IMG/VR virus record: IMGVR_UViG_3300020577_012118
From: an uncultured virus (IMG/VR IMGVR_UViG_3300020577_012118)
Lineage: Duplodnaviria; Heunggongvirae; Uroviricota; Caudoviricetes
Strand: one strand, 5' to 3'
DNA length: 64,000 nucleotides
Shown: positions 1 through 64,000 of the stretch, in pieces
Position numbering within the stretch: position 1 is the stretch's first letter
Layout: every line of letters begins with the position of its first letter
The notes under the pieces: model-generated
Seen by the model: only the letters and a program-made list of their open reading frames with translations
Told to the model about the DNA's origin: nothing
Database searches by the model: none
Made by a program: the position numbers and the translations under genes

Positions 1-86
1 TTTGGCCTTCATCCCTGGACCCATAGGGCCGCAGGGCCGTTCGTTTCGCGCTACCGTCCCCTCCGCCCGGGCAGGGGCAAACGCGA

Positions 87-121
87 AAGGGCGGGCGGCG
101 CTCGACGCGCCGCCCGCCCTT
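87..121 (-). terminator. Intrinsic terminator-like hairpin downstream of CDS 209-1576
   Basis: 15-bp arms AAGGGCGGGCGGCGC / GCGCCGCCCGCCCTT with a 5-nt loop; only a short T run follows on the minus strand. Confidence 0.55.
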
Positions 122-143
122 CCATTTGCCCATGGGCAAATGG
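122..143. promoter_or_regulatory. Palindromic site copy 1 (core TTGCCCATGGGCAA)
   Basis: Perfect 22-bp palindrome CCATTTGCCCATGGGCAAATGG; core recurs at 8 other positions. Confidence 0.7.
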
Positions 144-155
144 TGTTCATCAATG

Positions 156-192
156 GCCACGGGGCGGACGCTTGAAGCGTCCGCCCCGTGGC
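156..192. repeat. Perfect 18-bp inverted repeat
   Basis: GCCACGGGGCGGACGCTT-G-AAGCGTCCGCCCCGTGGC, just downstream of the stop at 209. Confidence 0.75.
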
Positions 193-208
193 GTCCAGGC
201 CGATCGGC

Positions 209-1576
209 CTAGTTCTTCTTTGCATTCCGCGCGGCCATGAGAGCCTTTTGCGCTTCGATGCGGTCGCAACCGTTTTCCGCCATATAGTCCATAATCTTCG
301 ATTCCTTGATCAGGATCGCGGCCAGTTCCTTCATCGCTTGGCCGCGGCCCGCGGCCGCCATCCCTTTAATGATCGGCAGGAAGAAATCTTTAACCGTGGC
401 GCGGTCGGCATCCATACCGATCGATTGAAGGATCTTCGCCCCGTCATCGTGCGCCGCGATGGCGTCCAAAACCATGACGCTCGAAACGGCGGGCTTGACG
501 TCCAGACGAACGAACGGTTCCTGCGATTCGGGCCGTTCGCCCGTGGCGAGGTGGGGGTTTGCGGCGACGGTCGATTCCTCCGCCGACGCCACGGGAACGA
601 GCGCGGGAGCGGCGACGGGGGCGGACGACGTCGCCGCGGGGGCGGCCGCGGGGGGCGTCGTTTCGGGGGCGGCCGACGTCGCCGCGGGGGCATGCGGCTT
701 CACGTCCTCCGCCGTCTCGACCGCGGGCTTTACGAACGGATCGGCGCAGACGTTCCCGTTCTTATCTTTCTTCGCCCGGGCGAAGCGCACCAGTTCCGCG
801 CACAGTTCACCCATATCGGTTCCGTGCGCCTTCCCATCCTTCGTCCGGCGGATGCGGGCTTGCACGTGATCGGGCAGGGGGAATTTCTCCGAGTGCGCCG
901 CGGCCAAGAGCAGCTTGGCGCTGTTCTCGATTCCGGGCACCATCTCCCAGCTCTCGACGTCCTTCCCCGCGGGATCGGCCTTCCGCTCGAACAATCCGCC
1001 GAAACCCTTCTGCGCCATCAGAGGGAGCGCCACGATAACGGCCCGCCCGAAATAGCTGCACGCCGCGTTAATTTGCAAAGCCCGCGTAACGTCCGAAGCG
1101 TAGTCCGTGGCCGTGGCGTTCAGGATGGCCCCCGCGAGTTCGTCGATGGCGAGGGCACGCTTGCCGATCCCGTGGCGGACGATGAAATCGGCGACGAACG
1201 GCGCGATGGCCGCGCCCGCATCGGCGAGCCATGAACGCTGTGTTTTGTCGTAGCGCACGAATTGCGCCACGATGGCGTTGCGCGTCCTTTCCAGGACGAC
1301 GTCCAGCTTGCGCATCGCTTCCGCCCGGGCCAGTTCCTCTTTCGCCTTCTCAGCGGCCGCCGCGGCTTCCGCGGCCGCGGCCGCCTCAGTGTCCGCGGCC
1401 AGCTGCGCCAGCGCCGCCGCGCCGTCCAGGACGACGGGAGGCGTCTCGACCGTGGCGGGGGCGGCCGCCGCGGGGGGCGTCTCGACCGTGGCCATGATCG
1501 CCACGGGATCGGCCGCGTTGTTTCCGACCGCATTGGCCGCGTTCGCGTTCTTCATCTTCTTCATCTTGCTCGCCAT
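209..1576 (-). CDS. Hypothetical Ala/Pro-rich protein, probable early gene
   Basis: Long ORF; ATG at 1576 (MASKMKK) preceded by GGGAG; sigma70-like promoter upstream and hairpins downstream. Confidence 0.7.
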   Translation of the reverse strand: MASKMKKMKNANAANAVGNNAADPVAIMATVETPPAAAAPATVETPPVVLDGAAALAQLAADTEAAAAAEAAAAAEKAKEELARAEAMRKLDVVLERTRNAIVAQFVRYDKTQRSWLADAGAAIAPFVADFIVRHGIGKRALAIDELAGAILNATATDYASDVTRALQINAACSYFGRAVIVALPLMAQKGFGGLFERKADPAGKDVESWEMVPGIENSAKLLLAAAHSEKFPLPDHVQARIRRTKDGKAHGTDMGELCAELVRFARAKKDKNGNVCADPFVKPAVETAEDVKPHAPAATSAAPETTPPAAAPAATSSAPVAAPALVPVASAEESTVAANPHLATGERPESQEPFVRLDVKPAVSSVMVLDAIAAHDDGAKILQSIGMDADRATVKDFFLPIIKGMAAAGRGQAMKELAAILIKESKIMDYMAENGCDRIEAQKALMAARNAKKN

Positions 1577-1743
1577 GATCGTCTCCCGTTCGCTTGTTTC
1601 CGTCCCCTGCTGAATGCTGGGGATCGGCTCGCCCGTTGTGGGCATTGGTGCGCCGCGGAGCAGCCCGCGGTCGATGACGCTTGTCCGCACCCGTTCGCCC
1701 CGTCGTCCCGTTCGTTTCGTTCGACCCATTGCCATCCGTCGCA

Positions 1744-1772
1744 AGTATGGCGATCGCGTCCCGATATGTCAA
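1744..1772 (-). promoter_or_regulatory. sigma70-like promoter
   Basis: Minus strand TTGACA-N17-CATACT; upstream flank nearly identical to that of the promoter at 62141-62169. Confidence 0.65.
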
Positions 1773-1869
1773 ACGATGGACTATGTTTCGACGACGCATT
1801 GCGTCGCAACAGCAAGAGACACAATGAGTTATGCGTTTCAAGATTCCGTTTCGTATTCGTGTAAACCCG

Positions 1870-1885
1870 TTTGCCCATGGGCAAA
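1870..1885. promoter_or_regulatory. Palindromic site copy 2
   Basis: TTTGCCCATGGGCAAA, intergenic, about 100 bp upstream of the leftward promoter. Confidence 0.7.
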
Positions 1886-2384
1886 TTCCCAGCAGCTGGC
1901 GAACGCTCGAATTCCTGGAATCCTGGCATAGCTCATCGTCCCGCGCCGCCTGGGGAGAGGGCATACCCATAGCTCACCCTCGCACGTATGCCCCATGGGG
2001 ATGGGTGAGGAGAGGACAGGGCAGGGGCAATGGGGACATGCGTCACGGGATGGGGCGTCGTGGTGCCGATATTCCGCATGCGATCGTCAGGCGAAACGTG
2101 TAAGTGTATGGTAGCACACGTGTTAGAGTGTATACCTACCCCTACGGCCCCCAACCAGGGCCGTTAGTATCATCACGTCCTCCCCGCAGGATTTTTGACC
2201 CCACACAATTCGGCCCATGGTGGGATCGCCGCGTTGAACGGCGTTCGTCGTCACGTGGAAAATCGGTTGACGCCGCACGGGCCTGTAGGACGGACCCGAT
2301 TCGGGCCTGATCCGATGGTGGGGTGAAGGGGGTGATAAGAGGGGGGTCCGGGGGGAGAGAAGAGGGGGACAGGGGAGGGCAGCC

Positions 2385-2458
2385 CAACCGTTGAGTCTCC
2401 GACCCGACCTACGACCCCGGAGGCCCTAGCAAGGGTCGGGTCGGAGACTTGACGGTTG
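2385..2458 (+). other. Long stem-loop (25-bp stem, 24-nt loop)
   Basis: CAACCGTTGAGTCTCCGACCCGACC pairs with GGTCGGGTCGGAGACTTGACGGTTG; the two non-Watson-Crick positions are G-U on the + strand. Confidence 0.65.
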
Positions 2459-2464
2459 TTGCGG

Positions 2465-2800
2465 CTAGTTGGTCCTGGCGATCATGGACCGCCCGGTGTG
2501 GTCATCGCGGCGGCAGAGGTTGGCCAGGGCCCTCTCGCGGTCGCCGGGCGTGAACACGCCCCGCAGGAGGACGACCGATTCGGTCAGGATGTCCGGGAAG
2601 CCTGGTGCCGGCATGTTGTGGATCACCTCCAGAACCTGGTAGCGGCCGAACTTGCCGCCCAATGCTTCGGCGATCGTGACCGTCTCGTTGATCCGCGGCG
2701 GGACCAGCATGCGGTACGTGCCCAATTTTCGAAAGCCGTCGGGACTGTTCGGGTCAGCGACGACGTAAACGACAGCGGCTTCGACGCTCGTTTCTGCCAT
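2465..2800 (-). CDS. Hypothetical protein
   Basis: ATG at 2800 after GGAGGGG; globular-looking sequence MAETSVEAAVVYVVADP. Confidence 0.6.
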   Translation of the reverse strand: MAETSVEAAVVYVVADPNSPDGFRKLGTYRMLVPPRINETVTIAEALGGKFGRYQVLEVIHNMPAPGFPDILTESVVLLRGVFTPGDRERALANLCRRDDHTGRSMIARTN

Positions 2801-2936
2801 TTCCCCCTCCAAACGTAGCGACCGAGGCGGCCGCTCCTCATCGATCGTACTTATCCCCGGCCGGGAGGAACAGACCACGGGCACGGCAGTACGCTCGTGG
2901 GGTCAGGGGCTGCGCAAAACGCGGAAAGGGGACAGA

Positions 2937-4175
2937 ATGTTGAGCCAATTCAGCCGTTTCGGGAAGTTCGGCGTCGGCACGTGCTTCAACCACGACCTGG
3001 GCGGCGGCGGCCAGCTGCCGACGGCCCCCGCCGCCGTCCCGGCGGCCGCCCCGCCGGCTGTTCCGGCCACTCCGCAGGCGGGCGGAGGCATCCTCGACCC
3101 GCGCGGACCCGAAGGAAGCCCGCACCCGGGCTCGTTCGAGGCACCGGCGGCGGTCACGGCTCCGCCGGCGGCCGTTCCGACCGCTCAACCGGCCGTTCCG
3201 GCGGCGGAAGAGGGGTTGGCGGCCAACCCGGGTGCCGTGATCCCGCCGGCCAACGACCCGAACGCGGCGGCGGCCCCGAAAACGGCCCGCGAGATCGCCG
3301 CCCAGCTGGGTTTCGGCGCGGCGGCCAGCTTCGGCGACGACACGACGTTCGTCCAGACGGTCCTGGCTCACGCGAACCAGGCCGAGGCGTACCGGATGCA
3401 GGCGTTGCAGCTGCAACAGCAGCTCATCGCCCTCTCGACCGGCCAGAACCCGCCGGCCGCGGCCGCCCCGGCGACGCCGGCGGCCCCGCAGGCGGGCAAG
3501 TTCTGGAACCCGCCCGAGTACAACCCGGCCTGGGAGGGACTGGTGACCAAGGGCGCGGACGGGCAACTCGCCCTGGTGCCCGGGACGCCGGCCGACGTCC
3601 TGCCGAAGTACATCGCCTACCACGCGCACAAGCGCGACTTCGCCGAAAAGCTCCTGTCCAACCCCGAGGCGACGCTCGCACCGCTGATCGCCGCCCAGGC
3701 CGAGGCCAAGGCACGCGAGATCATCCAGAAGGAGACGGCGACGCGCGACGAGACGACCTACGTCCAGTCGTTCATCCGCGAGAACTCCGACTGGCTGCAC
3801 CAGCGTGACGTGTCCGGGCGGGTCGTGACGGCGGCCAACGGCGCTCCGGTCCTGTCGCCGATCGGCCAGGCGTTCCAGGCGCACGTGAACCAGGCCCAGC
3901 AGCTGGGCATCCGCGACGCCCGCGGGCAGGAGCAGTACGCGCGGAACATGCTCCGCAGCGACATCCTCGCCCAGCAGCAAGCCCAGGCGGCCCAGGCGGC
4001 GGCCGCCCAGCAGACGGTGACGGCAGCCAACCGGCGGCCGAACGCATCCGGGACGATCCCCCAGCCCGGCGTCCCCGCCGTGGCGATGCCCGGGATGTCG
4101 CTACGGGACCAGATGGCCCTGGCGATGCGAGAGATGGGGATCACGGACGACGCCGTAAACGCCGGGATGGGTTGA
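2937..4175 (+). CDS. Probable capsid scaffolding protein
   Basis: Ala/Pro/Gln-rich with coiled-coil-like stretches, directly upstream of the major capsid gene. Confidence 0.55.
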   Translation: MLSQFSRFGKFGVGTCFNHDLGGGGQLPTAPAAVPAAAPPAVPATPQAGGGILDPRGPEGSPHPGSFEAPAAVTAPPAAVPTAQPAVPAAEEGLAANPGAVIPPANDPNAAAAPKTAREIAAQLGFGAAASFGDDTTFVQTVLAHANQAEAYRMQALQLQQQLIALSTGQNPPAAAAPATPAAPQAGKFWNPPEYNPAWEGLVTKGADGQLALVPGTPADVLPKYIAYHAHKRDFAEKLLSNPEATLAPLIAAQAEAKAREIIQKETATRDETTYVQSFIRENSDWLHQRDVSGRVVTAANGAPVLSPIGQAFQAHVNQAQQLGIRDARGQEQYARNMLRSDILAQQQAQAAQAAAAQQTVTAANRRPNASGTIPQPGVPAVAMPGMSLRDQMALAMREMGITDDAVNAGMG

Positions 4176-4243
4176 CCCCGAACCCCCGGTAATCCACCAC
4201 CACCAACCCCGGCAGTTCGGGGGCGACGAGGAGAGGCAGCAAG

Positions 4244-5317
4244 ATGTCGAACGACTGGTCACGGGTCGTGAACACCACGATCAGCAACTACATCCGGGGC
4301 GAAGAGGTCAACATCCTCCGCAACCGGAAGCTGACCGCGCTCCTCAAGAGCCGCGGCCGGATCACGATGAACTGGGCCGGCGACGACATGACCTGGCGGA
4401 TCCGCTACAAGCGGGGGGTCATGAACGGCTACGCCGACACCGACTCGATGAACTTCAAACGGCAGGACCGCTGGAAGACGGCCCGGCTGGGGTGGCGTGG
4501 GTACAACAGCACGGACGCGATGACCAAGCAGGAGCGGCTGAAGAACCGCGGCGTCCAGGCCATCATCAACGTCTATTCGCAGATCGCGCAGTCGTTGATG
4601 GAGGACATGGAGGAGGCGTTCAGCGACGAGCTTTACGTTGACGGGAACGCGACCGGCAACGCGAAGAAGATCCACGGGATCGAGTCGTTCATGGGCGCGG
4701 GCGCGTCCAACGGCTACGTCGCCACGCCGAGCGACAGCTTCGCGGGCCTGAACACGGACCTGGGCAGCTACGGCGGCGGCTGGACCGGCACCTGGCCGAC
4801 CGGCAAGGGTGACGCGAACTACGACTTCTGGAGTCCGCTCCTGGTGGACTACACCGGCAGCGGCTGGGAAGCGGCGACGAAGACGTGGGCCAACACGTGC
4901 GTCGAGAGCCTGCGGTTCGCGATCATCAAGAGCCAGAAGAACAAGACGCAGCGCGGCAAGCTCGACGTCTTCATGCTCAACGACGAGCTTTACCGGGGTT
5001 TCCTGGGCCGGCTCGACGAGAAGCAGCGGCTCCAGATCCAGAGCAACAGCAGCAACAGTACGCTCATCAAGCTGGGCTTCACCGACGTCCAGAACTTCGA
5101 CGGGGTGGACATCACCTACGAGTACGGCACGCCCGCTGACACGGGGTACGGCCTCAACATCGACCAGATGGAGATGCGGTCGATGCAGGGTCAGCTGTTC
5201 GTGCCGGACGGCCCGGATTACGACATCGCCACGAAGTCCTGGCGCTTCTCGATCGATTTCTTCGGGAACTGCGTCTGGAACCCGCGCTACCAGGTCAAGC
5301 TGAAGAACTACTCGTGA
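4244..5317 (+). CDS. Major capsid protein (podovirus-type family)
   Basis: 357 aa; pattern TTI..Y....NILRN..L..LL..RG and ELYVDGNATGNAKKIHGI resemble podoviral major capsid proteins; strong RBS GAGGAG; hairpin after stop. Confidence 0.8.
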   Translation: MSNDWSRVVNTTISNYIRGEEVNILRNRKLTALLKSRGRITMNWAGDDMTWRIRYKRGVMNGYADTDSMNFKRQDRWKTARLGWRGYNSTDAMTKQERLKNRGVQAIINVYSQIAQSLMEDMEEAFSDELYVDGNATGNAKKIHGIESFMGAGASNGYVATPSDSFAGLNTDLGSYGGGWTGTWPTGKGDANYDFWSPLLVDYTGSGWEAATKTWANTCVESLRFAIIKSQKNKTQRGKLDVFMLNDELYRGFLGRLDEKQRLQIQSNSSNSTLIKLGFTDVQNFDGVDITYEYGTPADTGYGLNIDQMEMRSMQGQLFVPDGPDYDIATKSWRFSIDFFGNCVWNPRYQVKLKNYS

Positions 5318-5323
5318 CGTCCG

Positions 5324-5356
5324 GCGATCGGCCGGGCCAGGTGCCCGGCCGATCGC
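5324..5356 (+). terminator. Stem-loop after major capsid gene
   Basis: 14-bp perfect stem GCGATCGGCCGGGC / GCCCGGCCGATCGC; no strong U tract. Confidence 0.5.
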
Positions 5357-5411
5357 GGCCGTTCGATCCCATGAACCACCAGTGACCCGAGCGGGTCGGA
5401 GAACCACCAGA

Positions 5412-6020
5412 ATGTCACGCGACGAGACCCTGCCGTTCCCGGTCGGCAGCACCTTCTACGGTGCCGACACGACGGTCATCAATCAGACCGAGAACTCCCA
5501 CCTCGAGGGGAAGGAGTACCTGGTCGAGGACGAGGACCTGAGCAACGGCACAATCGGCTCGACCAGCAGTCGGTCCGGGCGGCTCCGCCGCCTGCGGATC
5601 GTGCGCAACATGAACGCCACGACGCTCAACGCGAAGGAAATCGCGAAGCTCAAGATCAACGGCTCCACCAAGAACGTGATGAGCGGCCAGGTGGACGGCC
5701 TGTGCGCCAGCTACTCCGACAAGGGGTATCCGGTGGACGAGTACCTGGGCAGTTCGGGCTGCCCGCAGTACGACCTGTGCTACGTCGTGGTTGACGGCTA
5801 CGCCAAGTGCAAAACCGACTCCGCCGGCGACACCAACTTCGGCATCGGCGACGTCCTCGTGCCCGGGGCCGGCACGGCGGGCCGGGTGATCCAGCTGGAC
5901 GGCACCGTCACCGGGGCGAACCTGTTCGCCTGCGTGTTCAACGCGATCGGCCGCGCGACCGAGGCCGTCAACGCCACGTCCACCGACGTCGTGGTTGACG
6001 TCGGCGCTCACCGCCGCTGA
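5412..6020 (+). CDS. Probable capsid decoration/cement protein
   Basis: Follows the capsid gene; Gly/Thr-rich beta-type sequence; GGAG RBS. Confidence 0.5.
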   Translation: MSRDETLPFPVGSTFYGADTTVINQTENSHLEGKEYLVEDEDLSNGTIGSTSSRSGRLRRLRIVRNMNATTLNAKEIAKLKINGSTKNVMSGQVDGLCASYSDKGYPVDEYLGSSGCPQYDLCYVVVDGYAKCKTDSAGDTNFGIGDVLVPGAGTAGRVIQLDGTVTGANLFACVFNAIGRATEAVNATSTDVVVDVGAHRR

Positions 6021-6197
6021 TCCTTTCGACCCCTGTCCCCCGCGGGGGCGTGTCCGGGATTACCGGCACGCCCCCGCCCCGTTTATAGCCCATCTCTCCA
6101 CATCCCAGCAGAGCGGAACGGTTCTCCATCGGCGTGGATAATGGACGCCGCGGCCCCGCTCCGGGGCCGAACCCCCTGCCCCGAAGGAGTTCCCCCT

Positions 6198-6542
6198 ATG
6201 GCTTCCGCCCCGTCCAGCGCCCCCGCTGCGCCCAAGGCGGCCCCCGGCTACATGCAGGCGAGCTACTGGCTCTCCCTGGTCGGCGTCATCGTCACCGTCC
6301 TGGTGGTCACCGGCCTGGTGCCGGCCCAGGAGTCGGCGACCGTGGCCAGCCTGCTCACCGACCTGGTGACGAAGTTCTTCGTCCTCCTGTCGGCACTCGT
6401 GCCCATCTGGCAGTTCGTCCACACCCGCGTCGTCGTGCCCTCGACGCCGCGGCCCAGCCCGGACGCCAGCCCGAAGCCGACCGGCCCCGAGCCGGCCGAC
6501 CACGCCGTCGTCGTGATCCCGCCGGAAGACTACCGCGTCTGA
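6198..6542 (+). CDS. Putative holin
   Basis: Two hydrophobic segments; PGYMQASYWL resembles the PGYKTTEFW-type holin motif; AAGGAG RBS. Confidence 0.6.
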   Translation: MASAPSSAPAAPKAAPGYMQASYWLSLVGVIVTVLVVTGLVPAQESATVASLLTDLVTKFFVLLSALVPIWQFVHTRVVVPSTPRPSPDASPKPTGPEPADHAVVVIPPEDYRV

Positions 6543-6616
6543 CCGGCCCAACGGCCCCGCCGGCGTCGTCCGCACGCCGGCGGGGCCATCCCAGGACCGC
6601 GGACCGGAGGGACGAG

Positions 6617-7384
6617 ATGATGAAGAACGTGTCCGCGATCCTGTTCCTGGCCGTGGCCATCGTCGCCATGCCTGCCAGGGCCGCGACGCCGGCCGTGTGG
6701 TCCGGCGAGTTGAAGTACCAGATCGCCCCGGTGGTGGCCGAGGACGTGCGGCTCGACGTGCCCGAGGAACTGCCGGTCAAGCGCGGCCGGTTCAAGCTGT
6801 TCAAGCCCGAGACCAACGGCAAGGTGACGTTCCTGTTGCCCGCCGGCGACGTGATCGACGTCCTGCCGTACCTGGACGGCCAGTACCAGGTGAGCGGCGA
6901 CGAGGGGACGCACGAACTTATCGTGATCGCCGCCAAGGACTCGAACGTGGTCGTGAGGCGGATGAAGGTGGTCATCGGGTCCGGGACGCCGACGCCGGGC
7001 CCTTCCCCGAAGCCGGTCGATCCGCCCGCGCCGCCCAAGCCGGTCGAGCCGGCCGTCACGGACCCGCTGCACAAGGACCTCCTGGCCCTGTTCGCCGCGG
7101 AGACGTCGCCGGCCAAGGACAAGGCGGTCATGCTGCTGTCCGCGGTCTACGGCGACCAGAAGGCGGTGGCCGACAACGCCGCGCAGGTCCTGGCCGACCT
7201 GCGCGTGCAGTCGAAGAAGGCCGGCCTGGGCGACGCGGACGTCCTGCTGATCCGCACGCGGATCGGCGTGGAGTTGAAGGCGGCCCTGCCGACGTCGGCG
7301 ACGGCCAAGATCGACGACGAAGGCAAGAAGAAGCTGCTCGACCTGTTCGCGCGGCTGTCGCGGATCCTCGCCTTGCTCAAGTGA
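6617..7384 (+). CDS. Secreted/membrane-anchored protein with Pro-rich linker (possible lysis accessory)
   Basis: Signal peptide MMKNVSAILFLAVAIVAMPARA; PTPGPSPKPVDPPAPPKP linker; lies between holin and peptidase. Confidence 0.6.
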   Translation: MMKNVSAILFLAVAIVAMPARAATPAVWSGELKYQIAPVVAEDVRLDVPEELPVKRGRFKLFKPETNGKVTFLLPAGDVIDVLPYLDGQYQVSGDEGTHELIVIAAKDSNVVVRRMKVVIGSGTPTPGPSPKPVDPPAPPKPVEPAVTDPLHKDLLALFAAETSPAKDKAVMLLSAVYGDQKAVADNAAQVLADLRVQSKKAGLGDADVLLIRTRIGVELKAALPTSATAKIDDEGKKKLLDLFARLSRILALLK

Positions 7385-7429
7385 GCCGGCCGGGGCCGCG
7401 TGGGGCGCGAGAACGAAAGCGAGGGTGCG

Positions 7430-7591
7430 ATGAGCGTTTCTCTGTTGATTCAACTGATCGGCCTGGTGTGCTGGCTCCTGCACGGGAGCTTTCACACCAA
7501 GGTTGCCGACTCGTGGAACGCCGAGGACGGCCGTTGGTGCGAGTCATGGATGTGCCGGAAGTGCGGTAAGACCTGGGAGGCCAAGCGATGA
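7430..7591 (+). CDS. Small hydrophobic protein with CxxC
   Basis: Hydrophobic N-terminus, CRKC; ATGA overlap with the next gene. Confidence 0.45.
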   Translation: MSVSLLIQLIGLVCWLLHGSFHTKVADSWNAEDGRWCESWMCRKCGKTWEAKR

Positions 7592-8583
7592 TCCCCCTTT
7601 TCGGCTGGGTGCCGCCGCGCAGTCGGACGGAGGAGCAGCACGCCGCCCACGACAAGGCCGTCGGCGAGATGCCCAAGTTCACGATCAAGGGCCGGACCGT
7701 CTACGGTCCGGCGAAGAAGGTCGTCCTCTTCGACTGGTCCAAGGAGGCCAACGGGGGCGAACACCTCGCCCCGTTCCACCAGTACAGCGGATCCTGCGTC
7801 GGCCAGGGCCTGGGGATGGCCTGGTGGACGCTGATCGGCGTGCAGATGGTCAAGCTGGGCATGGTGATCGCGAACACGATGCCGATGTACCTGGTGACCT
7901 ACGGCAAGAGCCGCGAGTTGATGGGGGCCAGGGGCAAGGGCGAGGGGTCGCTGGGCAGCATGGCGGCGAAGGCCGCGCAGCTGTACGGCGCTCCCCCCTG
8001 CGACCTCGACGGGCTCCCCAAGGCCGTCAAGGAGGCGGACGGAGCGCTCGCCTACGGCAAGTCGGTCGAGATCGCGTACAGCTACGGGCCGGCGATCGAC
8101 AAGAAATGGCACGAGGCCGCGAAGCCGTACCTGATCCGCACCGTGTCCCCGGTGCGGACAGCCGACAGCGTCCGCGAGGCGGTCGTGAACGGCTACCCCT
8201 GCACGATCGCCAGCGACTGGGGCGGGCTCCAGGACAGCCGCGGCCGCATCTACCCCTGCCCGGTAGAGAGCGGCGTCCTCATGAACCGCCGCGCCAGCGT
8301 GTGGCCTCACCAGATGTGCGTCCTGGGGTGGTGGGAACACCCGGTCCTGGGTGAAATCTTCTACATCCGCAACTCGTGGGGCGCGAAGGTCCACGGGCTG
8401 TGTCCGACCGGAGCGCCCGCCGGCGGATTCTGGGTGCGGAAGGCGGACATGGACTACATCACCCGCCAGGGCGACTCGTTCGCCTTCTCCAGCTTCGTCG
8501 GATATCCGGCCCAGAACATGGAGTTGGATTTCTTCGTCAGCGAGAGGCGGGACAGCGGCTTGCTCCTGGCGGAGGCCGCCTGA
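7588..8583 (+). CDS. Papain-like (C1) cysteine peptidase, candidate endolysin
   Basis: Q..GSCVG (catalytic Cys), HQMCVLGW (His), FYIRNSWG (Asn), GGFW. Confidence 0.8.
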   Translation: MIPLFGWVPPRSRTEEQHAAHDKAVGEMPKFTIKGRTVYGPAKKVVLFDWSKEANGGEHLAPFHQYSGSCVGQGLGMAWWTLIGVQMVKLGMVIANTMPMYLVTYGKSRELMGARGKGEGSLGSMAAKAAQLYGAPPCDLDGLPKAVKEADGALAYGKSVEIAYSYGPAIDKKWHEAAKPYLIRTVSPVRTADSVREAVVNGYPCTIASDWGGLQDSRGRIYPCPVESGVLMNRRASVWPHQMCVLGWWEHPVLGEIFYIRNSWGAKVHGLCPTGAPAGGFWVRKADMDYITRQGDSFAFSSFVGYPAQNMELDFFVSERRDSGLLLAEAA

Positions 8584-8589
8584 AACCGA

Positions 8590-8618
8590 GAAGGGCCGGG
8601 CGAATCGCCCGGCCCTTC
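8590..8618. terminator. Terminator-like hairpin between convergent genes
   Basis: GAAGGGCCGGGCGA-A-TCGCCCGGCCCTTC. Confidence 0.65.
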
Positions 8619-8622
8619 GCCT

Positions 8623-9024
8623 TTACCAAGCCCCGATCGACGGCGATCGGTCCAGGATGCGGACCGTTCCGGTCCCGAACTCCTGGTAGACCGCCCCGCG
8701 CGGGAAGCCGTTCACGATCTCGATCAGCCCCTTCTCGTCGCCCCGCTTCACGGGGATCCGCTGCCGGCCGTCGATCGGCATGTCGTCCGTCCTGACCCAC
8801 TTCATCGCTGTCGCCTCCGGGGGTGTTGGTTGTGCCCCCCGGATGATCCACCGCCTGGCCCGGTTCGTTCCGTCCGGGTCGGGCCGCATGATGCGACGCC
8901 ACTGCTCGCGCAGCCGCTCGTCCCTCTTTGCCTGCTCGCGGACGAAGACATCGACGGCCAGGTGCAGCGTCACGGCGTACTGGCCCTTCGCGTGATACAG
9001 CCTCGTCAGTTCGACCTTATTCAC
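8623..9024 (-). CDS. Hypothetical protein (N-terminus MNKV)
   Basis: GTG start after GGAAAGGGG; converges on hairpin 8590-8618. Confidence 0.5.
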   Translation of the reverse strand: MNKVELTRLYHAKGQYAVTLHLAVDVFVREQAKRDERLREQWRRIMRPDPDGTNRARRWIIRGAQPTPPEATAMKWVRTDDMPIDGRQRIPVKRGDEKGLIEIVNGFPRGAVYQEFGTGTVRILDRSPSIGAW

Positions 9025-9095
9025 GTCGGTGCCCCTTTCCCTACGATACCACCTCGCCGATCACCAGGATCGTCCCGCAACGAAGGAGTCTGGCC

Positions 9096-9371
9096 ATGTT
9101 CCGCTTTCTCATGATCGCCGCCGCCCTCGCGTTCCTCGCCCCCGCCGCCGACGCCTGCCACCGCGGCCGCGGTCTGTTCGGCCGCCGCGGCGGCTGCTCC
9201 GCCCAGGCCCAACCCCCGGCCCCGTCCTTCGGCGGGTGCGCCTCGTGCGGCACCGCGGCGGCCGCCTACCAGGCACCGCAGGCGGCCGCGACGTTCTACT
9301 CGCCGCCCGCCTCCGGGTGCCCGGGCGGCGTCTGTCCCGCCGCCCCGTCGTACCACGTGTTCGCCCGCTGA
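9096..9371 (+). CDS. Small secreted Cys/Gly-rich protein of planctomycete style
   Basis: Signal peptide MFRFLMIAAALAFLAPAADA; GLFGRR, CASCG, GCPGGVCP; AAGGAG RBS. Confidence 0.7.
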   Translation: MFRFLMIAAALAFLAPAADACHRGRGLFGRRGGCSAQAQPPAPSFGGCASCGTAAAAYQAPQAAATFYSPPASGCPGGVCPAAPSYHVFAR

Positions 9372-9376
9372 CCAAA

Positions 9377-9407
9377 GGCCCGGAGCGTTTCCGGGCCGCT
9401 TTCATTT
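9377..9407 (+). terminator. Intrinsic terminator-like hairpin
   Basis: GGCCCGGA / TCCGGGCC stem followed by GCTTTCATTT. Confidence 0.45.
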
Positions 9408-9422
9408 CAGGAGCCTAGCCTC

Positions 9423-9950
9423 ATGCCGAGCATTCCGACGCCGCCACCGAACCTCATCCCGTTCTTCGCGCAGTTCCTGGTCTGCGACAGCGACGGTGAC
9501 GTGCCGATCGCCAACATGGACCTCCAGGTCATCATCGACGACGTCCCGATCGGGACCGGGACGACCGACGCGGACGGCCTGGTCGCCTTCTTCTACCCGA
9601 GCATCCTCGAAGAGAACCCGCTCGCGCAGGGCATACCGTCCGAACCCAAGATCGAGCTTGGCCCGCCGATCCGCGGGAACGGCTCGATCGTCCAGGTCCT
9701 GCCGATCTCGATGCCGGTGTACAAGTACGTGGACGGGAAGTACAAGCTCGTGATGGAAGTGTCGGACATCGTCCTGACGAAGCGCGACATCGTGCCCCTC
9801 CCGCCGAACTGCCTCCCCTACCCGCGAGAGGTCCTGCCCCCGGGCGTCCTGCCGATGCCGGCGTGGGAGCCGCCGTCCCGGCCCGCCCGGATCCGCGTCT
9901 ATCCGACGGAAGTTGTCGGCGGCGACGGCGGCAGCGTCGGCGGCGAATAA
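9423..9950 (+). CDS. Hypothetical protein with prealbumin/Ig-like N-terminal motif
   Basis: DSDGDVPIAN...GTGTTDADGLVAF; AGGAG RBS. Confidence 0.55.
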   Translation: MPSIPTPPPNLIPFFAQFLVCDSDGDVPIANMDLQVIIDDVPIGTGTTDADGLVAFFYPSILEENPLAQGIPSEPKIELGPPIRGNGSIVQVLPISMPVYKYVDGKYKLVMEVSDIVLTKRDIVPLPPNCLPYPREVLPPGVLPMPAWEPPSRPARIRVYPTEVVGGDGGSVGGE

Positions 9951-9972
9951 CCGATCCAATATGGAACGATGG

Positions 9973-10000
9973 TTGACATCGACGTAGAACCGTCTATCTT
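9973..10000 (+). promoter_or_regulatory. sigma70-like promoter for recombination/replication operon
   Basis: TTGACA-N16-TATCTT. Confidence 0.55.
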
Positions 10001-10046
10001 GAGGGCGGGGGCACTCGCCCCCGCCCTCTACCATTCGGAGAACCCC

Positions 10047-11042
10047 ATGATCCGCGAGAAAGACGACCGGGCTCAGTTCCTCAAGGAGAGAAAGACGGCG
10101 ATCGGAGGGAGCGACGTTCCCGCCCTCCTGAACATGGCCCCCTACGGCTGCAAGCGCAGGCTCTGGTACGACAAGAAGAACATCAAGCCCGACTTCGCCC
10201 AGGTCTACAACAACCACATGAAGCGGGGCAACTACCTCGAAGACTTCGCGCTCGAATTCTTCGCGGAATCGGCCGCGGTCTCGATCTACCGGCCGGCCTG
10301 GAAGCTGCACGACCACGTGCCGTATTTCGGCTGCCACGCCGACGGCCTCATCGAGAACAACGGCGGATACCGCGACACCCTCCTCGAGGTCAAAATCCCC
10401 CAGGCCCGGGTGTTCTACGCCGTGCGCACGGCAACAGAGCCGCCTCTCGACGCCATGGTCCAGGCGATGTGGGGGGCCATGATCCACGGGGTGGACCAGA
10501 TCGCGGTGCAACTCTGGTCGCCGGACGCCTGGAACGACCGAAAATGGTTCCTACCGGTCGATAAGGCGATGATGGCCGACATCGCGGACATCGGCCACGG
10601 ATTCTGGACGGGGATGTATAAGGAGAAGGAGAACCCCTACCCGAAGCTGCCCATCACCGACAAGCGGTGCAAGACGTGCCAGTGGCGCAAGGCTTGTCAG
10701 GGGCTGGGGGCGGAGGCGGCCGACCCGGACTACGACCCGGAGGTCGAGGCGTCACGCCCCGAAATCGTTAAAGTGGTGGAGACCGAGAGCTTCAACGAAG
10801 CTGCGACCGACTTCCTAGCCGCCAGGAAAGCCAAGAAGGCGGCGGAGGAGGCGGAGAAGTTGGCCAAGGCCCGACTGGTGGGGATGTTCCCGCACCCGGG
10901 CGTCGTGGAGTGCGCGGCCGGAAAGGTGAGCCTCAAGGTGATCCGCCGGAAAGCGTACACGTCGGTTGTTCCGGAGACGACCTACGAACAGCTGACCGTC
11001 AAGCCAAAGGTCGAGGAGATCGATGATGTCGATGCCGAATGA
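10047..11042 (+). CDS. YqaJ-like viral recombinase exonuclease
   Basis: ERKTAIGGSDV, RGNYLED, HADGL, LLEVK motifs; extra Cys set (GCKR, CKTCQWRKAC). Confidence 0.85.
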   Translation: MIREKDDRAQFLKERKTAIGGSDVPALLNMAPYGCKRRLWYDKKNIKPDFAQVYNNHMKRGNYLEDFALEFFAESAAVSIYRPAWKLHDHVPYFGCHADGLIENNGGYRDTLLEVKIPQARVFYAVRTATEPPLDAMVQAMWGAMIHGVDQIAVQLWSPDAWNDRKWFLPVDKAMMADIADIGHGFWTGMYKEKENPYPKLPITDKRCKTCQWRKACQGLGAEAADPDYDPEVEASRPEIVKVVETESFNEAATDFLAARKAKKAAEEAEKLAKARLVGMFPHPGVVECAAGKVSLKVIRRKAYTSVVPETTYEQLTVKPKVEEIDDVDAE

Positions 11043-11445
11043 CGAGACAGAGGGCACGCAGGCCGTGGCCACGGCGGAGACCGCGCCGACGGACCAGGCG
11101 GAGAAGCCGGGCAGGCCGGCGAAGCAGCCGAAGCCTGCCAAGGCGGACAAGGACGCCGTCGCCCAGATGCCCCCGGAAGGGGCGAAGCCGCGCAAGGCCA
11201 CGGACGGCCTGGGCATAGGGCGGGTCGTCCACTACGTGCTCAAGGGCCAGGAGTCGGACGAAATACTCCACCGGCCCGGCATGGTGACGATGGTCGGCAA
11301 GGGCGGGAAGATCAGCCTGAACGTCTTCATCACCCGCGCCGACTTCCCCAAGAACGTCCACCCCGGCGCGGTCCTGATGCTGGACAACGTCGCCTACGAT
11401 GCCGACTGCAAGGAAGGCACCTGGCACTGGCCCGAGTCGGTTTGA
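11023..11445 (+). CDS. Conserved-looking phage hypothetical protein
   Basis: GIGRVVHYVL...RPGMVT...GTWHWP pattern; GAGGAG RBS. Confidence 0.65.
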   Translation: MMSMPNDETEGTQAVATAETAPTDQAEKPGRPAKQPKPAKADKDAVAQMPPEGAKPRKATDGLGIGRVVHYVLKGQESDEILHRPGMVTMVGKGGKISLNVFITRADFPKNVHPGAVLMLDNVAYDADCKEGTWHWPESV

Positions 11446-11504
11446 CGTGACAACCCGGGCGCGGCGGACATCCCGCCGCGCCCCTCTCTCGAACGGAGAA
11501 CCCC

Positions 11505-12497
11505 ATGTCGGACGAACACTACCCGGAAGACGAAGCCGTCGTCGAGTACACCCCGCCCAAGGGCCAGGTCGCGCCCAGGGACCCACTGCCGACGCGGACG
11601 ATCAACGTCCCCCAGCCCCAGTTCCCGGTGGCCGCGATCAGCGCCGCCGGGGCGAGCGTGATCGCGGAAAAGATCCAGATGTTGCAGATGCAGGCGACTC
11701 TCGCCATGCAGAACCCGCGGCACGAGGACACCGTCCTCGCCCGGGTGATGGACATCTGCCGGCGGAAGGAGTTCGCCGAGAAGGCCCTGTACTCGTTCCC
11801 CGTCTCCGGGGCGCGAGCGCCGGTCAGCGGCCCGTCGATCGTGATGGCCCGCGAACTGGCCAACGCGTGGGGGAACCTGATCTACGGCGTTCAGATCATC
11901 GAGGACACGCCCGAGAAGAGGACCATCAGGGCCTGGGCTCTCGACCTCGAACGCAACGTGCGCCCGGAGGACGACACCACCTTTTTCAAGGTCGTCGAGC
12001 GGAAGGTTTCCGGCAAGACGGTGTTCCGCGAGGCGAACGAGCGGGAGGTGCTGATGCTGCACAACGCGAACGCCTCGAAGGCGATCCGCAATCAGATCCT
12101 CAAGATGATCCCGGACCACATCAAGCGGATGGCCGTCGCGCTCGTCCGCAAGACGATGGTCGAGGAGATCACCGCCAACCCGGAAGTGTTCCGCGACAAA
12201 CTGATCGCCTCGTTCGGAACGCAGGGGATCCAGCCGAAGGACATCGAGGACATGATGGGCCGCCCCATCAAGGCCATGTCGGGCACGGCCGACGCGGTCT
12301 ACCTCCGCGGCGTTTACACCCGGCTCGTTGATGGCAGTGCCACGTGGCACGACATCCTCGCCGAGCGGGCGGAGGAACTGGGGCTGGAGGGTCCGCCGCC
12401 GCGCAACGCCAAGGACCTGCGCGAACAGGTCACCAAGATGGCCGGCGCGGCGAAGGACCCGGCGAAGAAGAAGGGGGCCGGCGATGCCACGGCGTGA
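11505..12497 (+). CDS. Probable single-strand annealing protein partner of YqaJ
   Basis: NPR...FAEKALYSFP...SGPSIVMARELANAWGNL...KAIRNQIL; position next to the exonuclease. Confidence 0.6.
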   Translation: MSDEHYPEDEAVVEYTPPKGQVAPRDPLPTRTINVPQPQFPVAAISAAGASVIAEKIQMLQMQATLAMQNPRHEDTVLARVMDICRRKEFAEKALYSFPVSGARAPVSGPSIVMARELANAWGNLIYGVQIIEDTPEKRTIRAWALDLERNVRPEDDTTFFKVVERKVSGKTVFREANEREVLMLHNANASKAIRNQILKMIPDHIKRMAVALVRKTMVEEITANPEVFRDKLIASFGTQGIQPKDIEDMMGRPIKAMSGTADAVYLRGVYTRLVDGSATWHDILAERAEELGLEGPPPRNAKDLREQVTKMAGAAKDPAKKKGAGDATA

Positions 12498-12792
12498 GAA
12501 GATCGACGTGACCCCGGAGGTCGAGGAGTGGCGGAAGGCGAACCCTATCCGCCTCTGGATCGACAGCCTCCCCGAAGGGGTCGGCTTCCGCAAGATCATC
12601 AAGGCGACCGGCGTCACCCGCTCCGGGGTCTACTGCTGGATGCACGGCAAAAGCCTCCCGCCGGCGGACACGCTCCTCGACCTCTGCACGATCATCGGCG
12701 TCGGCTACAGGACCTACATCCGGTGGTGGCGCGAGTACCCGAAACCCCAAGCATCGGCGACACCGGAGGCGCAGGGATGCGAGGCCAAGTAG
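12484..12792 (+). CDS. Cro/XRE-like HTH regulator
   Basis: IIKATGVTRSGVYCWMHGKSLPPADTLLDLCTIIGV. Confidence 0.7.
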   Translation: MPRREKIDVTPEVEEWRKANPIRLWIDSLPEGVGFRKIIKATGVTRSGVYCWMHGKSLPPADTLLDLCTIIGVGYRTYIRWWREYPKPQASATPEAQGCEAK

Positions 12793-13868
12793 CTTTCTCG
12801 TGGTTCGCCACCGACCCGCGGGTGGCGACACTCCCGGCCGCCGACGTCGGCGGCCTGGCGCTCCTCCTGGCTCACTGGTGGGCCGCGGGAAGCCTTCCGG
12901 CCGATGACGACTCGCTGGCCGCCCTGAGCCGCCTGGGGGCCGCCTGGGCGGGGTCGCGGCTGCGCTCCGTCCTGGCGACGTTCTTCGAGGCGGCCGGCGA
13001 CGCCCTGCGGTCGATCGACCTGGCCCCGGTCCGGGAGGCCGACGAGGCGGTCCGGGCCAAGCGCCGCAAGGCCGGCCAGGCGTCCGCCGCGGCCCGCTGT
13101 CGAACACCTGTTGAACACGTGTTGAACACGTGTTCAACAGGTGTTCAACACGTGTTCAACGGCGAGGCCAACGGCAGGACGAAGTCCAATGACGCCAACG
13201 ACTTGGGCCGCGAACGCCTGGCCATGGCCGCGGCCGCGGCGGAAGCCGCACGCATTCCCCCCCACACCCCCCTAATAGAGAGAGCTAAAAAGTGTCACTC
13301 TTCTCTCAAGGGGGGAGAGGGGGGAGACGACGGCCAGCTCGACCTCTTCGGGGGAGAACCGGAGCGTCCGCGGCCGAAGCCGAAGCGGTCCGCCGGGTCC
13401 CAGGAGCAACTCCGGGCGGCCGCCGACCTGGTGGACGATTACGTCGCCACCGTGGCCACGGCGCACCGGCGGACGCTCAACGCCGAACGCAACGTGGCCC
13501 ACTGGCTGGCCAAGGGCGTGCCGGCGGCCGACTTCAAGAAGGCGACACGCAACTACGCGGCCTACTGCGACCGGCTGGGCCGGGCGGCGCAGTACCGCAT
13601 GGCCCCGCACCGGTTCTTCGGCGTGAAAGACCCCGAGTTCCGATCGTTCCTCAAGGAGATCCCCGTCGATGCAACAAGTCAACCATTCGGCAACCCTGGC
13701 GGAAGTTCTCGCGTTCGCGACGAAAGAAACGACTACAGCGAGGTTGTCCGCGTTATCAAAGCAGACGTGGCGTTTGCGACTCCAGACGCCGCCGGCCATC
13801 ACGAAGCTCCCGCACGTGCCGAGGTCGATCCTGGAAATCCCTTCCGAATTGCGCGAGGTGCTGGCTGA
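12777..13868 (+). CDS. Replication initiator, DUF1376/YdaU-like
   Basis: GGLALLLAHWW.AGSLP.DD..LA.LSR...LATFF...RRKAGQASAAAR; internal iterons; followed by a DnaC-like gene. Confidence 0.75.
   Translation: MRGQVAFSWFATDPRVATLPAADVGGLALLLAHWWAAGSLPADDDSLAALSRLGAAWAGSRLRSVLATFFEAAGDALRSIDLAPVREADEAVRAKRRKAGQASAAARCRTPVEHVLNTCSTGVQHVFNGEANGRTKSNDANDLGRERLAMAAAAAEAARIPPHTPLIERAKKCHSSLKGGEGGDDGQLDLFGGEPERPRPKPKRSAGSQEQLRAAADLVDDYVATVATAHRRTLNAERNVAHWLAKGVPAADFKKATRNYAAYCDRLGRAAQYRMAPHRFFGVKDPEFRSFLKEIPVDATSQPFGNPGGSSRVRDERNDYSEVVRVIKADVAFATPDAAGHHEAPARAEVDPGNPFRIARGAG
13098..13163. repeat. Iteron array, probable replication origin
   Basis: Six 11-bp units TGTT(G/C)AACACG arranged around palindrome GTTGAACACGTGTTCAAC, inside the initiator gene; AT-richer tract at about 13270-13310. 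Confidence 0.75.
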
Positions 13869-14325
13869 GGTGACCGGCGGCAACGCGCCGTGGCCGCTCC
13901 TCATCGGCGGCTCCGTGGGCGTCGGCAAGACCTGCGCCGCCCTGGCCCTGTGCGACCACGTGGACGCGAGCCGCTACTGGACGCTCGAAGGGTTCTGCGA
14001 ACTGCTGAGGGACGCCCAGCACGGGCGGGCGTGGCAGACGCGCGGGACGGACCGGGTCCAGCTGTACCCGCACCTGATTTGGGACGAGGTGGCCAACACC
14101 CCGCTCTTGGTGATCGACGAGATCGGCTGCCGCGAGCGGGCCAGCGACCACGTCTACACGACCCTCCAGAAGATCCTCGACGCGCGGATGGGCCGGCCGA
14201 GCGTCCTGATCACCAACCTCCCGGCCGCCCAGCTGCGCACCCTCTTCGACGACCGGATCGTGTCGCGGCTGTTCTGCGGCACGGCGATCTACCTCGAAGG
14301 GAAGGACCGCCGCCTGGCGAGGTGA
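13669..14325 (+). CDS. DnaC/IstB-like AAA+ helicase loader
   Basis: Walker A GSVGVGKT, Walker B LLVIDEIG, ITNL, DRIVSRL, GKDRR. Confidence 0.85.
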   Translation: MQQVNHSATLAEVLAFATKETTTARLSALSKQTWRLRLQTPPAITKLPHVPRSILEIPSELREVLAEVTGGNAPWPLLIGGSVGVGKTCAALALCDHVDASRYWTLEGFCELLRDAQHGRAWQTRGTDRVQLYPHLIWDEVANTPLLVIDEIGCRERASDHVYTTLQKILDARMGRPSVLITNLPAAQLRTLFDDRIVSRLFCGTAIYLEGKDRRLAR

Positions 14326-14328
14326 CCC

Positions 14329-14544
14329 ATGCTCAGAGACCTGACGGCCGCGTTCGAGGATTACGCCTGGCACAAGGCTTACGCCGAGGAGGCGACGGCA
14401 GAGACCGGCGTGCGCCACGTCGTTGTCATCACGCCCGACCCGCTGCGCTACGACGCCGGCCAGTGCCTCCCCTACGTCGTCCGCATCGACGTGGCCAACG
14501 CTCACGAGAAAAAGAGTTACCTGGGGGCTGTGCCGACGGCCTGA
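14329..14544 (+). CDS. Hypothetical protein
   Basis: GAGGTG RBS, tight operon packing. Confidence 0.55.
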   Translation: MLRDLTAAFEDYAWHKAYAEEATAETGVRHVVVITPDPLRYDAGQCLPYVVRIDVANAHEKKSYLGAVPTA

Positions 14545-14554
14545 CCCTGATATA

Positions 14555-14568
14555 AAACGATGGACTAT
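14555..14568. promoter_or_regulatory. Copy of motif AAACGAYGGRCTAT
   Basis: Identical to 1771-1784 and 12/14 to 62168-62181; intergenic. Confidence 0.5.
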
Positions 14569-14584
14569 AACCCCGAAGACGCTC

Positions 14585-14860
14585 ATGAAGAACCCCGACA
14601 CCACCGACTTCGACAAGGCGAACATCGACAAGAGCCACTTCGGGCCGATGGCCCGCTACCGCCACCACGAGGGCGGGCTCTACACGGTCATCTGTGTCGC
14701 CGCCAGCAAGAAGTTCCCCGCGGACGTCGAGGTCGTCTACCGATCGCGGGAGACCGGGCTCGTCTGGAGGACGACCCCCGCCGACTGGTTCGGTTACGTC
14801 TCCGAAGGGGTGCGTCGCTACGCCCCGTGCGGCGAAGACGGAAAACCCTTCACCCGCTGA
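14585..14860 (+). CDS. DUF1653-like protein
   Basis: RYRHHEGGLYTV...VVYRS....VWR....WF...RRY. Confidence 0.65.
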   Translation: MKNPDTTDFDKANIDKSHFGPMARYRHHEGGLYTVICVAASKKFPADVEVVYRSRETGLVWRTTPADWFGYVSEGVRRYAPCGEDGKPFTR

Positions 14861-14872
14861 CGGAGGCGAGCG

Positions 14873-15070
14873 TTGTGCCAACCCAAACTCTGCGACGCCT
14901 GCGCCCGGATGCTGAGGCCCCGGCCGATCCGGGTCACCGTCGCGATGCAGTTCCTGCCCCCGTGCCGCCCTCGCCATTTCCCGATCGAATGGACGTTCTG
15001 CAACAAGATTTGCGCCGTCACCTTCTTGCAATCCCTGAAGGAAAAAGGGCTCGTCACATGGCCAGATTGA
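14873..15070 (+). CDS. Small Cys-containing hypothetical protein
   Basis: CDAC...CNKIC; GGAGG RBS. Confidence 0.45.
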   Translation: MCQPKLCDACARMLRPRPIRVTVAMQFLPPCRPRHFPIEWTFCNKICAVTFLQSLKEKGLVTWPD

Positions 15071-15741
15071 AGGCGGCCGCGGGCCGCAAGCCGCGCCTGC
15101 TCGACCTGTGCTGCGGCGCTGGCGGGGCGAGCGTCGGCTACGCCCTGGCCGGCTTCGACGTGACCGGCATCGACATCAAATACCAGGGCAACTACCCGTT
15201 CCGGTTCGTCATGCAGGATGCGCTCGATGCCGACCTCGAGGGGTTCGACGCCGTCCACGCCTCGCCGCCGTGCCAGTTCTACTCCGCCACCAGGAACGTC
15301 AACAGGCACAAGACGGACGACGACTACCAGGACCTGATCCCGGCCTTCCGGGCGAAGCTGAAGGCCTGGGGCGGCCCGTGGATCATCGAGAACGTCGAGG
15401 GGTCGAGCCTGAAGCCGGAAGCCTCGATCGTGCTGTGCGGGTCGAACTTCAACTTGAAGACGTACCGGCACCGCGTGTTCGAGTCGAACGTCTTCTTGAT
15501 GGCCCAGCCCCACTCGCCGCACCGCCACAAGATCGCCCGGAGGTCCAAGGACATCGAAGGCAACCCCGACGCCTACCTCAACCCCGTGGGGCACTACCCC
15601 TGCGTCAAGAGGCACGCCCAGGCCGTCGGGATCGATTGGCGGATGACCCGCGAGGAGCTTGCGCAGGCGATACCGCCCGCCTACACCCGCTACCTGGGTG
15701 CGCAGCTCCTGAACTTTCTTGCGAACAGGAGAGACCGATGA
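15058..15741 (+). CDS. C5 cytosine DNA methyltransferase (short phage type)
   Basis: LLDLCCGAGG, HASPPCQ, IIENV, RHRVFE, QAIPPAY. Confidence 0.85.
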   Translation: MARLKAAAGRKPRLLDLCCGAGGASVGYALAGFDVTGIDIKYQGNYPFRFVMQDALDADLEGFDAVHASPPCQFYSATRNVNRHKTDDDYQDLIPAFRAKLKAWGGPWIIENVEGSSLKPEASIVLCGSNFNLKTYRHRVFESNVFLMAQPHSPHRHKIARRSKDIEGNPDAYLNPVGHYPCVKRHAQAVGIDWRMTREELAQAIPPAYTRYLGAQLLNFLANRRDR

Positions 15742-16190
15742 AGAGTTGGTACGTGAATGCGTTGACCGTGGCCGCTTGCTTCCTGGCCATGTGCCTCATC
15801 ATCCGGGCGGACGGCGAGACGCCGCCGGCCGGGAAGCCGATCGGCTTCACGCCGAAGCTCGACGACGAGGACGCGAAGGGGAAGACGATCGAGGCCGACG
15901 TGATCCGCGCGAAGCGGATCGTGGTCAAGTCGGACGACGGCAAGGCCACGGTGTCGATCCAGCAGATCGGCACGAAGGGCGTCGGGCTGTGGGTCAGCGA
16001 CGAGAAGGGCTCCGTCTGCCTCGTGGCCGAAGGGCGGGCCGATGCGTCCCCCTACTTCGGAACGCACCCGGCGAAGAACGACGCCGGCGGCTGCCCCCTG
16101 GCGATCGGTGCCGACGGCACGATCCAGCTGGCCGCGAAGGGCTCCGTCAAGTTCCTCACGGTGGCCCAGCTGCTGAAGCTGGCCCGCTGA
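15738..16190 (+). CDS. Secreted/membrane-anchored beta-rich hypothetical protein
   Basis: Hydrophobic N-terminus; AGGAG RBS; ATGA overlap. Confidence 0.6.
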   Translation: MKSWYVNALTVAACFLAMCLIIRADGETPPAGKPIGFTPKLDDEDAKGKTIEADVIRAKRIVVKSDDGKATVSIQQIGTKGVGLWVSDEKGSVCLVAEGRADASPYFGTHPAKNDAGGCPLAIGADGTIQLAAKGSVKFLTVAQLLKLAR

Positions 16191-16251
16191 CCGCGGCGTC
16201 CCGGGCGGCCGCCGCGGTGGCGGCCGCCCTCACCTCCAACGGAGAAGATCG

Positions 16252-16614
16252 ATGGGCGAGTACATCAAGCCGAGCCTGGACCCCGAAAAGCCGAAGCTCG
16301 ACGGCCTGTTCAGCGACAACCCGGAAACCCCCGAGGGCAAGTACCTGATCCTGCGCCGCGACGGAACCGTCCCGCCGTGGCCCAGCTTCGTCCTGGGCGC
16401 TGGCGACAAGGCCGCCGACTGGACGCTGTGGTTCTACTCGTGGATGGCCTGGTGGTTTGGCATGGCCAAAGGCTACCGCCAGGCCGTCGCCCGCCGCGCG
16501 AAGAAGTTCACCGACTGGCGCAAACAGAACGGCCAGGGCGACCCCGACGCCGGCCGCCACCGCGTCGATGACCCGTGGGTGATCTCGAAGATGCGCGAAG
16601 GCCAGAGCAGCTGA
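16252..16614 (+). CDS. Hypothetical protein
   Basis: GKYLILRRDGTVPPWPSFVLGA; GGAG RBS. Confidence 0.6.
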   Translation: MGEYIKPSLDPEKPKLDGLFSDNPETPEGKYLILRRDGTVPPWPSFVLGAGDKAADWTLWFYSWMAWWFGMAKGYRQAVARRAKKFTDWRKQNGQGDPDAGRHRVDDPWVISKMREGQSS

Positions 16615-16635
16615 ACCGAACCCGAGGAACCTCTT

Positions 16636-17181
16636 ATGTCCGCACTCCTGTCCCTGGAAGATCACATCTTCCTCCTCGAAGCGCACGACGCGAAAGAGCA
16701 GAACCTGAAGGATCAGGTGTACGAGAAGATGCAGAGCCGCATCGAGTTCGATCCGGCCACGGAATGCTGCATCTACACCGGCAGCTGGGAAGCGAATGGC
16801 CAGGCGAAGATGCGGGTGAACAACCGCATCTACTGCGTCTCCCGCCTCGCCGCCTGGGTGTACTACCAGGGTTTCCAACTGTGGGGGAATAACCGGGCGG
16901 TCCGAACGTGCGACTCGCCCGCGTGCTGCAACCCGGAACACATCACGACGGTCCGGGGGCTCAAGGAGGCCCTGGCCGCCCAACGCGAGGCCGGACGATT
17001 CGGCGACGGCCCGGCCGTCCGCCTCACCCGCGCCCAGGCCACGGAGATGCGTCTTCTCTCAGGCCAGGGCGTCGGCAACGACGACCTCGCCGCCCGGTTC
17101 CGGGTCCGCATCCCCGCGGTCCGGGCCGTCCTTCTGAACCGAACCTGGGTCTGCCCGGATGTGCCTTCCGATGAGCGCTGA
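16636..17181 (+). CDS. HNH endonuclease-like protein with C-terminal HTH, possibly degenerate
   Basis: CCIYTG...SRLAAW...RTCDSPACCNPEHI; LAARFRV...VRAVLLNRTW. Confidence 0.7.
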   Translation: MSALLSLEDHIFLLEAHDAKEQNLKDQVYEKMQSRIEFDPATECCIYTGSWEANGQAKMRVNNRIYCVSRLAAWVYYQGFQLWGNNRAVRTCDSPACCNPEHITTVRGLKEALAAQREAGRFGDGPAVRLTRAQATEMRLLSGQGVGNDDLAARFRVRIPAVRAVLLNRTWVCPDVPSDER

Positions 17182-17416
17182 GAAGCCCGAATGTCTCGCC
17201 GGCCTTCGCTACATGAACATCGACGGAGTCGTGATCGGATCCTTCTCCCCCGACAACGAGGCCAATGAAAAGCCGACCGAGGTGCATATGCGCATCGAGT
17301 GCAACGGGCTGCCGTTCCCGATGATCATGCGGTTCAAGGGGACCGTCTCTCTCGACCAGATCATCGACGCGCTGACCAAGCATCGGGAAGACGTCTTCGG
17401 AAAAAGGGGACAATGA
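17171..17416 (+). CDS. Hypothetical protein
   Basis: Overlaps both neighbours in operon fashion. Confidence 0.55.
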   Translation: MSAEKPECLAGLRYMNIDGVVIGSFSPDNEANEKPTEVHMRIECNGLPFPMIMRFKGTVSLDQIIDALTKHREDVFGKRGQ

Positions 17417-17973
17417 TGATCCGCATCAGCGTTGCGATGTCCCCGGGCGGGGTCATCGGCGATAAGGGCACCCTGCCCTGGAACGTGCCCAGCGACCTCG
17501 CCAGGTTCCGCGTCAACACGATGGGGCGCGACCTCATCGTCGGCCGCAAGACGTGGGAAGCGGTAATGGCCTCGCGAAGTTGGAAGGGGGTCGGGGGACG
17601 CCGCATCCTCGTGCTGTCGCGATCCCAGTTCCCGCACATGCTGCAAAAGCCAGAGGACAACGCGCCCGTGTACAAGACGGTCGCCGACGGCCCTGACGAC
17701 CTGGTCGATGTGGTGAGCAACTCCTGCCATGGGGACGCTTGGGTGATCGGCGGGGCCGAGGTTTACAACCTGGCCCTGCCCGTGGCCGACGAGATCCACC
17801 TGACGACGGTGTTCAACCCGGCCCCGGGCGACACCGTCTGGCTCCCGCCGCACGTCCTACGCGTCCAGTCGGGGTTCGAGGTCGTCCACGAGACGACGCC
17901 GCGACGCCTCCCCGGAGACAGCGACGTCACGAGGTACTCGATCCTGCGGAGGAGGGTCAAGAATGCGTTATGA
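17413..17973 (+). CDS. folA: Dihydrofolate reductase
   Basis: VIGDKGTLPWNVPSDLARF, IVGRKTWE, GRRILVLSR, WVIGGAEVY, IHLT, GDT. Confidence 0.9.
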   Translation: MMIRISVAMSPGGVIGDKGTLPWNVPSDLARFRVNTMGRDLIVGRKTWEAVMASRSWKGVGGRRILVLSRSQFPHMLQKPEDNAPVYKTVADGPDDLVDVVSNSCHGDAWVIGGAEVYNLALPVADEIHLTTVFNPAPGDTVWLPPHVLRVQSGFEVVHETTPRRLPGDSDVTRYSILRRRVKNAL

Positions 17974-19114
17974 GTCGTTCGTGGGGCTCTCCGCCGCCAA
18001 GGCCGGGTATGCGGCCGTCGCCGGCGACTGCGTGGAGGTCCTCCGCTCCCTGCCGAAGGGGAGCGTGGACCTGGTCCTGGGCAGCCCGCCCTACGAGGAC
18101 GCCCGGCTCTACGGGGAGCTTGGTTACGAGGTCCGTGACGAGGAGTGGGTCGAGTGGATGGTGACGTTCTTCCGGGCCGCCGTGCGCGTCACGCGCGGCC
18201 TGGCGGTGATGGTCGTCGGCCACGGCAAGACGAAGGACTACCGGTGGTCGGCGACGCCGGCCCTGCTCATGGCCGACCTGCACCGCAAGGGTTTCGCCCT
18301 GCGGTGCCCGGTCATCTACTCCCGGGTGGGCATCGCCGGGTCGGGCGGCCCGGACTACCTGCGCTACGATTACGAGTTCTGCGTCGTGGTGCAGAACAAG
18401 GAGTTCGCCAAGCGCACCGGCGAACTGCCGTGGTCCAACAACCTCGCCGGCGGCAAGCCGCCCAAGTGGGCACCCGGCGGCGAGATGTCCCACCGCCTCA
18501 CGAGCGGCAAGCGCGTCAACGCCTTCGGCGGCGGCACCGGCCAGGGCGGGCAGCGCCGCAAGAGCGGCCATCGCCAGCCGAAGGGCCGGCCCGGCGAGGA
18601 ACTCTTGACGCGGGCCGAGGCGGAGGCGGCCGGGTACGCCGCGCCCAAGATCGCCAACCCCGGGATCGTCCTCGAGGAGAGTTACGGGGCCAGGCAAGTC
18701 GCCGGCTTCCTGGGCGGCGGCAACCTGGTCCACGGCAACGTCGGCGGCGGCTGCATGGGCCACGACCTCGCCCACGAGAACGAGGCCCCTTACCCGCTGT
18801 GGATCGCGGAGCGTCACGTCCTGGCGTTCTGCCCGCCCGGGGGCGTCGTCCTCGACCCGTTCGTCGGGTCCGGGACGACCATGCAGGCGGCCGTCGAGAA
18901 CGGCCGCCGCGGCTTCGGCATCGACTTGCGTCCGGGCCAGGTCGAGTTGACCCACGCCCGCATGAAGACCGTCCAACCCAGACTGGTGATCCCCGATGAC
19001 CGAGCCTACGAAGAGCGCCGGAAGGCGAAAGCCGCGGGCAAGAAGGCCAAAAGGACCGCGGCCGTCGATCACCCGCCGGCAGGCGAAGTGGGTGGCCTAT
19101 TTGATGGCCGCTAA
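17963..19114 (+). CDS. Beta-class DNA methyltransferase, probably N4-cytosine
   Basis: GDC.EVL, SPPY motif IV, VLDPFVGSGTT motif I. Confidence 0.85.
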   Translation: MRYESFVGLSAAKAGYAAVAGDCVEVLRSLPKGSVDLVLGSPPYEDARLYGELGYEVRDEEWVEWMVTFFRAAVRVTRGLAVMVVGHGKTKDYRWSATPALLMADLHRKGFALRCPVIYSRVGIAGSGGPDYLRYDYEFCVVVQNKEFAKRTGELPWSNNLAGGKPPKWAPGGEMSHRLTSGKRVNAFGGGTGQGGQRRKSGHRQPKGRPGEELLTRAEAEAAGYAAPKIANPGIVLEESYGARQVAGFLGGGNLVHGNVGGGCMGHDLAHENEAPYPLWIAERHVLAFCPPGGVVLDPFVGSGTTMQAAVENGRRGFGIDLRPGQVELTHARMKTVQPRLVIPDDRAYEERRKAKAAGKKAKRTAAVDHPPAGEVGGLFDGR

Positions 19115-19475
19115 CGCGGTCGCCGCGGCGTCCCTGGCCGGGATGCCGGAAACGATGATCGTCCTGCGGCTGCTGAAGCTGGGGGACGCCGAGACGGACC
19201 TGGTGAAAAGCGAGATCGCCCGCCTGATCAACCGCCTGAACGTCCAGGCGAAGAAAGCTGCCGAACACTGGAGGAAACTCGATGGCCACGAATCAGGACA
19301 GGGCGTGCCTGGCTTGCCCTCCGGGCAAGAAGAAGTTCGCCGGGACGCGGGGCCTGTGCCCGGCGTGCTACCAGCTGGCGATCCGGAACATGGGGCTGGG
19401 CGGGCCGTCCTGGACGGACCTGGCGGCGAGGGGGCTCGCCAGGCTGACGATGAAGGAGATGGGCATCAAGCGTGA
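18996..19475 (+). CDS. Hypothetical protein (start uncertain)
   Basis: Helical globular central part fills gap 19114-19282; both ends overlap neighbours. Confidence 0.45.
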   Translation: MTEPTKSAGRRKPRARRPKGPRPSITRRQAKWVAYLMAANAVAAASLAGMPETMIVLRLLKLGDAETDLVKSEIARLINRLNVQAKKAAEHWRKLDGHESGQGVPGLPSGQEEVRRDAGPVPGVLPAGDPEHGAGRAVLDGPGGEGARQADDEGDGHQA

Positions 19476-19761
19476 CATCATGAAGACCCAAGACTGGGCG
19501 AGGAAGATCCGAGATGGGAATGATCGCGCCAAAAGGGTTCTGCAAGGAATGCTTCCGGCCGACGGGAAGCCGGGAGCGGCGGTATTGCCCGAACCACGTG
19601 AAGCCGTCCAAGCTCAAGAACGTCAAGGTTCCCGACCCCGAAGGGGGCGCTCCCTACGACAGCAAGCGGGAGGCGGCGGAAGGGGCGGCGCTGCTGCAAT
19701 TGCAGAAGGTGGGCCTGATCCGGAACCTGAGCCGCCAGGTCCCGTTCCCCCTGAAGGTTAA
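19282..19761 (+). CDS. Zn-finger hypothetical protein
   Basis: CLAC...TRGLCPACYQ...SWTDLAARGLA; GGAGG RBS. Confidence 0.55.
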   Translation: MATNQDRACLACPPGKKKFAGTRGLCPACYQLAIRNMGLGGPSWTDLAARGLARLTMKEMGIKRDIMKTQDWARKIRDGNDRAKRVLQGMLPADGKPGAAVLPEPREAVQAQERQGSRPRRGRSLRQQAGGGGRGGAAAIAEGGPDPEPEPPGPVPPEG

Positions 19762-19951
19762 CGGCCAGCTCGTTTGCACGTTCATCGCCGACTTCACTTA
19801 CGAGACCCTGAACACCGACTCCTGGTATTTCGTCGTGGCCGACGTGAAGCCGAAGCCGAGGAAGGGCAAGAAGAAGTACCGGACCCGCGAGTATAGACTT
19901 AAGGCGAAACTGTTCAAAGCCCTGATGGGGTACGAGATCCGCGAGGTGTAA
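19514..19951 (+). CDS. DUF1064-like PD-(D/E)XK nuclease
   Basis: YDSKREA, RQVPFPL, FIADFTY, DVK, EYRLKAKL. Confidence 0.75.
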   Translation: MGMIAPKGFCKECFRPTGSRERRYCPNHVKPSKLKNVKVPDPEGGAPYDSKREAAEGAALLQLQKVGLIRNLSRQVPFPLKVNGQLVCTFIADFTYETLNTDSWYFVVADVKPKPRKGKKKYRTREYRLKAKLFKALMGYEIREV

Positions 19952-19954
19952 GCC

Positions 19955-20311
19955 ATGAGCCATCCGAGCGCCGCCCTGATCGACCTGGCGAAGTCTATCA
20001 GCAGTTCCTACCTGTCCGTGTTCGGACAATGCCCGACGTGGAACTACAAGACGCTCACCAGCGGCGTCAGGGGCATCCTCGTCTCCGGATGGCTCCTGGT
20101 CATCCCCACCGGCGTCGGCGACCGGCACGTCGTCCGCGCCGCCACGGAAGAGATGTCGCCCTGGTTCAGCCGCTACCCGTGCCTCAGCGAGACGCCCGAG
20201 GTCGAGGCCAACAGCCTCGAAAACGCCCTCGCCATGATCGTCATGCTGGAGGCCCACCGCCGCCTCCACGTGTCCCTGGAAGCCAAACCCCTTAACCCCG
20301 AGAACCGATGA
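19955..20311 (+). CDS. Hypothetical protein
   Basis: GAGGTG RBS; operon packing. Confidence 0.5.
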   Translation: MSHPSAALIDLAKSISSSYLSVFGQCPTWNYKTLTSGVRGILVSGWLLVIPTGVGDRHVVRAATEEMSPWFSRYPCLSETPEVEANSLENALAMIVMLEAHRRLHVSLEAKPLNPENR

Positions 20312-20622
20312 TGGAAGCCTCACTCTTCACCGAAGAACAGATGGGCAGCAGCATGCCGACCCACGACGCCGGCAAGAAGTCGCGCAAGAAGGCCAAGCCG
20401 CCGGCCCCCGCGCCCAGGCCGGCCCCGCCCCCCGGGACGCCGCGGCCGCCCGTGGACGTCACAGCCGAACCGGGCACCCCGGAGCGGACCGGCCGACCGG
20501 TCCGGCCGCTCGCCGAACAGCTGGCGATCCTCGTCCAGCAGGGTTTCACCGACGCCGAGATCCGGCACCACTACCCCAAGGTGGCAGAACTCTTGACGCC
20601 GGCGGCCGACCCGGTACGATGA
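20308..20622 (+). CDS. Hypothetical Pro-rich protein
   Basis: ATGA overlap with the previous gene. Confidence 0.45.
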   Translation: MMEASLFTEEQMGSSMPTHDAGKKSRKKAKPPAPAPRPAPPPGTPRPPVDVTAEPGTPERTGRPVRPLAEQLAILVQQGFTDAEIRHHYPKVAELLTPAADPVR

Positions 20623-20761
20623 CCCGGACGGTGGAAGGTAGTGGGCGACGCCGACCATCGCACTCAAGGGCCCCGGGGCGACAACGCCGTCCCGGGGCTC
20701 TCCCTTTTGCCCACCGCCCTCCGGACGGAACACTTCGCGGGCGACATGCGATCCTGGACGC

Positions 20762-21112
20762 ATGGCCGCCAAGAAACCAAAACAGACCGCCTCCGAAGCC
20801 CTGATGCCGATCCTGGCGTCCGGCAAGGACATCTCCGTCGCCGAACTGGCGGAGGAACTGATCGCCGAGGCCGGCGGGGCGAAGGAGTTCGCGCGGCTCT
20901 ACATCAAGGAACTCAAACAGGGGACGAAGGAAGGTTCGGTCGCCCGGGCGCGGATGCTCGACGGGATCCTGAAGATCGTCACGTCGAGCAGCGCCCAGAA
21001 CAAGGGGCAGGGCCGGACCGAGGATCAGATGAGCGAGGAGGAACTCGCCATGACCGCTAAAAGGCTCCTCGATAAAGCAGCTTCCGCGGGGGCTCCACGT
21101 GGCGAAGCATAA
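20762..21112 (+). CDS. Possible terminase small subunit
   Basis: Helical 116 aa directly upstream of and overlapping TerL; EDQMSEEEL tail. Confidence 0.45.
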   Translation: MAAKKPKQTASEALMPILASGKDISVAELAEELIAEAGGAKEFARLYIKELKQGTKEGSVARARMLDGILKIVTSSSAQNKGQGRTEDQMSEEELAMTAKRLLDKAASAGAPRGEA

Positions 21113-22889
21113 GCCCCGCGATGTCGCCCCAGGCGGAGCGGAACGTATCGTCCCGCCCGCCGCCAAGGCCGTCCGCCGCGCCCCACGACCCGTCATTGCT
21201 GCCGGCGATTTGATCGCGCAGGCGGGAGTCGTAGACGTACCGGAGGCATTCGTCCCCCCGCCGATCGATCAGCCGGTACCGGCCGGATTGAATAATCCCG
21301 ACCAGCAGGCGTTGCGCCGCAGCCTGGCGGAGTTGGCGCGGCGTCGGTGCGAGACCCTCCGCTTCTACCAGCCCCTGCCCATCATCAACGCCTTCCACGC
21401 CGACCGGCGGGACGAGCGGCTGTTGCGGGGGAGCAACCGGGCCGGCAAGACCTTGGGCGCTGCGATCGAACTGGCGCGTGCGGTGACCGGCCAGGATCCC
21501 TTCGAGAAGTACCCCAAAACCGACGGGCGTGCCGCCCTGGTCGGGCTCGACGGCCGCCACTGTGGCGACGTGCTGTACCGAAAGCTGTTCCGGCCAGGCG
21601 CTCTCAAGATGATCCTGGACGCCGACACCGAGGAGTGGCGGGCGTTCAGCCCGGCCCTCGACGCCGGGCGGGAGAAGGAGGCCAAACCGGCCCCGCCGCT
21701 CATACCCTGGCGGTTCGTCAAGGAGGTGGCCTGGGAGGAGCGGAAGCGGTCCATACCCTCGATCATCAAACTGCACAACGGGTGGGAACTCACGTTCTAT
21801 TCGTCGAAGGGCAGCCCTCCGAACGGCATCGATATCGATCTCCTGTGGATCGACGAGGAAATCGAGAACGAGGCCTGGTGGCCGGAAATGGTCGCCCGCC
21901 TTCTGGACCGCCAGGGGAAAGCGATGTGGTCCGCGACGCCCCAGGTCGCGAGCGAGCATCTGTTCAACCTTCACCTCCGCGCCGAGGAGGTCCCGGACCT
22001 GGTCGGCGAACACATCGCGCTGCTCGAGGACAACCCCCACATCCCGCAGGCGGAGAAGATCAAGCTGGAGAGCCGGCTGGCGTCCGACGAGGAACGCCGG
22101 GTGCGCATCAAGGGCGAGTTCGCGATGACGGGGTTCAAGATTTACCCCGAGTTCCACCCCGACCTTCATAACTTCGACCTCCGATCGAGCTTCCCGGGCG
22201 GCGTCCTCCCGGCCGACTGGGCGCGGTTCATCGCGATCGACCCCGGCCGCCAGACGTGCGCGGTGCTGTTCGCCGCCGTCCCCCCGCCCTCCTACGGGCG
22301 GAACATGCTACTTTTGTACGACGAGCTTTACCTCAAGAACTGCGACGCCGAGGCGTTCGCCTCCGCGATGCGGTCGAAGAAGGACGGGGTCCAGCCCGAA
22401 GTCTTCCTCATCGATCACCAGGCCGGCCGGATATCGGAAATGGGTTCGGGCAAGACGGTGGAATCCCAGTACAGCGAGGCCCTCAAGAAGCACGGCGTCC
22501 GCAGCGCCCGGACCGGGCACGGCTTCGTCTGGGGGGCGGCCGACCCGACGGCCGGGATCCTGTCCGTCCACGAGTACCTGCGCAACAAGGAGGACGGGAA
22601 GCCGTCCCTGTTTATCGCCCTGGACCGGATGAAGCACTTCAAGCACGAGATCGAGCGTTACCACTACAAGAAGGTCAACAAGCTCGTCTCCGACACGCCC
22701 GACAAGAAGCACGATCACCTGATGGATTGCCTGCGGTACATCACGATGTACCGGCCCAAGTGGACCAAGCCCCGGCCGGTGAAGAAGCCGGTCAACTACG
22801 CGGTCAAGGCGATGCGCCGCAAGGCGGAGCGCGCGAAGATCCGGGGCGAAGGGAGCGGTCGAGGGGTGAACCTTGGACCTGGTCGCTAG
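21099..22889 (+). CDS. terL: Terminase large subunit
   Basis: GSNRAGKT Walker A, LLWIDEE Walker B, SATP, DNPHI, IAIDPG, DHLMDCLRY nuclease motif. Confidence 0.9.
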   Translation: MAKHKPRDVAPGGAERIVPPAAKAVRRAPRPVIAAGDLIAQAGVVDVPEAFVPPPIDQPVPAGLNNPDQQALRRSLAELARRRCETLRFYQPLPIINAFHADRRDERLLRGSNRAGKTLGAAIELARAVTGQDPFEKYPKTDGRAALVGLDGRHCGDVLYRKLFRPGALKMILDADTEEWRAFSPALDAGREKEAKPAPPLIPWRFVKEVAWEERKRSIPSIIKLHNGWELTFYSSKGSPPNGIDIDLLWIDEEIENEAWWPEMVARLLDRQGKAMWSATPQVASEHLFNLHLRAEEVPDLVGEHIALLEDNPHIPQAEKIKLESRLASDEERRVRIKGEFAMTGFKIYPEFHPDLHNFDLRSSFPGGVLPADWARFIAIDPGRQTCAVLFAAVPPPSYGRNMLLLYDELYLKNCDAEAFASAMRSKKDGVQPEVFLIDHQAGRISEMGSGKTVESQYSEALKKHGVRSARTGHGFVWGAADPTAGILSVHEYLRNKEDGKPSLFIALDRMKHFKHEIERYHYKKVNKLVSDTPDKKHDHLMDCLRYITMYRPKWTKPRPVKKPVNYAVKAMRRKAERAKIRGEGSGRGVNLGPGR

Positions 22890-22904
22890 TCGAGAGGAAC
22901 AGAA

Positions 22905-23132
22905 ATGGTCATCCGTGAGATTCTGGAGGCCTGGGACCGCGAGATCGCCGCTCACAAGGCGGCCATTCTGCGGATCGAAGGGCTCAAGAGCCGCGTCCTC
23001 GAGGTCTGTAAGCCGAAAGCCGACGAGGCTTACGACGCGGACGGACAGGAAGGGCCGGCGATCGCCGGGAGGATCGGATGTCACGACGAGCCGAGCTTGC
23101 CTCTCAGGTCGAGAAAGAGGAAAGCGGCCTGA
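22905..23132 (+). CDS. Hypothetical protein
   Basis: GAGG RBS; helical. Confidence 0.45.
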   Translation: MVIREILEAWDREIAAHKAAILRIEGLKSRVLEVCKPKADEAYDADGQEGPAIAGRIGCHDEPSLPLRSRKRKAA

Positions 23133-23536
23133 GCGACCGGGACCTGGTGCTGACGGCCTACGTCGCGTACCGGGCCGCGAGGTCGGGCTTCGGAACTCAC
23201 CTCCCGGAAGACATCTCCGACCAGGATGACGAAAGCGTCGATCGGTTCGTGGCTGCCTGCGCCGCGGGCCGCTCGATGCTGATCGAGGCCGAAGCTTCGG
23301 ACGGGGCTTCGGCCTCGACATGGAAGGACGGAGCGCTGCGGGTGTGCCATGAGTTGGGGATCGAGGAGCCGGGAGAACCGGATATCCTCTGCGCCGAGGC
23401 GCTCCTCCGCCACCTGTGCAACGCGATGGACTTCGACCCGGAGGAGGACGGCGACCTGGCGGAACACGCCGGGTCGTGGAAAGCGTGGGCCGAACACCAG
23501 GCCCTGCTCGTGGAAAAACGCGCGAGGTCTCGATGA
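23078..23536 (+). CDS. Hypothetical acidic protein
   Basis: GGAGG RBS; ATGA overlap with the next gene. Confidence 0.55.
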   Translation: MSRRAELASQVEKEESGLSDRDLVLTAYVAYRAARSGFGTHLPEDISDQDDESVDRFVAACAAGRSMLIEAEASDGASASTWKDGALRVCHELGIEEPGEPDILCAEALLRHLCNAMDFDPEEDGDLAEHAGSWKAWAEHQALLVEKRARSR

Positions 23537-23910
23537 GCGACAAGACGCAGAAGCCCGGCAAGCCCGGGGCGAAGCCGACGGCCCCCAAGGCGGCCGAGTA
23601 CGAGATGCCGGCCGTCGCGGTCGGCGACACCGTGCTCTGGAACCCGGGCGTCCCCAGCGAGTCGGACGAGGCCGACGTCGTCGGGATCGTCACGGCGGTC
23701 AACACCGAGACGGTGAACGTCGCGACGCTCCGCCCGGGGACGTACAACTTCGACCCGATGGAGGGGGTCCGCCACGCCGACCACCCGAACCGGTCGGCGA
23801 TCGCCTCGTCGGAGGTCGGCACCTGGCGTCACCGCCCGTCGCACCTGGCCCTCCTGGCGAGGATCGACACGATCGAGACGCTGTTCGACCCCGCCCCCAA
23901 AGCGACGTGA
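23533..23910 (+). CDS. Hypothetical protein
   Basis: PAVAVGDTVLW...GIVTAV...GTWRH, similar in style to 11023-11445. Confidence 0.6.
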   Translation: MSDKTQKPGKPGAKPTAPKAAEYEMPAVAVGDTVLWNPGVPSESDEADVVGIVTAVNTETVNVATLRPGTYNFDPMEGVRHADHPNRSAIASSEVGTWRHRPSHLALLARIDTIETLFDPAPKAT

Positions 23911-23921
23911 GGTAGCCGGCG

Positions 23922-25979
23922 ATGGACCCGACGATCGGCATGAACGGGACGCCACCCAGCGGCGTCCCGATGAACCAGATGCCCGACGGCGTCGGCACGG
24001 TCGCGGCGGGTCTGCCCGGAGGCCCGACCGGGCCGACGCCGGCCCCCGGCGTCGAACACCCGCTGCGGCCGATCATCGGGCAGTGGATCTCCAAGCTCCA
24101 GATCGCGCGGGACTACAAGACGGTCCAGTTCGGGAACGACGCCGAGGAGGCGATGCAGTTCTTCAACGGGCCGTATGACTTCCTGTACGCCCGCGACTAC
24201 AAGGGCTCCGGCGGCTGGTTCACCGACGCGGACGGCTCCCCGCCGCCCGACCCGGCGTTCAAGATGACCGTCAACAAGGTGGCCGAGGCCGTCCAGATTT
24301 TCGGCCCGGTCCTGTACCACCGCAACCCGACCCGCCAGGTCAACCCGCGCGAGACGCCGACGATCCCCCCGGAGTTCTTCGGCAACCTCGCCGACCCGAA
24401 CACGATGATGGTCGCCCAGCAGGCTCAGATGCAGGACCAGGCGGCCCGCAGCATGGACGGGCTCCGGGCGGCCCTGTTGCAGTTCTACCTCAACTGGTCG
24501 CCGGTCGAGTGCCGGCTCAAGGATCACGCCCGCCGCTGCATCGACGAGGCGATCATCAAGGGCATGGGTCTGCTCTGGACCGAGCCGTACACGATGCCCG
24601 GGACCGGGCAGAAGGCGATCGGCTCGTTCTACGATTCGGTCGATCACCTCCTGATCGACCCGGACAGCGAGACGATGGAAGACGCCAAGTGGATCGCACG
24701 CCGCTGCATCCACCCGGCCTGGCAAGTCGAGCAGGAGTACGGCCTCCCCACCGGCACGCTCCGCGGCATCGCGGAGTCGGCGACCAGGGCGAGCGAGTTG
24801 AACAACGCCTCCGACGGCCGGTACGAACGGCAGCGGGGGACGACGGCGGACCTGGTGAGTTACTGGAAAATCTACTCCAAGATGGGCATCGGCGGCCGCC
24901 TCAGCGGCGTGCCCGACGCCCAGCGCGAGGTGCTCGACCAGTTCGGCGATTACTGCTACCTGGTGATCGCCGACGGCATCCCCTACCCGCTCAACCTCCC
25001 GCCCGACGTCCTGAACAACGCCGACCCGGCGGCCGCCGACGCGATCCTGAAGAGGCTCGACTGGCCGACGCCGTTCTGGGCCGATGACGAGTGGCCGATG
25101 ACGCCGCTCTACTTCCACGAGGTGCCGCGCAGGCCCTGGCCGATGAGCCACTTCAAGCCGGCCATGGGCGAGTTGAAGTTCCTGAACTGGGTCTACAGCT
25201 TCGTCGCCGGGAAGATCCGCAACACGTGCCGCGACTTCATCGCGATCGCCAAGAGCGCCGCGGAGGAGTTGAAGACGGCGATCATGTCCGGCGAGGACCT
25301 CTGCCTGGTCGAGATCGAGGCCACGCACGGGACCATCTCCGAGGTCGTCCAGTTCCTGCAACACCCGCAGATGAACGGCGACATCTGGAAGGTGATCGAG
25401 GCCGTCACCGCCAACTTCGAGAAGCGGACCGGCCTGACGGAACTGGTCTACGGCCAGTCGGCGCAGCAGTTCCGCTCCGCCGCGGAGGCCGACCTCAAGG
25501 GCAGCCAACTCCAGATCCGCCCCGACGACATGGCCCAGCGCGTCGAGGACGCGATGACGCTCGTGGCGCGCAAGGAGGCGATGGCCTCCCGCTACCACCT
25601 GACCGGCCAGGACGTCGCCCCGGTGATGGGGCCGGCGGCGGCCGCGATGTGGGACCAGGTCGTTGTCACGCAGGACCTGTTCGCCATGTTCCGGCAGCTG
25701 GAGTACCGGATCGAGGCCGGCAGCGCGAAGAAGCCGAACAAGGCCCGCGACGCGCAGAACATGAAGGACGCGATGCAGCAGCTGTTCGCGCCGCTGTTCC
25801 AGTACGCGATGACGACCATGAACGTCGGGCCGGTCAACGCCCTGATCACCGACTGGGCGAAGTCGATCGACCTCCGCGCCGACGGCTATCTGCTCGCCCC
25901 GCCGCCCCCGCCGCCGGCGGGCCAGCAGGGCGGGCCGCCGGAAGAGAAGAACCCGCCCGGGGAGAAGAAGGCCGCATGA
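23922..25979 (+). CDS. Probable portal protein
   Basis: 685 aa downstream of TerL; DHLLIDPD, KWIARR, FEKRTGLTEL..G, SAAEA; Pro/Gln-rich tail typical of podoviral portals. Confidence 0.75.
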   Translation: MDPTIGMNGTPPSGVPMNQMPDGVGTVAAGLPGGPTGPTPAPGVEHPLRPIIGQWISKLQIARDYKTVQFGNDAEEAMQFFNGPYDFLYARDYKGSGGWFTDADGSPPPDPAFKMTVNKVAEAVQIFGPVLYHRNPTRQVNPRETPTIPPEFFGNLADPNTMMVAQQAQMQDQAARSMDGLRAALLQFYLNWSPVECRLKDHARRCIDEAIIKGMGLLWTEPYTMPGTGQKAIGSFYDSVDHLLIDPDSETMEDAKWIARRCIHPAWQVEQEYGLPTGTLRGIAESATRASELNNASDGRYERQRGTTADLVSYWKIYSKMGIGGRLSGVPDAQREVLDQFGDYCYLVIADGIPYPLNLPPDVLNNADPAAADAILKRLDWPTPFWADDEWPMTPLYFHEVPRRPWPMSHFKPAMGELKFLNWVYSFVAGKIRNTCRDFIAIAKSAAEELKTAIMSGEDLCLVEIEATHGTISEVVQFLQHPQMNGDIWKVIEAVTANFEKRTGLTELVYGQSAQQFRSAAEADLKGSQLQIRPDDMAQRVEDAMTLVARKEAMASRYHLTGQDVAPVMGPAAAAMWDQVVVTQDLFAMFRQLEYRIEAGSAKKPNKARDAQNMKDAMQQLFAPLFQYAMTTMNVGPVNALITDWAKSIDLRADGYLLAPPPPPPAGQQGGPPEEKNPPGEKKAA

Positions 25980-26434
25980 ACAACTCCATCCGCACCGTGG
26001 CGGCCTCGCCGACGGTGGACACCAACGCTTACGCGTCCGGCGACCTGATCGGCGGCAAGCTGACGTTCAGCGACCTGGCCGCCAGCGACCAGATGCTCAA
26101 GATCATGACGGCCGTCATCAAGGACGAGTCGAAGCAGACCGCCGACATCGACCTGGTGCTGTTCCGCGACGACCCCAGCGCCACGACGTTCACGGACCAG
26201 GCGGCGCTCGACATCGCGGACGGCGACCTGGGCAAGGTCTGCGGCGTGATCACGTTCCGCAGCGGACAGACGTTCGGCTTCAACGACAACGGCGTGATGG
26301 TCCAGCAGAACATCGGGCTCTGCACGCAGCTGGCCGGCACGACGCTCTACGGGGCGCTCGTCAGCCGCGGCACGCCGACCTACGCCGCGGCGACGGACGT
26401 GACCGTCATGCTGACGGCCGAGCGGCCGCGGTAA
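25976..26434 (+). CDS. Probable virion structural protein
   Basis: AYASGDLIGG...LVLF...TTFTDQAA...LYGALV; ATGA overlap with portal. Confidence 0.6.
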   Translation: MNNSIRTVAASPTVDTNAYASGDLIGGKLTFSDLAASDQMLKIMTAVIKDESKQTADIDLVLFRDDPSATTFTDQAALDIADGDLGKVCGVITFRSGQTFGFNDNGVMVQQNIGLCTQLAGTTLYGALVSRGTPTYAAATDVTVMLTAERPR

Positions 26435-26483
26435 GGCGGGGGCGGGCAGGGGGACGGGGCAAACACGATCGAGGGGGCGGGCG

Positions 26484-27152
26484 ATGACGGCGAACACGAT
26501 GGAGCGGACGATCGAAGAGGTGACCGGCGGAAAGAAGGTCGTCGAGTGGCTGCGCGAGCAGATGGGCACGTCGAAGACGGCCGCCGTCTGGCGGCTCGTC
26601 CGGGCCGGCCTGATGGCCAACCTCCCGCCGCTGCACCGCGGGGCGGAGGCTTACGCCTGGTACGTGGCCATGCGGCTGGACGGCACGCCGCACAAGATGG
26701 CGGAGATGTTCGCGTTGCAGCAGCCCCCGGGCAGCAAGAGCGACCGCGAGTTCCTCGAGGGGCACTGCAACGGCAGCCAGTTCGACGGCCAGGAGTACAT
26801 CGGCGATTTCTACGCCGCCGAGGCGAAAAAGGCCGGCGTCTCGATCAAGGGAAAGGTGTACGTCAACGGCCTGGCCCAGTACCCCGGCGACCCGCGGGCC
26901 TGGGTGTCCGACCGCAGCGACGTCCTGCGCGTCGCCCGCGAGAACGGCATGACCGTCTCCGGGGCCGTGGACTACAAGCCGGACTCCCGCCTCGCCGACC
27001 TGGCGATGGCCAAGCCGGACACCAGGGTAGCCGACGACCTGGTCCACTCCGCTATGATGGACCGCATGGAGGCGGACCCCTCTCTCGCACTCAGGGACCA
27101 AGGCGAGGTTTTCGCCGAAACGAGGGAGAGGATCGCTCCGCATTGGGAGTGA
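26484..27152 (+). CDS. Hypothetical protein in morphogenesis module
   Basis: ORF with RBS; AKKAGVSIKGKVY, GDPRAWVS. Confidence 0.6.
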   Translation: MTANTMERTIEEVTGGKKVVEWLREQMGTSKTAAVWRLVRAGLMANLPPLHRGAEAYAWYVAMRLDGTPHKMAEMFALQQPPGSKSDREFLEGHCNGSQFDGQEYIGDFYAAEAKKAGVSIKGKVYVNGLAQYPGDPRAWVSDRSDVLRVARENGMTVSGAVDYKPDSRLADLAMAKPDTRVADDLVHSAMMDRMEADPSLALRDQGEVFAETRERIAPHWE

Positions 27153-27156
27153 TTCG

Positions 27157-27792
27157 ATGGCGGTATCAGCGAAGACGGAACGGGTGCTGCACGTGGCGAT
27201 GGCCGACAAGGCTGCCTCCCAGGAGGTCGTAGACGTGCTCAACGGCGGGGGGACGAGAACCTCCACCGCGAAGACGACCGTGGGCGTGGGGGCGAAGAAC
27301 GGCACGACGGTTTCGGCCGTCGAGAACGTCGGCCTGATCCATCAGACCGTCCTGACCCTGACGGCGCTGTCCGTGACGATGGTGGACGCCACCACCGCGG
27401 GCAACCAGGGCGGCGTCAAAATCTACGACTTCCCCGAAGGCAACATCCTGATCCTGGGCGGCACGGCCGACCTGACGACGCTCGCCGGGGCGGGCGGCAT
27501 CACCGACACGGCGGCCCTGGTCGGGTCCGTCGGTTCGGTCGTCGCGGCGACCGACAACGCGACCCTGACCTCGACCGAGGCGAACATCGTCCCGTCGATG
27601 TCCGGCACGCTGACGGGCGGGGCCGGTACCCTCAAGGGGGTCAACACGGCGACCGCCTTCCTCGACGGCACGGCGACGGCGGCGGACGTTTACCTCAACC
27701 TGGCCGTCCCCGACGCCGGCTCGTCGGCCGACGACACGGTCGCCGTCAGCGGGACGATCACGATCACCTGGATCAACCTGGGCGACAAGTAA
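27157..27792 (+). CDS. Probable virion structural protein
   Basis: Thr/Ala/Gly-rich; KIYDFPEG...VYLN...GTITITWINLGD. Confidence 0.6.
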   Translation: MAVSAKTERVLHVAMADKAASQEVVDVLNGGGTRTSTAKTTVGVGAKNGTTVSAVENVGLIHQTVLTLTALSVTMVDATTAGNQGGVKIYDFPEGNILILGGTADLTTLAGAGGITDTAALVGSVGSVVAATDNATLTSTEANIVPSMSGTLTGGAGTLKGVNTATAFLDGTATAADVYLNLAVPDAGSSADDTVAVSGTITITWINLGDK

Positions 27793-27918
27793 TCGACACG
27801 TAAACCATCGGCGGCCCGGCGCTCCTGTCGAAGGGAACGCCGGGCCGTTTCGCGCGTATATCTGGGTCCTGACAGCCTCGCGGGGGGACAGGGAAACCAC
27901 CCCGGGGAGAAGGAACCG

Positions 27919-28368
27919 ATGGCACGCAATTACTCGATTTCCGGCACCGCGGCCGTCGCCTCGCCGACCAAGACTCTTCTGGGTCTGACGGGCGGGACGA
28001 CGATCCGGCCGGTCGTTTACGACCTGATCGTCGGATCGACCGCGACGCCGGCGGACAACGCCCTGGAGTTCATCCTCCAGCGCTGCACCACGACCGGCAC
28101 CAGGACGTCGATCACCCCGGCGGCCCTCGATTCGTCCGACCCGGCGTCGATCGCCACGGCCGGCCAGGCTCACAGCGCCGAGCCGACCTACACGTCCGGG
28201 CAGATCCTGCTCGACCTGGCGATGAACCAGCGTGCGACGCAGCGCTGGGTGCCGTCGCCCGGGCGCGAGATCAAGCTGCCGGCGACCGCCAGCAACGGCG
28301 TCGGGCTCCAGCCGGTCCACGCCTCGTTCACCGGAAACGTCACCGCCACCATGCACTTCGAGGACTAA
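27919..28368 (+). CDS. Probable virion structural protein
   Basis: Thr-rich beta-type sequence; AAGGA RBS. Confidence 0.55.
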   Translation: MARNYSISGTAAVASPTKTLLGLTGGTTIRPVVYDLIVGSTATPADNALEFILQRCTTTGTRTSITPAALDSSDPASIATAGQAHSAEPTYTSGQILLDLAMNQRATQRWVPSPGREIKLPATASNGVGLQPVHASFTGNVTATMHFED

Positions 28369-28421
28369 CGCCACAACGGCGTTTGTACATCCCGGGGTAA
28401 CCACAAAGAGGCTTGTGCGAA

Positions 28422-28652
28422 ATGGCATCCGAAGTTCCGACGTGCGGCATCTGCCGCAAGGCCCTGCGGCACGGGGAGAACCCGACCAAGATCCGCATCG
28501 CCATCGCCGACATGAACGACAAGAAGTACCCGGTGGTGAAGGCCGAGGGCCTCTACCAGTCGTGCCAGGAGTGCCACGACGTCTACCTCCCGGAGGTGGC
28601 GAAGCGCCTGGGCAAGAAGGTCGAGGACATGACCGCTCACGACGCTCTGTGA
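28422..28652 (+). CDS. Small Zn-finger protein
   Basis: CGIC...CQEC. Confidence 0.55.
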   Translation: MASEVPTCGICRKALRHGENPTKIRIAIADMNDKKYPVVKAEGLYQSCQECHDVYLPEVAKRLGKKVEDMTAHDAL

Positions 28653-28662
28653 GGCCAGGCCG

Positions 28663-28986
28663 ATGGGGATGAAGGGGCAGCTGTACGTCCGGACGTCGGG
28701 GCACGTGATCACGGAGTTCCCCGACGGCCGGGCCGCGCTGATCGACGAGACCGTCCAGTGCGTCCACTGCCAGCGCCACCGGATCTACCGCCGGGAGACG
28801 CTGAAGCGGGATTGGTGCTGGTGCGTGCGATGTCAGGGGACCGTCTGCAACCGCCCGGAGTGTGCCGACCGGTGCGTCCCCGCCGAGCAGCTGCTGGAGA
28901 ACATCGAGCAGGGCCGCCCGGAGGGTTACCGGCGGATCATCACGAGCGGGGGCTATGACCGTGGCGATCGAGCAAGTAGTCAATAA
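28663..28986 (+). CDS. Cys-rich hypothetical protein
   Basis: CVHC, CVRC, C....C...C. Confidence 0.55.
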   Translation: MGMKGQLYVRTSGHVITEFPDGRAALIDETVQCVHCQRHRIYRRETLKRDWCWCVRCQGTVCNRPECADRCVPAEQLLENIEQGRPEGYRRIITSGGYDRGDRASSQ

Positions 28987-29929
28987 CATCTCGACCACGC
29001 TCAACGGGGCGATCAACAACTCCACGTCGAGCGTCGTCGTCACGTCCGCCACCGGCATGCCCTCCGTCGGCAACTTCCGCATCATCGTCGAGTCGGAAAT
29101 CATGAAGGTGACGGCCCGGACCGGCACCACGTTGACGGTCGTCCGCGCCCAGGAGGGTACGGCCGCGGCGAGCCACGCCGACCTCACGGCGGTCGATGTC
29201 GTCCTCACCGCCGACTCCGTGGCCGCCTACCGCGGCGACGCCTGCCAGTCGGGCGTCGCGTCCAGCCGGCCGGCGGCCGGGTCGAGCAGCATCGGGACGA
29301 CCTACCGCGAGACGGACGGACCGCTCGTCAGCCGCGACAACGGCAGCACGCTCGAATACTTCGGCCCCATCTGGCCCTGCACGAGGCACGACGACAGCGT
29401 CTTCTCGTGGATCCGCCAGGGGACGAGCGCGACGGTCACGACCAACGGCTCGATGACGTCGATGAAAGTGTCCGATGCCGACGGGAATTTCAGCCTGCGC
29501 ACCAAGTCGAAGACGGGCAACTACACGCTCACCGTCGGCCTCATGACCCAGTGCCAGGGCGGCATCGCGTTCGGAATCATCATCCGCGACAGCACGAGCG
29601 GAAAGTTCGTCCTCCTGGGCAACTCGTTCAACGGCGGCATTCGCGTCTTCAAGATGAACTCGCCGACGAGCTACAACTCCGACTACTCGTACTCGTTCGT
29701 CCTCAACTCGAACAACTTCGAGCTTCAACAGCGCCCCGTCACCTGGCTGCGGATCCAGGCCACGGCGTCGAACCTGATCTACTCGTACTCGCTGGACGGG
29801 TTCAACTTCTTCACGCTGTGCACCTCGACGCGCACCGACTTCCTCGCGGCCGACGACCAGATCGGCTACGCCGCCGTGGCCAACCACGGCGACAACTACC
29901 TGAGCGTCTTCTCCTGGGCCGAGCAGTAA
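28955..29929 (+). CDS. Probable tail fibre/receptor-binding protein with lectin-like C-terminal domain
   Basis: STTLNGAI...EIMKVTARTGTTLTVVRAQEGTAAASH phage fibre-type N-terminus; WLRI...YSYSLDG.NF ConA-like C-terminus. Confidence 0.65.
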   Translation: MTVAIEQVVNNISTTLNGAINNSTSSVVVTSATGMPSVGNFRIIVESEIMKVTARTGTTLTVVRAQEGTAAASHADLTAVDVVLTADSVAAYRGDACQSGVASSRPAAGSSSIGTTYRETDGPLVSRDNGSTLEYFGPIWPCTRHDDSVFSWIRQGTSATVTTNGSMTSMKVSDADGNFSLRTKSKTGNYTLTVGLMTQCQGGIAFGIIIRDSTSGKFVLLGNSFNGGIRVFKMNSPTSYNSDYSYSFVLNSNNFELQQRPVTWLRIQATASNLIYSYSLDGFNFFTLCTSTRTDFLAADDQIGYAAVANHGDNYLSVFSWAEQ

Positions 29930-29938
29930 GGGGCACGC

Positions 29939-31186
29939 ATGTCTCTTACCAGCCAACCGGGACGCTCGAACTCACGCCTTGGCAACTTCCGCTTGGGCGC
30001 GGCGGCGGCGCTGGGATCCGACCCGGCGGCCGCGCCGATGGCCTGGTGCGTCACCCGGCACCACCAGGAACACCTGGCCCCCGCACGCCGGGCCTTCCTG
30101 CGGGCCGCGTTCGCCTCGCGCCTGCCCGGCTCGTGGTCGATCGAGCCGTCGTTGACGCCCGAGACGATCACGCTCGACAAGTTCCACGTCTCCCTGGCCG
30201 AGCCGCCCCGCCCGGCGACGTCACTGCTCGACCGCCGCCACGTGTTTGCCCGTGGGCAACTGGGCGACGTCGTCCGGCCCGACGCGATCGACCCGCTGCC
30301 CGGCAGCCGGCCCGTCTGGCACGTGTCGATGTCGGAGCCGCCCCGCAACGCCTCGTTCAAGCGCGACAACCGCTTCGCCTTCCCGACCCGGTTCTTCGGC
30401 GAGCCGCCGGCCCCGGAGGTGGTGACGCTCGACCGGTTCGCCGGCAGCCTGGCCCAGCCGCCCCGCAGGGCCCTGCCGCGGCCGATCACCGTCGAGTACG
30501 AAATCGACATCTCCCATCTGGGCGACGTCGAGGACGTGCGCAGTTCCGCGTTCGACGTCCGCATGACGCGCGTCGTCCTGGCCCGGCCGCCCGCGCCGCG
30601 TCTTCCGGGGTCGGAACTGCTCGAGCCGTCCCTCATCCCCGAATCGCCGATCGCCACCGACATGCCCCCCTGGCACGTGGCGATGACGTCCGCCCCGCCG
30701 CGGCCGCGGACGCACGACCGCCGCGAATACTACCCGGACCACTGGATGGTCTTGACCGACGCCCAGACGGTCGAGGCCGTCTCGACGGACAAGTTCCACG
30801 TGCCGCTGGCCATCCCGCAGCTGCGACGCCGGCCGACGGCCCCCGGGCTGCCGCTGGGCGGCATCGACCTGGCCCCCGAGCAGCGTCTCGAGGTCCTGTT
30901 CGTCGATGCGTTCGACCAGGCGATCGGCCTCCCGCCTGACCTGCGCCGCCGCGTGCTCGACCTGGCGAAGCCCGACCTGGTCGGCGACGTCACGTACCTG
31001 GCGGAGTCGCCGCACGCCGACGCCCTGGTCCGCCAGGACGTGGCCATCCCGCCGCGACACCTGTCGCGGGCGGCCGCCCAGGTCATCGACTCGTCCTGGA
31101 TCATCGACGCCAACTTCGAGTACCCTTTGATTGTCCGGCTGCGCATAGGGATGCTGGCGGCCGGCCTCTGGAGGGCAAGGGGATGA
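29939..31186 (+). CDS. Pro/Arg-rich repetitive protein, possibly virion-associated
   Basis: Repeats ETITLDKFHVSLAEPPR, EVVTLDRFAGSLAQPPR, EAVSTDKFHVPLAIP. Confidence 0.55.
   Translation: MSLTSQPGRSNSRLGNFRLGAAAALGSDPAAAPMAWCVTRHHQEHLAPARRAFLRAAFASRLPGSWSIEPSLTPETITLDKFHVSLAEPPRPATSLLDRRHVFARGQLGDVVRPDAIDPLPGSRPVWHVSMSEPPRNASFKRDNRFAFPTRFFGEPPAPEVVTLDRFAGSLAQPPRRALPRPITVEYEIDISHLGDVEDVRSSAFDVRMTRVVLARPPAPRLPGSELLEPSLIPESPIATDMPPWHVAMTSAPPRPRTHDRREYYPDHWMVLTDAQTVEAVSTDKFHVPLAIPQLRRRPTAPGLPLGGIDLAPEQRLEVLFVDAFDQAIGLPPDLRRRVLDLAKPDLVGDVTYLAESPHADALVRQDVAIPPRHLSRAAAQVIDSSWIIDANFEYPLIVRLRIGMLAAGLWRARG
30245..30260. promoter_or_regulatory. Palindromic site copy 3 (intragenic)
   Basis: TTTGCCCGTGGGCAAC. 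Confidence 0.55.
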
Positions 31187-31536
31187 TTCCGGTGGATATC
31201 CGTTGCGGCAAGGGCGTCGTCTGCCCCAAGCCGCTGCTCGTGGCCTACGGCACGATGGTCGAGAAAGTGCTCCGCCCGGTCGGCCAGGAAGAGATGGGCG
31301 ACCTGTTCCTGTGTCCGCGGTGCGGAAACCATCGCGCCATCGACCTGAACAACTCGCCGGTCGATTTCGACGTCCCTGAATGCGACCAGCCGATTCCCGG
31401 GTCGGGCGGGTGGCGGAGCGTCTACCAGTGCGACCGGTGCAAGGTCCTCATGGTCGAGGACTATCACACGACCATCGGCGAAGCCGATATCGACCCGCAC
31501 GCCGTCGTGAACCTGTTAGACGAAGAGGAGGATTGA
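31183..31536 (+). CDS. Zn-ribbon hypothetical protein
   Basis: CPRCG...CDRC; ATGA overlap. Confidence 0.55.
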   Translation: MIPVDIRCGKGVVCPKPLLVAYGTMVEKVLRPVGQEEMGDLFLCPRCGNHRAIDLNNSPVDFDVPECDQPIPGSGGWRSVYQCDRCKVLMVEDYHTTIGEADIDPHAVVNLLDEEED

Positions 31537-31539
31537 CCC

Positions 31540-33366
31540 ATGTACGAGTTCGCGCCCGGTAGCGTCGGCGTCAGCATCCACGTGTTGCTGCGCAACAGCA
31601 TCGACGGCCAGCCCAAGACCGGACTGCTGTACAACTCCGCCGGGGCGCGGGCCGGCTACGCCCGGCAGGGCGGCAGCCCGACGAGCTTCCCGCTCGTGGA
31701 CCTGGCCAGCGATGACGCCCCGTGGGTCGAGGGCGGCTTCCGCTTGCTCGACAACGCGATCGTCCCGGGCACGTGCCGCCTCGACGTGCCCGACGCGGCG
31801 AACGCGGCCGGGGCGGCGTTCTACACCGTCGGCATCGGCTTCGACGGGGTGATCGGCGAGGGCGTTCTCGTCCTCTTGCGCAACCCGGTCAACAACGTCG
31901 GCCCGGGCGCTCTGACGTACACCTTCACCGTCGAGAAGACGCTCGACTCGTCGCCGATCGCCGGCGCGAGCCTGTGGGTGTCCACCGACGCCGGCGGGTC
32001 GAACGTGATCGCCGGGGCGCTGGCCACGGGGACCAACGGCCAGGTGGCGTTCCTCCTGTCGGCCGGAACCTACTACCTGTGGATCAACGCGCAGGGGTAC
32101 GCCGTCACCAACCCCCTGGCGTTCACGGTGGCGTCGTCGAGCGGGCAGACGGTCAGCCTGGCCGCGTCGAGCGCCCCGCCGTCCCTGTCGCCTGGTGCCG
32201 ACACGCACGCCCCGCGGGTCACCGCCTGGGACCTGGGCGAGCGGCTCAACGACTTCGTCGGTGCCGACCCCGACTCGAAGAACTACCGCGGCGTCCGCCG
32301 CAGCGTCCTGGACGCGATGCGCGAGTTCGCGACGCTCCACCACTGGACGAGCCTGCGCACCTACGGCCGGCTCACCCTGAACTCCGACCAGAACACCGGC
32401 ACCGTCACGTTCGACCTGACGGGCGGGACCTACGAGAAGATGCTGACGCTCGACGGCGGCACGTGGCCGGCCTGGGCGGCGTCGGGCACCATCCTGGTCG
32501 GGACCGTCGTGGCCCGCGTCGATCGCCGGATCAGCGACACGGTGATCACGCTCAAGGACCCGTGCTTCATCGCCGACCTCCCGGCCGGCACCGCGTACAC
32601 GATCTGCCGGGACATCTACACCCTCCCGGCCGACTTCGTGGCGTCGGACAACGCCCTCGCCGAGACGTGCTGGGGCAGCCTGACGTTCATCCCCTACGCC
32701 CAGTGGCTGGCCCGCGTCCGCTACCAGGAGTCGATCGGCGAGCCGCGATGGTGGACCGTCGCCGGCGACCCGGACCGCCCCGGGCGGCTGGCGATGCACA
32801 TCTACCCGGCCCCGGACCAGGACGGGACGCTCGACTTCATGTACTACAAGAAGCCGCGTGAGGTCTCGCTGTTCGACCTGACCGAGGGCACCGCCACGGT
32901 CGAGCTTTCCAACCCAACCCTGGTGACGTTCTCCCGGCCGGTCCTCAAGGCCTCGATGGTCGGCACCGTGCTCCGCCTGGCCGACGACGCCGCCGAGCCG
33001 CCCGACGGCCTGGACGGCGTGAAGCCTTACGCTCACGAGGCGAACATCGTGTCCGTCCTCTCGACGACGACGGCCCAGATGGACGCCGCGGTTGACGCCG
33101 ACTTCCTGGCCGTCGCCTACCGCCTCTCCGACCCGATCGAGATCGACGACCTCCAGCAGGTCCTGATCGGCCGCACGGCGGAGAAGCACCTGGCCCACTC
33201 GCGCATCCTGAAGACCGCGGCGAACGCCAACAAGGTGTGGGTGGACGCCCTCGTCCTCGCCAAGGAGGCCGACAGCCGCATCGTCGCGCCACGTGCTTCG
33301 AGCCAGGCCGTCAGCCGCCGGCCCCGCCTGGCCGCCATGCCGATCGACTTCGCCACAACGTCCTGA
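31540..33366 (+). CDS. Probable head-tail adaptor/tail tubular protein with N-terminal Ig-like domains
   Basis: HWTSL, YTLPADF, GEPRWW, IYPAPD....DFMY.KKP adaptor-like motifs; GAGGAGG RBS. Confidence 0.6.
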   Translation: MYEFAPGSVGVSIHVLLRNSIDGQPKTGLLYNSAGARAGYARQGGSPTSFPLVDLASDDAPWVEGGFRLLDNAIVPGTCRLDVPDAANAAGAAFYTVGIGFDGVIGEGVLVLLRNPVNNVGPGALTYTFTVEKTLDSSPIAGASLWVSTDAGGSNVIAGALATGTNGQVAFLLSAGTYYLWINAQGYAVTNPLAFTVASSSGQTVSLAASSAPPSLSPGADTHAPRVTAWDLGERLNDFVGADPDSKNYRGVRRSVLDAMREFATLHHWTSLRTYGRLTLNSDQNTGTVTFDLTGGTYEKMLTLDGGTWPAWAASGTILVGTVVARVDRRISDTVITLKDPCFIADLPAGTAYTICRDIYTLPADFVASDNALAETCWGSLTFIPYAQWLARVRYQESIGEPRWWTVAGDPDRPGRLAMHIYPAPDQDGTLDFMYYKKPREVSLFDLTEGTATVELSNPTLVTFSRPVLKASMVGTVLRLADDAAEPPDGLDGVKPYAHEANIVSVLSTTTAQMDAAVDADFLAVAYRLSDPIEIDDLQQVLIGRTAEKHLAHSRILKTAANANKVWVDALVLAKEADSRIVAPRASSQAVSRRPRLAAMPIDFATTS

Positions 33367-33372
33367 GCCGCC

Positions 33373-33473
33373 CTACGGTCGCCTCCCGCCTGTAGGAGGG
33401 AACACCCCGCCCGGTCCGCTTTACGATGCGGAGGTCGGGGTCGTTCTCTTTCGTGGCGGGAGGCAAGCCGTGG
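33373..33473 (+). promoter_or_regulatory. About 100-nt rod-like RNA hairpin covering the RBS and start of the next ORF
   Basis: Nested pairings GCCTCCCGCC/GGCGGGAGGC, GGAGGGAAC/GTTCTCTTT, ACCCCG/CGGGGT, TCCGC/GCGGA. Confidence 0.55.
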
Positions 33474-33664
33474 CGTCGAATTCCAACGGCAAGCCGACCC
33501 CTCCGGACCCGCACGAGCCGGGGCACGAACTGTGCCCGGTGTGCGCCTGGAGGCCCTGCACGAAGAACTGCCGATTCGGCCTCGACCAGAAGGACCTCGA
33601 CCGGTTCGAGCGGATGTTCGTCCGCCCCGCCGGCGAGGGCGTTCCCGAGGGGGACGGCCGGTGA
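33470..33664 (+). CDS. Small Cys-rich hypothetical protein
   Basis: GGAGG then GTG; CPVC...C...C; GTGA overlap with the next gene. Confidence 0.45.
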   Translation: MASNSNGKPTPPDPHEPGHELCPVCAWRPCTKNCRFGLDQKDLDRFERMFVRPAGEGVPEGDGR

Positions 33665-33855
33665 GCGAGCCGGTGCGCGAACAGGTGGTGATGCGGGAGT
33701 TCCCGGGGGTCGTCCTCAACGCCGACCCGCGTGACCTCGACGCGGGCGCGGCCCGCGAGCAGACGAACCTCGTCTGCTACGGCGGCAGCCTGATCGCCCG
33801 GCGCGGCAACAGAGACGTGACCTTCGACCAGACCATCGACGCGACGCCGTCGTAA
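33661..33855 (+). CDS. Small protein resembling the N-terminal segment of podoviral tail nozzle proteins
   Basis: FPGVVLNADPRDLDAGAAREQTN....GSLIARRG. Confidence 0.5.
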   Translation: MSEPVREQVVMREFPGVVLNADPRDLDAGAAREQTNLVCYGGSLIARRGNRDVTFDQTIDATPS

Positions 33856-33865
33856 GGAGCCAGGA

Positions 33866-34390
33866 ATGAGCGGCGGGGAACTGGGAGTCGTCGAACTGGG
33901 CGAGACCCTCGTCGCCCCCTTCGCCGTGTCGGCCGGCGACGACGTCCCGGCCGAGCCGACGAGCCTGCCGACGTACCGCGTCTACGGCCAGGGCACGGCA
34001 CCGGTCACGAACGGCCTGGGGTCGGCGAGCAAGCTCGACACCGGCACCGTCACGAACGCCAGCAACGCCACGCCGATCGTCATCACGCAGGCTTCGCACG
34101 GCCTCCAGACGGGCACCTCCGTCACCGTCTCCGGGGTGACCGGCAACACGGCCGCCAACGGCACGTTCAGCGTCATCCGGGTCACCGCCGACACCTACAG
34201 CCTCACCGGGTCGAGCGGGAACGGGGCCTACGCCTCCGGGGGCGTCGCGCACGTCACCGGCCTGTACCGCCTGTCGATCGCCGTCACCGCCGGCGACGGG
34301 TACGAGGCGGGCAAGACCTACCACGTGCATGTCACGTGGACGATCGCCAGCGTGCAGTACGCCGCCCTCTTCTCCTTCCGGGTCATCTGA
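33866..34390 (+). CDS. Tail-associated protein with FCCH-like beta domain
   Basis: VTNASNATPIVITQASHGLQTG..VTVSGVTGNTAANG.F.V. Confidence 0.65.
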   Translation: MSGGELGVVELGETLVAPFAVSAGDDVPAEPTSLPTYRVYGQGTAPVTNGLGSASKLDTGTVTNASNATPIVITQASHGLQTGTSVTVSGVTGNTAANGTFSVIRVTADTYSLTGSSGNGAYASGGVAHVTGLYRLSIAVTAGDGYEAGKTYHVHVTWTIASVQYAALFSFRVI

Positions 34391-34393
34391 GCC

Positions 34394-34807
34394 ATGTACA
34401 TCGGCCGGTACAGCCTGGGCGAAGAACTGATCGTGCCGGTGCATTGCACCGCCGCCGGCCAGGTCGTCACGCCCGACGGCGCACCGTCCGTCACGTTCTA
34501 CGGCCCCGACGGCTCGACCGTCCTGTCGGCCCTCGCCGCCGGCTGGGACCGGCAGCGGACCCCCGGGCTGTTCGCCTACCGGCGGCAGCTGGGCAGCGAC
34601 TTCGCCCCCGGCCGCTACGCGGTGCGCACCGGGTACATGGCCGGGGGCGTGGTCCGGCAGCGCGTCCTGCACTTCGACGTCGTCGCCGGCGGCAGCGCCG
34701 ACGGCTGCGTCGTCTCCATGCTCCACCTGGTGCGACCTCACGCCGATTACCTGATCCGAAAGACCGACGCGGGCAAACGTCTGTTCGGGAGGAGTCCGAC
34801 GCCGTGA
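34394..34807 (+). CDS. Hypothetical tail-region protein
   Basis: LGEEL....P...P....YGP...TPGLF pattern similar to the ends of 33866-34390. Confidence 0.55.
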   Translation: MYIGRYSLGEELIVPVHCTAAGQVVTPDGAPSVTFYGPDGSTVLSALAAGWDRQRTPGLFAYRRQLGSDFAPGRYAVRTGYMAGGVVRQRVLHFDVVAGGSADGCVVSMLHLVRPHADYLIRKTDAGKRLFGRSPTP

Positions 34808-34956
34808 AGACGGACCTGGTCAAAGTGGTTCTGCTCAAGACCGACGGGAAGCGTCTGACGCTCCATCTCGAGGAGGCGGTCGCCCGGAACCTGATGCACG
34901 AACTGTGGCTCCTGCTCAGACAGGTGCCCGTCCCCGACGAGGAGCCGAAACGGTGA
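34804..34956 (+). CDS. Small hypothetical protein
   Basis: GTGA overlaps at both ends; GGAGGAG upstream. Confidence 0.4.
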   Translation: MKTDLVKVVLLKTDGKRLTLHLEEAVARNLMHELWLLLRQVPVPDEEPKR

Positions 34957-35411
34957 GCCGAAAACTCAGCAAGGAGCAGCGGACCTACTACCGCATGCTG
35001 GCCCGCTGCCACGACGAGGATCACCCGCGTTACCCCTGGTACGGCGGCCGCGGCATCCTCGTGTGCGAGCGGTGGCGTCGGGGCTTCGACGTCTTCCTCG
35101 CCGACATGGGCAAGGCCCCGTCGCCGAAGCACACGATCGAGCGGAAGGACAACGAGAAGGGCTACAGCCCGTCCAACTGCGTCTGGGCGACGTGGAAGGA
35201 GCAGGCCCAGAACCGGAGGACCTCCGTCCACCTGACGTTCCAGGGCGAGCGGCTGACGATCGCCCAGTGGGCCGAACGCCTGGGCGTCGATCGCCGCGTC
35301 GTCTGGAAGCGGATCGACGCCGGATGGTCCGCAGAGGCGGCCGTCACCACGCCCAAGGCCCCGCGCAAGCCGCGCATCATCCCGATCTCGAACGCCCGGA
35401 GGGCCGCGTGA
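34953..35411 (+). CDS. Free-standing HNH homing endonuclease
   Basis: MLARC....YPWYGGRGI.VCERW...F..FLADMG...TIERKDN.KGYSPSNC.WAT..EQ..NRR. Confidence 0.85.
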   Translation: MSRKLSKEQRTYYRMLARCHDEDHPRYPWYGGRGILVCERWRRGFDVFLADMGKAPSPKHTIERKDNEKGYSPSNCVWATWKEQAQNRRTSVHLTFQGERLTIAQWAERLGVDRRVVWKRIDAGWSAEAAVTTPKAPRKPRIIPISNARRAA

Positions 35412-38410
35412 TGCGACCGCCGGACGGGTACGCGGAGACGCCCGAGGGCCTCGTCTACTTCGCCGACGGGCTTCACCCCGTCGCGAGGTGGGACGGGATC
35501 GCCGCGCGCACGTATCCGGTCGGCGTCAAGAAGCCGGCGGCCGCCTGCACGCTGGCCAAGGACGCCTCCGTCCTCGACCCGCGCCCGGCCGCCCCGCTGA
35601 CGGCTTGCACGCTCATCAAGGACCCCGCCGCCGCAGCGCCGAGCGTCCCGTCAACGCCGACCGCCCCGTCGATCGCCAAGGACGCTTCGCGTGACGCCAA
35701 GTGGAACCCGTTCTACCCGATGACCCAGGGCGGCCAGGCGGCCGCGCTCAAGGGGACGTACCGCTGCTCGATGCGTTACCAGGACTCCAGCGGGAACTTC
35801 TCGCCGTGGAGCGCCGTGTCGGCCGACTTCGTGGTCACCCGCACGGCGGACGTGCCGCCCCTGGCCGACTACTTCGCCGGCGACCCGCCGAACGTCTTCG
35901 CGCTGAAGTACACCGGCGTCCCGGTCCCGACGAACAAGACGATCGTCCGGCGGCAGATCGCCCTCAACGCCAACATGAGCGACCTGGACGCCTGCATGCG
36001 GACGACGCCCGGCGTGACGGCGAACACGAACGACACGTACTACCTCGACCTGGACACGACGGACCTCACGGCGACGACGCTCATCTCGAACGAGACGATC
36101 GAGCGGGGCAACCCGTTCCTGGGGCTGCGGCCCGGTGCCCTGCGGACGGTGGCCCAGACGACGAAGGTCAACCTGGCGGACACGCCGCAGCCGGCGGGCA
36201 TCGTCGGCGCGTACTACGCCTACGTCCGCTACATCGACGACCAGAACCGCCCGTCGGCCCTGTCGCCGATCTCCGCCGTCCTGCCGCTCGCGGCCGACGA
36301 TTACGCCTACGGCTTCAAGTACACGAGCGTCCCGGTCTCTCCCGACGCGGCCGTCGTCCGCCGGCAGATCCTGCGCAACGCCGCGGAAAGCCCGGACGTC
36401 TTCTACGTGGACATCGACACCACCGACCTGGTGGCCACGACGTTCACCAGCGACAAGCTCGACGCGGAACTGATCACCGGCACGCCGATCAACCCGGCCG
36501 TGGACACGCCGACCGTCGGCCTGGTCGGCGACTACTCCGCGTACGTCCGGTTCGTGAACGAGCGGGGCAGCTACTCCGACCTCTCGCCGCTGTCCAACGT
36601 GCTGTCTCTCGCGGAGAGCGATTACGTCTACGGCGTCACCTACTCCGCCGTCCCGGTGCCGACGGAGGACAACGTCGTCAAGCGGCAGATCCTCCGCAAC
36701 ACGAGCGGCCAGGCGTCCACGTACTACGTGGACATCGAGACCACGGACCTCGTGACGACGACGTTCTCCAGCGCGAAGACGGATTCGGAACTGTCCGCCC
36801 AAACGGCCGTCCCGCTGTTCGCCTCCGACGGCGGCATCCTGGCCAACACCCGCGGCGTCCCGCCGTCGTACAAGACGGTGATGGCCCACCACTCCGGGCG
36901 GATGTTCCTGGCCGTCGATCGGGTCGTCTCCAGCGAACTCAAGGGCGGCGGGGTGACCGTCACCAACGGCTCGACCGCGGTGACGGGCGTCAACACGGCC
37001 TGGACGAGCTACATGGCCGGCCGCTTCTTCTGGGTGAAGGGCGCGACCCGGTCCTACGAGATCGCGAGCGTCGATGCCACCGCCCAGACGCTCGTCCTCA
37101 CGGAAGCCTACGCCGACTCGACCAACGCCTTCGGCGTCTACGCCATCCGCCCCGCCCCCGCGGAGCGGCGGCTCGTGTACTACACCCAGCCCGGCGAGCC
37201 GGAAAGCTGGCCGTCTTTCAACGCCCTGGAGCTGCAGGAGGACGGCGACGAGTTGACGGGCCTGATGCAGAAGGACTCGTTCATCTACTTCATCGAGGCC
37301 AAACACATCTACCGGTTCACGTTCCAGAATGACCCGGCCGTGGACGGTTATGTCTACCTTGGTGTGAATCGCGGGTGCGTCAACAACCGTTGTTGGGTGT
37401 TGGTAGACGGAATGGCCTACATGCTGGACTACTCCGGGGTCCACGCCTTCGACGGCAGCGAGGAGGCCAAGAGCGTCTCCGACCCGATCCAGACGCTGTT
37501 CTACGAGAGCGAGGGTTCGGCCCGGATCCACTGGCCGGCGTCGGAACTGTTCCACGCCGCGAACTACCCCGACGAGCGGATCATCCGGTGGTTCGTGGCC
37601 ATGGCCGGCGAGTACGCCCCGCGTCACGCCCTGTGCTACGCCTACGACTCGAACTCGTGGTGGATCGAGGAGTATGACCGCCCCGTCGGCTCGTCGGCGA
37701 CCGGCACGTTCCGCTACCGCCGCCGCGTGTTCGCCGGCAGCGACGCCGGTCTGTGCCTTCTCACGAACGAGGGCCGTCTCGACGGCATCGACCCGAGCGG
37801 CGGGACGACCCGGGGCCGCGTCACGTCGGCCTCACTCTACCGCCTGACCGACGACACCGCTTCCTGGCCCGACGGCCTGGCCGGGCGGAGCGTCACGATC
37901 GCCTCCGGGAAGGGGGTTGGTCAGCGCCGCCGGATCGTGTCGCAGAGCGGCACCACCATCCAGGTGCGCGACCCGTGGGCCGTCCTGCCCGACGAGACGA
38001 GCGTCTACCAGCTGGGCGGGATCGGCTGGGAGTGGAAATCCGGATGGATGCGGTTCGTCGAGGACGAGGAGGACGTGCCGCGCAAGATCGAGGTCCTGTA
38101 CCAGCCGACGCGGGCCGGTTCGGTCCCGGCCACGATGCGGCTGCGGACCTACAAGGACTTCGAGGAGGAGGCGGTCGTCTGGGACAAGACCACGAAGGCG
38201 GCCGCCGGCGAAGGCTTCTCCGCCAGCAAGGGATCGCCGGACCTGGTCGCCGACATGAGCCAGAAGCGCGGGTTCGTCCAGCAGAGGATGGGCGGCCACA
38301 AGGAACTGAACATGGTCGGCAGCCGCTACATCGGCTTCGGCCTGGCGGGCGTCGCGAGCGAGGACGAGCAGGCCATCTATCACGTCGCCATCGACGGCGC
38401 GAGGGGGTGA
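35411..38410 (+). CDS. Large tail protein (nozzle/stabilisation-like) with three internal domain repeats
   Basis: VYFADG..P..RWDG, HSGRMFLA, VYYTQPGEPESWP, GDELTGL, RGCVN beta-propeller-like motifs. Confidence 0.7.
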   Translation: MRPPDGYAETPEGLVYFADGLHPVARWDGIAARTYPVGVKKPAAACTLAKDASVLDPRPAAPLTACTLIKDPAAAAPSVPSTPTAPSIAKDASRDAKWNPFYPMTQGGQAAALKGTYRCSMRYQDSSGNFSPWSAVSADFVVTRTADVPPLADYFAGDPPNVFALKYTGVPVPTNKTIVRRQIALNANMSDLDACMRTTPGVTANTNDTYYLDLDTTDLTATTLISNETIERGNPFLGLRPGALRTVAQTTKVNLADTPQPAGIVGAYYAYVRYIDDQNRPSALSPISAVLPLAADDYAYGFKYTSVPVSPDAAVVRRQILRNAAESPDVFYVDIDTTDLVATTFTSDKLDAELITGTPINPAVDTPTVGLVGDYSAYVRFVNERGSYSDLSPLSNVLSLAESDYVYGVTYSAVPVPTEDNVVKRQILRNTSGQASTYYVDIETTDLVTTTFSSAKTDSELSAQTAVPLFASDGGILANTRGVPPSYKTVMAHHSGRMFLAVDRVVSSELKGGGVTVTNGSTAVTGVNTAWTSYMAGRFFWVKGATRSYEIASVDATAQTLVLTEAYADSTNAFGVYAIRPAPAERRLVYYTQPGEPESWPSFNALELQEDGDELTGLMQKDSFIYFIEAKHIYRFTFQNDPAVDGYVYLGVNRGCVNNRCWVLVDGMAYMLDYSGVHAFDGSEEAKSVSDPIQTLFYESEGSARIHWPASELFHAANYPDERIIRWFVAMAGEYAPRHALCYAYDSNSWWIEEYDRPVGSSATGTFRYRRRVFAGSDAGLCLLTNEGRLDGIDPSGGTTRGRVTSASLYRLTDDTASWPDGLAGRSVTIASGKGVGQRRRIVSQSGTTIQVRDPWAVLPDETSVYQLGGIGWEWKSGWMRFVEDEEDVPRKIEVLYQPTRAGSVPATMRLRTYKDFEEEAVVWDKTTKAAAGEGFSASKGSPDLVADMSQKRGFVQQRMGGHKELNMVGSRYIGFGLAGVASEDEQAIYHVAIDGARG

Positions 38411-38413
38411 GCC

Positions 38414-39004
38414 GTGTTCGGACAGCAGGCCATGCGTCTCCTGCGGACGAAGTGGAAACAGGTGAACACGTTCGCCCAGGAACTCTACGCGATGTTCCAG
38501 GACGACATCCCCCTGGAACACTCCGCGCCGATCACCATCAACTACGCCGGGCCGGACGCCCCGCTCAAGCTCGACCGCGGCTTCTCCGACGGCCCGGTCA
38601 TCACCGCCAGCAGCGGCGGCAAAGACGGCGGCATGAAGTTCACGCCCGACGGCTCGACGACGATCTACGGCGACCAGGTCGTGTTCGAGTACCTGGAGAA
38701 CGGCGAGGTCGTCCGCACGCCGGTCCAGGACCTGGGCAACAAGGCCCAGGACGACAAGAAGCCGTCCGCATCGACATACCCCGCCCAGGTCGTCAGCGGC
38801 GAGGCGCAGACGTACATCGTCACGCTGTACACCAACGGAGTCGGCTCGACCGGGACGAAGGTGACGGCGACCGCCCTGGGCGTCGCCGACGACGCCACGC
38901 TCGACGTCGATAGCTGGCACATGGTGTCGGCCATCTCGACCGTCGTCGCCGGGCAGTCGAAAACCGCGTACTACTTCACGCCCAACGTGTGGGGGGCCGA
39001 TTGA
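38414..39004 (+). CDS. Probable virion protein
   Basis: Operon packing; beta-rich. Confidence 0.55.
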   Translation: MFGQQAMRLLRTKWKQVNTFAQELYAMFQDDIPLEHSAPITINYAGPDAPLKLDRGFSDGPVITASSGGKDGGMKFTPDGSTTIYGDQVVFEYLENGEVVRTPVQDLGNKAQDDKKPSASTYPAQVVSGEAQTYIVTLYTNGVGSTGTKVTATALGVADDATLDVDSWHMVSAISTVVAGQSKTAYYFTPNVWGAD

Positions 39005-40044
39005 TGGCGACCACCCCCACGGCCGGGCACCCGATGAAGCTCGTCGGCTGGACGGTCGATAAGGCGACGATCGACCCGGACACCGGCGTCCCGTCACCCG
39101 TCCAGTCGTCCGCGACGGACTGGTCCGGGAAGCCGGTCACCAGCGCCCTGAACCTACCGATCGCCGCCACCCCGGAGTTCGTCGGCCTGGCCCGCGGCGA
39201 GAGCGCCGCGTACTACGGCGACGCGGAGTTCCTGATCGCGTCCCCCAAGAAGAATAAGCAGGGGCACCCGGTCCGGGTGCCGCCGCGGGTCGTGTACATC
39301 CAGAACGCCACGGCCGATTACTGCTCGCGGCTCAAGGCGTCGATCGGCCAGAGCCTGGAGCAGGCCAACATCTGGTGTTTCGGCAACAGCGGCATCGTCC
39401 CGGACGGGGCCGGCTTCCTCGACATGGCCCCGTTCACCGGGCGGACGAGCCAGACGACGACGGCGTCGTACTCGCTGACCAACGCGAACGGCGACGTGTT
39501 CGCGTCCGGCGACTACTCGACCGATTGGGCGTCGGTGACGGTCGATCCGGCCAGGTGGATGGGCCGCGAGCTTCTGGTCATCGTGCTGGGCGAGTACGAC
39601 CGCTGGTCGATGCAGACGATCGGCGGCGTCGGGGCCTACCAGCCCGACCCGATCGGGCACCCGGAGATCGTCGTCTACAACTTCTCGTCCCAGCTGGACG
39701 ACAAGCCCGAGGTCCGGGAGCAGATCAACGCCCAGCTGCTCAACACGTCCGCGGCGTTCAAGAGGTACGCCGTAAGGCTGATCGGGGTCTTCAAGGGGTG
39801 CCAGGTGTCGATCGACGTCGATGACCCGCACCTGGTCGGCGCGAGGGCGCAGCGTGACGCCTTCGACGCGGCGGTGAACGGCACGAGCCGGTCGAACCTC
39901 GACGCGACGTTCGCCGGCATCGACTACCAGGGCGTCTACTTCGACGTCCCGAACGAGGATCCGTCGGGGATCGATGACCTGATCGACGTCGCGGCCAAGA
40001 TCGAGACATGGGTCCGGGAGTTCTACGCGGAGGCTTTCTCATGA
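39004..40044 (+). CDS. Hypothetical protein in tail module
   Basis: TGATG coupling with the previous gene. Confidence 0.6.
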   Translation: MATTPTAGHPMKLVGWTVDKATIDPDTGVPSPVQSSATDWSGKPVTSALNLPIAATPEFVGLARGESAAYYGDAEFLIASPKKNKQGHPVRVPPRVVYIQNATADYCSRLKASIGQSLEQANIWCFGNSGIVPDGAGFLDMAPFTGRTSQTTTASYSLTNANGDVFASGDYSTDWASVTVDPARWMGRELLVIVLGEYDRWSMQTIGGVGAYQPDPIGHPEIVVYNFSSQLDDKPEVREQINAQLLNTSAAFKRYAVRLIGVFKGCQVSIDVDDPHLVGARAQRDAFDAAVNGTSRSNLDATFAGIDYQGVYFDVPNEDPSGIDDLIDVAAKIETWVREFYAEAFS

Positions 40045-40826
40045 ACGTGCGCGATCAGGGTTTCGGGCTCAACTTCAACCAAGGGTTCGGCCAGGGCCGG
40101 TTCGTCGCCGCGGCGCAGCCCGACATGGCGGCACGCCAGGGCTCGTGGGACATGCTCACGCAGGGCCGCCAGAACCAGTTCACCGCGGGACAGAACGACG
40201 CCAACCGCGGGCTCCAGCGTTACCTGGGCGACCAGGGCAACGCGACGCAGCGGTACGGGATCGACCAGCAGGCGGCGACGAGCCGCGAGGGCAACCGGCT
40301 GCAATACCAGGCGAGCATCCTGCCCGCCAACCTGCGCCAGAGCCGGTTCAACACGCTCCTGCCCTACCTGAACCAGGCGATGGGCGGCATGGGGAGCATG
40401 TTCGGCGGCGGCTACAACGGCGCGGGGCAGCGCGGCCAGCAGCCGCTCATCTCCGCAGCCCCCGTGCTGTCGGCCTCCCAGGTCCAGCAACAGGTGAACG
40501 GGGCGCGGGCCAACAACGACGCGGCGACGGCCGGCCAGGTTCAGCAGATGAACGCCGGCCTGGCCGGGCGCGGGTTCGGCAGCAACAGCCCGCTCGCCCA
40601 GGCGCTCATGGCGAACTACGCCGGCCAGAACATGGCCACGAACACGGCGAACGAGCGCGACACGCGCATCAACGCCAGCCAGCTGAACGCCGACCACATC
40701 CTCAAGGCCCAGATGGCTCAGGAGGGACAGTTCGCCTCCCGCCAGCAGGAGGAGATCGAGCGGGGCAAAGCGTACACCGGCGGCATCTCTTCGCTGCTGT
40801 CGGCCCTGGGCAGCTTCGGGAGCTAA
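40041..40826 (+). CDS. Probable ejection/pilot protein
   Basis: Gln/Gly/Ala/Asn-rich; LAGRGFGSNSP motif. Confidence 0.6.
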   Translation: MNVRDQGFGLNFNQGFGQGRFVAAAQPDMAARQGSWDMLTQGRQNQFTAGQNDANRGLQRYLGDQGNATQRYGIDQQAATSREGNRLQYQASILPANLRQSRFNTLLPYLNQAMGGMGSMFGGGYNGAGQRGQQPLISAAPVLSASQVQQQVNGARANNDAATAGQVQQMNAGLAGRGFGSNSPLAQALMANYAGQNMATNTANERDTRINASQLNADHILKAQMAQEGQFASRQQEEIERGKAYTGGISSLLSALGSFGS

Positions 40827-40838
40827 GGAGTCACCGTC

Positions 40839-42110
40839 ATGGCATACGTCGATCCGAACATGGCCGGCCCGTTGAGCGAGGAGGAGCGGAAGCGTCTGCT
40901 GATGTCGCAGGCGTCCGGAGGTCCTCCGCCCGTGGCCGACCCGAACGACCCGACGCCCGACGCCAAGTTCAAGGCGTGGGTGATGGGCGGAGCTACGCCG
41001 GCGGCGGTGCCGGCCGCCCCCGCCGCGGCCCGGCCCGTGCCGACGGCCCCCGCCGCCCCGGCGCTGACGATGCCGTCGAACGAGCCGCAGCACTTCGGCA
41101 AGTCGATGGACGAGATCCGCGCCCGCGGCGGGGCCTACGGCACGACGCCGTCGGGCAACACCTACGGCTACGACATCGGCGGCGACCCGATGGTCGCCCG
41201 GATGAACGCGCTGGGCAAGGGCGGCGTCGGCGACCAGGCCGAGGCGATGCGTCTGCTCAACATGCAGATGCACGGCCCCGGCCCCGGCATGACCGATCCG
41301 CGGAACCAGGCGGCCGCCATGCAAGCCTACCTGGGGCTCGCGAAACAGTCGGTGGACACCGGCCGGGCCGGCGTCGAGGAGTACCTGGGGATCGGCAAAC
41401 TGGGCAACGACCGCACCGGCCTCGAGCTTCAGCGCGGCCAGCTGGGGATCCAGGACCGCGCCCAGACGCTCGCCGAGACGAAGGACGCCCGGGAGGCCGA
41501 CAAGAACCAGCTGGAGCAGAAGTTCTACGACGGCCTGGTCCTGTCCGGGCGGACGCCGGCGGAGGCCGACGCCGTCATCAAGCAGCGCCGCCTGTCGGTC
41601 GGCAGCGGCTCGTCCCCGGGCCTGGGGGCCGGCGAGCAGCCGTTCGACCCGCACCGCCCCAACGCGGCGTTCGAGCAGGCCGTAGGCCCGGAACTGCTCA
41701 AGGAGGTTGACGCGGCCAAGGCGGCGGGGCAGCACCAGAGCACCGTCCTGGCAAATCTCCATTCCAAGATGGGCGACGCGGCGTTCATGCAGGCCCTCCC
41801 GGCGATCCAGCAGCTGATCAACTCCCGGTACGGTGCGAACGGCTTCAAGGACGCCGTCACCCCGGGGGCGGCCCGGACCCAGATGCGTCGCGTCTTTTCG
41901 ATGCTGGGCGGTCCCAGCGCCGAGGCGACCATCACCAGCAAGCTCCGCAACTTCCTGGGGATGGGGGTGCCGTCGAGCGGTCCGATTCTCGACTACGTCG
42001 ATTACCGGACCGGCGGCTACCAGCGCCCGCAAGGCCCGACCGTCGAGACGATGTTTCCCGGAGAAGAGAACGCGGCCAAGCGTGCCGCCCTGTACGCGGG
42101 GGTACGTTGA
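40839..42110 (+). CDS. Probable ejection (internal virion) protein
   Basis: TAAGGAG RBS; Ala/Gly/Gln-rich helical. Confidence 0.55.
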   Translation: MAYVDPNMAGPLSEEERKRLLMSQASGGPPPVADPNDPTPDAKFKAWVMGGATPAAVPAAPAAARPVPTAPAAPALTMPSNEPQHFGKSMDEIRARGGAYGTTPSGNTYGYDIGGDPMVARMNALGKGGVGDQAEAMRLLNMQMHGPGPGMTDPRNQAAAMQAYLGLAKQSVDTGRAGVEEYLGIGKLGNDRTGLELQRGQLGIQDRAQTLAETKDAREADKNQLEQKFYDGLVLSGRTPAEADAVIKQRRLSVGSGSSPGLGAGEQPFDPHRPNAAFEQAVGPELLKEVDAAKAAGQHQSTVLANLHSKMGDAAFMQALPAIQQLINSRYGANGFKDAVTPGAARTQMRRVFSMLGGPSAEATITSKLRNFLGMGVPSSGPILDYVDYRTGGYQRPQGPTVETMFPGEENAAKRAALYAGVR

Positions 42111-42113
42111 GCC

Positions 42114-43004
42114 ATGCTGTCGGACATCCTCAGCGGAATCGGGACCGTCCTGGACGCCCCGCGCAGCCTCGTGTACCAGGGCGGCAACGCCCTGGCGCGT
42201 GCCGCCGGCTACCAGGGTCCGGAGGTCAAACACTTCGCCGACCTCCTGGGACACGCCGGGATGGACCGTGATTCCTGGCTCACCCAGGGGCTGGGGATGG
42301 TCGGCGACATGGCGACGGACCCGCTCACCTACGCCGGCGGCTTCCTGGGGAAGAAGCTGGGCCAGATGGCGTTCTCGAAGTTCGGGCCGATGCACGGGTC
42401 CGACGCGGCCAAGCTCGCCGGCCTGGCCGTCCCCGAGGCGGCCGCCGGCCGGGGCGGCACGGCGATGGCCGAGCGTGCCCTCGCCAGCCCGCACGCCAAG
42501 GCGATCCTGAACGAGGTCCCCGGAGGCTCGAAGTTCCTGGGGGCCGGGGCCGAATCCCTGGCGCTGGAGACGCCCGCCGGCGACGTCCTCCGCCTCAGCC
42601 CGTTCGACCCGAAGAGCGCCATCGACTACAGCCGGGCGGCCGAGTACGCGAACGTGCCGACCAGGCGTCAGGTGTACGGAAACATCGAGGTATCCCGCGT
42701 CCCCAAGGCGGCCGGCGTCGGCGACGCGGCCCTGTTCGACGCGGCCGCCCCCAAGCTCAAGGAGGGCCTGGCGGGGCACGGCTACGACCTGTTCGACTTC
42801 AAGCCGGAAGACTTCGGCGTCGTCGGCGGCCGCCCGAAGGTCCTCGACCTGGGCAGCCTCGACGCCCTGGACCCGGCCTCCGCCCCGTTCCGCGCCCTGG
42901 CCGGGGCGGCGACGCCGGGGTTCATGCGCGCGGGCACCGCCGGCGGGACGATCGCCGGCGGCGGGCTGGGACGCCTGGGTGGATACCTTGGCCTGACGGG
43001 ATGA
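42114..43004 (+). CDS. DPLTY-family probable ejected protein with protein-kinase-like C-terminal domain
   Basis: LDAPR and DPLTYAGG module; then FLGAGAES, VLRL, DFKPED, VLDLG. Confidence 0.6.
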   Translation: MLSDILSGIGTVLDAPRSLVYQGGNALARAAGYQGPEVKHFADLLGHAGMDRDSWLTQGLGMVGDMATDPLTYAGGFLGKKLGQMAFSKFGPMHGSDAAKLAGLAVPEAAAGRGGTAMAERALASPHAKAILNEVPGGSKFLGAGAESLALETPAGDVLRLSPFDPKSAIDYSRAAEYANVPTRRQVYGNIEVSRVPKAAGVGDAALFDAAAPKLKEGLAGHGYDLFDFKPEDFGVVGGRPKVLDLGSLDALDPASAPFRALAGAATPGFMRAGTAGGTIAGGGLGRLGGYLGLTG

Positions 43005-43018
43005 GGCGGGAGGAACGA

Positions 43019-43034
43019 TTTGCCCACGGGCAAC
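43019..43034. promoter_or_regulatory. Palindromic site copy 4 (intergenic)
   Basis: TTTGCCCACGGGCAAC. Confidence 0.65.
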
Positions 43035-43060
43035 TGTAATGGATTCGCGGGAGACTCACC

Positions 43061-44152
43061 ATGTACGAAGCGGTCGGCCAGGCACTGGGCAGCGGGTTGG
43101 GCGGCGGGCTGGGCCTGATCGGCGGGGCCTTGTCCGCACCGCGTCGCGCCCTGTGGGCCGCCCTGGGCGCTCCCGAGAACGGCAACGAACTGGTCGCCAA
43201 CTCGACCGGCCTCGACAAGGACGGCTTCCTGGCCCGCGCCCTGGGCCTGGGGGCCGAGGTGATCGGCGACCCGCTCACCTACGCCGGCGGCGTCCTGGGC
43301 GGGCCGCTGGGGAAGCTGTGGGGCCGGGCGGCCGGGGCGGAGGCGGCCCTCGCCGGCGACATCGGCACGATGACGGCCGCCAAGGCGGCGGCCCAGAAGG
43401 GCCTGGCGGACCGGGCCGCCCTGGAGGCGGCGACCGTCCAGCAGAACATGGCCCGCGTCCCGGGCTTCGCCGGCCTGGACATCGCCGGCATCGCCGGCGA
43501 CCAGGCCAAGCGGGCGGCCTACGCCGGCCAGTCGGCGTTCGACGAGCTTGCCGCGGCCGGCCTGGGCCGGGCGGCCAACACCCTGCCGCCGCCGGCGGTC
43601 AGCCCGCACCTCCCCCTGGGCGTCGTGAACGACGTCGAGACGCTGGGCCGGACCTTTCCCCCGGGATTCGGGTCCGTGCCGCTGCGGGGCACCAACGGCG
43701 GCAAGATGATCGGCTCGTCCCTCCAGAGGACGAGCGCCGGGACGCTCCCGACGCTCTCCCCGGAGGAACTGGATTTCATGAGGCGGATGGCGGCGACCGA
43801 GCCGGGAGGCTGGCAGGGGCTGGAGCAGGCGACCGCCGGCGGCCTTGGCCCGCGGCAGCTGGTCGAGGAGACGATGCGGCACAGCGCCGCCCGGGCGAAC
43901 GCCGCGCGGCCGATGCCCAAATTTTCCGAGGTCCTGGGCCAAGGGCCGTTTCCGTCCCCGATCGCCGGCGCGATGTCGCAGCCCCTCCCGCAGGCCCTGA
44001 CGACCGTCGAACAGGCGATCGCCGAGGCCCTGGCCCGGCAGAAGGCGATGGAATTCGGCCTTTCCGACTACCTCAAGGTCGGCGGGGCGGCCTACGGCGG
44101 CGGCCTCGCCGGCGACTACTTGCAGCGTCAGGAGGGGAGAAGTGTTCGATAA
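43061..44152 (+). CDS. DPLTY-family probable ejected protein
   Basis: LSAPRRALW and GDPLTYAGGVLG. Confidence 0.6.
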   Translation: MYEAVGQALGSGLGGGLGLIGGALSAPRRALWAALGAPENGNELVANSTGLDKDGFLARALGLGAEVIGDPLTYAGGVLGGPLGKLWGRAAGAEAALAGDIGTMTAAKAAAQKGLADRAALEAATVQQNMARVPGFAGLDIAGIAGDQAKRAAYAGQSAFDELAAAGLGRAANTLPPPAVSPHLPLGVVNDVETLGRTFPPGFGSVPLRGTNGGKMIGSSLQRTSAGTLPTLSPEELDFMRRMAATEPGGWQGLEQATAGGLGPRQLVEETMRHSAARANAARPMPKFSEVLGQGPFPSPIAGAMSQPLPQALTTVEQAIAEALARQKAMEFGLSDYLKVGGAAYGGGLAGDYLQRQEGRSVR

Positions 44153-47100
44153 CCTCTTCAACGACCCGACGCTCGACGGCATCCTCGCCGAGCAGCGCCG
44201 CAAACAGGCCGAGCAGCAGCTGAAGAACGGGCTCGCCCCGCAGGACGCAGAAACCCTCTTGGGCAAGGTGGCCGGCGCAGGCCTGGGCGCGCTCCACTAC
44301 GTCGGCAGCACGCTCGACAAGACGTTCGGCGGCCGCTCCCTCCGCGGGGCGCTCGCCGGCAAGGCCCGCGAACTGCTCGCCCCGATCCCGTTCTCCGACA
44401 CGCTGGGGATCACCAACCCCGACGACAACACGTCGGGCCGCGAACTGCTGGAGAACGCCGGCGTCCTGACGAAGAAGGCCCCCGACGCCGGCTTTCAGTG
44501 GGACGACCTGGCCGGAATGGGCGCGGAACTGGCCCTCGACCCCTCGCTCTACCTGACGCTGGGGACCGGCAGCGCCCTGACCAAGGCCGGGCAGCAGGCC
44601 GGGAAGATGGGGCTCCTGCCGAAGACGGCGGCCGCCCGGATCGGCGGTTTCGGGGCCGGCACGAAGGAACTGACGGCCCTGGCCGGGGCGATGGCCGTCC
44701 CGGAGGCGGAACTCGTCGGCAAGCCCCTCGCCGGCCTGGTCGGGCTGGGCGCACCGTTCTCCAGCCCGTCGGCCGTCCTGGGGACCGGCCAGACCGGCAA
44801 GGCGATCGGCGGCTGGCTCGACCGCGCGGCCGACAAGGCGGCGTACAGCGGCGTCGGCCGCACCCTGTCGCGTCTGTTCGATGCCGACGTCAAGGGGATG
44901 ACGAGCGAGGCCGGACAGCGCGCCGCGCGGGCCAACGCCGACGCCTTCCGCAACGCCGACGCCCTGGCAAAGGCCGACCACCTCGAGGGATTGAAGATCC
45001 TGGAGAAGCACGGCCTCCTCGACAACGGGGACGACCTGCGCAGGGTGATGGAGGGCACGCTCAACGGCCCCGTCTCCCCGGGCATGCGGGAAGCCGCCGA
45101 CTTCATGAGGAAGCGCTACCAGCAGATGCACGCCGAGGCCCTGGCGTCCGGCCGCGAGGTCCCGCAACACTTCGACGACTACATCGACTTCGCCTCGCGG
45201 CAGCGGGTCGATCCGGGCACGTCTAGCCCCGGCTACCGCAACGGGCACCGGGAGCGGCCGTTCGACCCGACCAGCCCCAACGACGTCGCACGCGAGGACC
45301 TCCTGCGACAGATTCCCGGAGGCACCGCGACGATCAACGCCATGGTCGCCGACCCGACGCTCGCCCAACTGATCGATCACGGCAAGGCGACCGGCAACTA
45401 CCTGGGCGCTCAGGCCCACATCCGGCAGAACTACCTGGGGCTCGACGCCCAGGCCCAGGCCCAGCTTGGAGCCTGGAAGGCGAAGCCGCCGGCGAAGGGC
45501 ACGGCGGACTGGACGAGGTTCGAGCAGCTCCAGGCTCTGCACAAGAAGGCGGAGAAGCTGCCGGGATTCCTCGAGGACATCGACCCGATCTACCGCCAGC
45601 CGGGGGCGACGGCCTACTTCGGCAACAACCCGCTGACCGACTTCACGCTCTACAACCTGAAGCACCAGAAGGCCCAGGCCGGTGCCGGCGCGATCCACGA
45701 CATGTTTGCCGCTTCGGCCCTGGCCCCCGGGTCGAGCACGGCCGACGCCGTGTCGATCGTGGACGCCCTGAAGGGCGCGAAGCTGGGGCACAACCCCGGC
45801 ATCGGCAGCCCCAGCGGCATGCAGGCCGTCCTCGACAAGCTCGTGGCGTCCGGGATGCTCCCGGCCGGCAGCACGGTCGCCGACCTGGCGAACGTCCACC
45901 TCCCGCGAGATGTGGCGTCGGACGCCGCCCGCTACATGAACATGGTCAGCGTCCCGGAGGGCCTCCACCCGGTCTTGGGGGCGTTCGACTCGCTGACGAA
46001 CCTGACGAAGGCGTTCCAGACGTCCGTGTTCCCGTCGTTCCACACCCGGAACATGATGACCGGGCTGTTCCAGAACGCCGTCATCGGGGCGAGCGACCCG
46101 CGGCACCACGCCCTGGACCCGCGGGCCTGGTTCAAGCCGTTCCGCGACGCCCTGACGATGCGGTCCAACGGGGCCGTCGAGGGCGCGGCGGACATCTTCA
46201 AGGCCACACGCCCGGGCATCACCGACGCCGAGGCGACCCGGCTGCTCATGGAGGAGATGTTCACCCACGGGGCGCGGACCGGCCTCGACTCGACGGCCGC
46301 GGCGGAGGCGATCGGCAAGGGCACGGTCGCCAACCCCGTCGGCCTCTCGCTCCCCGGAGGGGGGAACGAGGTCTCCGCCCTGGACGTCCTGAAGGGCAAG
46401 ACGCTCCCGGCGAACTCGTCGTGGAACCCGATGGACATCCGCGGCGTCGGCGGCGACGTCGGCAGCATGAACCCGTTCAGCAGCACGGGCAAACTCCGCG
46501 ACGAGACGCTGTTCCGCCCCGCCCGCTACGGCCAGGAGGTCGGGCACCTGGGCGACGACCTCAACCGGATGAGCGCGTTCGTGGCCCTGCGGCGTCAGGG
46601 GGTTGACGCCGCGGAGGCGGCCGTGCGCAGCAAGGCGGCCCACTACGACTACTCGAAGATGACCGACTTCGAGCGCGAGGTGATGCGCCGCGTCATGCCG
46701 TTCTACTCGTTCACCCGGAAGAACCTCCCGTTCCAACTCCAGGAGCTGGCGAGCCGTCCGGGCGGCCTGGTCGGGACCGCCGTCAAGCAACTCGACTCCA
46801 TGCGTTCCGACGCCGGCTTCCTGCCCGAACAGGTGAGCGAGGGCATGGCCATCCCCGTCGGCGGCAAGGGGGACGACGGCACGCAGCGGTTCCTCACCCA
46901 CTTCGGCCTCCCCGTCGAGGACGCTTTTTCGATGCTGGGGACCGGTGCCGACCCCGTCGGCCGGACGCTGGAGAAGACCGGCGGCATGCTGAACCCGCTG
47001 ATCAAGGGCCCTCTGGAGTACATGGCCGGCAAGCAGTTCTACTCCGGTCGCGCCCTGGACGACCTGTACAACGTGAGCGGCTCGACGCTCCTCGACCAGG

Positions 47101-47441
47101 CCGTCATGAACTCGCCGCTGTCGCGCGTCATGACGACCGGCCGCCAGCTGGCGGACGACCGCAAGAGCGCCGTGGACAAGCTGCTGGGCCTGGTCGGGCC
47201 GGCGAAGATCACCGACGTGGACACGAACAAGGCCCGGGACATCGCCGCCCGGGAGATCGCCACGGAGACGCTCAAGGCGTCCCCGGGCGTGTCGAAGTTC
47301 GAGAACCTGTACGTGAAGCCCGAGGACCTGGCGAGCCTGTCCCCGGAGGAGTTCAAGCTGTACCAGCTTTACAAGTACCTCGAGGCGCAGCAGCGCGAGG
47401 CCGCGAAGAAGAAGAAGGCCGCTAAGGCAGGAGCGAAGTGA
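44142..47441 (+). CDS. Large probable ejected protein with LPD38-like C-terminal region
   Basis: 1099 aa; LDPSLY variant of the module; FHTRN; HYDYS.MT.FE..VMRRVMPFYSF.RKN; LNPLIKGPLE. Confidence 0.65.
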   Translation: MFDNLFNDPTLDGILAEQRRKQAEQQLKNGLAPQDAETLLGKVAGAGLGALHYVGSTLDKTFGGRSLRGALAGKARELLAPIPFSDTLGITNPDDNTSGRELLENAGVLTKKAPDAGFQWDDLAGMGAELALDPSLYLTLGTGSALTKAGQQAGKMGLLPKTAAARIGGFGAGTKELTALAGAMAVPEAELVGKPLAGLVGLGAPFSSPSAVLGTGQTGKAIGGWLDRAADKAAYSGVGRTLSRLFDADVKGMTSEAGQRAARANADAFRNADALAKADHLEGLKILEKHGLLDNGDDLRRVMEGTLNGPVSPGMREAADFMRKRYQQMHAEALASGREVPQHFDDYIDFASRQRVDPGTSSPGYRNGHRERPFDPTSPNDVAREDLLRQIPGGTATINAMVADPTLAQLIDHGKATGNYLGAQAHIRQNYLGLDAQAQAQLGAWKAKPPAKGTADWTRFEQLQALHKKAEKLPGFLEDIDPIYRQPGATAYFGNNPLTDFTLYNLKHQKAQAGAGAIHDMFAASALAPGSSTADAVSIVDALKGAKLGHNPGIGSPSGMQAVLDKLVASGMLPAGSTVADLANVHLPRDVASDAARYMNMVSVPEGLHPVLGAFDSLTNLTKAFQTSVFPSFHTRNMMTGLFQNAVIGASDPRHHALDPRAWFKPFRDALTMRSNGAVEGAADIFKATRPGITDAEATRLLMEEMFTHGARTGLDSTAAAEAIGKGTVANPVGLSLPGGGNEVSALDVLKGKTLPANSSWNPMDIRGVGGDVGSMNPFSSTGKLRDETLFRPARYGQEVGHLGDDLNRMSAFVALRRQGVDAAEAAVRSKAAHYDYSKMTDFEREVMRRVMPFYSFTRKNLPFQLQELASRPGGLVGTAVKQLDSMRSDAGFLPEQVSEGMAIPVGGKGDDGTQRFLTHFGLPVEDAFSMLGTGADPVGRTLEKTGGMLNPLIKGPLEYMAGKQFYSGRALDDLYNVSGSTLLDQAVMNSPLSRVMTTGRQLADDRKSAVDKLLGLVGPAKITDVDTNKARDIAAREIATETLKASPGVSKFENLYVKPEDLASLSPEEFKLYQLYKYLEAQQREAAKKKKAAKAGAK

Positions 47442-47442
47442 C

Positions 47443-48546
47443 ATGGTGAACCTGGGAGCGTTGGGCGGCGGTCTTGGCGGGATCGCGGGGCACGGCCTTG
47501 GTGCCGCCGGCGGGGCCATGGGGGGGATCTTCTCCGCCATGGACGCCCCCGGGCGGGCCGTGCGCGGCGTCCTCACGAGCGCCATGGGCGGGCAGCCCGG
47601 GGCGACAGACATGGACGGCGACGAGGCCCAGCCTCGAAACGGGAGCATCCTGCCGGCCGCGGTCGGACTCGCCGGCGGTCTGGCGGCGAGCTTCATCCCG
47701 GGCCTGACGCCCCTGGCCCCCTACGTCGGGGCGGCGTCCGCCGGCCTGGCCCAGATGATCGGCGAGGCGATCGACCCGATCGGCTTCTCCTCGTTCACGC
47801 CCAGCGAGATCACGCAGCGGATGGGGATCGGCGGCAACCCGCTGGTGGACTTCGCCGCCGGGGCCGCGATGGACCCGCTCACCTACGCCGGGGCGATCGG
47901 CGGGGCCAACCCCGAGGCCCTGGCGGGTGCCGGCGGCGGGCTGATGAAGCGGATGGGGCGGATGCTCCCCGAAACGCCTCCGGTGCCGATGAGCGCCGCG
48001 GCCGCCGAGAACGTCGGCAACCGCCTCCTCAAGTACCAGGCGGCCGACTCGCTGCCGGGCATGAGTCCGCTGGGCCTTGGGCCGATGCCCCCGCCGTCCG
48101 CCCTGCCCGCCGGCCCGCTGCCCGGCGGCATCCAGGCCATGCAGGACGCCTCGATGGCCGGATACAACCCGGCCATGCAGGCGGCGATGCCGGGCCTCGA
48201 CGCCTACGCCAACGGCGCGACCCGGCAGTACCAGAACGTCAACCCGGCCGTCGCCGGGCCGATGCGTTCGCTGGGCTGGATGGACGACGCCGGCAGCGCG
48301 GCGACCGGGGGCCGTCGGCTCGCCGGCGGGCTGCCCGACTTCGCCCAGGTCCGCGGCGGCCGCGTCATGCCCACGCCGGGGATGCAAGTGCCCGACACCC
48401 CGGACATGATGAGCCTGATGCAGCAGAAGCCGCCCGGGATGTCCTTGGGCCAGATGCTTGGGACCCCGCTCGACGCGGGGCAGTTCGGGCCGCAGCAGCG
48501 TGCCGACATGCTGGCCCGCCTCCGCGCCATGAACGCCGGCGGTTGA
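47443..48546 (+). CDS. DPLTY-family probable ejected protein
   Basis: MDAPGRAVRGVL and MDPLTYAGAIGG; Met/Pro/Gly-rich C-terminus. Confidence 0.6.
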   Translation: MVNLGALGGGLGGIAGHGLGAAGGAMGGIFSAMDAPGRAVRGVLTSAMGGQPGATDMDGDEAQPRNGSILPAAVGLAGGLAASFIPGLTPLAPYVGAASAGLAQMIGEAIDPIGFSSFTPSEITQRMGIGGNPLVDFAAGAAMDPLTYAGAIGGANPEALAGAGGGLMKRMGRMLPETPPVPMSAAAAENVGNRLLKYQAADSLPGMSPLGLGPMPPPSALPAGPLPGGIQAMQDASMAGYNPAMQAAMPGLDAYANGATRQYQNVNPAVAGPMRSLGWMDDAGSAATGGRRLAGGLPDFAQVRGGRVMPTPGMQVPDTPDMMSLMQQKPPGMSLGQMLGTPLDAGQFGPQQRADMLARLRAMNAGG

Positions 48547-48562
48547 GTTGCCCGTGGGCAAA
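48547..48562. promoter_or_regulatory. Palindromic site copy 5 (intergenic, upstream of HTH gene)
   Basis: GTTGCCCGTGGGCAAA. Confidence 0.65.
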
Positions 48563-48602
48563 TCCTAGGATCCTCCGTGACGCCCGACACGGAGGATTTA
48601 TC

Positions 48603-48989
48603 GTGCCACGGTTCGACGACCGCTTCCTGAGCATGGCCACTTCGCAGCCCCAGCCCGAGGATCGCCACTTCAACCACGACCGCGACGGCCCGGACGGCAA
48701 GCCAGCCCCGGGCGCGCCGCAACGGCCCTTCGGCATCACCCCGGAGGAGTTGGTCGAACTGAACATCGCCCGCCGCTCCAACCTGATGAACGCCCGCGCG
48801 GACGGCATCCTCGCCGTCATGCTGATCGGCCGCGCCGGCTGGACGCCGCAGTCGGTCGCCGCCTTCCTGGGGCTCACGTTCGAGTCCGTCAAGCTGTGGT
48901 CGGAGACGTACCAGATCGGCACGATCGAGGACCTGCGCCGCCTCGACCCGCCCGCCTACACGCCGATCCCCCCCGCCGAGAAGGCTTGA
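48603..48989 (+). CDS. HTH DNA-binding protein
   Basis: GGAGG then GTG; GWTPQSVAAFLGLTFESVKLWSETY. Confidence 0.55.
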   Translation: MPRFDDRFLSMATSQPQPEDRHFNHDRDGPDGKPAPGAPQRPFGITPEELVELNIARRSNLMNARADGILAVMLIGRAGWTPQSVAAFLGLTFESVKLWSETYQIGTIEDLRRLDPPAYTPIPPAEKA

Positions 48990-49088
48990 AACCCAACTTT
49001 TCAACCGTCGCCTTGGCCCTATAACTCCACCGGCGGGGGTGGCCAACGCCCCGCCGACATCGCCATCAACGATCGCCCGGAGAAACGC

Positions 49089-49628
49089 ATGCCTCAGTTC
49101 ACCGTCTTCGACACCGCCATCCCCGCCGCCATTCCCGGGGCCAAGGTGGTCGTCCGCAAGCTCTCCGACAACACCATCGTCTTCAACGGGATCACCGACG
49201 CCTCCGGCCAGGTCGGGCTCGTGCTCCCGGAGGGGGTGGCCCACACCGTCCTGGCGTACAAGACGGGCACGCCGAGCTACGACGGCGCTCGCGTCTCGAT
49301 CCAGACGCGCAACGGCGTCCTCCTCCCTAACGGCCTGGGGCTGAGCAAGGTGACCGCACGTCAGTTCAAGCTCCAGGTCTACACCGGCGTCAACACCCCG
49401 CTGACGTCCGGCCTCGTCGTCGTCAAGGGTCCGACCGGGAACGTAATGGCCACGACCGGCCTGGACGCCGCGGGCCGCGCCCAGATCGACCTCCCGGCCG
49501 ACCTGACGGGCTGCACGGCCACGGTCACCACCGCCGGCCTGGACGGTGCCCTGATTCCGCTGGACAAGATCGACCTCCTGGGCACGGTCGTCATCGTCCT
49601 CGCCCCGGTGATCGGCCCCGACGAGTGA
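49089..49628 (+). CDS. Protein with two prealbumin/Ig-like repeats
   Basis: IPGAKVVV...GITDASGQV and GLVVV...GLDAAGRA; GGAG RBS. Confidence 0.6.
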   Translation: MPQFTVFDTAIPAAIPGAKVVVRKLSDNTIVFNGITDASGQVGLVLPEGVAHTVLAYKTGTPSYDGARVSIQTRNGVLLPNGLGLSKVTARQFKLQVYTGVNTPLTSGLVVVKGPTGNVMATTGLDAAGRAQIDLPADLTGCTATVTTAGLDGALIPLDKIDLLGTVVIVLAPVIGPDE

Positions 49629-49650
49629 TCCGGCGGGGCGCATAAAATCA

Positions 49651-49685
49651 CCGGCGGCGGAGAGGTTTATCCTCTCCGCCGCCGG
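49651..49685. terminator. Hairpin at the convergence of the two genome arms
   Basis: 15-bp stem CCGGCGGCGGAGAGG / CCTCTCCGCCGCCGG. Confidence 0.65.
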
Positions 49686-49793
49686 GGAATCGTCGCGGGA
49701 TGTCACGTACAGTTGACCAAGCGTTTCCCTAACTCGTAGTCACGGCTTGAACACGGGCCGGAACCCCCGTGACGCGGTGCCGGCGGGGTGATC

Positions 49794-50345
49794 TTACCGC
49801 CCCCGCCCGCGGATGGCCATCGAATCGACGAAAGATTCCAGCTCGTCGTCGATGATCGCGAACTCCTCCTGCTCGACCGCCTCCTCTTCGCCCTCGCCGC
49901 CGATGCCGCCGCCGTCCATCGCCACCGCCTGGTCGAGGGTGATGAGCAGATCGACGACCGCCGGCTGCTCCGGGGTCGGGATGTAGGTCATCCACGAAAG
50001 CACGATCGCCGGCCCGACCTTCCCCCTCATCTTGCCGTCCGGGCTCGTCGCCGCATACGTCATGGTGCGGTCGTAGTCGCGCCACTCCGAGGTCCAGCCG
50101 CCCATGTCCGTCTTGTTGGCCATCGTGCCGATCACGGGGACAGCGCCGGTGCCGTCGGTCGTGTTGACCTCGACGCCCGCCACCGGGTTGCCGTCCTTGT
50201 CAACGACCTTCACGTTGATGACGACCTTGGGGAAGCCCAACCAGGGGTCATCCATCCGTCGGGCCTTGGCGTTTCCGGCAACCATCGTCGCCGCGGCGAC
50301 GAGCGCCACGGCCAGGAACCCCAGGCCCAGAATCCGATTCTTCAT
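49794..50345 (-). CDS. Secreted protein with prealbumin-like domain and acidic tail
   Basis: Signal peptide MKNRILGLGFLAVALVAAA; VKVVDKDGNPVAGVEV; AAGGAG RBS. Confidence 0.65.
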   Translation of the reverse strand: MKNRILGLGFLAVALVAAATMVAGNAKARRMDDPWLGFPKVVINVKVVDKDGNPVAGVEVNTTDGTGAVPVIGTMANKTDMGGWTSEWRDYDRTMTYAATSPDGKMRGKVGPAIVLSWMTYIPTPEQPAVVDLLITLDQAVAMDGGGIGGEGEEEAVEQEEFAIIDDELESFVDSMAIRGRGR

Positions 50346-50428
50346 CGCGAACTCCTTCAGGAGGCGGCCGACGACCTCCGTGGTCGGCGTGCCGCCATTC
50401 GGAAGATATGGACAGGCGATCGATAGGC

Positions 50429-50472
50429 AAACGAAAAAACCACGGCCAAGCGTCCGCACGCTTGGCCGTGGT
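50429..50472 (-). terminator. Intrinsic terminator of the leftward operon
   Basis: ACCACGGCCAAGCGT / ACGCTTGGCCGTGGT stem followed by TTTTTCGTTT on the minus strand. Confidence 0.8.
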
Positions 50473-50534
50473 CCCGAGAACCCCCGACTCTCCAACTCCC
50501 CTCCCCCAAAGCGCTGGAGAGCAGGACAGCGACG

Positions 50535-50879
50535 TCATCTTACTTCGACGACGACGCCCGTCAACTCCCACCCCTCCGTTTTGGCGACGAACGCCACCAA
50601 CTCCCAGAGCCGGCCGGAGCGGTGCGCGACCGCGAAATCGACGCCCTTCTGTAGCTCCGCGATCCGCCGCGGCAGGAGCCGCGGCATCGGCTCGATCGGG
50701 TGCGTCACCTGGTAGTGCCGCATCGAATCGACCTCCCACGTCGTTTTCGCCTCCTCGTCCCTGATCACCAGGTGCGAGCGGACGTCCGCCTGCGCCATGT
50801 TGCGTCGCCCGTTCCACGTCGCCACGACGCGGATCTCTTTGGCGACCCCGTCGGCCTCGCCGAACTTCACCGTCACCAT
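50535..50879 (-). CDS. Hypothetical protein
   Basis: GGGGGAG RBS before ATG 50879. Confidence 0.55.
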   Translation of the reverse strand: MVTVKFGEADGVAKEIRVVATWNGRRNMAQADVRSHLVIRDEEAKTTWEVDSMRHYQVTHPIEPMPRLLPRRIAELQKGVDFAVAHRSGRLWELVAFVAKTEGWELTGVVVEVR

Positions 50880-50893
50880 CGCACTCCCCCTGG

Positions 50894-51172
50894 TTAAACG
50901 AGCTTCGCCCGGACGTCGGCGATCGCCTTGAAGTCCGGGAGGATGATCTCGACGAGCGTGCGCCCCTCGAGGCCGTGCGTCTTCTCCCACTTGTTGAGCA
51001 TGAACAGGCGGGAGTCGTGTTTGTAGCCGACCATGATGTTCTTCGCGTCGAACAGGATCCAGGCGTGGTAGACGCTCCCCCTGGTCTTGTCGCGGCAGTT
51101 GTAGATCCGCGTCAGGTACACGGCCTCCTTGTCCAGCATGTCGGCCGGGTGATGCTTGACCGTCTCGCCCAT
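50894..51172 (-). CDS. Hypothetical protein
   Basis: AAGGTG RBS; operon packing. Confidence 0.55.
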   Translation of the reverse strand: MGETVKHHPADMLDKEAVYLTRIYNCRDKTRGSVYHAWILFDAKNIMVGYKHDSRLFMLNKWEKTHGLEGRTLVEIILPDFKAIADVRAKLV

Positions 51173-51173
51173 G

Positions 51174-51410
51174 TCACACCTTTCCCAGGTAAACGAATCG
51201 CCCCTTGTGGTGGTCACAGAAGGCGGCCGCGGCCGCCTTCGTCGCAAAATATACGTCCTGGCCGGCAACGTACTCTATCGTGCGGACGCCCTGGTCGGCG
51301 ACGATCTCTTGATCGCCGATCATTAGTGCCCCGAGGCGGTAGCTGTGCCGGTAGTCAGCCAGGCATCGGGCCGTGTGCTGTTTCGGCGGGTCCTTCTTCT
51401 TCATTGCCAT
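51174..51410 (-). CDS. Hypothetical protein
   Basis: GGAGG RBS. Confidence 0.5.
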   Translation of the reverse strand: MAMKKKDPPKQHTARCLADYRHSYRLGALMIGDQEIVADQGVRTIEYVAGQDVYFATKAAAAAFCDHHKGRFVYLGKV

Positions 51411-51670
51411 CCCTCCAGTTTGATCAGGTGGTAATTGCCGTGGTCACTCTCGAACCACACGGCGGTCCAAAACTTGTTGCGTTCCATGTACTCCTTGACG
51501 GCCGTCTCCATGTCCTCGCCTTCCGGCACGGACAGCACGGGACGCCTCGACGTCCCGCCGTACTCCCAGAAATCGACGTGATCCCTGGTGACCAGGTCCT
51601 CCAATTCCGGACCCGAATCCGGCTGCTCCGCGCCGTCCCGGCCGCACACTTCGTCATCCGCGTCGTCCAC
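51401..51670 (-). CDS. Hypothetical acidic protein
   Basis: YMERNKFW..VWF.SDHGN. Confidence 0.55.
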   Translation of the reverse strand: MDDADDEVCGRDGAEQPDSGPELEDLVTRDHVDFWEYGGTSRRPVLSVPEGEDMETAVKEYMERNKFWTAVWFESDHGNYHLIKLEGWQ

Positions 51671-51770
51671 GGTCCGCCGCCTTTCTCGTGAGAGGAACGC
51701 CGGGGCGTCGGCGAGTTACGATGGGCATGGCCATGACGTGATGGCCATGAACCCCCAACAGGAGTTGACG

Positions 51771-52349
51771 ATGCCGACGCCGCCAGCCGACCTTTCCGGA
51801 ACGATCCCCGAGGACACCCCGGAGCCCGCCAACATGACGCTCAAGTATCTGGGAGACTACTCGTACAAAATCGAGGGCGTCAACCAGACCGGGGTAACCG
51901 TCACCCTGACGCCCGGCGGCGCTCCGGCCCGCTCGCTGACGATGAGCCCGACGTCCGGGTACGTCAGCTTCGACGACAACAATGTCACGGAAACCGGAAC
52001 ATGGGCGACCCTCTTCCCCTTCAACTTCGTGAACGGCAAGCTGATGGGCCGTGGTCGGCTGAAGGATAACATCGGCTACGGCGTCTTCGGGCAGCTGACC
52101 CCGATCCCCATGTGCTACCCGAACCAAGCCAAGGTCTACTTCGCCGAAGGGAAGATCAGGTTCTACAAGGACGGCGTCGGCGGCGACAAAATCGACGTGA
52201 CCGTGAACGCCCGCTTCGATTACGAACGGGACCCGACGGACCCGGCCGCCGCCCGGTGGCTCGTCCGGTGCGGCGTCACCAGCGTCGATGCCCCGGGCGT
52301 CCCGCTCAGTTCGGGCGGGGGTGACGAGCCTCCGGTCGAGGGCGAGTGA
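51771..52349 (+). CDS. Hypothetical beta-rich protein, opposite strand to its neighbours
   Basis: AGGAG RBS before ATG 51771. Confidence 0.55.
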   Translation: MPTPPADLSGTIPEDTPEPANMTLKYLGDYSYKIEGVNQTGVTVTLTPGGAPARSLTMSPTSGYVSFDDNNVTETGTWATLFPFNFVNGKLMGRGRLKDNIGYGVFGQLTPIPMCYPNQAKVYFAEGKIRFYKDGVGGDKIDVTVNARFDYERDPTDPAAARWLVRCGVTSVDAPGVPLSSGGGDEPPVEGE

Positions 52350-53133
52350 CGGGCGGCGGGTCCGCGTCCTTCTTGACGGCCTCCAGGACCCGCTTCCGCC
52401 ACGCCAGGGCGTACTCCAGGCAGTTGGCGCAGTTCTTGTGCGTGTGCCCCTCCATGGGCGGCACACGCCTCGCCTCTGCGGACCAGGCCAGCGAGTCGCT
52501 CGACGCGACCCGCCGGCCCCAGTTCGCCACGGACCACGTATCATCGACCAGCCCTCCCCGCTTCATGCCGAAGAAGTGGGTCATGATGCCGTGAAGCCAG
52601 AGCCACGTCTGGAGGTTCTTGCACCAGGTCGTTCCCTGCCGGCGACAGACGCTTCCGACGCCGACGATCCTGGCCCTGGTCAGGTCGATGCCCGCCGCCT
52701 TGTACTCGTGGATATGGTCCACGTACTGCGGGATGCACTGGCCCTGGAGAACGGGCATCCATGACACCTCCGGGGCCAGCCTCGTCAGGTCGAGGTAGCT
52801 CTGGACGGTCCGGGCCTGATGCTCCCGCACCGTCAGGCCCGTCTTCGCCAGCATCGCCGGCTCGCACATCCAGTCCTGGATCGCCGCGAAATCCATCATC
52901 CCGATGTCCTTGCTCCACGAGCGGACCTCGTCGGCGTAGCGTTCCGGTTCGGTCATCCACTTGCCATACTTGCCGATCTCCGTGAACCCCCCGGAGTCGA
53001 GCGCCCAGCGGGCGATCGCCCGGGGCATGTTCCGCCGGCGGAACAGCCGCCGGCGGGAGACGAACAGCGGCACGCCGGCGACGGCGAGCCAGTTGGGCAT
53101 GTGCGTGCCCAGGTAGAACGTAAAGTCTCCCAC
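52306..53133 (-). CDS. dpdA: DpdA/tRNA-guanine transglycosylase-like DNA modification protein
   Basis: WALDSGGF, QDWMCEP, MPVLQG, VGVGSVCRRQ, HFFGMK, SSDSLAWS. Confidence 0.7.
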   Translation of the reverse strand: MGDFTFYLGTHMPNWLAVAGVPLFVSRRRLFRRRNMPRAIARWALDSGGFTEIGKYGKWMTEPERYADEVRSWSKDIGMMDFAAIQDWMCEPAMLAKTGLTVREHQARTVQSYLDLTRLAPEVSWMPVLQGQCIPQYVDHIHEYKAAGIDLTRARIVGVGSVCRRQGTTWCKNLQTWLWLHGIMTHFFGMKRGGLVDDTWSVANWGRRVASSDSLAWSAEARRVPPMEGHTHKNCANCLEYALAWRKRVLEAVKKDADPPPVTRPRPEARHPRPN

Positions 53134-53143
53134 CGGCGCACCT

Positions 53144-53368
53144 CTAGGAAAGGGGGTCCATGCCCTGATCGCGGACCATCTTGATGAACAGGTCCTTGAC
53201 CGGCTCGCTGCAATGAGCGGTGGCGTCGATCCAGGTCGGCTCGCGCCGGAACTTCATGAAGAAGAGGAACCGGTAGTAGAGGCTCACCTTGTCGTGAGGC
53301 ATGCCGGGCGGGTGGGCGAAGTCGCACTCTTCGCACCGCCCGCCGTCGTCGAGCGTTAGACGGCTCAT
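53144..53368 (-). CDS. Small Cys/His hypothetical protein
   Basis: CEEC..AH....PH...SLYY...F.....R.PTW.DA.AHC. Confidence 0.6.
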   Translation of the reverse strand: MSRLTLDDGGRCEECDFAHPPGMPHDKVSLYYRFLFFMKFRREPTWIDATAHCSEPVKDLFIKMVRDQGMDPLS

Positions 53369-54063
53369 CAGCACCCCCCGCAGTTCGAGCATCGTGCGTC
53401 CGCGTCGTGCCAGGAGTCGCACTCCTGGCACCTGATACGGGCCGTCTCCGGCCGCTTCTGCCTGGCGGCGAAGTCGGCCAGGTTGCCGACCGTCTGGTGG
53501 ACGGTCCGCGTGCCGCCGTAGCGGCTGTAGCCGCGGGTGATTCGCATCTCGTGCGGCTGGTAGACGCGGACGAGCGTGCAGGCGGCGGTATCGACCCAGA
53601 ACGGGGCCATGCACCTGGTGTTGGTGAGGCGGCACCGTTTGCCGTCGCGCGATTCGGCGACGACGATGTACGGCTGATTCTTGTAGTTCACCTTCTTGAG
53701 CGCCCGCATGTTGCGGATCTCGTCCACCGTCTCGCTGCCGCGGACCAGTGACTCGGCGCGGGTGTTGCCGGCGTCGCCCAGGGCGTCGGCGACGATGCCC
53801 GCCGGCGTGTCGTTCGGTAGCCCCACGGAGGCGGCCGCCCGGACGCTCGCCGGCGTCGCCTCGACCAGGCCCAGCACGCCCTGGTTCAGCGTCGCGATCG
53901 CCTTCCGGGCCTTCTCCAGCTTGGCCTCGCCGAACCACCACAATTTCTTGTCGCGGTCGAAGTTGTCGCCCGTCAGGCCGATCAGATGTTTGGCCTCGTC
54001 CTTCTTGGAGAAGGGCAGGCCGTACAAATAGTAGCGGCGGCCTTCTTTCTTGATCTCGATCAT
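53368..54063 (-). CDS. Hypothetical protein with C-terminal Zn finger
   Basis: PFSKKDEAK...FDRDKKLWW; CQEC...CSNCGGC. Confidence 0.6.
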   Translation of the reverse strand: MIEIKKEGRRYYLYGLPFSKKDEAKHLIGLTGDNFDRDKKLWWFGEAKLEKARKAIATLNQGVLGLVEATPASVRAAASVGLPNDTPAGIVADALGDAGNTRAESLVRGSETVDEIRNMRALKKVNYKNQPYIVVAESRDGKRCRLTNTRCMAPFWVDTAACTLVRVYQPHEMRITRGYSRYGGTRTVHQTVGNLADFAARQKRPETARIRCQECDSWHDADARCSNCGGC

Positions 54064-54078
54064 CGCACTCCCTTTCGG

Positions 54079-54237
54079 TTATCCGTTCATCGAACAGTCG
54101 CGATCCATGAAGTCGTCATAGTCGTCGCCCATCTTGTCGTAGATGTCGCGCCAGTCGTCCGCCGTGCCCTCGACCGGGTTGGCCTGGTCGAGGTCGCAGA
54201 CGCACGGGTGGCAGAGGCAGTTCTCGCAAGGCTCCAT
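54079..54237 (-). CDS. Small acidic Cys-rich protein
   Basis: AAGGAG RBS; CENCLCHPCVC. Confidence 0.5.
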   Translation of the reverse strand: MEPCENCLCHPCVCDLDQANPVEGTADDWRDIYDKMGDDYDDFMDRDCSMNG

Positions 54238-54251
54238 GTCGTCTCCTTGGG

Positions 54252-54851
54252 TCAGTGGACGTTGCGGGGCTTGGTGTTGGGCACGATCGGCCCGGGCATG
54301 ACGGGCGGCACGAAGCCCTTGTTCAGGGCGACGTTCGCCGTCGAGAAGAACAGGTGACAGGTCAGCCGGTTCTCCCGCGGGATGCCCTGGCGGTCGCAAT
54401 CCTTGGCGTAGACGTCGATCTCCAGCCGGATCTTCGCGGCCGGGACGCCTCCGGAGAGCCACGCCAGGCACGTTTCCGCGGCACAGGCGCAGATCCCTCC
54501 TTCCGGCTTGACCGTTTTCATGAAGTGGACGATCAGTTCGGCGGCGACGTCTTCATCGTTGCCTTCGTCCGGCTTGAGCGCCTGGACCAGGACGTGCGTC
54601 CCCGTCTTGCCGTCCATGATCTCCGCCAGGTCGCGGAGGAACTTGGGGATCTCGTCGTTGCTCAGGGACGAGTAGGACACGGCAACGACCGGTGCCCCCT
54701 GGCCCATGCCCGACTTCGGGTCGGCGACCAGGCCGACGGCCATCACCGGGAGGGCGCTGCTCGCTTCGAGCGCCTTCCTCAGATTGAGGAACCGCTCCTC
54801 GAACGCTTCGGCGCGGACCTCTTCGTCTTCGATCACGAGATACTTGACCAT
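54252..54851 (-). CDS. Hypothetical protein
   Basis: Operon packing; globular. Confidence 0.55.
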   Translation of the reverse strand: MVKYLVIEDEEVRAEAFEERFLNLRKALEASSALPVMAVGLVADPKSGMGQGAPVVAVSYSSLSNDEIPKFLRDLAEIMDGKTGTHVLVQALKPDEGNDEDVAAELIVHFMKTVKPEGGICACAAETCLAWLSGGVPAAKIRLEIDVYAKDCDRQGIPRENRLTCHLFFSTANVALNKGFVPPVMPGPIVPNTKPRNVH

Positions 54852-54854
54852 CGC

Positions 54855-55694
54855 TCACATCTCCCAATCCGAAACGCGGCCGGTCTCGTCGCCGGCCTCG
54901 ACCGCCCGGAGAACGCTCTCCAGGTCGAACTTGTGGCGGAACAGGTGTCCCGTCCGCCTCTGCACACCAACGTACTCACGCAGGAGGGCAGGATCCTCCC
55001 GCCCGGCAATCACCAGGGCCTCGAACGGGGCGAACACGCAGAACTTGCAGGACAGCCGCGGCATGCCCATGTCGTAGACCCGGTGGTACGGGACGCCGCT
55101 CTGGTGGATGTCGCCCCACACCTGGCGGGCCGTCCATCCGTGGATCGGCAGCCAGACGTACACGCCGCGGTTCTTCGAGGAAGCCTTGTCGTCCCGGTAG
55201 AACGGCAGCATCTTGCTCCGCTTCGGCGATTCATCGGCACGCATCCCCATGACGTTGAGGAACGTGCAGTAGCAGCCGGCCTCCCGCTGCAACATGGTGA
55301 TCACGCGGCGGATCGGGCCGCGCTTGAAGTCGCTCGTGCAGTAGCGGTTCACGCTGTCCGGCCACATGCCCCGCTTCTCGATCGACTCCAGGAGGGACGG
55401 CTCCGCCCCCTCCTTGTTCCGGGCCTTGGTCACGACGAACCTCAGCCCGTAGCGTTTCGCGTGGTCGGCCGCAAGCTCCTTCGCGCCCGGCCACTCCATC
55501 ATCCCCAGGTCGGCGTGGACGGCGACCAGGCGGCGTCGGTCAACGCCGACCTGGTCGGCGACCTCGACGGCCCGCCGCATCGCCGTCTGACTGTCCTTGC
55601 CTCCCGACGTGTTGAGCAGCCAGTAGTGCGACCCCCGCAGCATATGCTCCGGCGGCAGGACGTCCGGCTTGCCGGACATTGGAAGCTCGATCAT
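54855..55694 (-). CDS. PAPS reductase family (PP-loop) protein
   Basis: SGGKDS, RYCTSDFKRGP, GMRADES..R, WLPIH.W, RLSCKFC. Confidence 0.85.
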   Translation of the reverse strand: MIELPMSGKPDVLPPEHMLRGSHYWLLNTSGGKDSQTAMRRAVEVADQVGVDRRRLVAVHADLGMMEWPGAKELAADHAKRYGLRFVVTKARNKEGAEPSLLESIEKRGMWPDSVNRYCTSDFKRGPIRRVITMLQREAGCYCTFLNVMGMRADESPKRSKMLPFYRDDKASSKNRGVYVWLPIHGWTARQVWGDIHQSGVPYHRVYDMGMPRLSCKFCVFAPFEALVIAGREDPALLREYVGVQRRTGHLFRHKFDLESVLRAVEAGDETGRVSDWEM

Positions 55695-55703
55695 GAGATG
55701 GCC

Positions 55704-55901
55704 TCACTCTGGCATGGTCAGCGCTTCTTCGAGCTTCCTGAAAATGTACGTCGCCTCGTCCGCCTGGTACTCGTCCAGAACTTCGATCGCCAGCCTCATG
55801 ATGAGGCTGGGCCGCCCCACGAGCATCTGCCGGGACAGCTTCGCGAACTGCCCGTCCGCCACCATCTTCATCCACAAGCCCATCCGGTCTCGCGGCGTCA
55901 C
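55704..55901 (-). CDS. Hypothetical protein
   Basis: GGAGGTG RBS. Confidence 0.5.
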   Translation of the reverse strand: MTPRDRMGLWMKMVADGQFAKLSRQMLVGRPSLIMRLAIEVLDEYQADEATYIFRKLEEALTMPE

Positions 55902-55904
55902 CGC

Positions 55905-56105
55905 TCACCTCCCGAAAAATCTCGCGGCCTTGCGGCCGCATCGTCCGCACGGGTCTGCCCCACACTGGTGGAGGCGGCCGCCGCACCATTCGCAGTAGGT
56001 GCGGCTCTTGACCAGCAGCGGCCCGCACCTCTTGCAGTGGCGCGGGTCCGCAACCTTCATCTCCGTCTTCGACCTTCCGCAGCCGCGACAGTAGGACCCT
56101 GGCAT
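55905..56105 (-). CDS. Small multi-CxxC protein
   Basis: CRGC, CKRC, CEWC, CGRC; GAGGAGG RBS. Confidence 0.5.
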   Translation of the reverse strand: MPGSYCRGCGRSKTEMKVADPRHCKRCGPLLVKSRTYCEWCGGRLHQCGADPCGRCGRKAARFFGR

Positions 56106-56656
56106 CACTGCCTCCTCGTTAGCCCGGCGATAATCGGCAGACCGTACTTCGTCGGCCACGCCTTCTTTGCAAAGATGCCCTGGATCAGTTGCCCGCGGGC
56201 AACCCGCTTGTCGTCCTGCTCCGTCAGCCAGTCGGCGTAGGCCATCCACGTTGCCACGTCCTCCGGGTCGGCGTGGATCCCCTCGATAAACACCGACTCG
56301 ATCCGGTTCATCGGGAGCGGGACCTCGTGCAGGCCCAGCGACCAGAGGACCTTGCGGGCCAGGTTGCCGATCGGTTCCGACCGGAACTCGTATTCGGCGT
56401 TGCGGCAATAGCGCAGGAACTTGTAGGCCGGGCCGATCATGTCGGGCAGCTTTAAGCCGAACGTACAGAACCAGACGTGCCCCTGGCGTCCCGACCACCG
56501 CTGCACCCACTTGGCCCCGAACAGGGGGGCGAACTCGTGATTCGCCCCCGCCCATGCCGAGGCCGGCACGGGCTGACTTCCTTCGATTTGCGGCAGGCCG
56601 GGGAACAGGATCCTTGCGCACCCCGGGTTGATGTCCGCCCTGAACGTCAGCGTCAT
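56105..56656 (-). CDS. TIGR02996-like domain protein
   Basis: FIEGIHADPEDVATWMAYADWLTEQDD.R..RGQLI. Confidence 0.75.
   Translation of the reverse strand: MTLTFRADINPGCARILFPGLPQIEGSQPVPASAWAGANHEFAPLFGAKWVQRWSGRQGHVWFCTFGLKLPDMIGPAYKFLRYCRNAEYEFRSEPIGNLARKVLWSLGLHEVPLPMNRIESVFIEGIHADPEDVATWMAYADWLTEQDDKRVARGQLIQGIFAKKAWPTKYGLPIIAGLTRRQ
56188..56203. promoter_or_regulatory. Palindromic site copy 6 (intragenic)
   Basis: GTTGCCCGCGGGCAAC. Confidence 0.5.
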
Positions 56657-59487
56657 AGCTCGATCCCCATGGCCGCCAGTTCGTCCGCCAGGTCGTCCAA
56701 CTCCTCGCCCATGTCCTCGCCGTCGAGGCGGGCCTCCAAGGCTTCGAGCATGTCTTCGTACTCGTCGCGGTCCGGCTCCTTGGCCCGGCCCGTCGCCTTG
56801 CGCTTCACCTCCGCCCCGCTCGTCACCTTCTGCCACGCCCTCACGCCCCCGTCCTCCTTGATGTTGTCGGCCAGCGACTTGGCCAGCGCCATCTCGATGT
56901 TACTATCGTCGCCTGCCATGGCCGCCAGGCCCTCGCTGGAGAAGTTCCCTTCCAGCGCCTGGGCCGCGGCCATCTTCTTGCCCATCAGGGCCATGGCCCT
57001 GGTCTGCATCGAGTCGGAGTAGCTCATGTACGCCACCTTGCACATCTTCTTCTGCCCGATCCGCCAGGCGCGTCGGGCCGCCTGGCGGAGCGTGAACAGC
57101 GAATACCCCGTCTGGTAGAAGAGGATCGAGCAGTAGTTGTGGCCGGTCGCCGGGTTGAAGAAATCCAACCCCGTCTGCACCAGCTGCGGGTGCGAGATGA
57201 TCACGTCATGGTCCTTTCCGTGGGCGTCGATCCACGCCTCACGATCCCGGGGGCTGACCTTGGCACGCATCACGGCGACCCGCAGGCCGGCCGCCTTCAT
57301 GAACCGTTCGAGGCGGGCGATACAGTCGCGCTTGTCGGTGTAGACCGCGTACACCCACGCCTGCCGCCCGGCGTCGCGCTCCTTGACGCACCACTCGACG
57401 GCCGCCTTCTCCTTCGGACGCATGACCGACGGGTCGAGGTTCTCAGGCACGGTCACCGTGACCCATCGCCTCTCGCCCATCCCGCTGGCGCTGTCCTCGT
57501 CGTCCTCGTAGTAGCCGATCGCCTCCCAGTCGTAGGGGTAGTCCGGGTAGCACAGCAGGCAGTTGAGCATGCTTCCCAGCGCCTTGCGGCCGCCCTTCTT
57601 CATCATGTCCTTGATGGCTTGCGTGATGTCGCGATCGACCTTCTCGTAGGCCGCCCGCTGCTCGTCGTCCATCGGAACCTCGATGGGCTCCTCGTCGAGG
57701 ACGGGGAGGTTTTCTGCGACCTCCGCCAGGGACAAGAAGACGCACGACCCCATCAGGTGCCGGAACAGCGTCGGCATGATTCCCGGGCGGGTGTACTTGG
57801 TGGTCGTCACCCCCTTCTTCGACCGCCCGTAGGTCATGCCCTTGCCCAGGTCGTCGGGCCGGTTGTCCTCCTTGAACTTGACCTTCTCCTCGATCCTGCC
57901 GAACTCCTCGTCGAAGCTCTGCTTGGCGTCCCACTCGTGCCCGGCTTCGATCAGGGACTGGGCGACGCCCATCCGGTACAGCCCGCAGCGGACGTGCCAG
58001 GCGTAGCCGCCGACGAGCGTGCCGGTCAGGCCGATGCACTTGCGGACGGCGGCCGCCACGTCCCCCATGGCGTCGCCCTGGAGCGAGTCGTCCCCCTTGT
58101 ACTCGTGGGCCTCGTCGAAGATGGCGATGTCCCAGAAGCCGCGGAGCCGCCGGTTGATGATCTCCGCCGGCGAGTACCGGGCCGGCTTGGGGATCGACTG
58201 CCAGAGTTGTTCGCCGCAGCGGTGACACTCCTTGCGGCTGGAACCCTTGGCGAAATACTTGTCCGGGATGGGGATCGTCTTGTTCGACTTCATCGTCAAC
58301 ACGCACCCGCAACCCGGACAGCGGTAGCGCCCGCCCTTCTCGCCCAGCGTCTTCTCCTTGACGTAGGCGTGCCGCCACTCGCTGCCCAGCTTGAGCTTGT
58401 CCTTGCCGATGACGTAGTAGGTGTACCCCTCGCACGTCTCGTAGCACGACTTGCGGGTGCGCAGCCCCTCGTTGATGATGGCCAACTCCTCGTTCGCCTG
58501 GTCGTCCTTGCCCTCCTTGCGCAGCTGGTACATCCGGTCGCCCCACTTGGGGAGGTCCCGCGAGATCGGCAGCAGTTCGCGGTACCGCCTGTTGTGCTCG
58601 TCCTTGCCGACGTTGAACTTCCGCCGGCGTTCGGCGTGCTGCCGGGCCAGGGCGAGGAGTTGGGCGTAGGAGTCGATCACGTACACCGTCGCCCCGGGCA
58701 CCGTCTTCTGCACCTCGCGGACCCACTTGTCCACGAGCGTCGTCGGGCAGACGACGAGCGCCCGGTAGCTGCCCTTGCAGACGTTGCGGAAGACGCGCGG
58801 CGAGTGGAGCACCCACTCCTGGGCCTTCTTGCCGGCCGCCTTCATGGCGACGCCGGCTGCCCCCGCCATGACGGCCGCACGGTGCGGGCTGCCGGCCTCC
58901 ATCCCCTTGTGGCTGACGACCCGCCCCTTGTACTCGCCGGCGGGCGTCACCTCCCAGCACGTGGCCTTGCGGTTCCACACGGGCGTCAGGCCCGGCACCC
59001 CGATCGTGTTGCCTCCGCCGTTGACGTAGCGCTTTCCGCGGTACGTGAACGGCTGGATTCGTATCGTGCCGTGTTTGTGGTCGCCGGGCGACGTGTGCGC
59101 CTTCTCGATCTCCGCGTAGAGCGCCTCGCCGACGTCGATGTACGGGCCGTAGGTCTTGACGTCCTTGGCCTCGCCGTCGGCCGGGAAGAACCGCCTGGCG
59201 TGATTCGTGTAGCGTTCCAGGCCGTAGCCGTGAGCCGCCCCGATCGCCATGATCGTCTTGCCGGTGCCCATCTCCGCCGTCGGCTGCACGGCCTTGGCCC
59301 GGCGGAGTTGCTTGATGGAGGCTTCGATCACGTGCTTCTGGGCGTCGAACGGCTCACGCATCAGGCCCAGATCTCGCACCTTGTCCCGCCCGGGGACGTG
59401 CAGAGGGGCCAGCGTCTTACGGGCCTTGTCGGCGAGGATGTCGCCGTACTCCATCAGGAAATCGTCGAGCGTCTTGCAGTTGAACAT
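56653..59487 (-). CDS. SF2 (SNF2-like) helicase
   Basis: AEMGTGKT, LVVCP..L..KW.RE, DEAH, LTGT, LVQTGLD, RQAARRAWRIGQ. Confidence 0.85.
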   Translation of the reverse strand: MFNCKTLDDFLMEYGDILADKARKTLAPLHVPGRDKVRDLGLMREPFDAQKHVIEASIKQLRRAKAVQPTAEMGTGKTIMAIGAAHGYGLERYTNHARRFFPADGEAKDVKTYGPYIDVGEALYAEIEKAHTSPGDHKHGTIRIQPFTYRGKRYVNGGGNTIGVPGLTPVWNRKATCWEVTPAGEYKGRVVSHKGMEAGSPHRAAVMAGAAGVAMKAAGKKAQEWVLHSPRVFRNVCKGSYRALVVCPTTLVDKWVREVQKTVPGATVYVIDSYAQLLALARQHAERRRKFNVGKDEHNRRYRELLPISRDLPKWGDRMYQLRKEGKDDQANEELAIINEGLRTRKSCYETCEGYTYYVIGKDKLKLGSEWRHAYVKEKTLGEKGGRYRCPGCGCVLTMKSNKTIPIPDKYFAKGSSRKECHRCGEQLWQSIPKPARYSPAEIINRRLRGFWDIAIFDEAHEYKGDDSLQGDAMGDVAAAVRKCIGLTGTLVGGYAWHVRCGLYRMGVAQSLIEAGHEWDAKQSFDEEFGRIEEKVKFKEDNRPDDLGKGMTYGRSKKGVTTTKYTRPGIMPTLFRHLMGSCVFLSLAEVAENLPVLDEEPIEVPMDDEQRAAYEKVDRDITQAIKDMMKKGGRKALGSMLNCLLCYPDYPYDWEAIGYYEDDEDSASGMGERRWVTVTVPENLDPSVMRPKEKAAVEWCVKERDAGRQAWVYAVYTDKRDCIARLERFMKAAGLRVAVMRAKVSPRDREAWIDAHGKDHDVIISHPQLVQTGLDFFNPATGHNYCSILFYQTGYSLFTLRQAARRAWRIGQKKMCKVAYMSYSDSMQTRAMALMGKKMAAAQALEGNFSSEGLAAMAGDDSNIEMALAKSLADNIKEDGGVRAWQKVTSGAEVKRKATGRAKEPDRDEYEDMLEALEARLDGEDMGEELDDLADELAAMGIEL

Positions 59488-59507
59488 CGCACTCTCCCTA
59501 TAGAAAG

Positions 59508-59533
59508 GGCCGTTTGCCCATGGGCAAACGGCC
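59508..59533. promoter_or_regulatory. Palindromic site copy 7 (intergenic, upstream of helicase)
   Basis: Perfect 26-bp palindrome GGCCGTTTGCCCATGGGCAAACGGCC. Confidence 0.7.
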
Positions 59534-59554
59534 TTACCCGTCGTCGCGGACCCG

Positions 59555-60157
59555 TCACTTCTTGGCCTTGGCCTCCAACTCCTTCCTCCGCCGCTCCGAA
59601 CGCAGATGCGAGACGATCTCCTTCCGCCGTGCGGGCGTCGTCGGGGCGAGCAGGAGGTCCGGCGTCAGGCCGTCGAGCAGGGCGCACAGCGAGTCAAGCA
59701 TCGACGTGAAGGAAACCATGCCCGGCTCGTACTTGGCGATCGGCGGCAGGAGTCCCTTGGCCCGCTTCCTCTGCTCACGCTTCGACGGATCGACGTCGGC
59801 ACAGTGGTCGAGCATGAACTCGAACACCTCTTCCGGGACGTTCGAGCATTCGGGTCCGGACCCTTCGGCGATCGACAGTTCGCCGAACCAGTAGAAGTTC
59901 GACCGGCCCTCGTTGAACCAGTAGTAGGGGCACAGCTTGCCGATCATCAGGTACTCCAGGCGGGCCAGCTGTTCGGCCCCGGGGTAGCCGATTTGGTGGT
60001 CGTCCATGTGGTCACGCAGGGCGAGCATCGCCAGGGCCTTCGACAGGTCGGCGTCCACGCCCGCCTCCGCGGCCGCCTTAGCGGCTTCGGTGAACTCCTC
60101 CGCCGCGTCCTTGAGCATCTGCTGCTGCACCCGATCGAGTTGTTCGAAGAACATCAC
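59555..60157 (-). CDS. Hypothetical protein
   Basis: Helical ORF with GGGGGAG RBS; GTG start. Confidence 0.6.
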   Translation of the reverse strand: MMFFEQLDRVQQQMLKDAAEEFTEAAKAAAEAGVDADLSKALAMLALRDHMDDHQIGYPGAEQLARLEYLMIGKLCPYYWFNEGRSNFYWFGELSIAEGSGPECSNVPEEVFEFMLDHCADVDPSKREQRKRAKGLLPPIAKYEPGMVSFTSMLDSLCALLDGLTPDLLLAPTTPARRKEIVSHLRSERRRKELEAKAKK

Positions 60158-60169
60158 ATCTCCCCCTTG

Positions 60170-60793
60170 TCAGTCCGCGACGCGGACAGTCCCCTTCTTC
60201 ACCAGGTCCATAGCCACTTCGTCGAGATACTTGTCGTCGGCCAGCACCAGGGCGGCGTTGATCGGGCCGCGGTTGCCGGCGTCCACGATCCTCTGGTCCT
60301 TCTCCATCCGGGCGACCACTTCGGCCAGCCAACGCTCGTCGAGCGGCGTCGTGGTGTGAAGCTGCAAGTAACGCCAGACGGCCTGGTGGCAGCGGTTGAC
60401 CAGAAGCGTCTTGCGCTTGCTGATCGCCACCAGGTGGAAGTGCCCGTCGCCGACCGCCTTGGTTCTGACGGCGTAACCTTCGGAGTCGGCACCCGACGTC
60501 TCCGTCCGGCCCTGCTTGCCGGCCTTCTCGAACGGGCAGTAGTGGAACTGGATGCCCCGCCCGACCTGGAGAGCCGCCCGGAAGGCCCGGACCTCCGTGC
60601 TGGTGCCGATCGCCGACATCACGAGCAGCGAGCGGGTGTAGCTCGTGTCGATGGCCACGCGATCGACACGCAGGCTGAACCCGCACGCCTCCGACTCGAT
60701 CGTCAGCTTGCCGATGACCCCGGGGTGGCCGGGGCGGGGAACCCGGGAGACTTTGCCGCCAGGTACGCCCGGTAAATCCTTGGTCTCGACCAT
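60170..60793 (-). CDS. Hypothetical protein upstream of the helicase
   Basis: LLVMSAIG.ST.VRAFRA.L...VWRYL...TTTPL...W; start uncertain. Confidence 0.55.
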   Translation of the reverse strand: MVETKDLPGVPGGKVSRVPRPGHPGVIGKLTIESEACGFSLRVDRVAIDTSYTRSLLVMSAIGTSTEVRAFRAALQVGRGIQFHYCPFEKAGKQGRTETSGADSEGYAVRTKAVGDGHFHLVAISKRKTLLVNRCHQAVWRYLQLHTTTPLDERWLAEVVARMEKDQRIVDAGNRGPINAALVLADDKYLDEVAMDLVKKGTVRVAD

Positions 60794-61479
60794 TTCTTGC
60801 CCTTTCCCGTGAGGATGCCGGCCGCCATGAAGGCGAGCCAAATCTGATCGAACGTCTTGCCTTCTTCCTCGTGCAGACGCACCACCTGGTGCATCGCATC
60901 GACCTCGCGGTCGTCCCAGACGAGGCGCTTCTGCCCCTTCGGGCCGTCGTACCTCTGCCCCAGGCCCGGGGCACCGGCCGCACGGCCCTGGGCCTTTCGG
61001 AACTGCATGACCTCCCTGGTCCGCTCCGCGATCATCTCCCGCTCCGCCTGGGCGAACTGGGCCATGAGCCGGATATACAGCCGGCCCGGGGCGGTGCCGG
61101 TGGTGATCTTGTCGCGGACCAGGTGGACCGTCACGCCCCGCTCGATCCAGTCCTCCAGCGTCGCCACGGCGTCACGGAAGGACCGGAAGCCGCGGGCGAT
61201 GTCGAGCATGACGACGTGATCGCCGGTCCGGACCCGGGCCGCCAGTTCGCCGCCGGCGGGCCTCCTGGCGAACGGCACCCTGCCCGACACGCCCGACCGA
61301 TCTCCGGTCGTCTTGTCGATGAAGATGCCGCCGTCCGAAGTGCCCATGGGCAAATGGTCGGCCATGTACTTCGAGACCATCGACTTCTGGCACTCGATCG
61401 AATGCCCGTCGTCCGCCTGGCCGGCCGTCGAGACCCGGACGTATCCGTAGCCGACGGGCTTCCTTGTCGTGACGCTCAC
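60703..61479 (-). CDS. Serine recombinase (resolvase/invertase family)
   Basis: YGYVRVST..Q, GVSG, RRP, GD.VV...ARGFRS, FAQAEREMIAERT. Confidence 0.9.
   Translation of the reverse strand: MSVTTRKPVGYGYVRVSTAGQADDGHSIECQKSMVSKYMADHLPMGTSDGGIFIDKTTGDRSGVSGRVPFARRPAGGELAARVRTGDHVVMLDIARGFRSFRDAVATLEDWIERGVTVHLVRDKITTGTAPGRLYIRLMAQFAQAEREMIAERTREVMQFRKAQGRAAGAPGLGQRYDGPKGQKRLVWDDREVDAMHQVVRLHEEEGKTFDQIWLAFMAAGILTGKGKKWSRPRIYRAYLAAKSPGFPAPATPGSSAS
61340..61354. promoter_or_regulatory. Palindromic site copy 8 (1 mismatch, inside recombinase gene)
   Basis: GTGCCCATGGGCAAA. Confidence 0.5.
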
Positions 61480-61853
61480 GTTTCCCCCCTATCGTCGTCC
61501 GAGGCGACCATGACGGCGTCGTCCCACGACAGCCCCTGACGCTCGCCCTCGCCGCCGACGGGGATGGGTCCGTCGATCGCCATGTGGGGCATCAGCGACA
61601 CTCTGCTCACGACCCAGGAGTCGCCGCTCTCGACGATCTCCTCCATCCACGCCGTCCCGCAACCTCCGTCACAGCGGGTGATCGAGTACATCAGGACGAC
61701 CCGGTCACCATTCGCCGTCCGGACCTCGCCCCAGTCCAGCTGCTCCCAGGCCCACTCGCTTGCCCCGCAGCCCGGACACCCGGAGCCGCGTTCGGCGACG
61801 TACCGGTTACAGGCCAAGGCCCACTGGACCTTGTTCTTCTTCAACGCTCCCAC
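61476..61853 (-). CDS. NKV Zn-ribbon family member 1
   Basis: KNKVQ...CPGCG...CDGGC..W. Confidence 0.65.
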   Translation of the reverse strand: MGALKKNKVQWALACNRYVAERGSGCPGCGASEWAWEQLDWGEVRTANGDRVVLMYSITRCDGGCGTAWMEEIVESGDSWVVSRVSLMPHMAIDGPIPVGGEGERQGLSWDDAVMVASDDDRGET

Positions 61854-61856
61854 CGT

Positions 61857-62105
61857 TCACTCCTTATGCACGGCCTCATCGACACCCTCGACCATCACCG
61901 TTTGCCCATGGGCAGTTTCCACCGTTTCCTTCCAGAGCGCCCTGCACCGTCTGCACCGGTAGATCACTTTCCAGTGGGCGTCGCCGTCCGGGATGCCTCC
62001 CGGCCGTTCGACCTCAGTCCACATCTCCGGGAAGGCCCCGCACCCCGGGCATGCAATGGCCTTCTCGTTCAGGTAGGCGACTACCTGAACCTTGTTGAGC
62101 CTCAT
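61857..62105 (-). CDS. NKV Zn-ribbon family member 2
   Basis: LNKVQ...CPGCG...CRRC..W; GGGGGAG RBS. Confidence 0.7.
   Translation of the reverse strand: MRLNKVQVVAYLNEKAIACPGCGAFPEMWTEVERPGGIPDGDAHWKVIYRCRRCRALWKETVETAHGQTVMVEGVDEAVHKE
61901..61915. promoter_or_regulatory. Palindromic site copy 9 (1 mismatch, intragenic)
   Basis: TTTGCCCATGGGCAG. Confidence 0.5.
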
Positions 62106-62138
62106 CGGCTCCCCCTTTCTGTCTCCAATGGTGAGGCA

Positions 62139-62181
62139 CCATTATCCCATAATGGCGTCTAAATGTCAAACGACGGGCTAT
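62139..62181 (-). promoter_or_regulatory. sigma70-like promoter with overlapping inverted repeat and conserved upstream element
   Basis: TTGACA-N17-GATAAT (62169-62141); CCATTAT-CCC-ATAATGG over the -10; flank matches 1766-1784 at 17/19. Confidence 0.7.
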
Positions 62182-62455
62182 ATGGCGGGATGCAAGACGT
62201 GTCCGGCCTGATCTCGACCGCCGCGATCGTGTCTTGCATCCCGCCCTCGACGAAGCCGGTCGTCAAGAACCAGGACTTGCGGCAGTTGTCGCAGACGTGG
62301 CGGACGACCATCCTCGTCTCGTTCCCCATGCGGTAGGCGACCGGGGCACGCCCCGAGAACTGGCAGACGCGGGCCTGTCCGTCCGGCCCGCAGTAGGGGC
62401 ACAGCGGCAGCGTGCCGATCCCCTCGACGACGCGGCAAGCGTACACCTTGTTCAC
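62159..62455 (-). CDS. NKV Zn-ribbon family member 3
   Basis: MNKVY...CPYCG...CDNC..W. Confidence 0.65.
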   Translation of the reverse strand: MNKVYACRVVEGIGTLPLCPYCGPDGQARVCQFSGRAPVAYRMGNETRMVVRHVCDNCRKSWFLTTGFVEGGMQDTIAAVEIRPDTSCIPPYSPSFDI

Positions 62456-62706
62456 GCCGTGATCTCCACCAGTTCATTGTCCCGCGTTCGGTAGACCATC
62501 GCGAATTGCCGCTCGCACGACAGGCACCGCCGCGTGCAAACGTAGACCGACTCTCGCGTCTTGTGGCAGATCGCGTACCGCGAGTCGTACCTACCGGAGT
62601 AGGTGCCCGAATGCTCGCCGCACAGTGGGCATGCGTCCATGTACTCCGGCAAGAGATGCCTCACTCTCCGGCTGTTCATGATGCGCACCACCACCACCTT
62701 GATCAT
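62452..62706 (-). CDS. NKV Zn-ribbon family member 4
   Basis: MIKVV...CPLCG...CLSC..F; 4-nt overlaps at both ends. Confidence 0.65.
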   Translation of the reverse strand: MIKVVVVRIMNSRRVRHLLPEYMDACPLCGEHSGTYSGRYDSRYAICHKTRESVYVCTRRCLSCERQFAMVYRTRDNELVEITA

Positions 62707-62969
62707 CCCTCCCTCCTTCTGTATGGCACGACGTGCGTCACGTGCGTCGTCCGCTTGACGTCGAAGTCATAACGGACGCCGACGCGGCACCTGCACGAGT
62801 ACCCTACCCATTCCCCGTCGCACGTCCCTTTGTCGTTGATCATGGCCTCCCGTCCGGACGGCGTTTCGTCCGGTTCATACGTCCACTTGTTGCTCCTTCC
62901 GCACACGGGGCACGGAACGGTTACGAACGGCGGGCCATGTACGACCCGCACCAGGTTCGCCTTGTTCAT
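62703..62969 (-). CDS. NKV Zn-ribbon family member 5
   Basis: MNKAN...CPVCG...CRC; GGAGG RBS. Confidence 0.65.
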   Translation of the reverse strand: MNKANLVRVVHGPPFVTVPCPVCGRSNKWTYEPDETPSGREAMINDKGTCDGEWVGYSCRCRVGVRYDFDVKRTTHVTHVVPYRRREG

Positions 62970-63217
62970 GCTGTCTTGCCCTCCGGGTAGCGCTCGTCGG
63001 CGACATCGATGAACCCAGTCACCTCGCCCAGTTCGTGATCCCAGCCGACAACGAACCGGCAGCCGTTCATTCGGCACCAGTACACGCGCTGTCCGGACGG
63101 ATGGCCATGCGGCGTCGCGTGCATCCGGAACGACTCGACCGTTCCGCACACCGGGCAGCGCCGGTATGGGTTGTCGTCCTTGCGTCCGAAACTCGCCCTC
63201 GTCACCTTGTTGCCCAT
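62966..63217 (-). CDS. NKV Zn-ribbon family member 6
   Basis: MGNKVT...CPVCG...CRMNGC; AGGAGG RBS. Confidence 0.65.
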   Translation of the reverse strand: MGNKVTRASFGRKDDNPYRRCPVCGTVESFRMHATPHGHPSGQRVYWCRMNGCRFVVGWDHELGEVTGFIDVADERYPEGKTA

Positions 63218-63231
63218 GATTCCTCCTGCCG

Positions 63232-63495
63232 TCACCTTGTGGTGATCGACGTGATGACGGTCTGCTCGTACCGCCTGTTGTCGAAAAAACCCGTCGCGTA
63301 GTGCAGAACGTAGAAGCCGTTGCAGATGCGGCATCGCGTACTGACGGCGTCCTCTCGAATTTCCGGCGTCCGCCTTTCGATGCGAGCCTTGATCCGCTTC
63401 TGGTAGCCGTGCTGCCCGCAGTGCGGGCAGACGTCCATGGCGAGCGATCCTCGACGCCGGCTGATCATCCGGCACACGATCACCTTGTTCAGCAT
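63232..63495 (-). CDS. NKV Zn-ribbon family member 7
   Basis: MLNKVI...CPHCG...CRIC..FY. Confidence 0.65.
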   Translation of the reverse strand: MLNKVIVCRMISRRRGSLAMDVCPHCGQHGYQKRIKARIERRTPEIREDAVSTRCRICNGFYVLHYATGFFDNRRYEQTVITSITTR

Positions 63496-63507
63496 GAGGC
63501 CCTCTGA

Positions 63508-63768
63508 CTAACTGTTCAAAGACACGTCGATGACGTCCGTGAGGTAGTAGCCGTCCCACGGGTCGAACATCTCCCGGTCGGGGCTGTAGCGGAGGACGTA
63601 CCACGCATCGCACCCGCCGCAATGTGCAATGTGGCCATACTCGTTTTGCAGACGCCTTCCCATTTGCTGGTTGCACCTGATGCCGCAGCACGGGCACATC
63701 ATCGTCTGGCCCAGCGTTCCGCCCAGGATGAGGACGACGGCCGGCTTCTTGAGCGTGTATCGCGTCAC
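63508..63768 (-). CDS. Zn-ribbon family member 8
   Basis: LKKPAVV...CPCCG...CGGC..WY; GGAGG then GTG. Confidence 0.6.
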   Translation of the reverse strand: MTRYTLKKPAVVLILGGTLGQTMMCPCCGIRCNQQMGRRLQNEYGHIAHCGGCDAWYVLRYSPDREMFDPWDGYYLTDVIDVSLNS

Positions 63769-64000
63769 GCCGCGTCCTCCTGGCCGTCGATGATCTTGAC
63801 GTTGGTGATAATGTTGTCGCCGCGGACCCATCCGACAAGCAGCGTCATGCCGCACCGGTCGCACCGGATTTTTGCCGCGGCGAGGACGACGCTGTCGCCT
63901 GCGTCCCAGGCGATGCACACCTGGCGTCCTTCGGTGCCTTGATGATCGACGCGACTCATGTCGCCACGCCGACAGGACGCCGCTACGCACGCCACCCTGG
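63765..64000 (-). CDS. Zn-ribbon family member 9 (probably 5'-truncated by the window edge)
   Basis: Frame open to the window end; CVAASC...CDRCG followed by beta strands. Confidence 0.5.
   Translation of the reverse strand, partial: RVACVAASCRRGDMSRVDHQGTEGRQVCIAWDAGDSVVLAAAKIRCDRCGMTLLVGWVRGDNIITNVKIIDGQEDAA

Follow-up and report, generated by a model that had tools for sequence, protein, structure and literature searches.

The gene array and its neighbourhood

The window analysed here is a stretch of 64,000 nucleotides (64 kb) from an uncultivated dsDNA phage of approximately 69 kb. Nine neighbouring genes, arranged head to tail on the minus strand from position 61476 to about 64073, encode proteins of 82–125 residues and are designated m1–m9 (Table 1). 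The first-pass annotation of this DNA had described nine consecutive leftward open reading frames of about 80–125 residues, several of them joined by four-nucleotide overlaps, and both observations hold: four-base ATGA/GTGA overlaps are found at m9/m8, m6/m5, m5/m4 and m4/m3. A further overlap of this kind (GTGA) joins the stop codon of m1 to the GTG start of a recombinase gene. A purine-rich Shine–Dalgarno-like stretch precedes all eight of the starts within the window (25 nt upstream, read by eye), although it is weak at m7. The start of m8 is identical in the output of the gene callers, GC3 is of the coding type (0.78–0.91) in the six members measured (m1–m4, m7 and m9), and the reading frames of the array were called alike on two assemblies.

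An array of at least nine members running off the window had also been proposed. The gene for m9 does cross the edge, but the array seems to end at nine; when 1.84 billion representative proteins were searched with the array profile, the unseen end of the contig contributed no additional copy. A tenth copy, m10, lies elsewhere, within the structural module. It was found at E = 3.5e-6 among 1,128 six-frame segments, with an hhalign probability of 83%, and an ATGA overlap couples it to the upstream structural-arm gene. Its xKV motif is internal (residues 27–29). The orthologues of m10 from two phage variants are 75% identical and retain every cysteine, with the changes clustering in the stretches that follow the strand and the first knuckle (alignment read by eye).

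The genes of the array share one orientation and are for the most part translationally coupled. They open the leftward non-structural arm, in which the serine recombinase, an SNF2 helicase, a PAPS-reductase-like protein and DpdA are also encoded. The best sigma-70-like match in the window, and its sole 11/12 site, is located in the m3/m2 gap; three sites of at least 10/12 are present in the 64 kb on both strands, compared with a shuffle mean of 0.68. Since the sole 11/12 site falls in this gap, an early or host-polymerase setting for the array is plausible. At least m2, m1 and the recombinase gene are predicted to lie downstream of this near-consensus host-type promoter, and the supported tie between the recombinase and the array is one of shared expression signals.

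Table 1. Coordinates and characteristics of the array members, the dispersed copy and adjoining features
Feature	Position	Strand	Characteristics
Small serine recombinase	60703–61479	-	258 aa; Resolvase N-terminal domain (PF00239, E = 9e-26)
m1	61476–61853	-	125 aa; NKVQ; CPGCG; second pair C-x3-C; long acidic C-terminal tail; pI 4.4
m2	61857–62105	-	82 aa; NKVQ; CPGCG; CRRC
Sigma-70-like promoter	62141–62169	-	TTGACA-17-GATAAT with TG; m3/m2 gap; 11/12
m3	62159–62455	-	98 aa; GTG start; NKVY; CPYCG; CDNC
m4	62452–62706	-	84 aa; IKVV; CPLCG; CLSC; basic, pI 9.1
m5	62703–62969	-	88 aa; NKAN; CPVCG; second knuckle irregular (C...CRC)
m6	62966–63217	-	83 aa; GNKVT; CPVCG; second pair C-x4-C
m7	63232–63495	-	87 aa; NKVI; CPHCG; CRIC; very basic, pI 10.2
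m8	63508–63768	-	86 aa; GTG start preceded by AGGAGGA; KKPAVV strand; CPCCG; CGGC
m9	63765–64000 (cut by window end)	-	102 aa at full length (P0013); SKVLIV strand; C-x4-C; CDRC
m10	31183–31536	+	117 aa; structural module; EKVLRPV strand; CPRCG; CDRC; acidic tail; pI 4.5

Architecture, fold and common descent

The copies share a common plan consisting of an N-terminal xK(V/A/P) hydrophobic strand, a CPxCG knuckle, a loop, a second cysteine pair and a β-hairpin. The N-terminal motifs originally listed for m1–m7 were all recovered (Table 1), and the corresponding motifs are KKPA in m8 and SKVL in m9. CPxCG is present, as had been noted, in members 1–8, that is in eight of the nine, and is replaced by C-x4-C in m9. 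The variable loop that follows, previously put at about 20–35 residues, spans 21–36 residues from knuckle to knuckle, and the second cysteine pair and hairpin follow it as described. The second knuckle is CxxC in seven of the ten copies, with C-x3-C in m1, C-x4-C in m6 and an irregular arrangement in m5, and the proteins end 20–60 residues past it. The two-knuckle cysteine plan is present in 10/10 copies, with degenerate spacing in m5, m6 and m9.

Of the 12 matches to CP.CG across the six reading frames of the window, eight are array members. NKV-type N-termini are strongly enriched: NKV is found at five of the nine N-termini of the array versus three occurrences in 122,796 six-frame residues outside it. 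When the pattern is loosened, all nine members carry an NKV-type N-terminus (5/9 under the strict pattern), compared with three of 65 other genes. Identity between the anchors, which had been described as almost nil, is low (16–32% to m2). The pI spans 4.4 to 10.2; it is at least 8.4 in five of the ten copies, with m7 having a net charge of +10, and m1, m2, m8 and m10 are acidic or neutral.

Common ancestry was assessed with leave-one-out profiles against 1,325 controls (1,000 shuffles and 325 decoy reading frames). Seven of the nine members are supported, each of m1–m7 scoring above every control at 12.3–25.7 bits (m1, 20.3; m2, 25.7; m3, 20.1; m4, 20.9; m5, 16.5; m6, 12.3; m7, 20.3). The score of m6 is marginal. 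The controls were not beaten by m8 (8.9 bits) or m9 (4.2 bits) in these profiles, so that only architecture and position place these two in the family.

AlphaFold models of m7 and m2 (pLDDT 70.9 and 69.8, respectively) have an identical strand order following the first knuckle, and are consistent with the same four-stranded zinc-ribbon meander. The N-terminal strand is of low confidence in both, with block means of 42–56 for m2 and 47–49 for m7. Both models match residues 211–265/266 of Sec12 (4h5i_A), with Z scores of 6.0 and 5.4; all structural matches have Z < 8, which according to the tool may reflect a mere common arrangement. Superposition of predicted structures had been suggested as a check on the shared fold; the two models align to the same chain segments, each with Z scores below 8. 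Foldseek searches of the PDB and BFVD returned nothing at E ≤ 0.001. The best match of the array profile by sequence to a solved structure is the TFIIS/RPB9-type ribbon 1qyp (E = 0.0018).

The suggestion that one zinc-ribbon scaffold had been multiplied by duplication is thus supported by the architecture, by the leave-one-out profiles for seven of the nine members and by two AlphaFold models that fall on the same chain segments. Taken with the searches outside the phage described below, the leave-one-out result (7/9) places the copies nearest to each other within one genome, as expected of a paralogue expansion. The anatomy of the locus is very probably that of a single small C4 zinc-ribbon protein, not described before, which has expanded in tandem within this lineage.

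The first-pass annotation had called these paralogues hyper-diverged. If this is taken to mean that the array is hypervariable at present, the available sequences speak against it. The 69,178 and 67,923 bp assemblies encode identical array proteins, and runs X5 and X6 from a third study show zero differences in every piece of at least 151 bases. The contig of one run differs at 41 positions over 58000–64000, and the 40 that are listed all fall within 58093–60653. The two assemblies and runs X5 and X6 give no sign of a short-term arms race in the array. As far as it was sampled, the array does not change between runs from three studies, and it is therefore old rather than hypervariable at present.

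Relatives and comparison with known zinc ribbons

No family match was found for the nine array members in Pfam or PHROGs, for these nine together with m10 in NCBIfam, or for m10 in Pfam at E ≤ 0.001. The possibility that the reading frames map to different known zinc-finger families is thus not borne out for any of the nine. The array profile, searched against 1.84 billion representative proteins, retrieved 42 proteins at E ≤ 0.001, nine of which are the phage's own. The non-self matches inspected (19 read, 14 scanned) are multi-repeat zinc proteins, and four of the 14 distant matches scanned pass the PF14354 cut-off. The profile search proposed in the first-pass annotation thus returned the phage's own copies and, among the other matches inspected, only generic zinc-ribbon repeats. 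No full-length match outside the phage was found by a word search of 5.8 billion clusters or an exhaustive search of 1.84 billion representatives, and 47 loci (487 kb) around homologues of the helicase encoded nearby contained no similar array.

An expansion of zinc-ribbon paralogues is of a kind already reported for Bacillus phage G, for which Iyer et al. (2021; PMC7824862) describe a lineage-specific expansion of about 35 ZnR copies, largely in tandem, and suggest in section 3.4.3 that these are specific transcription factors or structural DNA-binding proteins. The two cases are alike in having many diverged small zinc-ribbon paralogues, mostly in tandem, in one phage; they differ in scale, since phage G is a jumbo phage of 498 kb and carries about 35 copies, and the present phage has nine plus one copies in approximately 69 kb. 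The sequence families are different, the array HMM scoring at most 9.9 bits on 19 small phage G proteins (JN638751, 25312–35068). The phage G copies have a conserved C-terminal helix (YWKENDRYL) which all array members lack, whereas the N-terminal xKV strand of the array is absent from the phage G copies.

The TFIIS/RPB9/TFS ribbon (PF01096, 1qyp) is a C4 ribbon with CxxC, about 25 residues (24–26 in the PF01096 type) and CxxC followed by an aromatic residue; the copies have 21–36 residues between the knuckles and a CxxC second knuckle in seven of ten, and may thus resemble it in part. PF01096 gave no row for the nine members at E up to 1, and the TFS models of NCBIfam match m2 and m10 weakly (E = 0.021 and 0.0076), far under the cut-off. 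TFIIS function is defined by a conserved acidic hairpin, which lies between strands 1 and 2 of the ribbon; the alignments of the array show no conserved acidic pair in the strand 1–2 loop. The array copies also add an N-terminal strand and a further C-terminal hairpin to the TFIIS ribbon, and bacterial RNA polymerase is not known to have a TFIIS partner.

The nearest zinc-containing structural match of both models is the N-terminal ribbon of NrdR (9fzf_A and 7p37_A), also with Z < 8. Over NrdR residues 1–45, from knuckle 1 to strand 3, m7 aligns with a Z score of 4.7 and an r.m.s.d. of 1.3 for 44 aligned residues (20% identity), and m2 with Z scores of 4.1–4.3. The basic charge of m7 equals that of the NrdR ribbon, but such charge is not conserved over the array copies. 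The ATP-cone domain that follows the ribbon in NrdR is absent, with no Pfam match in the nine members.

Lar (PF14354; PHROG 599), which is an anti-restriction protein, is likewise a small phage zinc ribbon with CPxCG near the N-terminus. PF14354 has no match among the nine members at E up to 1, and m2 matches PHROG 599 at E = 0.012. The second knuckle is followed by a helix in Lar but by a β-hairpin in the array copies. Nor did any of the nine members match the Ogr/Delta phage zinc-finger activators (PF04606) at E up to 1. The internal proteins of phage T4, which are expressed with the head genes and share an N-terminal capsid targeting sequence of about ten residues that is cleaved off, offer a likeness of another kind, namely a cluster of unrelated-looking small proteins with a short N-terminal motif alone in common.

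Possible functions of the copies

Each copy presumably binds a single zinc ion through its two cysteine knuckles. In the predicted meander, the loop between strands 1 and 2 (the 21–36 residues between the knuckles) and the C-terminal tail vary from copy to copy, and we infer a fixed zinc-ribbon scaffold in which the loop and tail of each copy would bind a distinct macromolecule in the infected cell. On this reading, nucleic acid would probably be the target of the basic copies m4, m5 and m7, much as for NrdR-type ribbons, and proteins that of the acidic-tailed m1 and m10, such that the copies may serve to regulate or inhibit nucleic-acid machinery of the host or the phage. We put forward this repertoire of small binders, and any use of it in host takeover or anti-defence, only tentatively. 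In our view, the explanation as a whole, comprising the anatomy, the expression and a scaffold with variable binding, is the best one and stands at about an even chance of being correct.

The N-terminal motif had been thought of as a docking or targeting signal. In two of the distant repeat proteins (P0016 and P0028), which lack NKV, a comparable hydrophobic strand precedes CPxCG (by eye), and for this reason a structural role for NKV appears at least as likely as a signal. Most simply, NKV would be the start of the first strand of the domain. There is a slim chance that the xKV strand is instead a common plug which docks all copies onto one partner, with loop and tail giving each a different second target; by analogy, the partner could be the capsid or ejection machine, as for the T4 internal proteins, or a host hub reached by strand addition. 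If so, the phage would encode a small combinatorial library of zinc-stabilized adaptors.

Among the alternatives to a repertoire of binders, the copies might be sequence-specific DNA-binding regulators or structural DNA-binding proteins, for example small zinc-ribbon transcription factors that time phage expression, possibly at the 16 bp palindrome TTTGCCCATGGGCAAA. This palindrome occurs eight times compared with 0.04 expected, with two copies inside m2 and the recombinase gene; the closest zinc domains (the NrdR ribbon, 1qyp and the TFS models) bind DNA or RNA polymerase, half of the copies are basic, and the same function has been proposed for the expansion in phage G (PMC7824862, in the section cited above). 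However, the acidic or neutral character of m1, m2, m8 and m10 does not fit, ten regulators are many for a 69 kb phage, no copy reaches the threshold of any DNA-binding family and nothing links the palindrome to the proteins. We consider this explanation possible but unlikely.

It is also improbable that the array is neutral baggage, that is, old duplicates with little or no present function which have been retained because they are small. The absence of homologues from the searches, the lack of an array beside the helicase homologues of other elements (47 loci) and the irregular cysteines of m5, m6 and m9 would agree with such an origin. Against it stand nine open frames with ribosome-binding sites, coupling and, in the six members measured, GC3 of the coding type, the retention of the two-knuckle plan in every copy despite 16–32% identity, and a sequence that is identical on two assemblies and in the third-study pieces of at least 151 bases.

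A targeting signal like that of T4, by which the copies would be packaged, injected and active before phage expression begins, draws on the enrichment of NKV-type N-termini and on the position of m10 within the structural module, coupled to a structural-arm gene. We regard it as very doubtful: just two or three residues are conserved and these merge directly into a hydrophobic strand, the motif is internal in m10, the array lies in the non-structural arm downstream of a host-type promoter, and a recognisable protease site is absent. That the copies serve the adjoining serine recombinase as accessory or directionality factors is highly improbable since, for all that the m1 stop and recombinase start overlap and a promoter (62169–62141) is common to m2, m1 and the recombinase, no inversion or deletion joints were found in the contigs of four runs over 58000–64000, the inverted repeats are only short and imperfect, and to our knowledge there is no precedent for nine factors per small recombinase.

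Small lineage-restricted phage proteins rank among the main sources of new inhibitors that act on host defence, transcription and replication, and paralogue expansions mark where a phage has invested in such functions. Here a genome of 69 kb holds ten copies, built on a scaffold of about 60 residues with clear anchors and an N-terminal motif that lends itself to testing, and the present array is far more tractable than the arrays of 30 copies in jumbo phages. If the copies do nothing measurable, this would bear on how long phages retain old duplicates; if they have distinct targets, the array would be a natural case of one zinc scaffold re-used for many specificities.

One zinc-ribbon scaffold expanded within a single phage lineage

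We show here that, at the right end of the window, one zinc-ribbon scaffold has undergone a lineage-specific expansion in which the loops and tails vary. Nine consecutive leftward ORFs of 82–125 amino acids (m1–m9) fill the final 2.5 kb, which confirms the first-pass annotation of nine leftward ORFs, some joined by 4-nt overlaps; four-base ATGA or GTGA overlaps are present at five junctions (m9/m8, m6/m5, m5/m4, m4/m3 and m1 with the adjoining serine recombinase). The array genes look real. The GC content at the third position is 0.78–0.91 in the six members scored in their own frames (m1–m4, m7 and m9). A purine-rich Shine–Dalgarno-like stretch precedes, by reading, all eight starts inside the window (weakly for m7), and the same called proteins are present on two independent assemblies. 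The 102-residue length of the complete m9 protein places the start of this gene near 64073.

The motifs described in the first pass were all found, namely NKVQ, NKVQ, NKVY, IKVV, NKAN, NKVT and NKVI at the N-termini of m1–m7 and CPxCG in m1–m8. The N-termini of m8 and m9 read KKPA and SKVL, and m9 has C-x4-C where the others have CPxCG. In a six-frame translation of the whole window CP.CG occurs 12 times; eight occurrences are the array members, the others being a dispersed tenth copy (m10), the ribbon within the SNF2 helicase and two off-frame strings. Outside the array NKV is found three times in 122,796 six-frame residues. A loose form of the N-terminal pattern is present in just three of the 65 other genes, and MNKV as a general start-context effect was therefore rejected. 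We note that one of these three genes, 8623–9024(−), has NKV at its start and lacks cysteine.

Identity between copies is 16–32%. For each member a profile was built from the remaining eight, and the member's score was compared with those of 1,000 shuffled versions of its sequence and of 325 decoy ORFs from the window. Members m1–m5 and m7 scored 16.5–25.7 bits and m6 12.3 bits, above every control, which makes these seven copies demonstrably homologous. Members m8 (8.9 bits) and m9 (4.2 bits) did not exceed the controls and belong to the array by architecture and position.

The nine-member profile also matches m10, in the rightward arm, with an E value of 3.5e-6 and 23 bits (1,128 segments searched, covering every frame of the window and of one relative), and the hhalign probability is 83%. 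The start codon of m10 and the stop codon of the structural-arm gene before it overlap, and GGAGGG lies upstream of the start. Within a library of 5.8 billion clusters, m10 has a single relative, encoded on the second assembly and 75% identical; in this pair the cysteines and the first 33 residues are conserved and the changes lie, by reading, mostly after the strand and after the first Cys pair. The rightward arm also contains two small ORFs with Cys pairs that fall outside the array family: 28413–28652(+) (10.5 bits, E 0.027) and 7400–7591(+) (6.8 bits, E 0.4).

Positions of the array genes and of other features in the window
Feature	Position	Strand	Remarks
m1	61476–61853	−	
m2	61857–62105	−	
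m3	62159–62455	−	
m4	62452–62706	−	
m5	62703–62969	−	
m6	62966–63217	−	
m7	63232–63495	−	
m8	63508–63768	−	
m9	from 63765, past window end	−	full length 102 aa (P0013, protein library)
m10	31183–31536	+	117 aa; EKVLRPV strand, CPRCG, CDRC, acidic tail
DNA methyltransferase	14560–15741		
DNA methyltransferase	17963–19114		
DpdA homologue	52306–53133	−	PF23859, E 3e-74
PAPS-reductase-like protein	54855–55694	−	
16-bp palindrome	125–140		
16-bp palindrome	1870–1885		
16-bp palindrome	30245–30260		
16-bp palindrome	43019–43034		
16-bp palindrome	48547–48562		
16-bp palindrome	59513–59528		
16-bp palindrome	61339–61354		
16-bp palindrome	61901–61916		

Predicted fold and relatives

AlphaFold2 models computed from the nine-row alignment for m7 (pLDDT 70.9, pTM 0.60) and m2 (69.8, 0.59) have four antiparallel strands after the first zinc knuckle, with the second knuckle at the turn between strands 2 and 3; the N-terminal motif is of low confidence in both (block means 42–56). 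The zinc domain of NrdR (residues 1–45) is matched by the m7 model with Z 4.7, an r.m.s.d. of 1.3 over 44 residues and 20% identity, and by the m2 model with Z 4.1–4.3. By sequence, the best match of the profile to a solved structure is the TFIIS/RPB9-type ribbon 1qyp (E 0.0018). From the models and the profile matches, the copies are predicted to have a common fold, a long-hairpin zinc-ribbon meander. They do not qualify as members of the TFIIS, NrdR, Lar or Ogr families.

Foldseek searches yielded no structure with E of 0.001 or below in the PDB or BFVD, and the ESM Atlas returned only unnamed or generic zinc-ribbon clusters. An exhaustive VIA search gave middling scores, the two models matching the same segments of the same chains, including Sec12 (4h5i_A, 211–265/266; Z 6.0 and 5.4) and propeller blades of DPP4 and nucleoporins. 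A beta-propeller assembled from single-blade proteins was considered and dropped; the top rows are propeller blades (Z 5.4–6.0), which probably reflect a generic four-stranded meander. A WRKY-like zinc domain, with a single row at Z 4.3 and no Pfam match, was also dropped.

None of the nine array members reached a family in Pfam or PHROGs (E cut-off 1), nor did these members or m10 in NCBIfam, and m10 had no Pfam match at E up to 0.001. A word-indexed protein search gave six matches, all to the phage's own proteins. Of the 42 proteins with E of 0.001 or less in an exhaustive profile search of 1.84 billion representatives, nine are the array itself; the non-array matches inspected are longer proteins with at least two zinc modules, or classical C2H2 arrays. 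Among 14 distant matches scanned, four lie above the Lar_restr_allev cut-off and three are C2H2 proteins. 'Lar' as a whole word is absent from PMC5512222, and a literature search on tandem zinc-ribbon paralogues in phage found nothing specific.

Other searches were similarly empty: tblastn with m2 and m7 found no match among 50,697 phage records (E up to 1), blastn with 56100–64000 gave no match to phage records, a 40-base pattern taken from the window end had no exact occurrence in metagenome_contigs, and a search via the recombinase yielded no relatives. The array alignment itself contains no segment sufficiently conserved for scanning. The nearest record, a 24 kb fragment identical to 9089–33433, stops short of the array. 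Loci of SNF2 helicase homologues were collected with an alignment query (four viral, 18 genome and 25 metagenome loci; a single-protein query gave one locus), and these 47 loci (487 kb) hold no comparable cluster of small ORFs. The best array-profile matches in them (E 0.006–0.075, non-significant) are a ribbon inserted in the helicases themselves; the helicase of the window, 56653–59487(−), has such a CPGCG...CHRCG ribbon at about residues 385–430. In one locus (L008) the helicase homologue is preceded by a small ORF, 4513–4821(+), with the pattern C-x2-C ... CPRCG, which we take to resemble the phage Mu Com-type zinc fingers.

Genomic setting and stability

The window is phage DNA, with a major-head-like protein, large terminase, tail genes, RecE-like exonuclease, DnaC-like loader, DHFR, RuvC-like resolvase and two DNA methyltransferases. 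The two assemblies measure 69,178 and 67,923 bp, and some 4.6–5.2 kb of the contig extends past position 64000. The array heads the leftward arm; next come the serine recombinase (258 aa; PF00239, E 9e-26), then two unknown proteins, then the SNF2 helicase. The same arm carries the DpdA homologue and the PAPS-reductase-like protein, presumably a 7-deazaguanine DNA-modification module, and the phage DNA probably carries a 7-deazaguanine derivative.

The only 11/12 sigma-70-like site in the window (TTGACA-17-GATAAT with TG, 62169–62141) is found in the 53 bases separating m3 from m2; three sites of at least 10/12 occur in the 64 kb, against a shuffle mean of 0.68. From this site, m2, m1 and the recombinase probably form a single transcription unit of the host polymerase, and the promoter of m9–m3 lies outside the window. 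A second site, 1744–1772(−) (TTGACA-17-CATACT, 10/12), falls at the annotated start of a 511-aa leftward ORF, the true start of which is therefore probably further downstream. The 16-bp palindrome TTTGCCCATGGGCAAA occurs in eight copies (three perfect, five with two mismatches) against 0.04 expected, and may be an operator, terminator or processing site; the copy at 59508–59533, between a 200-aa ORF and the helicase, forms a hairpin with an 11-bp stem.

Six runs from three studies, none listed as RNA, cover 58000–64000 wholly or partly, and four were compared. A 54.7 kb contig of one run spans the region with 41 differences; the 40 listed all lie in 58093–60653, in the helicase and two unknown genes, which leaves at most one in the recombinase and array (60654–64000). 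Run X3 has none over 62984–64000 and 30 over 58000–62971 (places listed for three of the 30). In two low-depth riverine runs every piece of at least 151 bases is identical to the window, and some shorter pieces differ. No joints were seen in 58000–64000 in the four runs. These comparisons and the identical proteins on two assemblies indicate that the array is old and currently stable, so that its description as 'hyper-diverged' is not borne out in the sense of present hypervariability. At least in the sampled runs, the array is not hypervariable and is not being rearranged by the recombinase. The differences in 58000–60653 against a quiet array, together with the 75%-identical m10 orthologue, suggest that closely related phage variants have exchanged segments in mosaic fashion. 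Two explanations were dropped: a shufflon or invertible array, since no joints were seen and the only inverted repeats are short and imperfect, and a diversity-generating retroelement, since the array is invariant and the ORFs scanned include no reverse transcriptase.

Possible functions and known expansions

The charge of the copies varies widely (pI 4.4–10.2). Each copy may bind a different macromolecule: the basic m4, m5 and m7 would bind nucleic acid as NrdR-type ribbons do and the acidic-tailed m1 and m10 would bind proteins, the set together serving as small proteins that regulate or inhibit the nucleic-acid machinery of host or phage. We favour such a repertoire of binders tentatively, at less than even probability. 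That the copies are more purely DNA-binding regulators, to which the NrdR-like match and the basic members are congenial and the acidic tails less so, is rather doubtful.

The simplest view of the N-terminal motif is that it opens the first strand, because a hydrophobic strand also precedes CPxCG, by reading, in two distant repeat proteins without NKV (P0016 and P0028) and because the motif is internal in m10; a targeting signal, as first proposed, is improbable. The copies are also very unlikely to be accessories of the serine recombinase that m1 overlaps; a complex prediction for this pair scored 0.09 against a mark of 0.32, which gives no verdict either way. We give little credence to the array being neutral baggage.

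PMC7824862 describes about 35 zinc-ribbon proteins in Bacillus phage G as a lineage-specific expansion, and its authors suggested that these proteins serve as transcription factors or structural DNA-binding proteins. In comparison with 19 small proteins from JN638751, the phage G copies form a different family, on which the array profile scores below 10 bits, and they have in common a C-terminal helix which the array members lack. In sequence, therefore, the array is a new and undescribed family, of a kind already known, and is notable mainly for its occurrence in a mid-sized phage, its conserved N-terminal strand motif and its small, tractable size.
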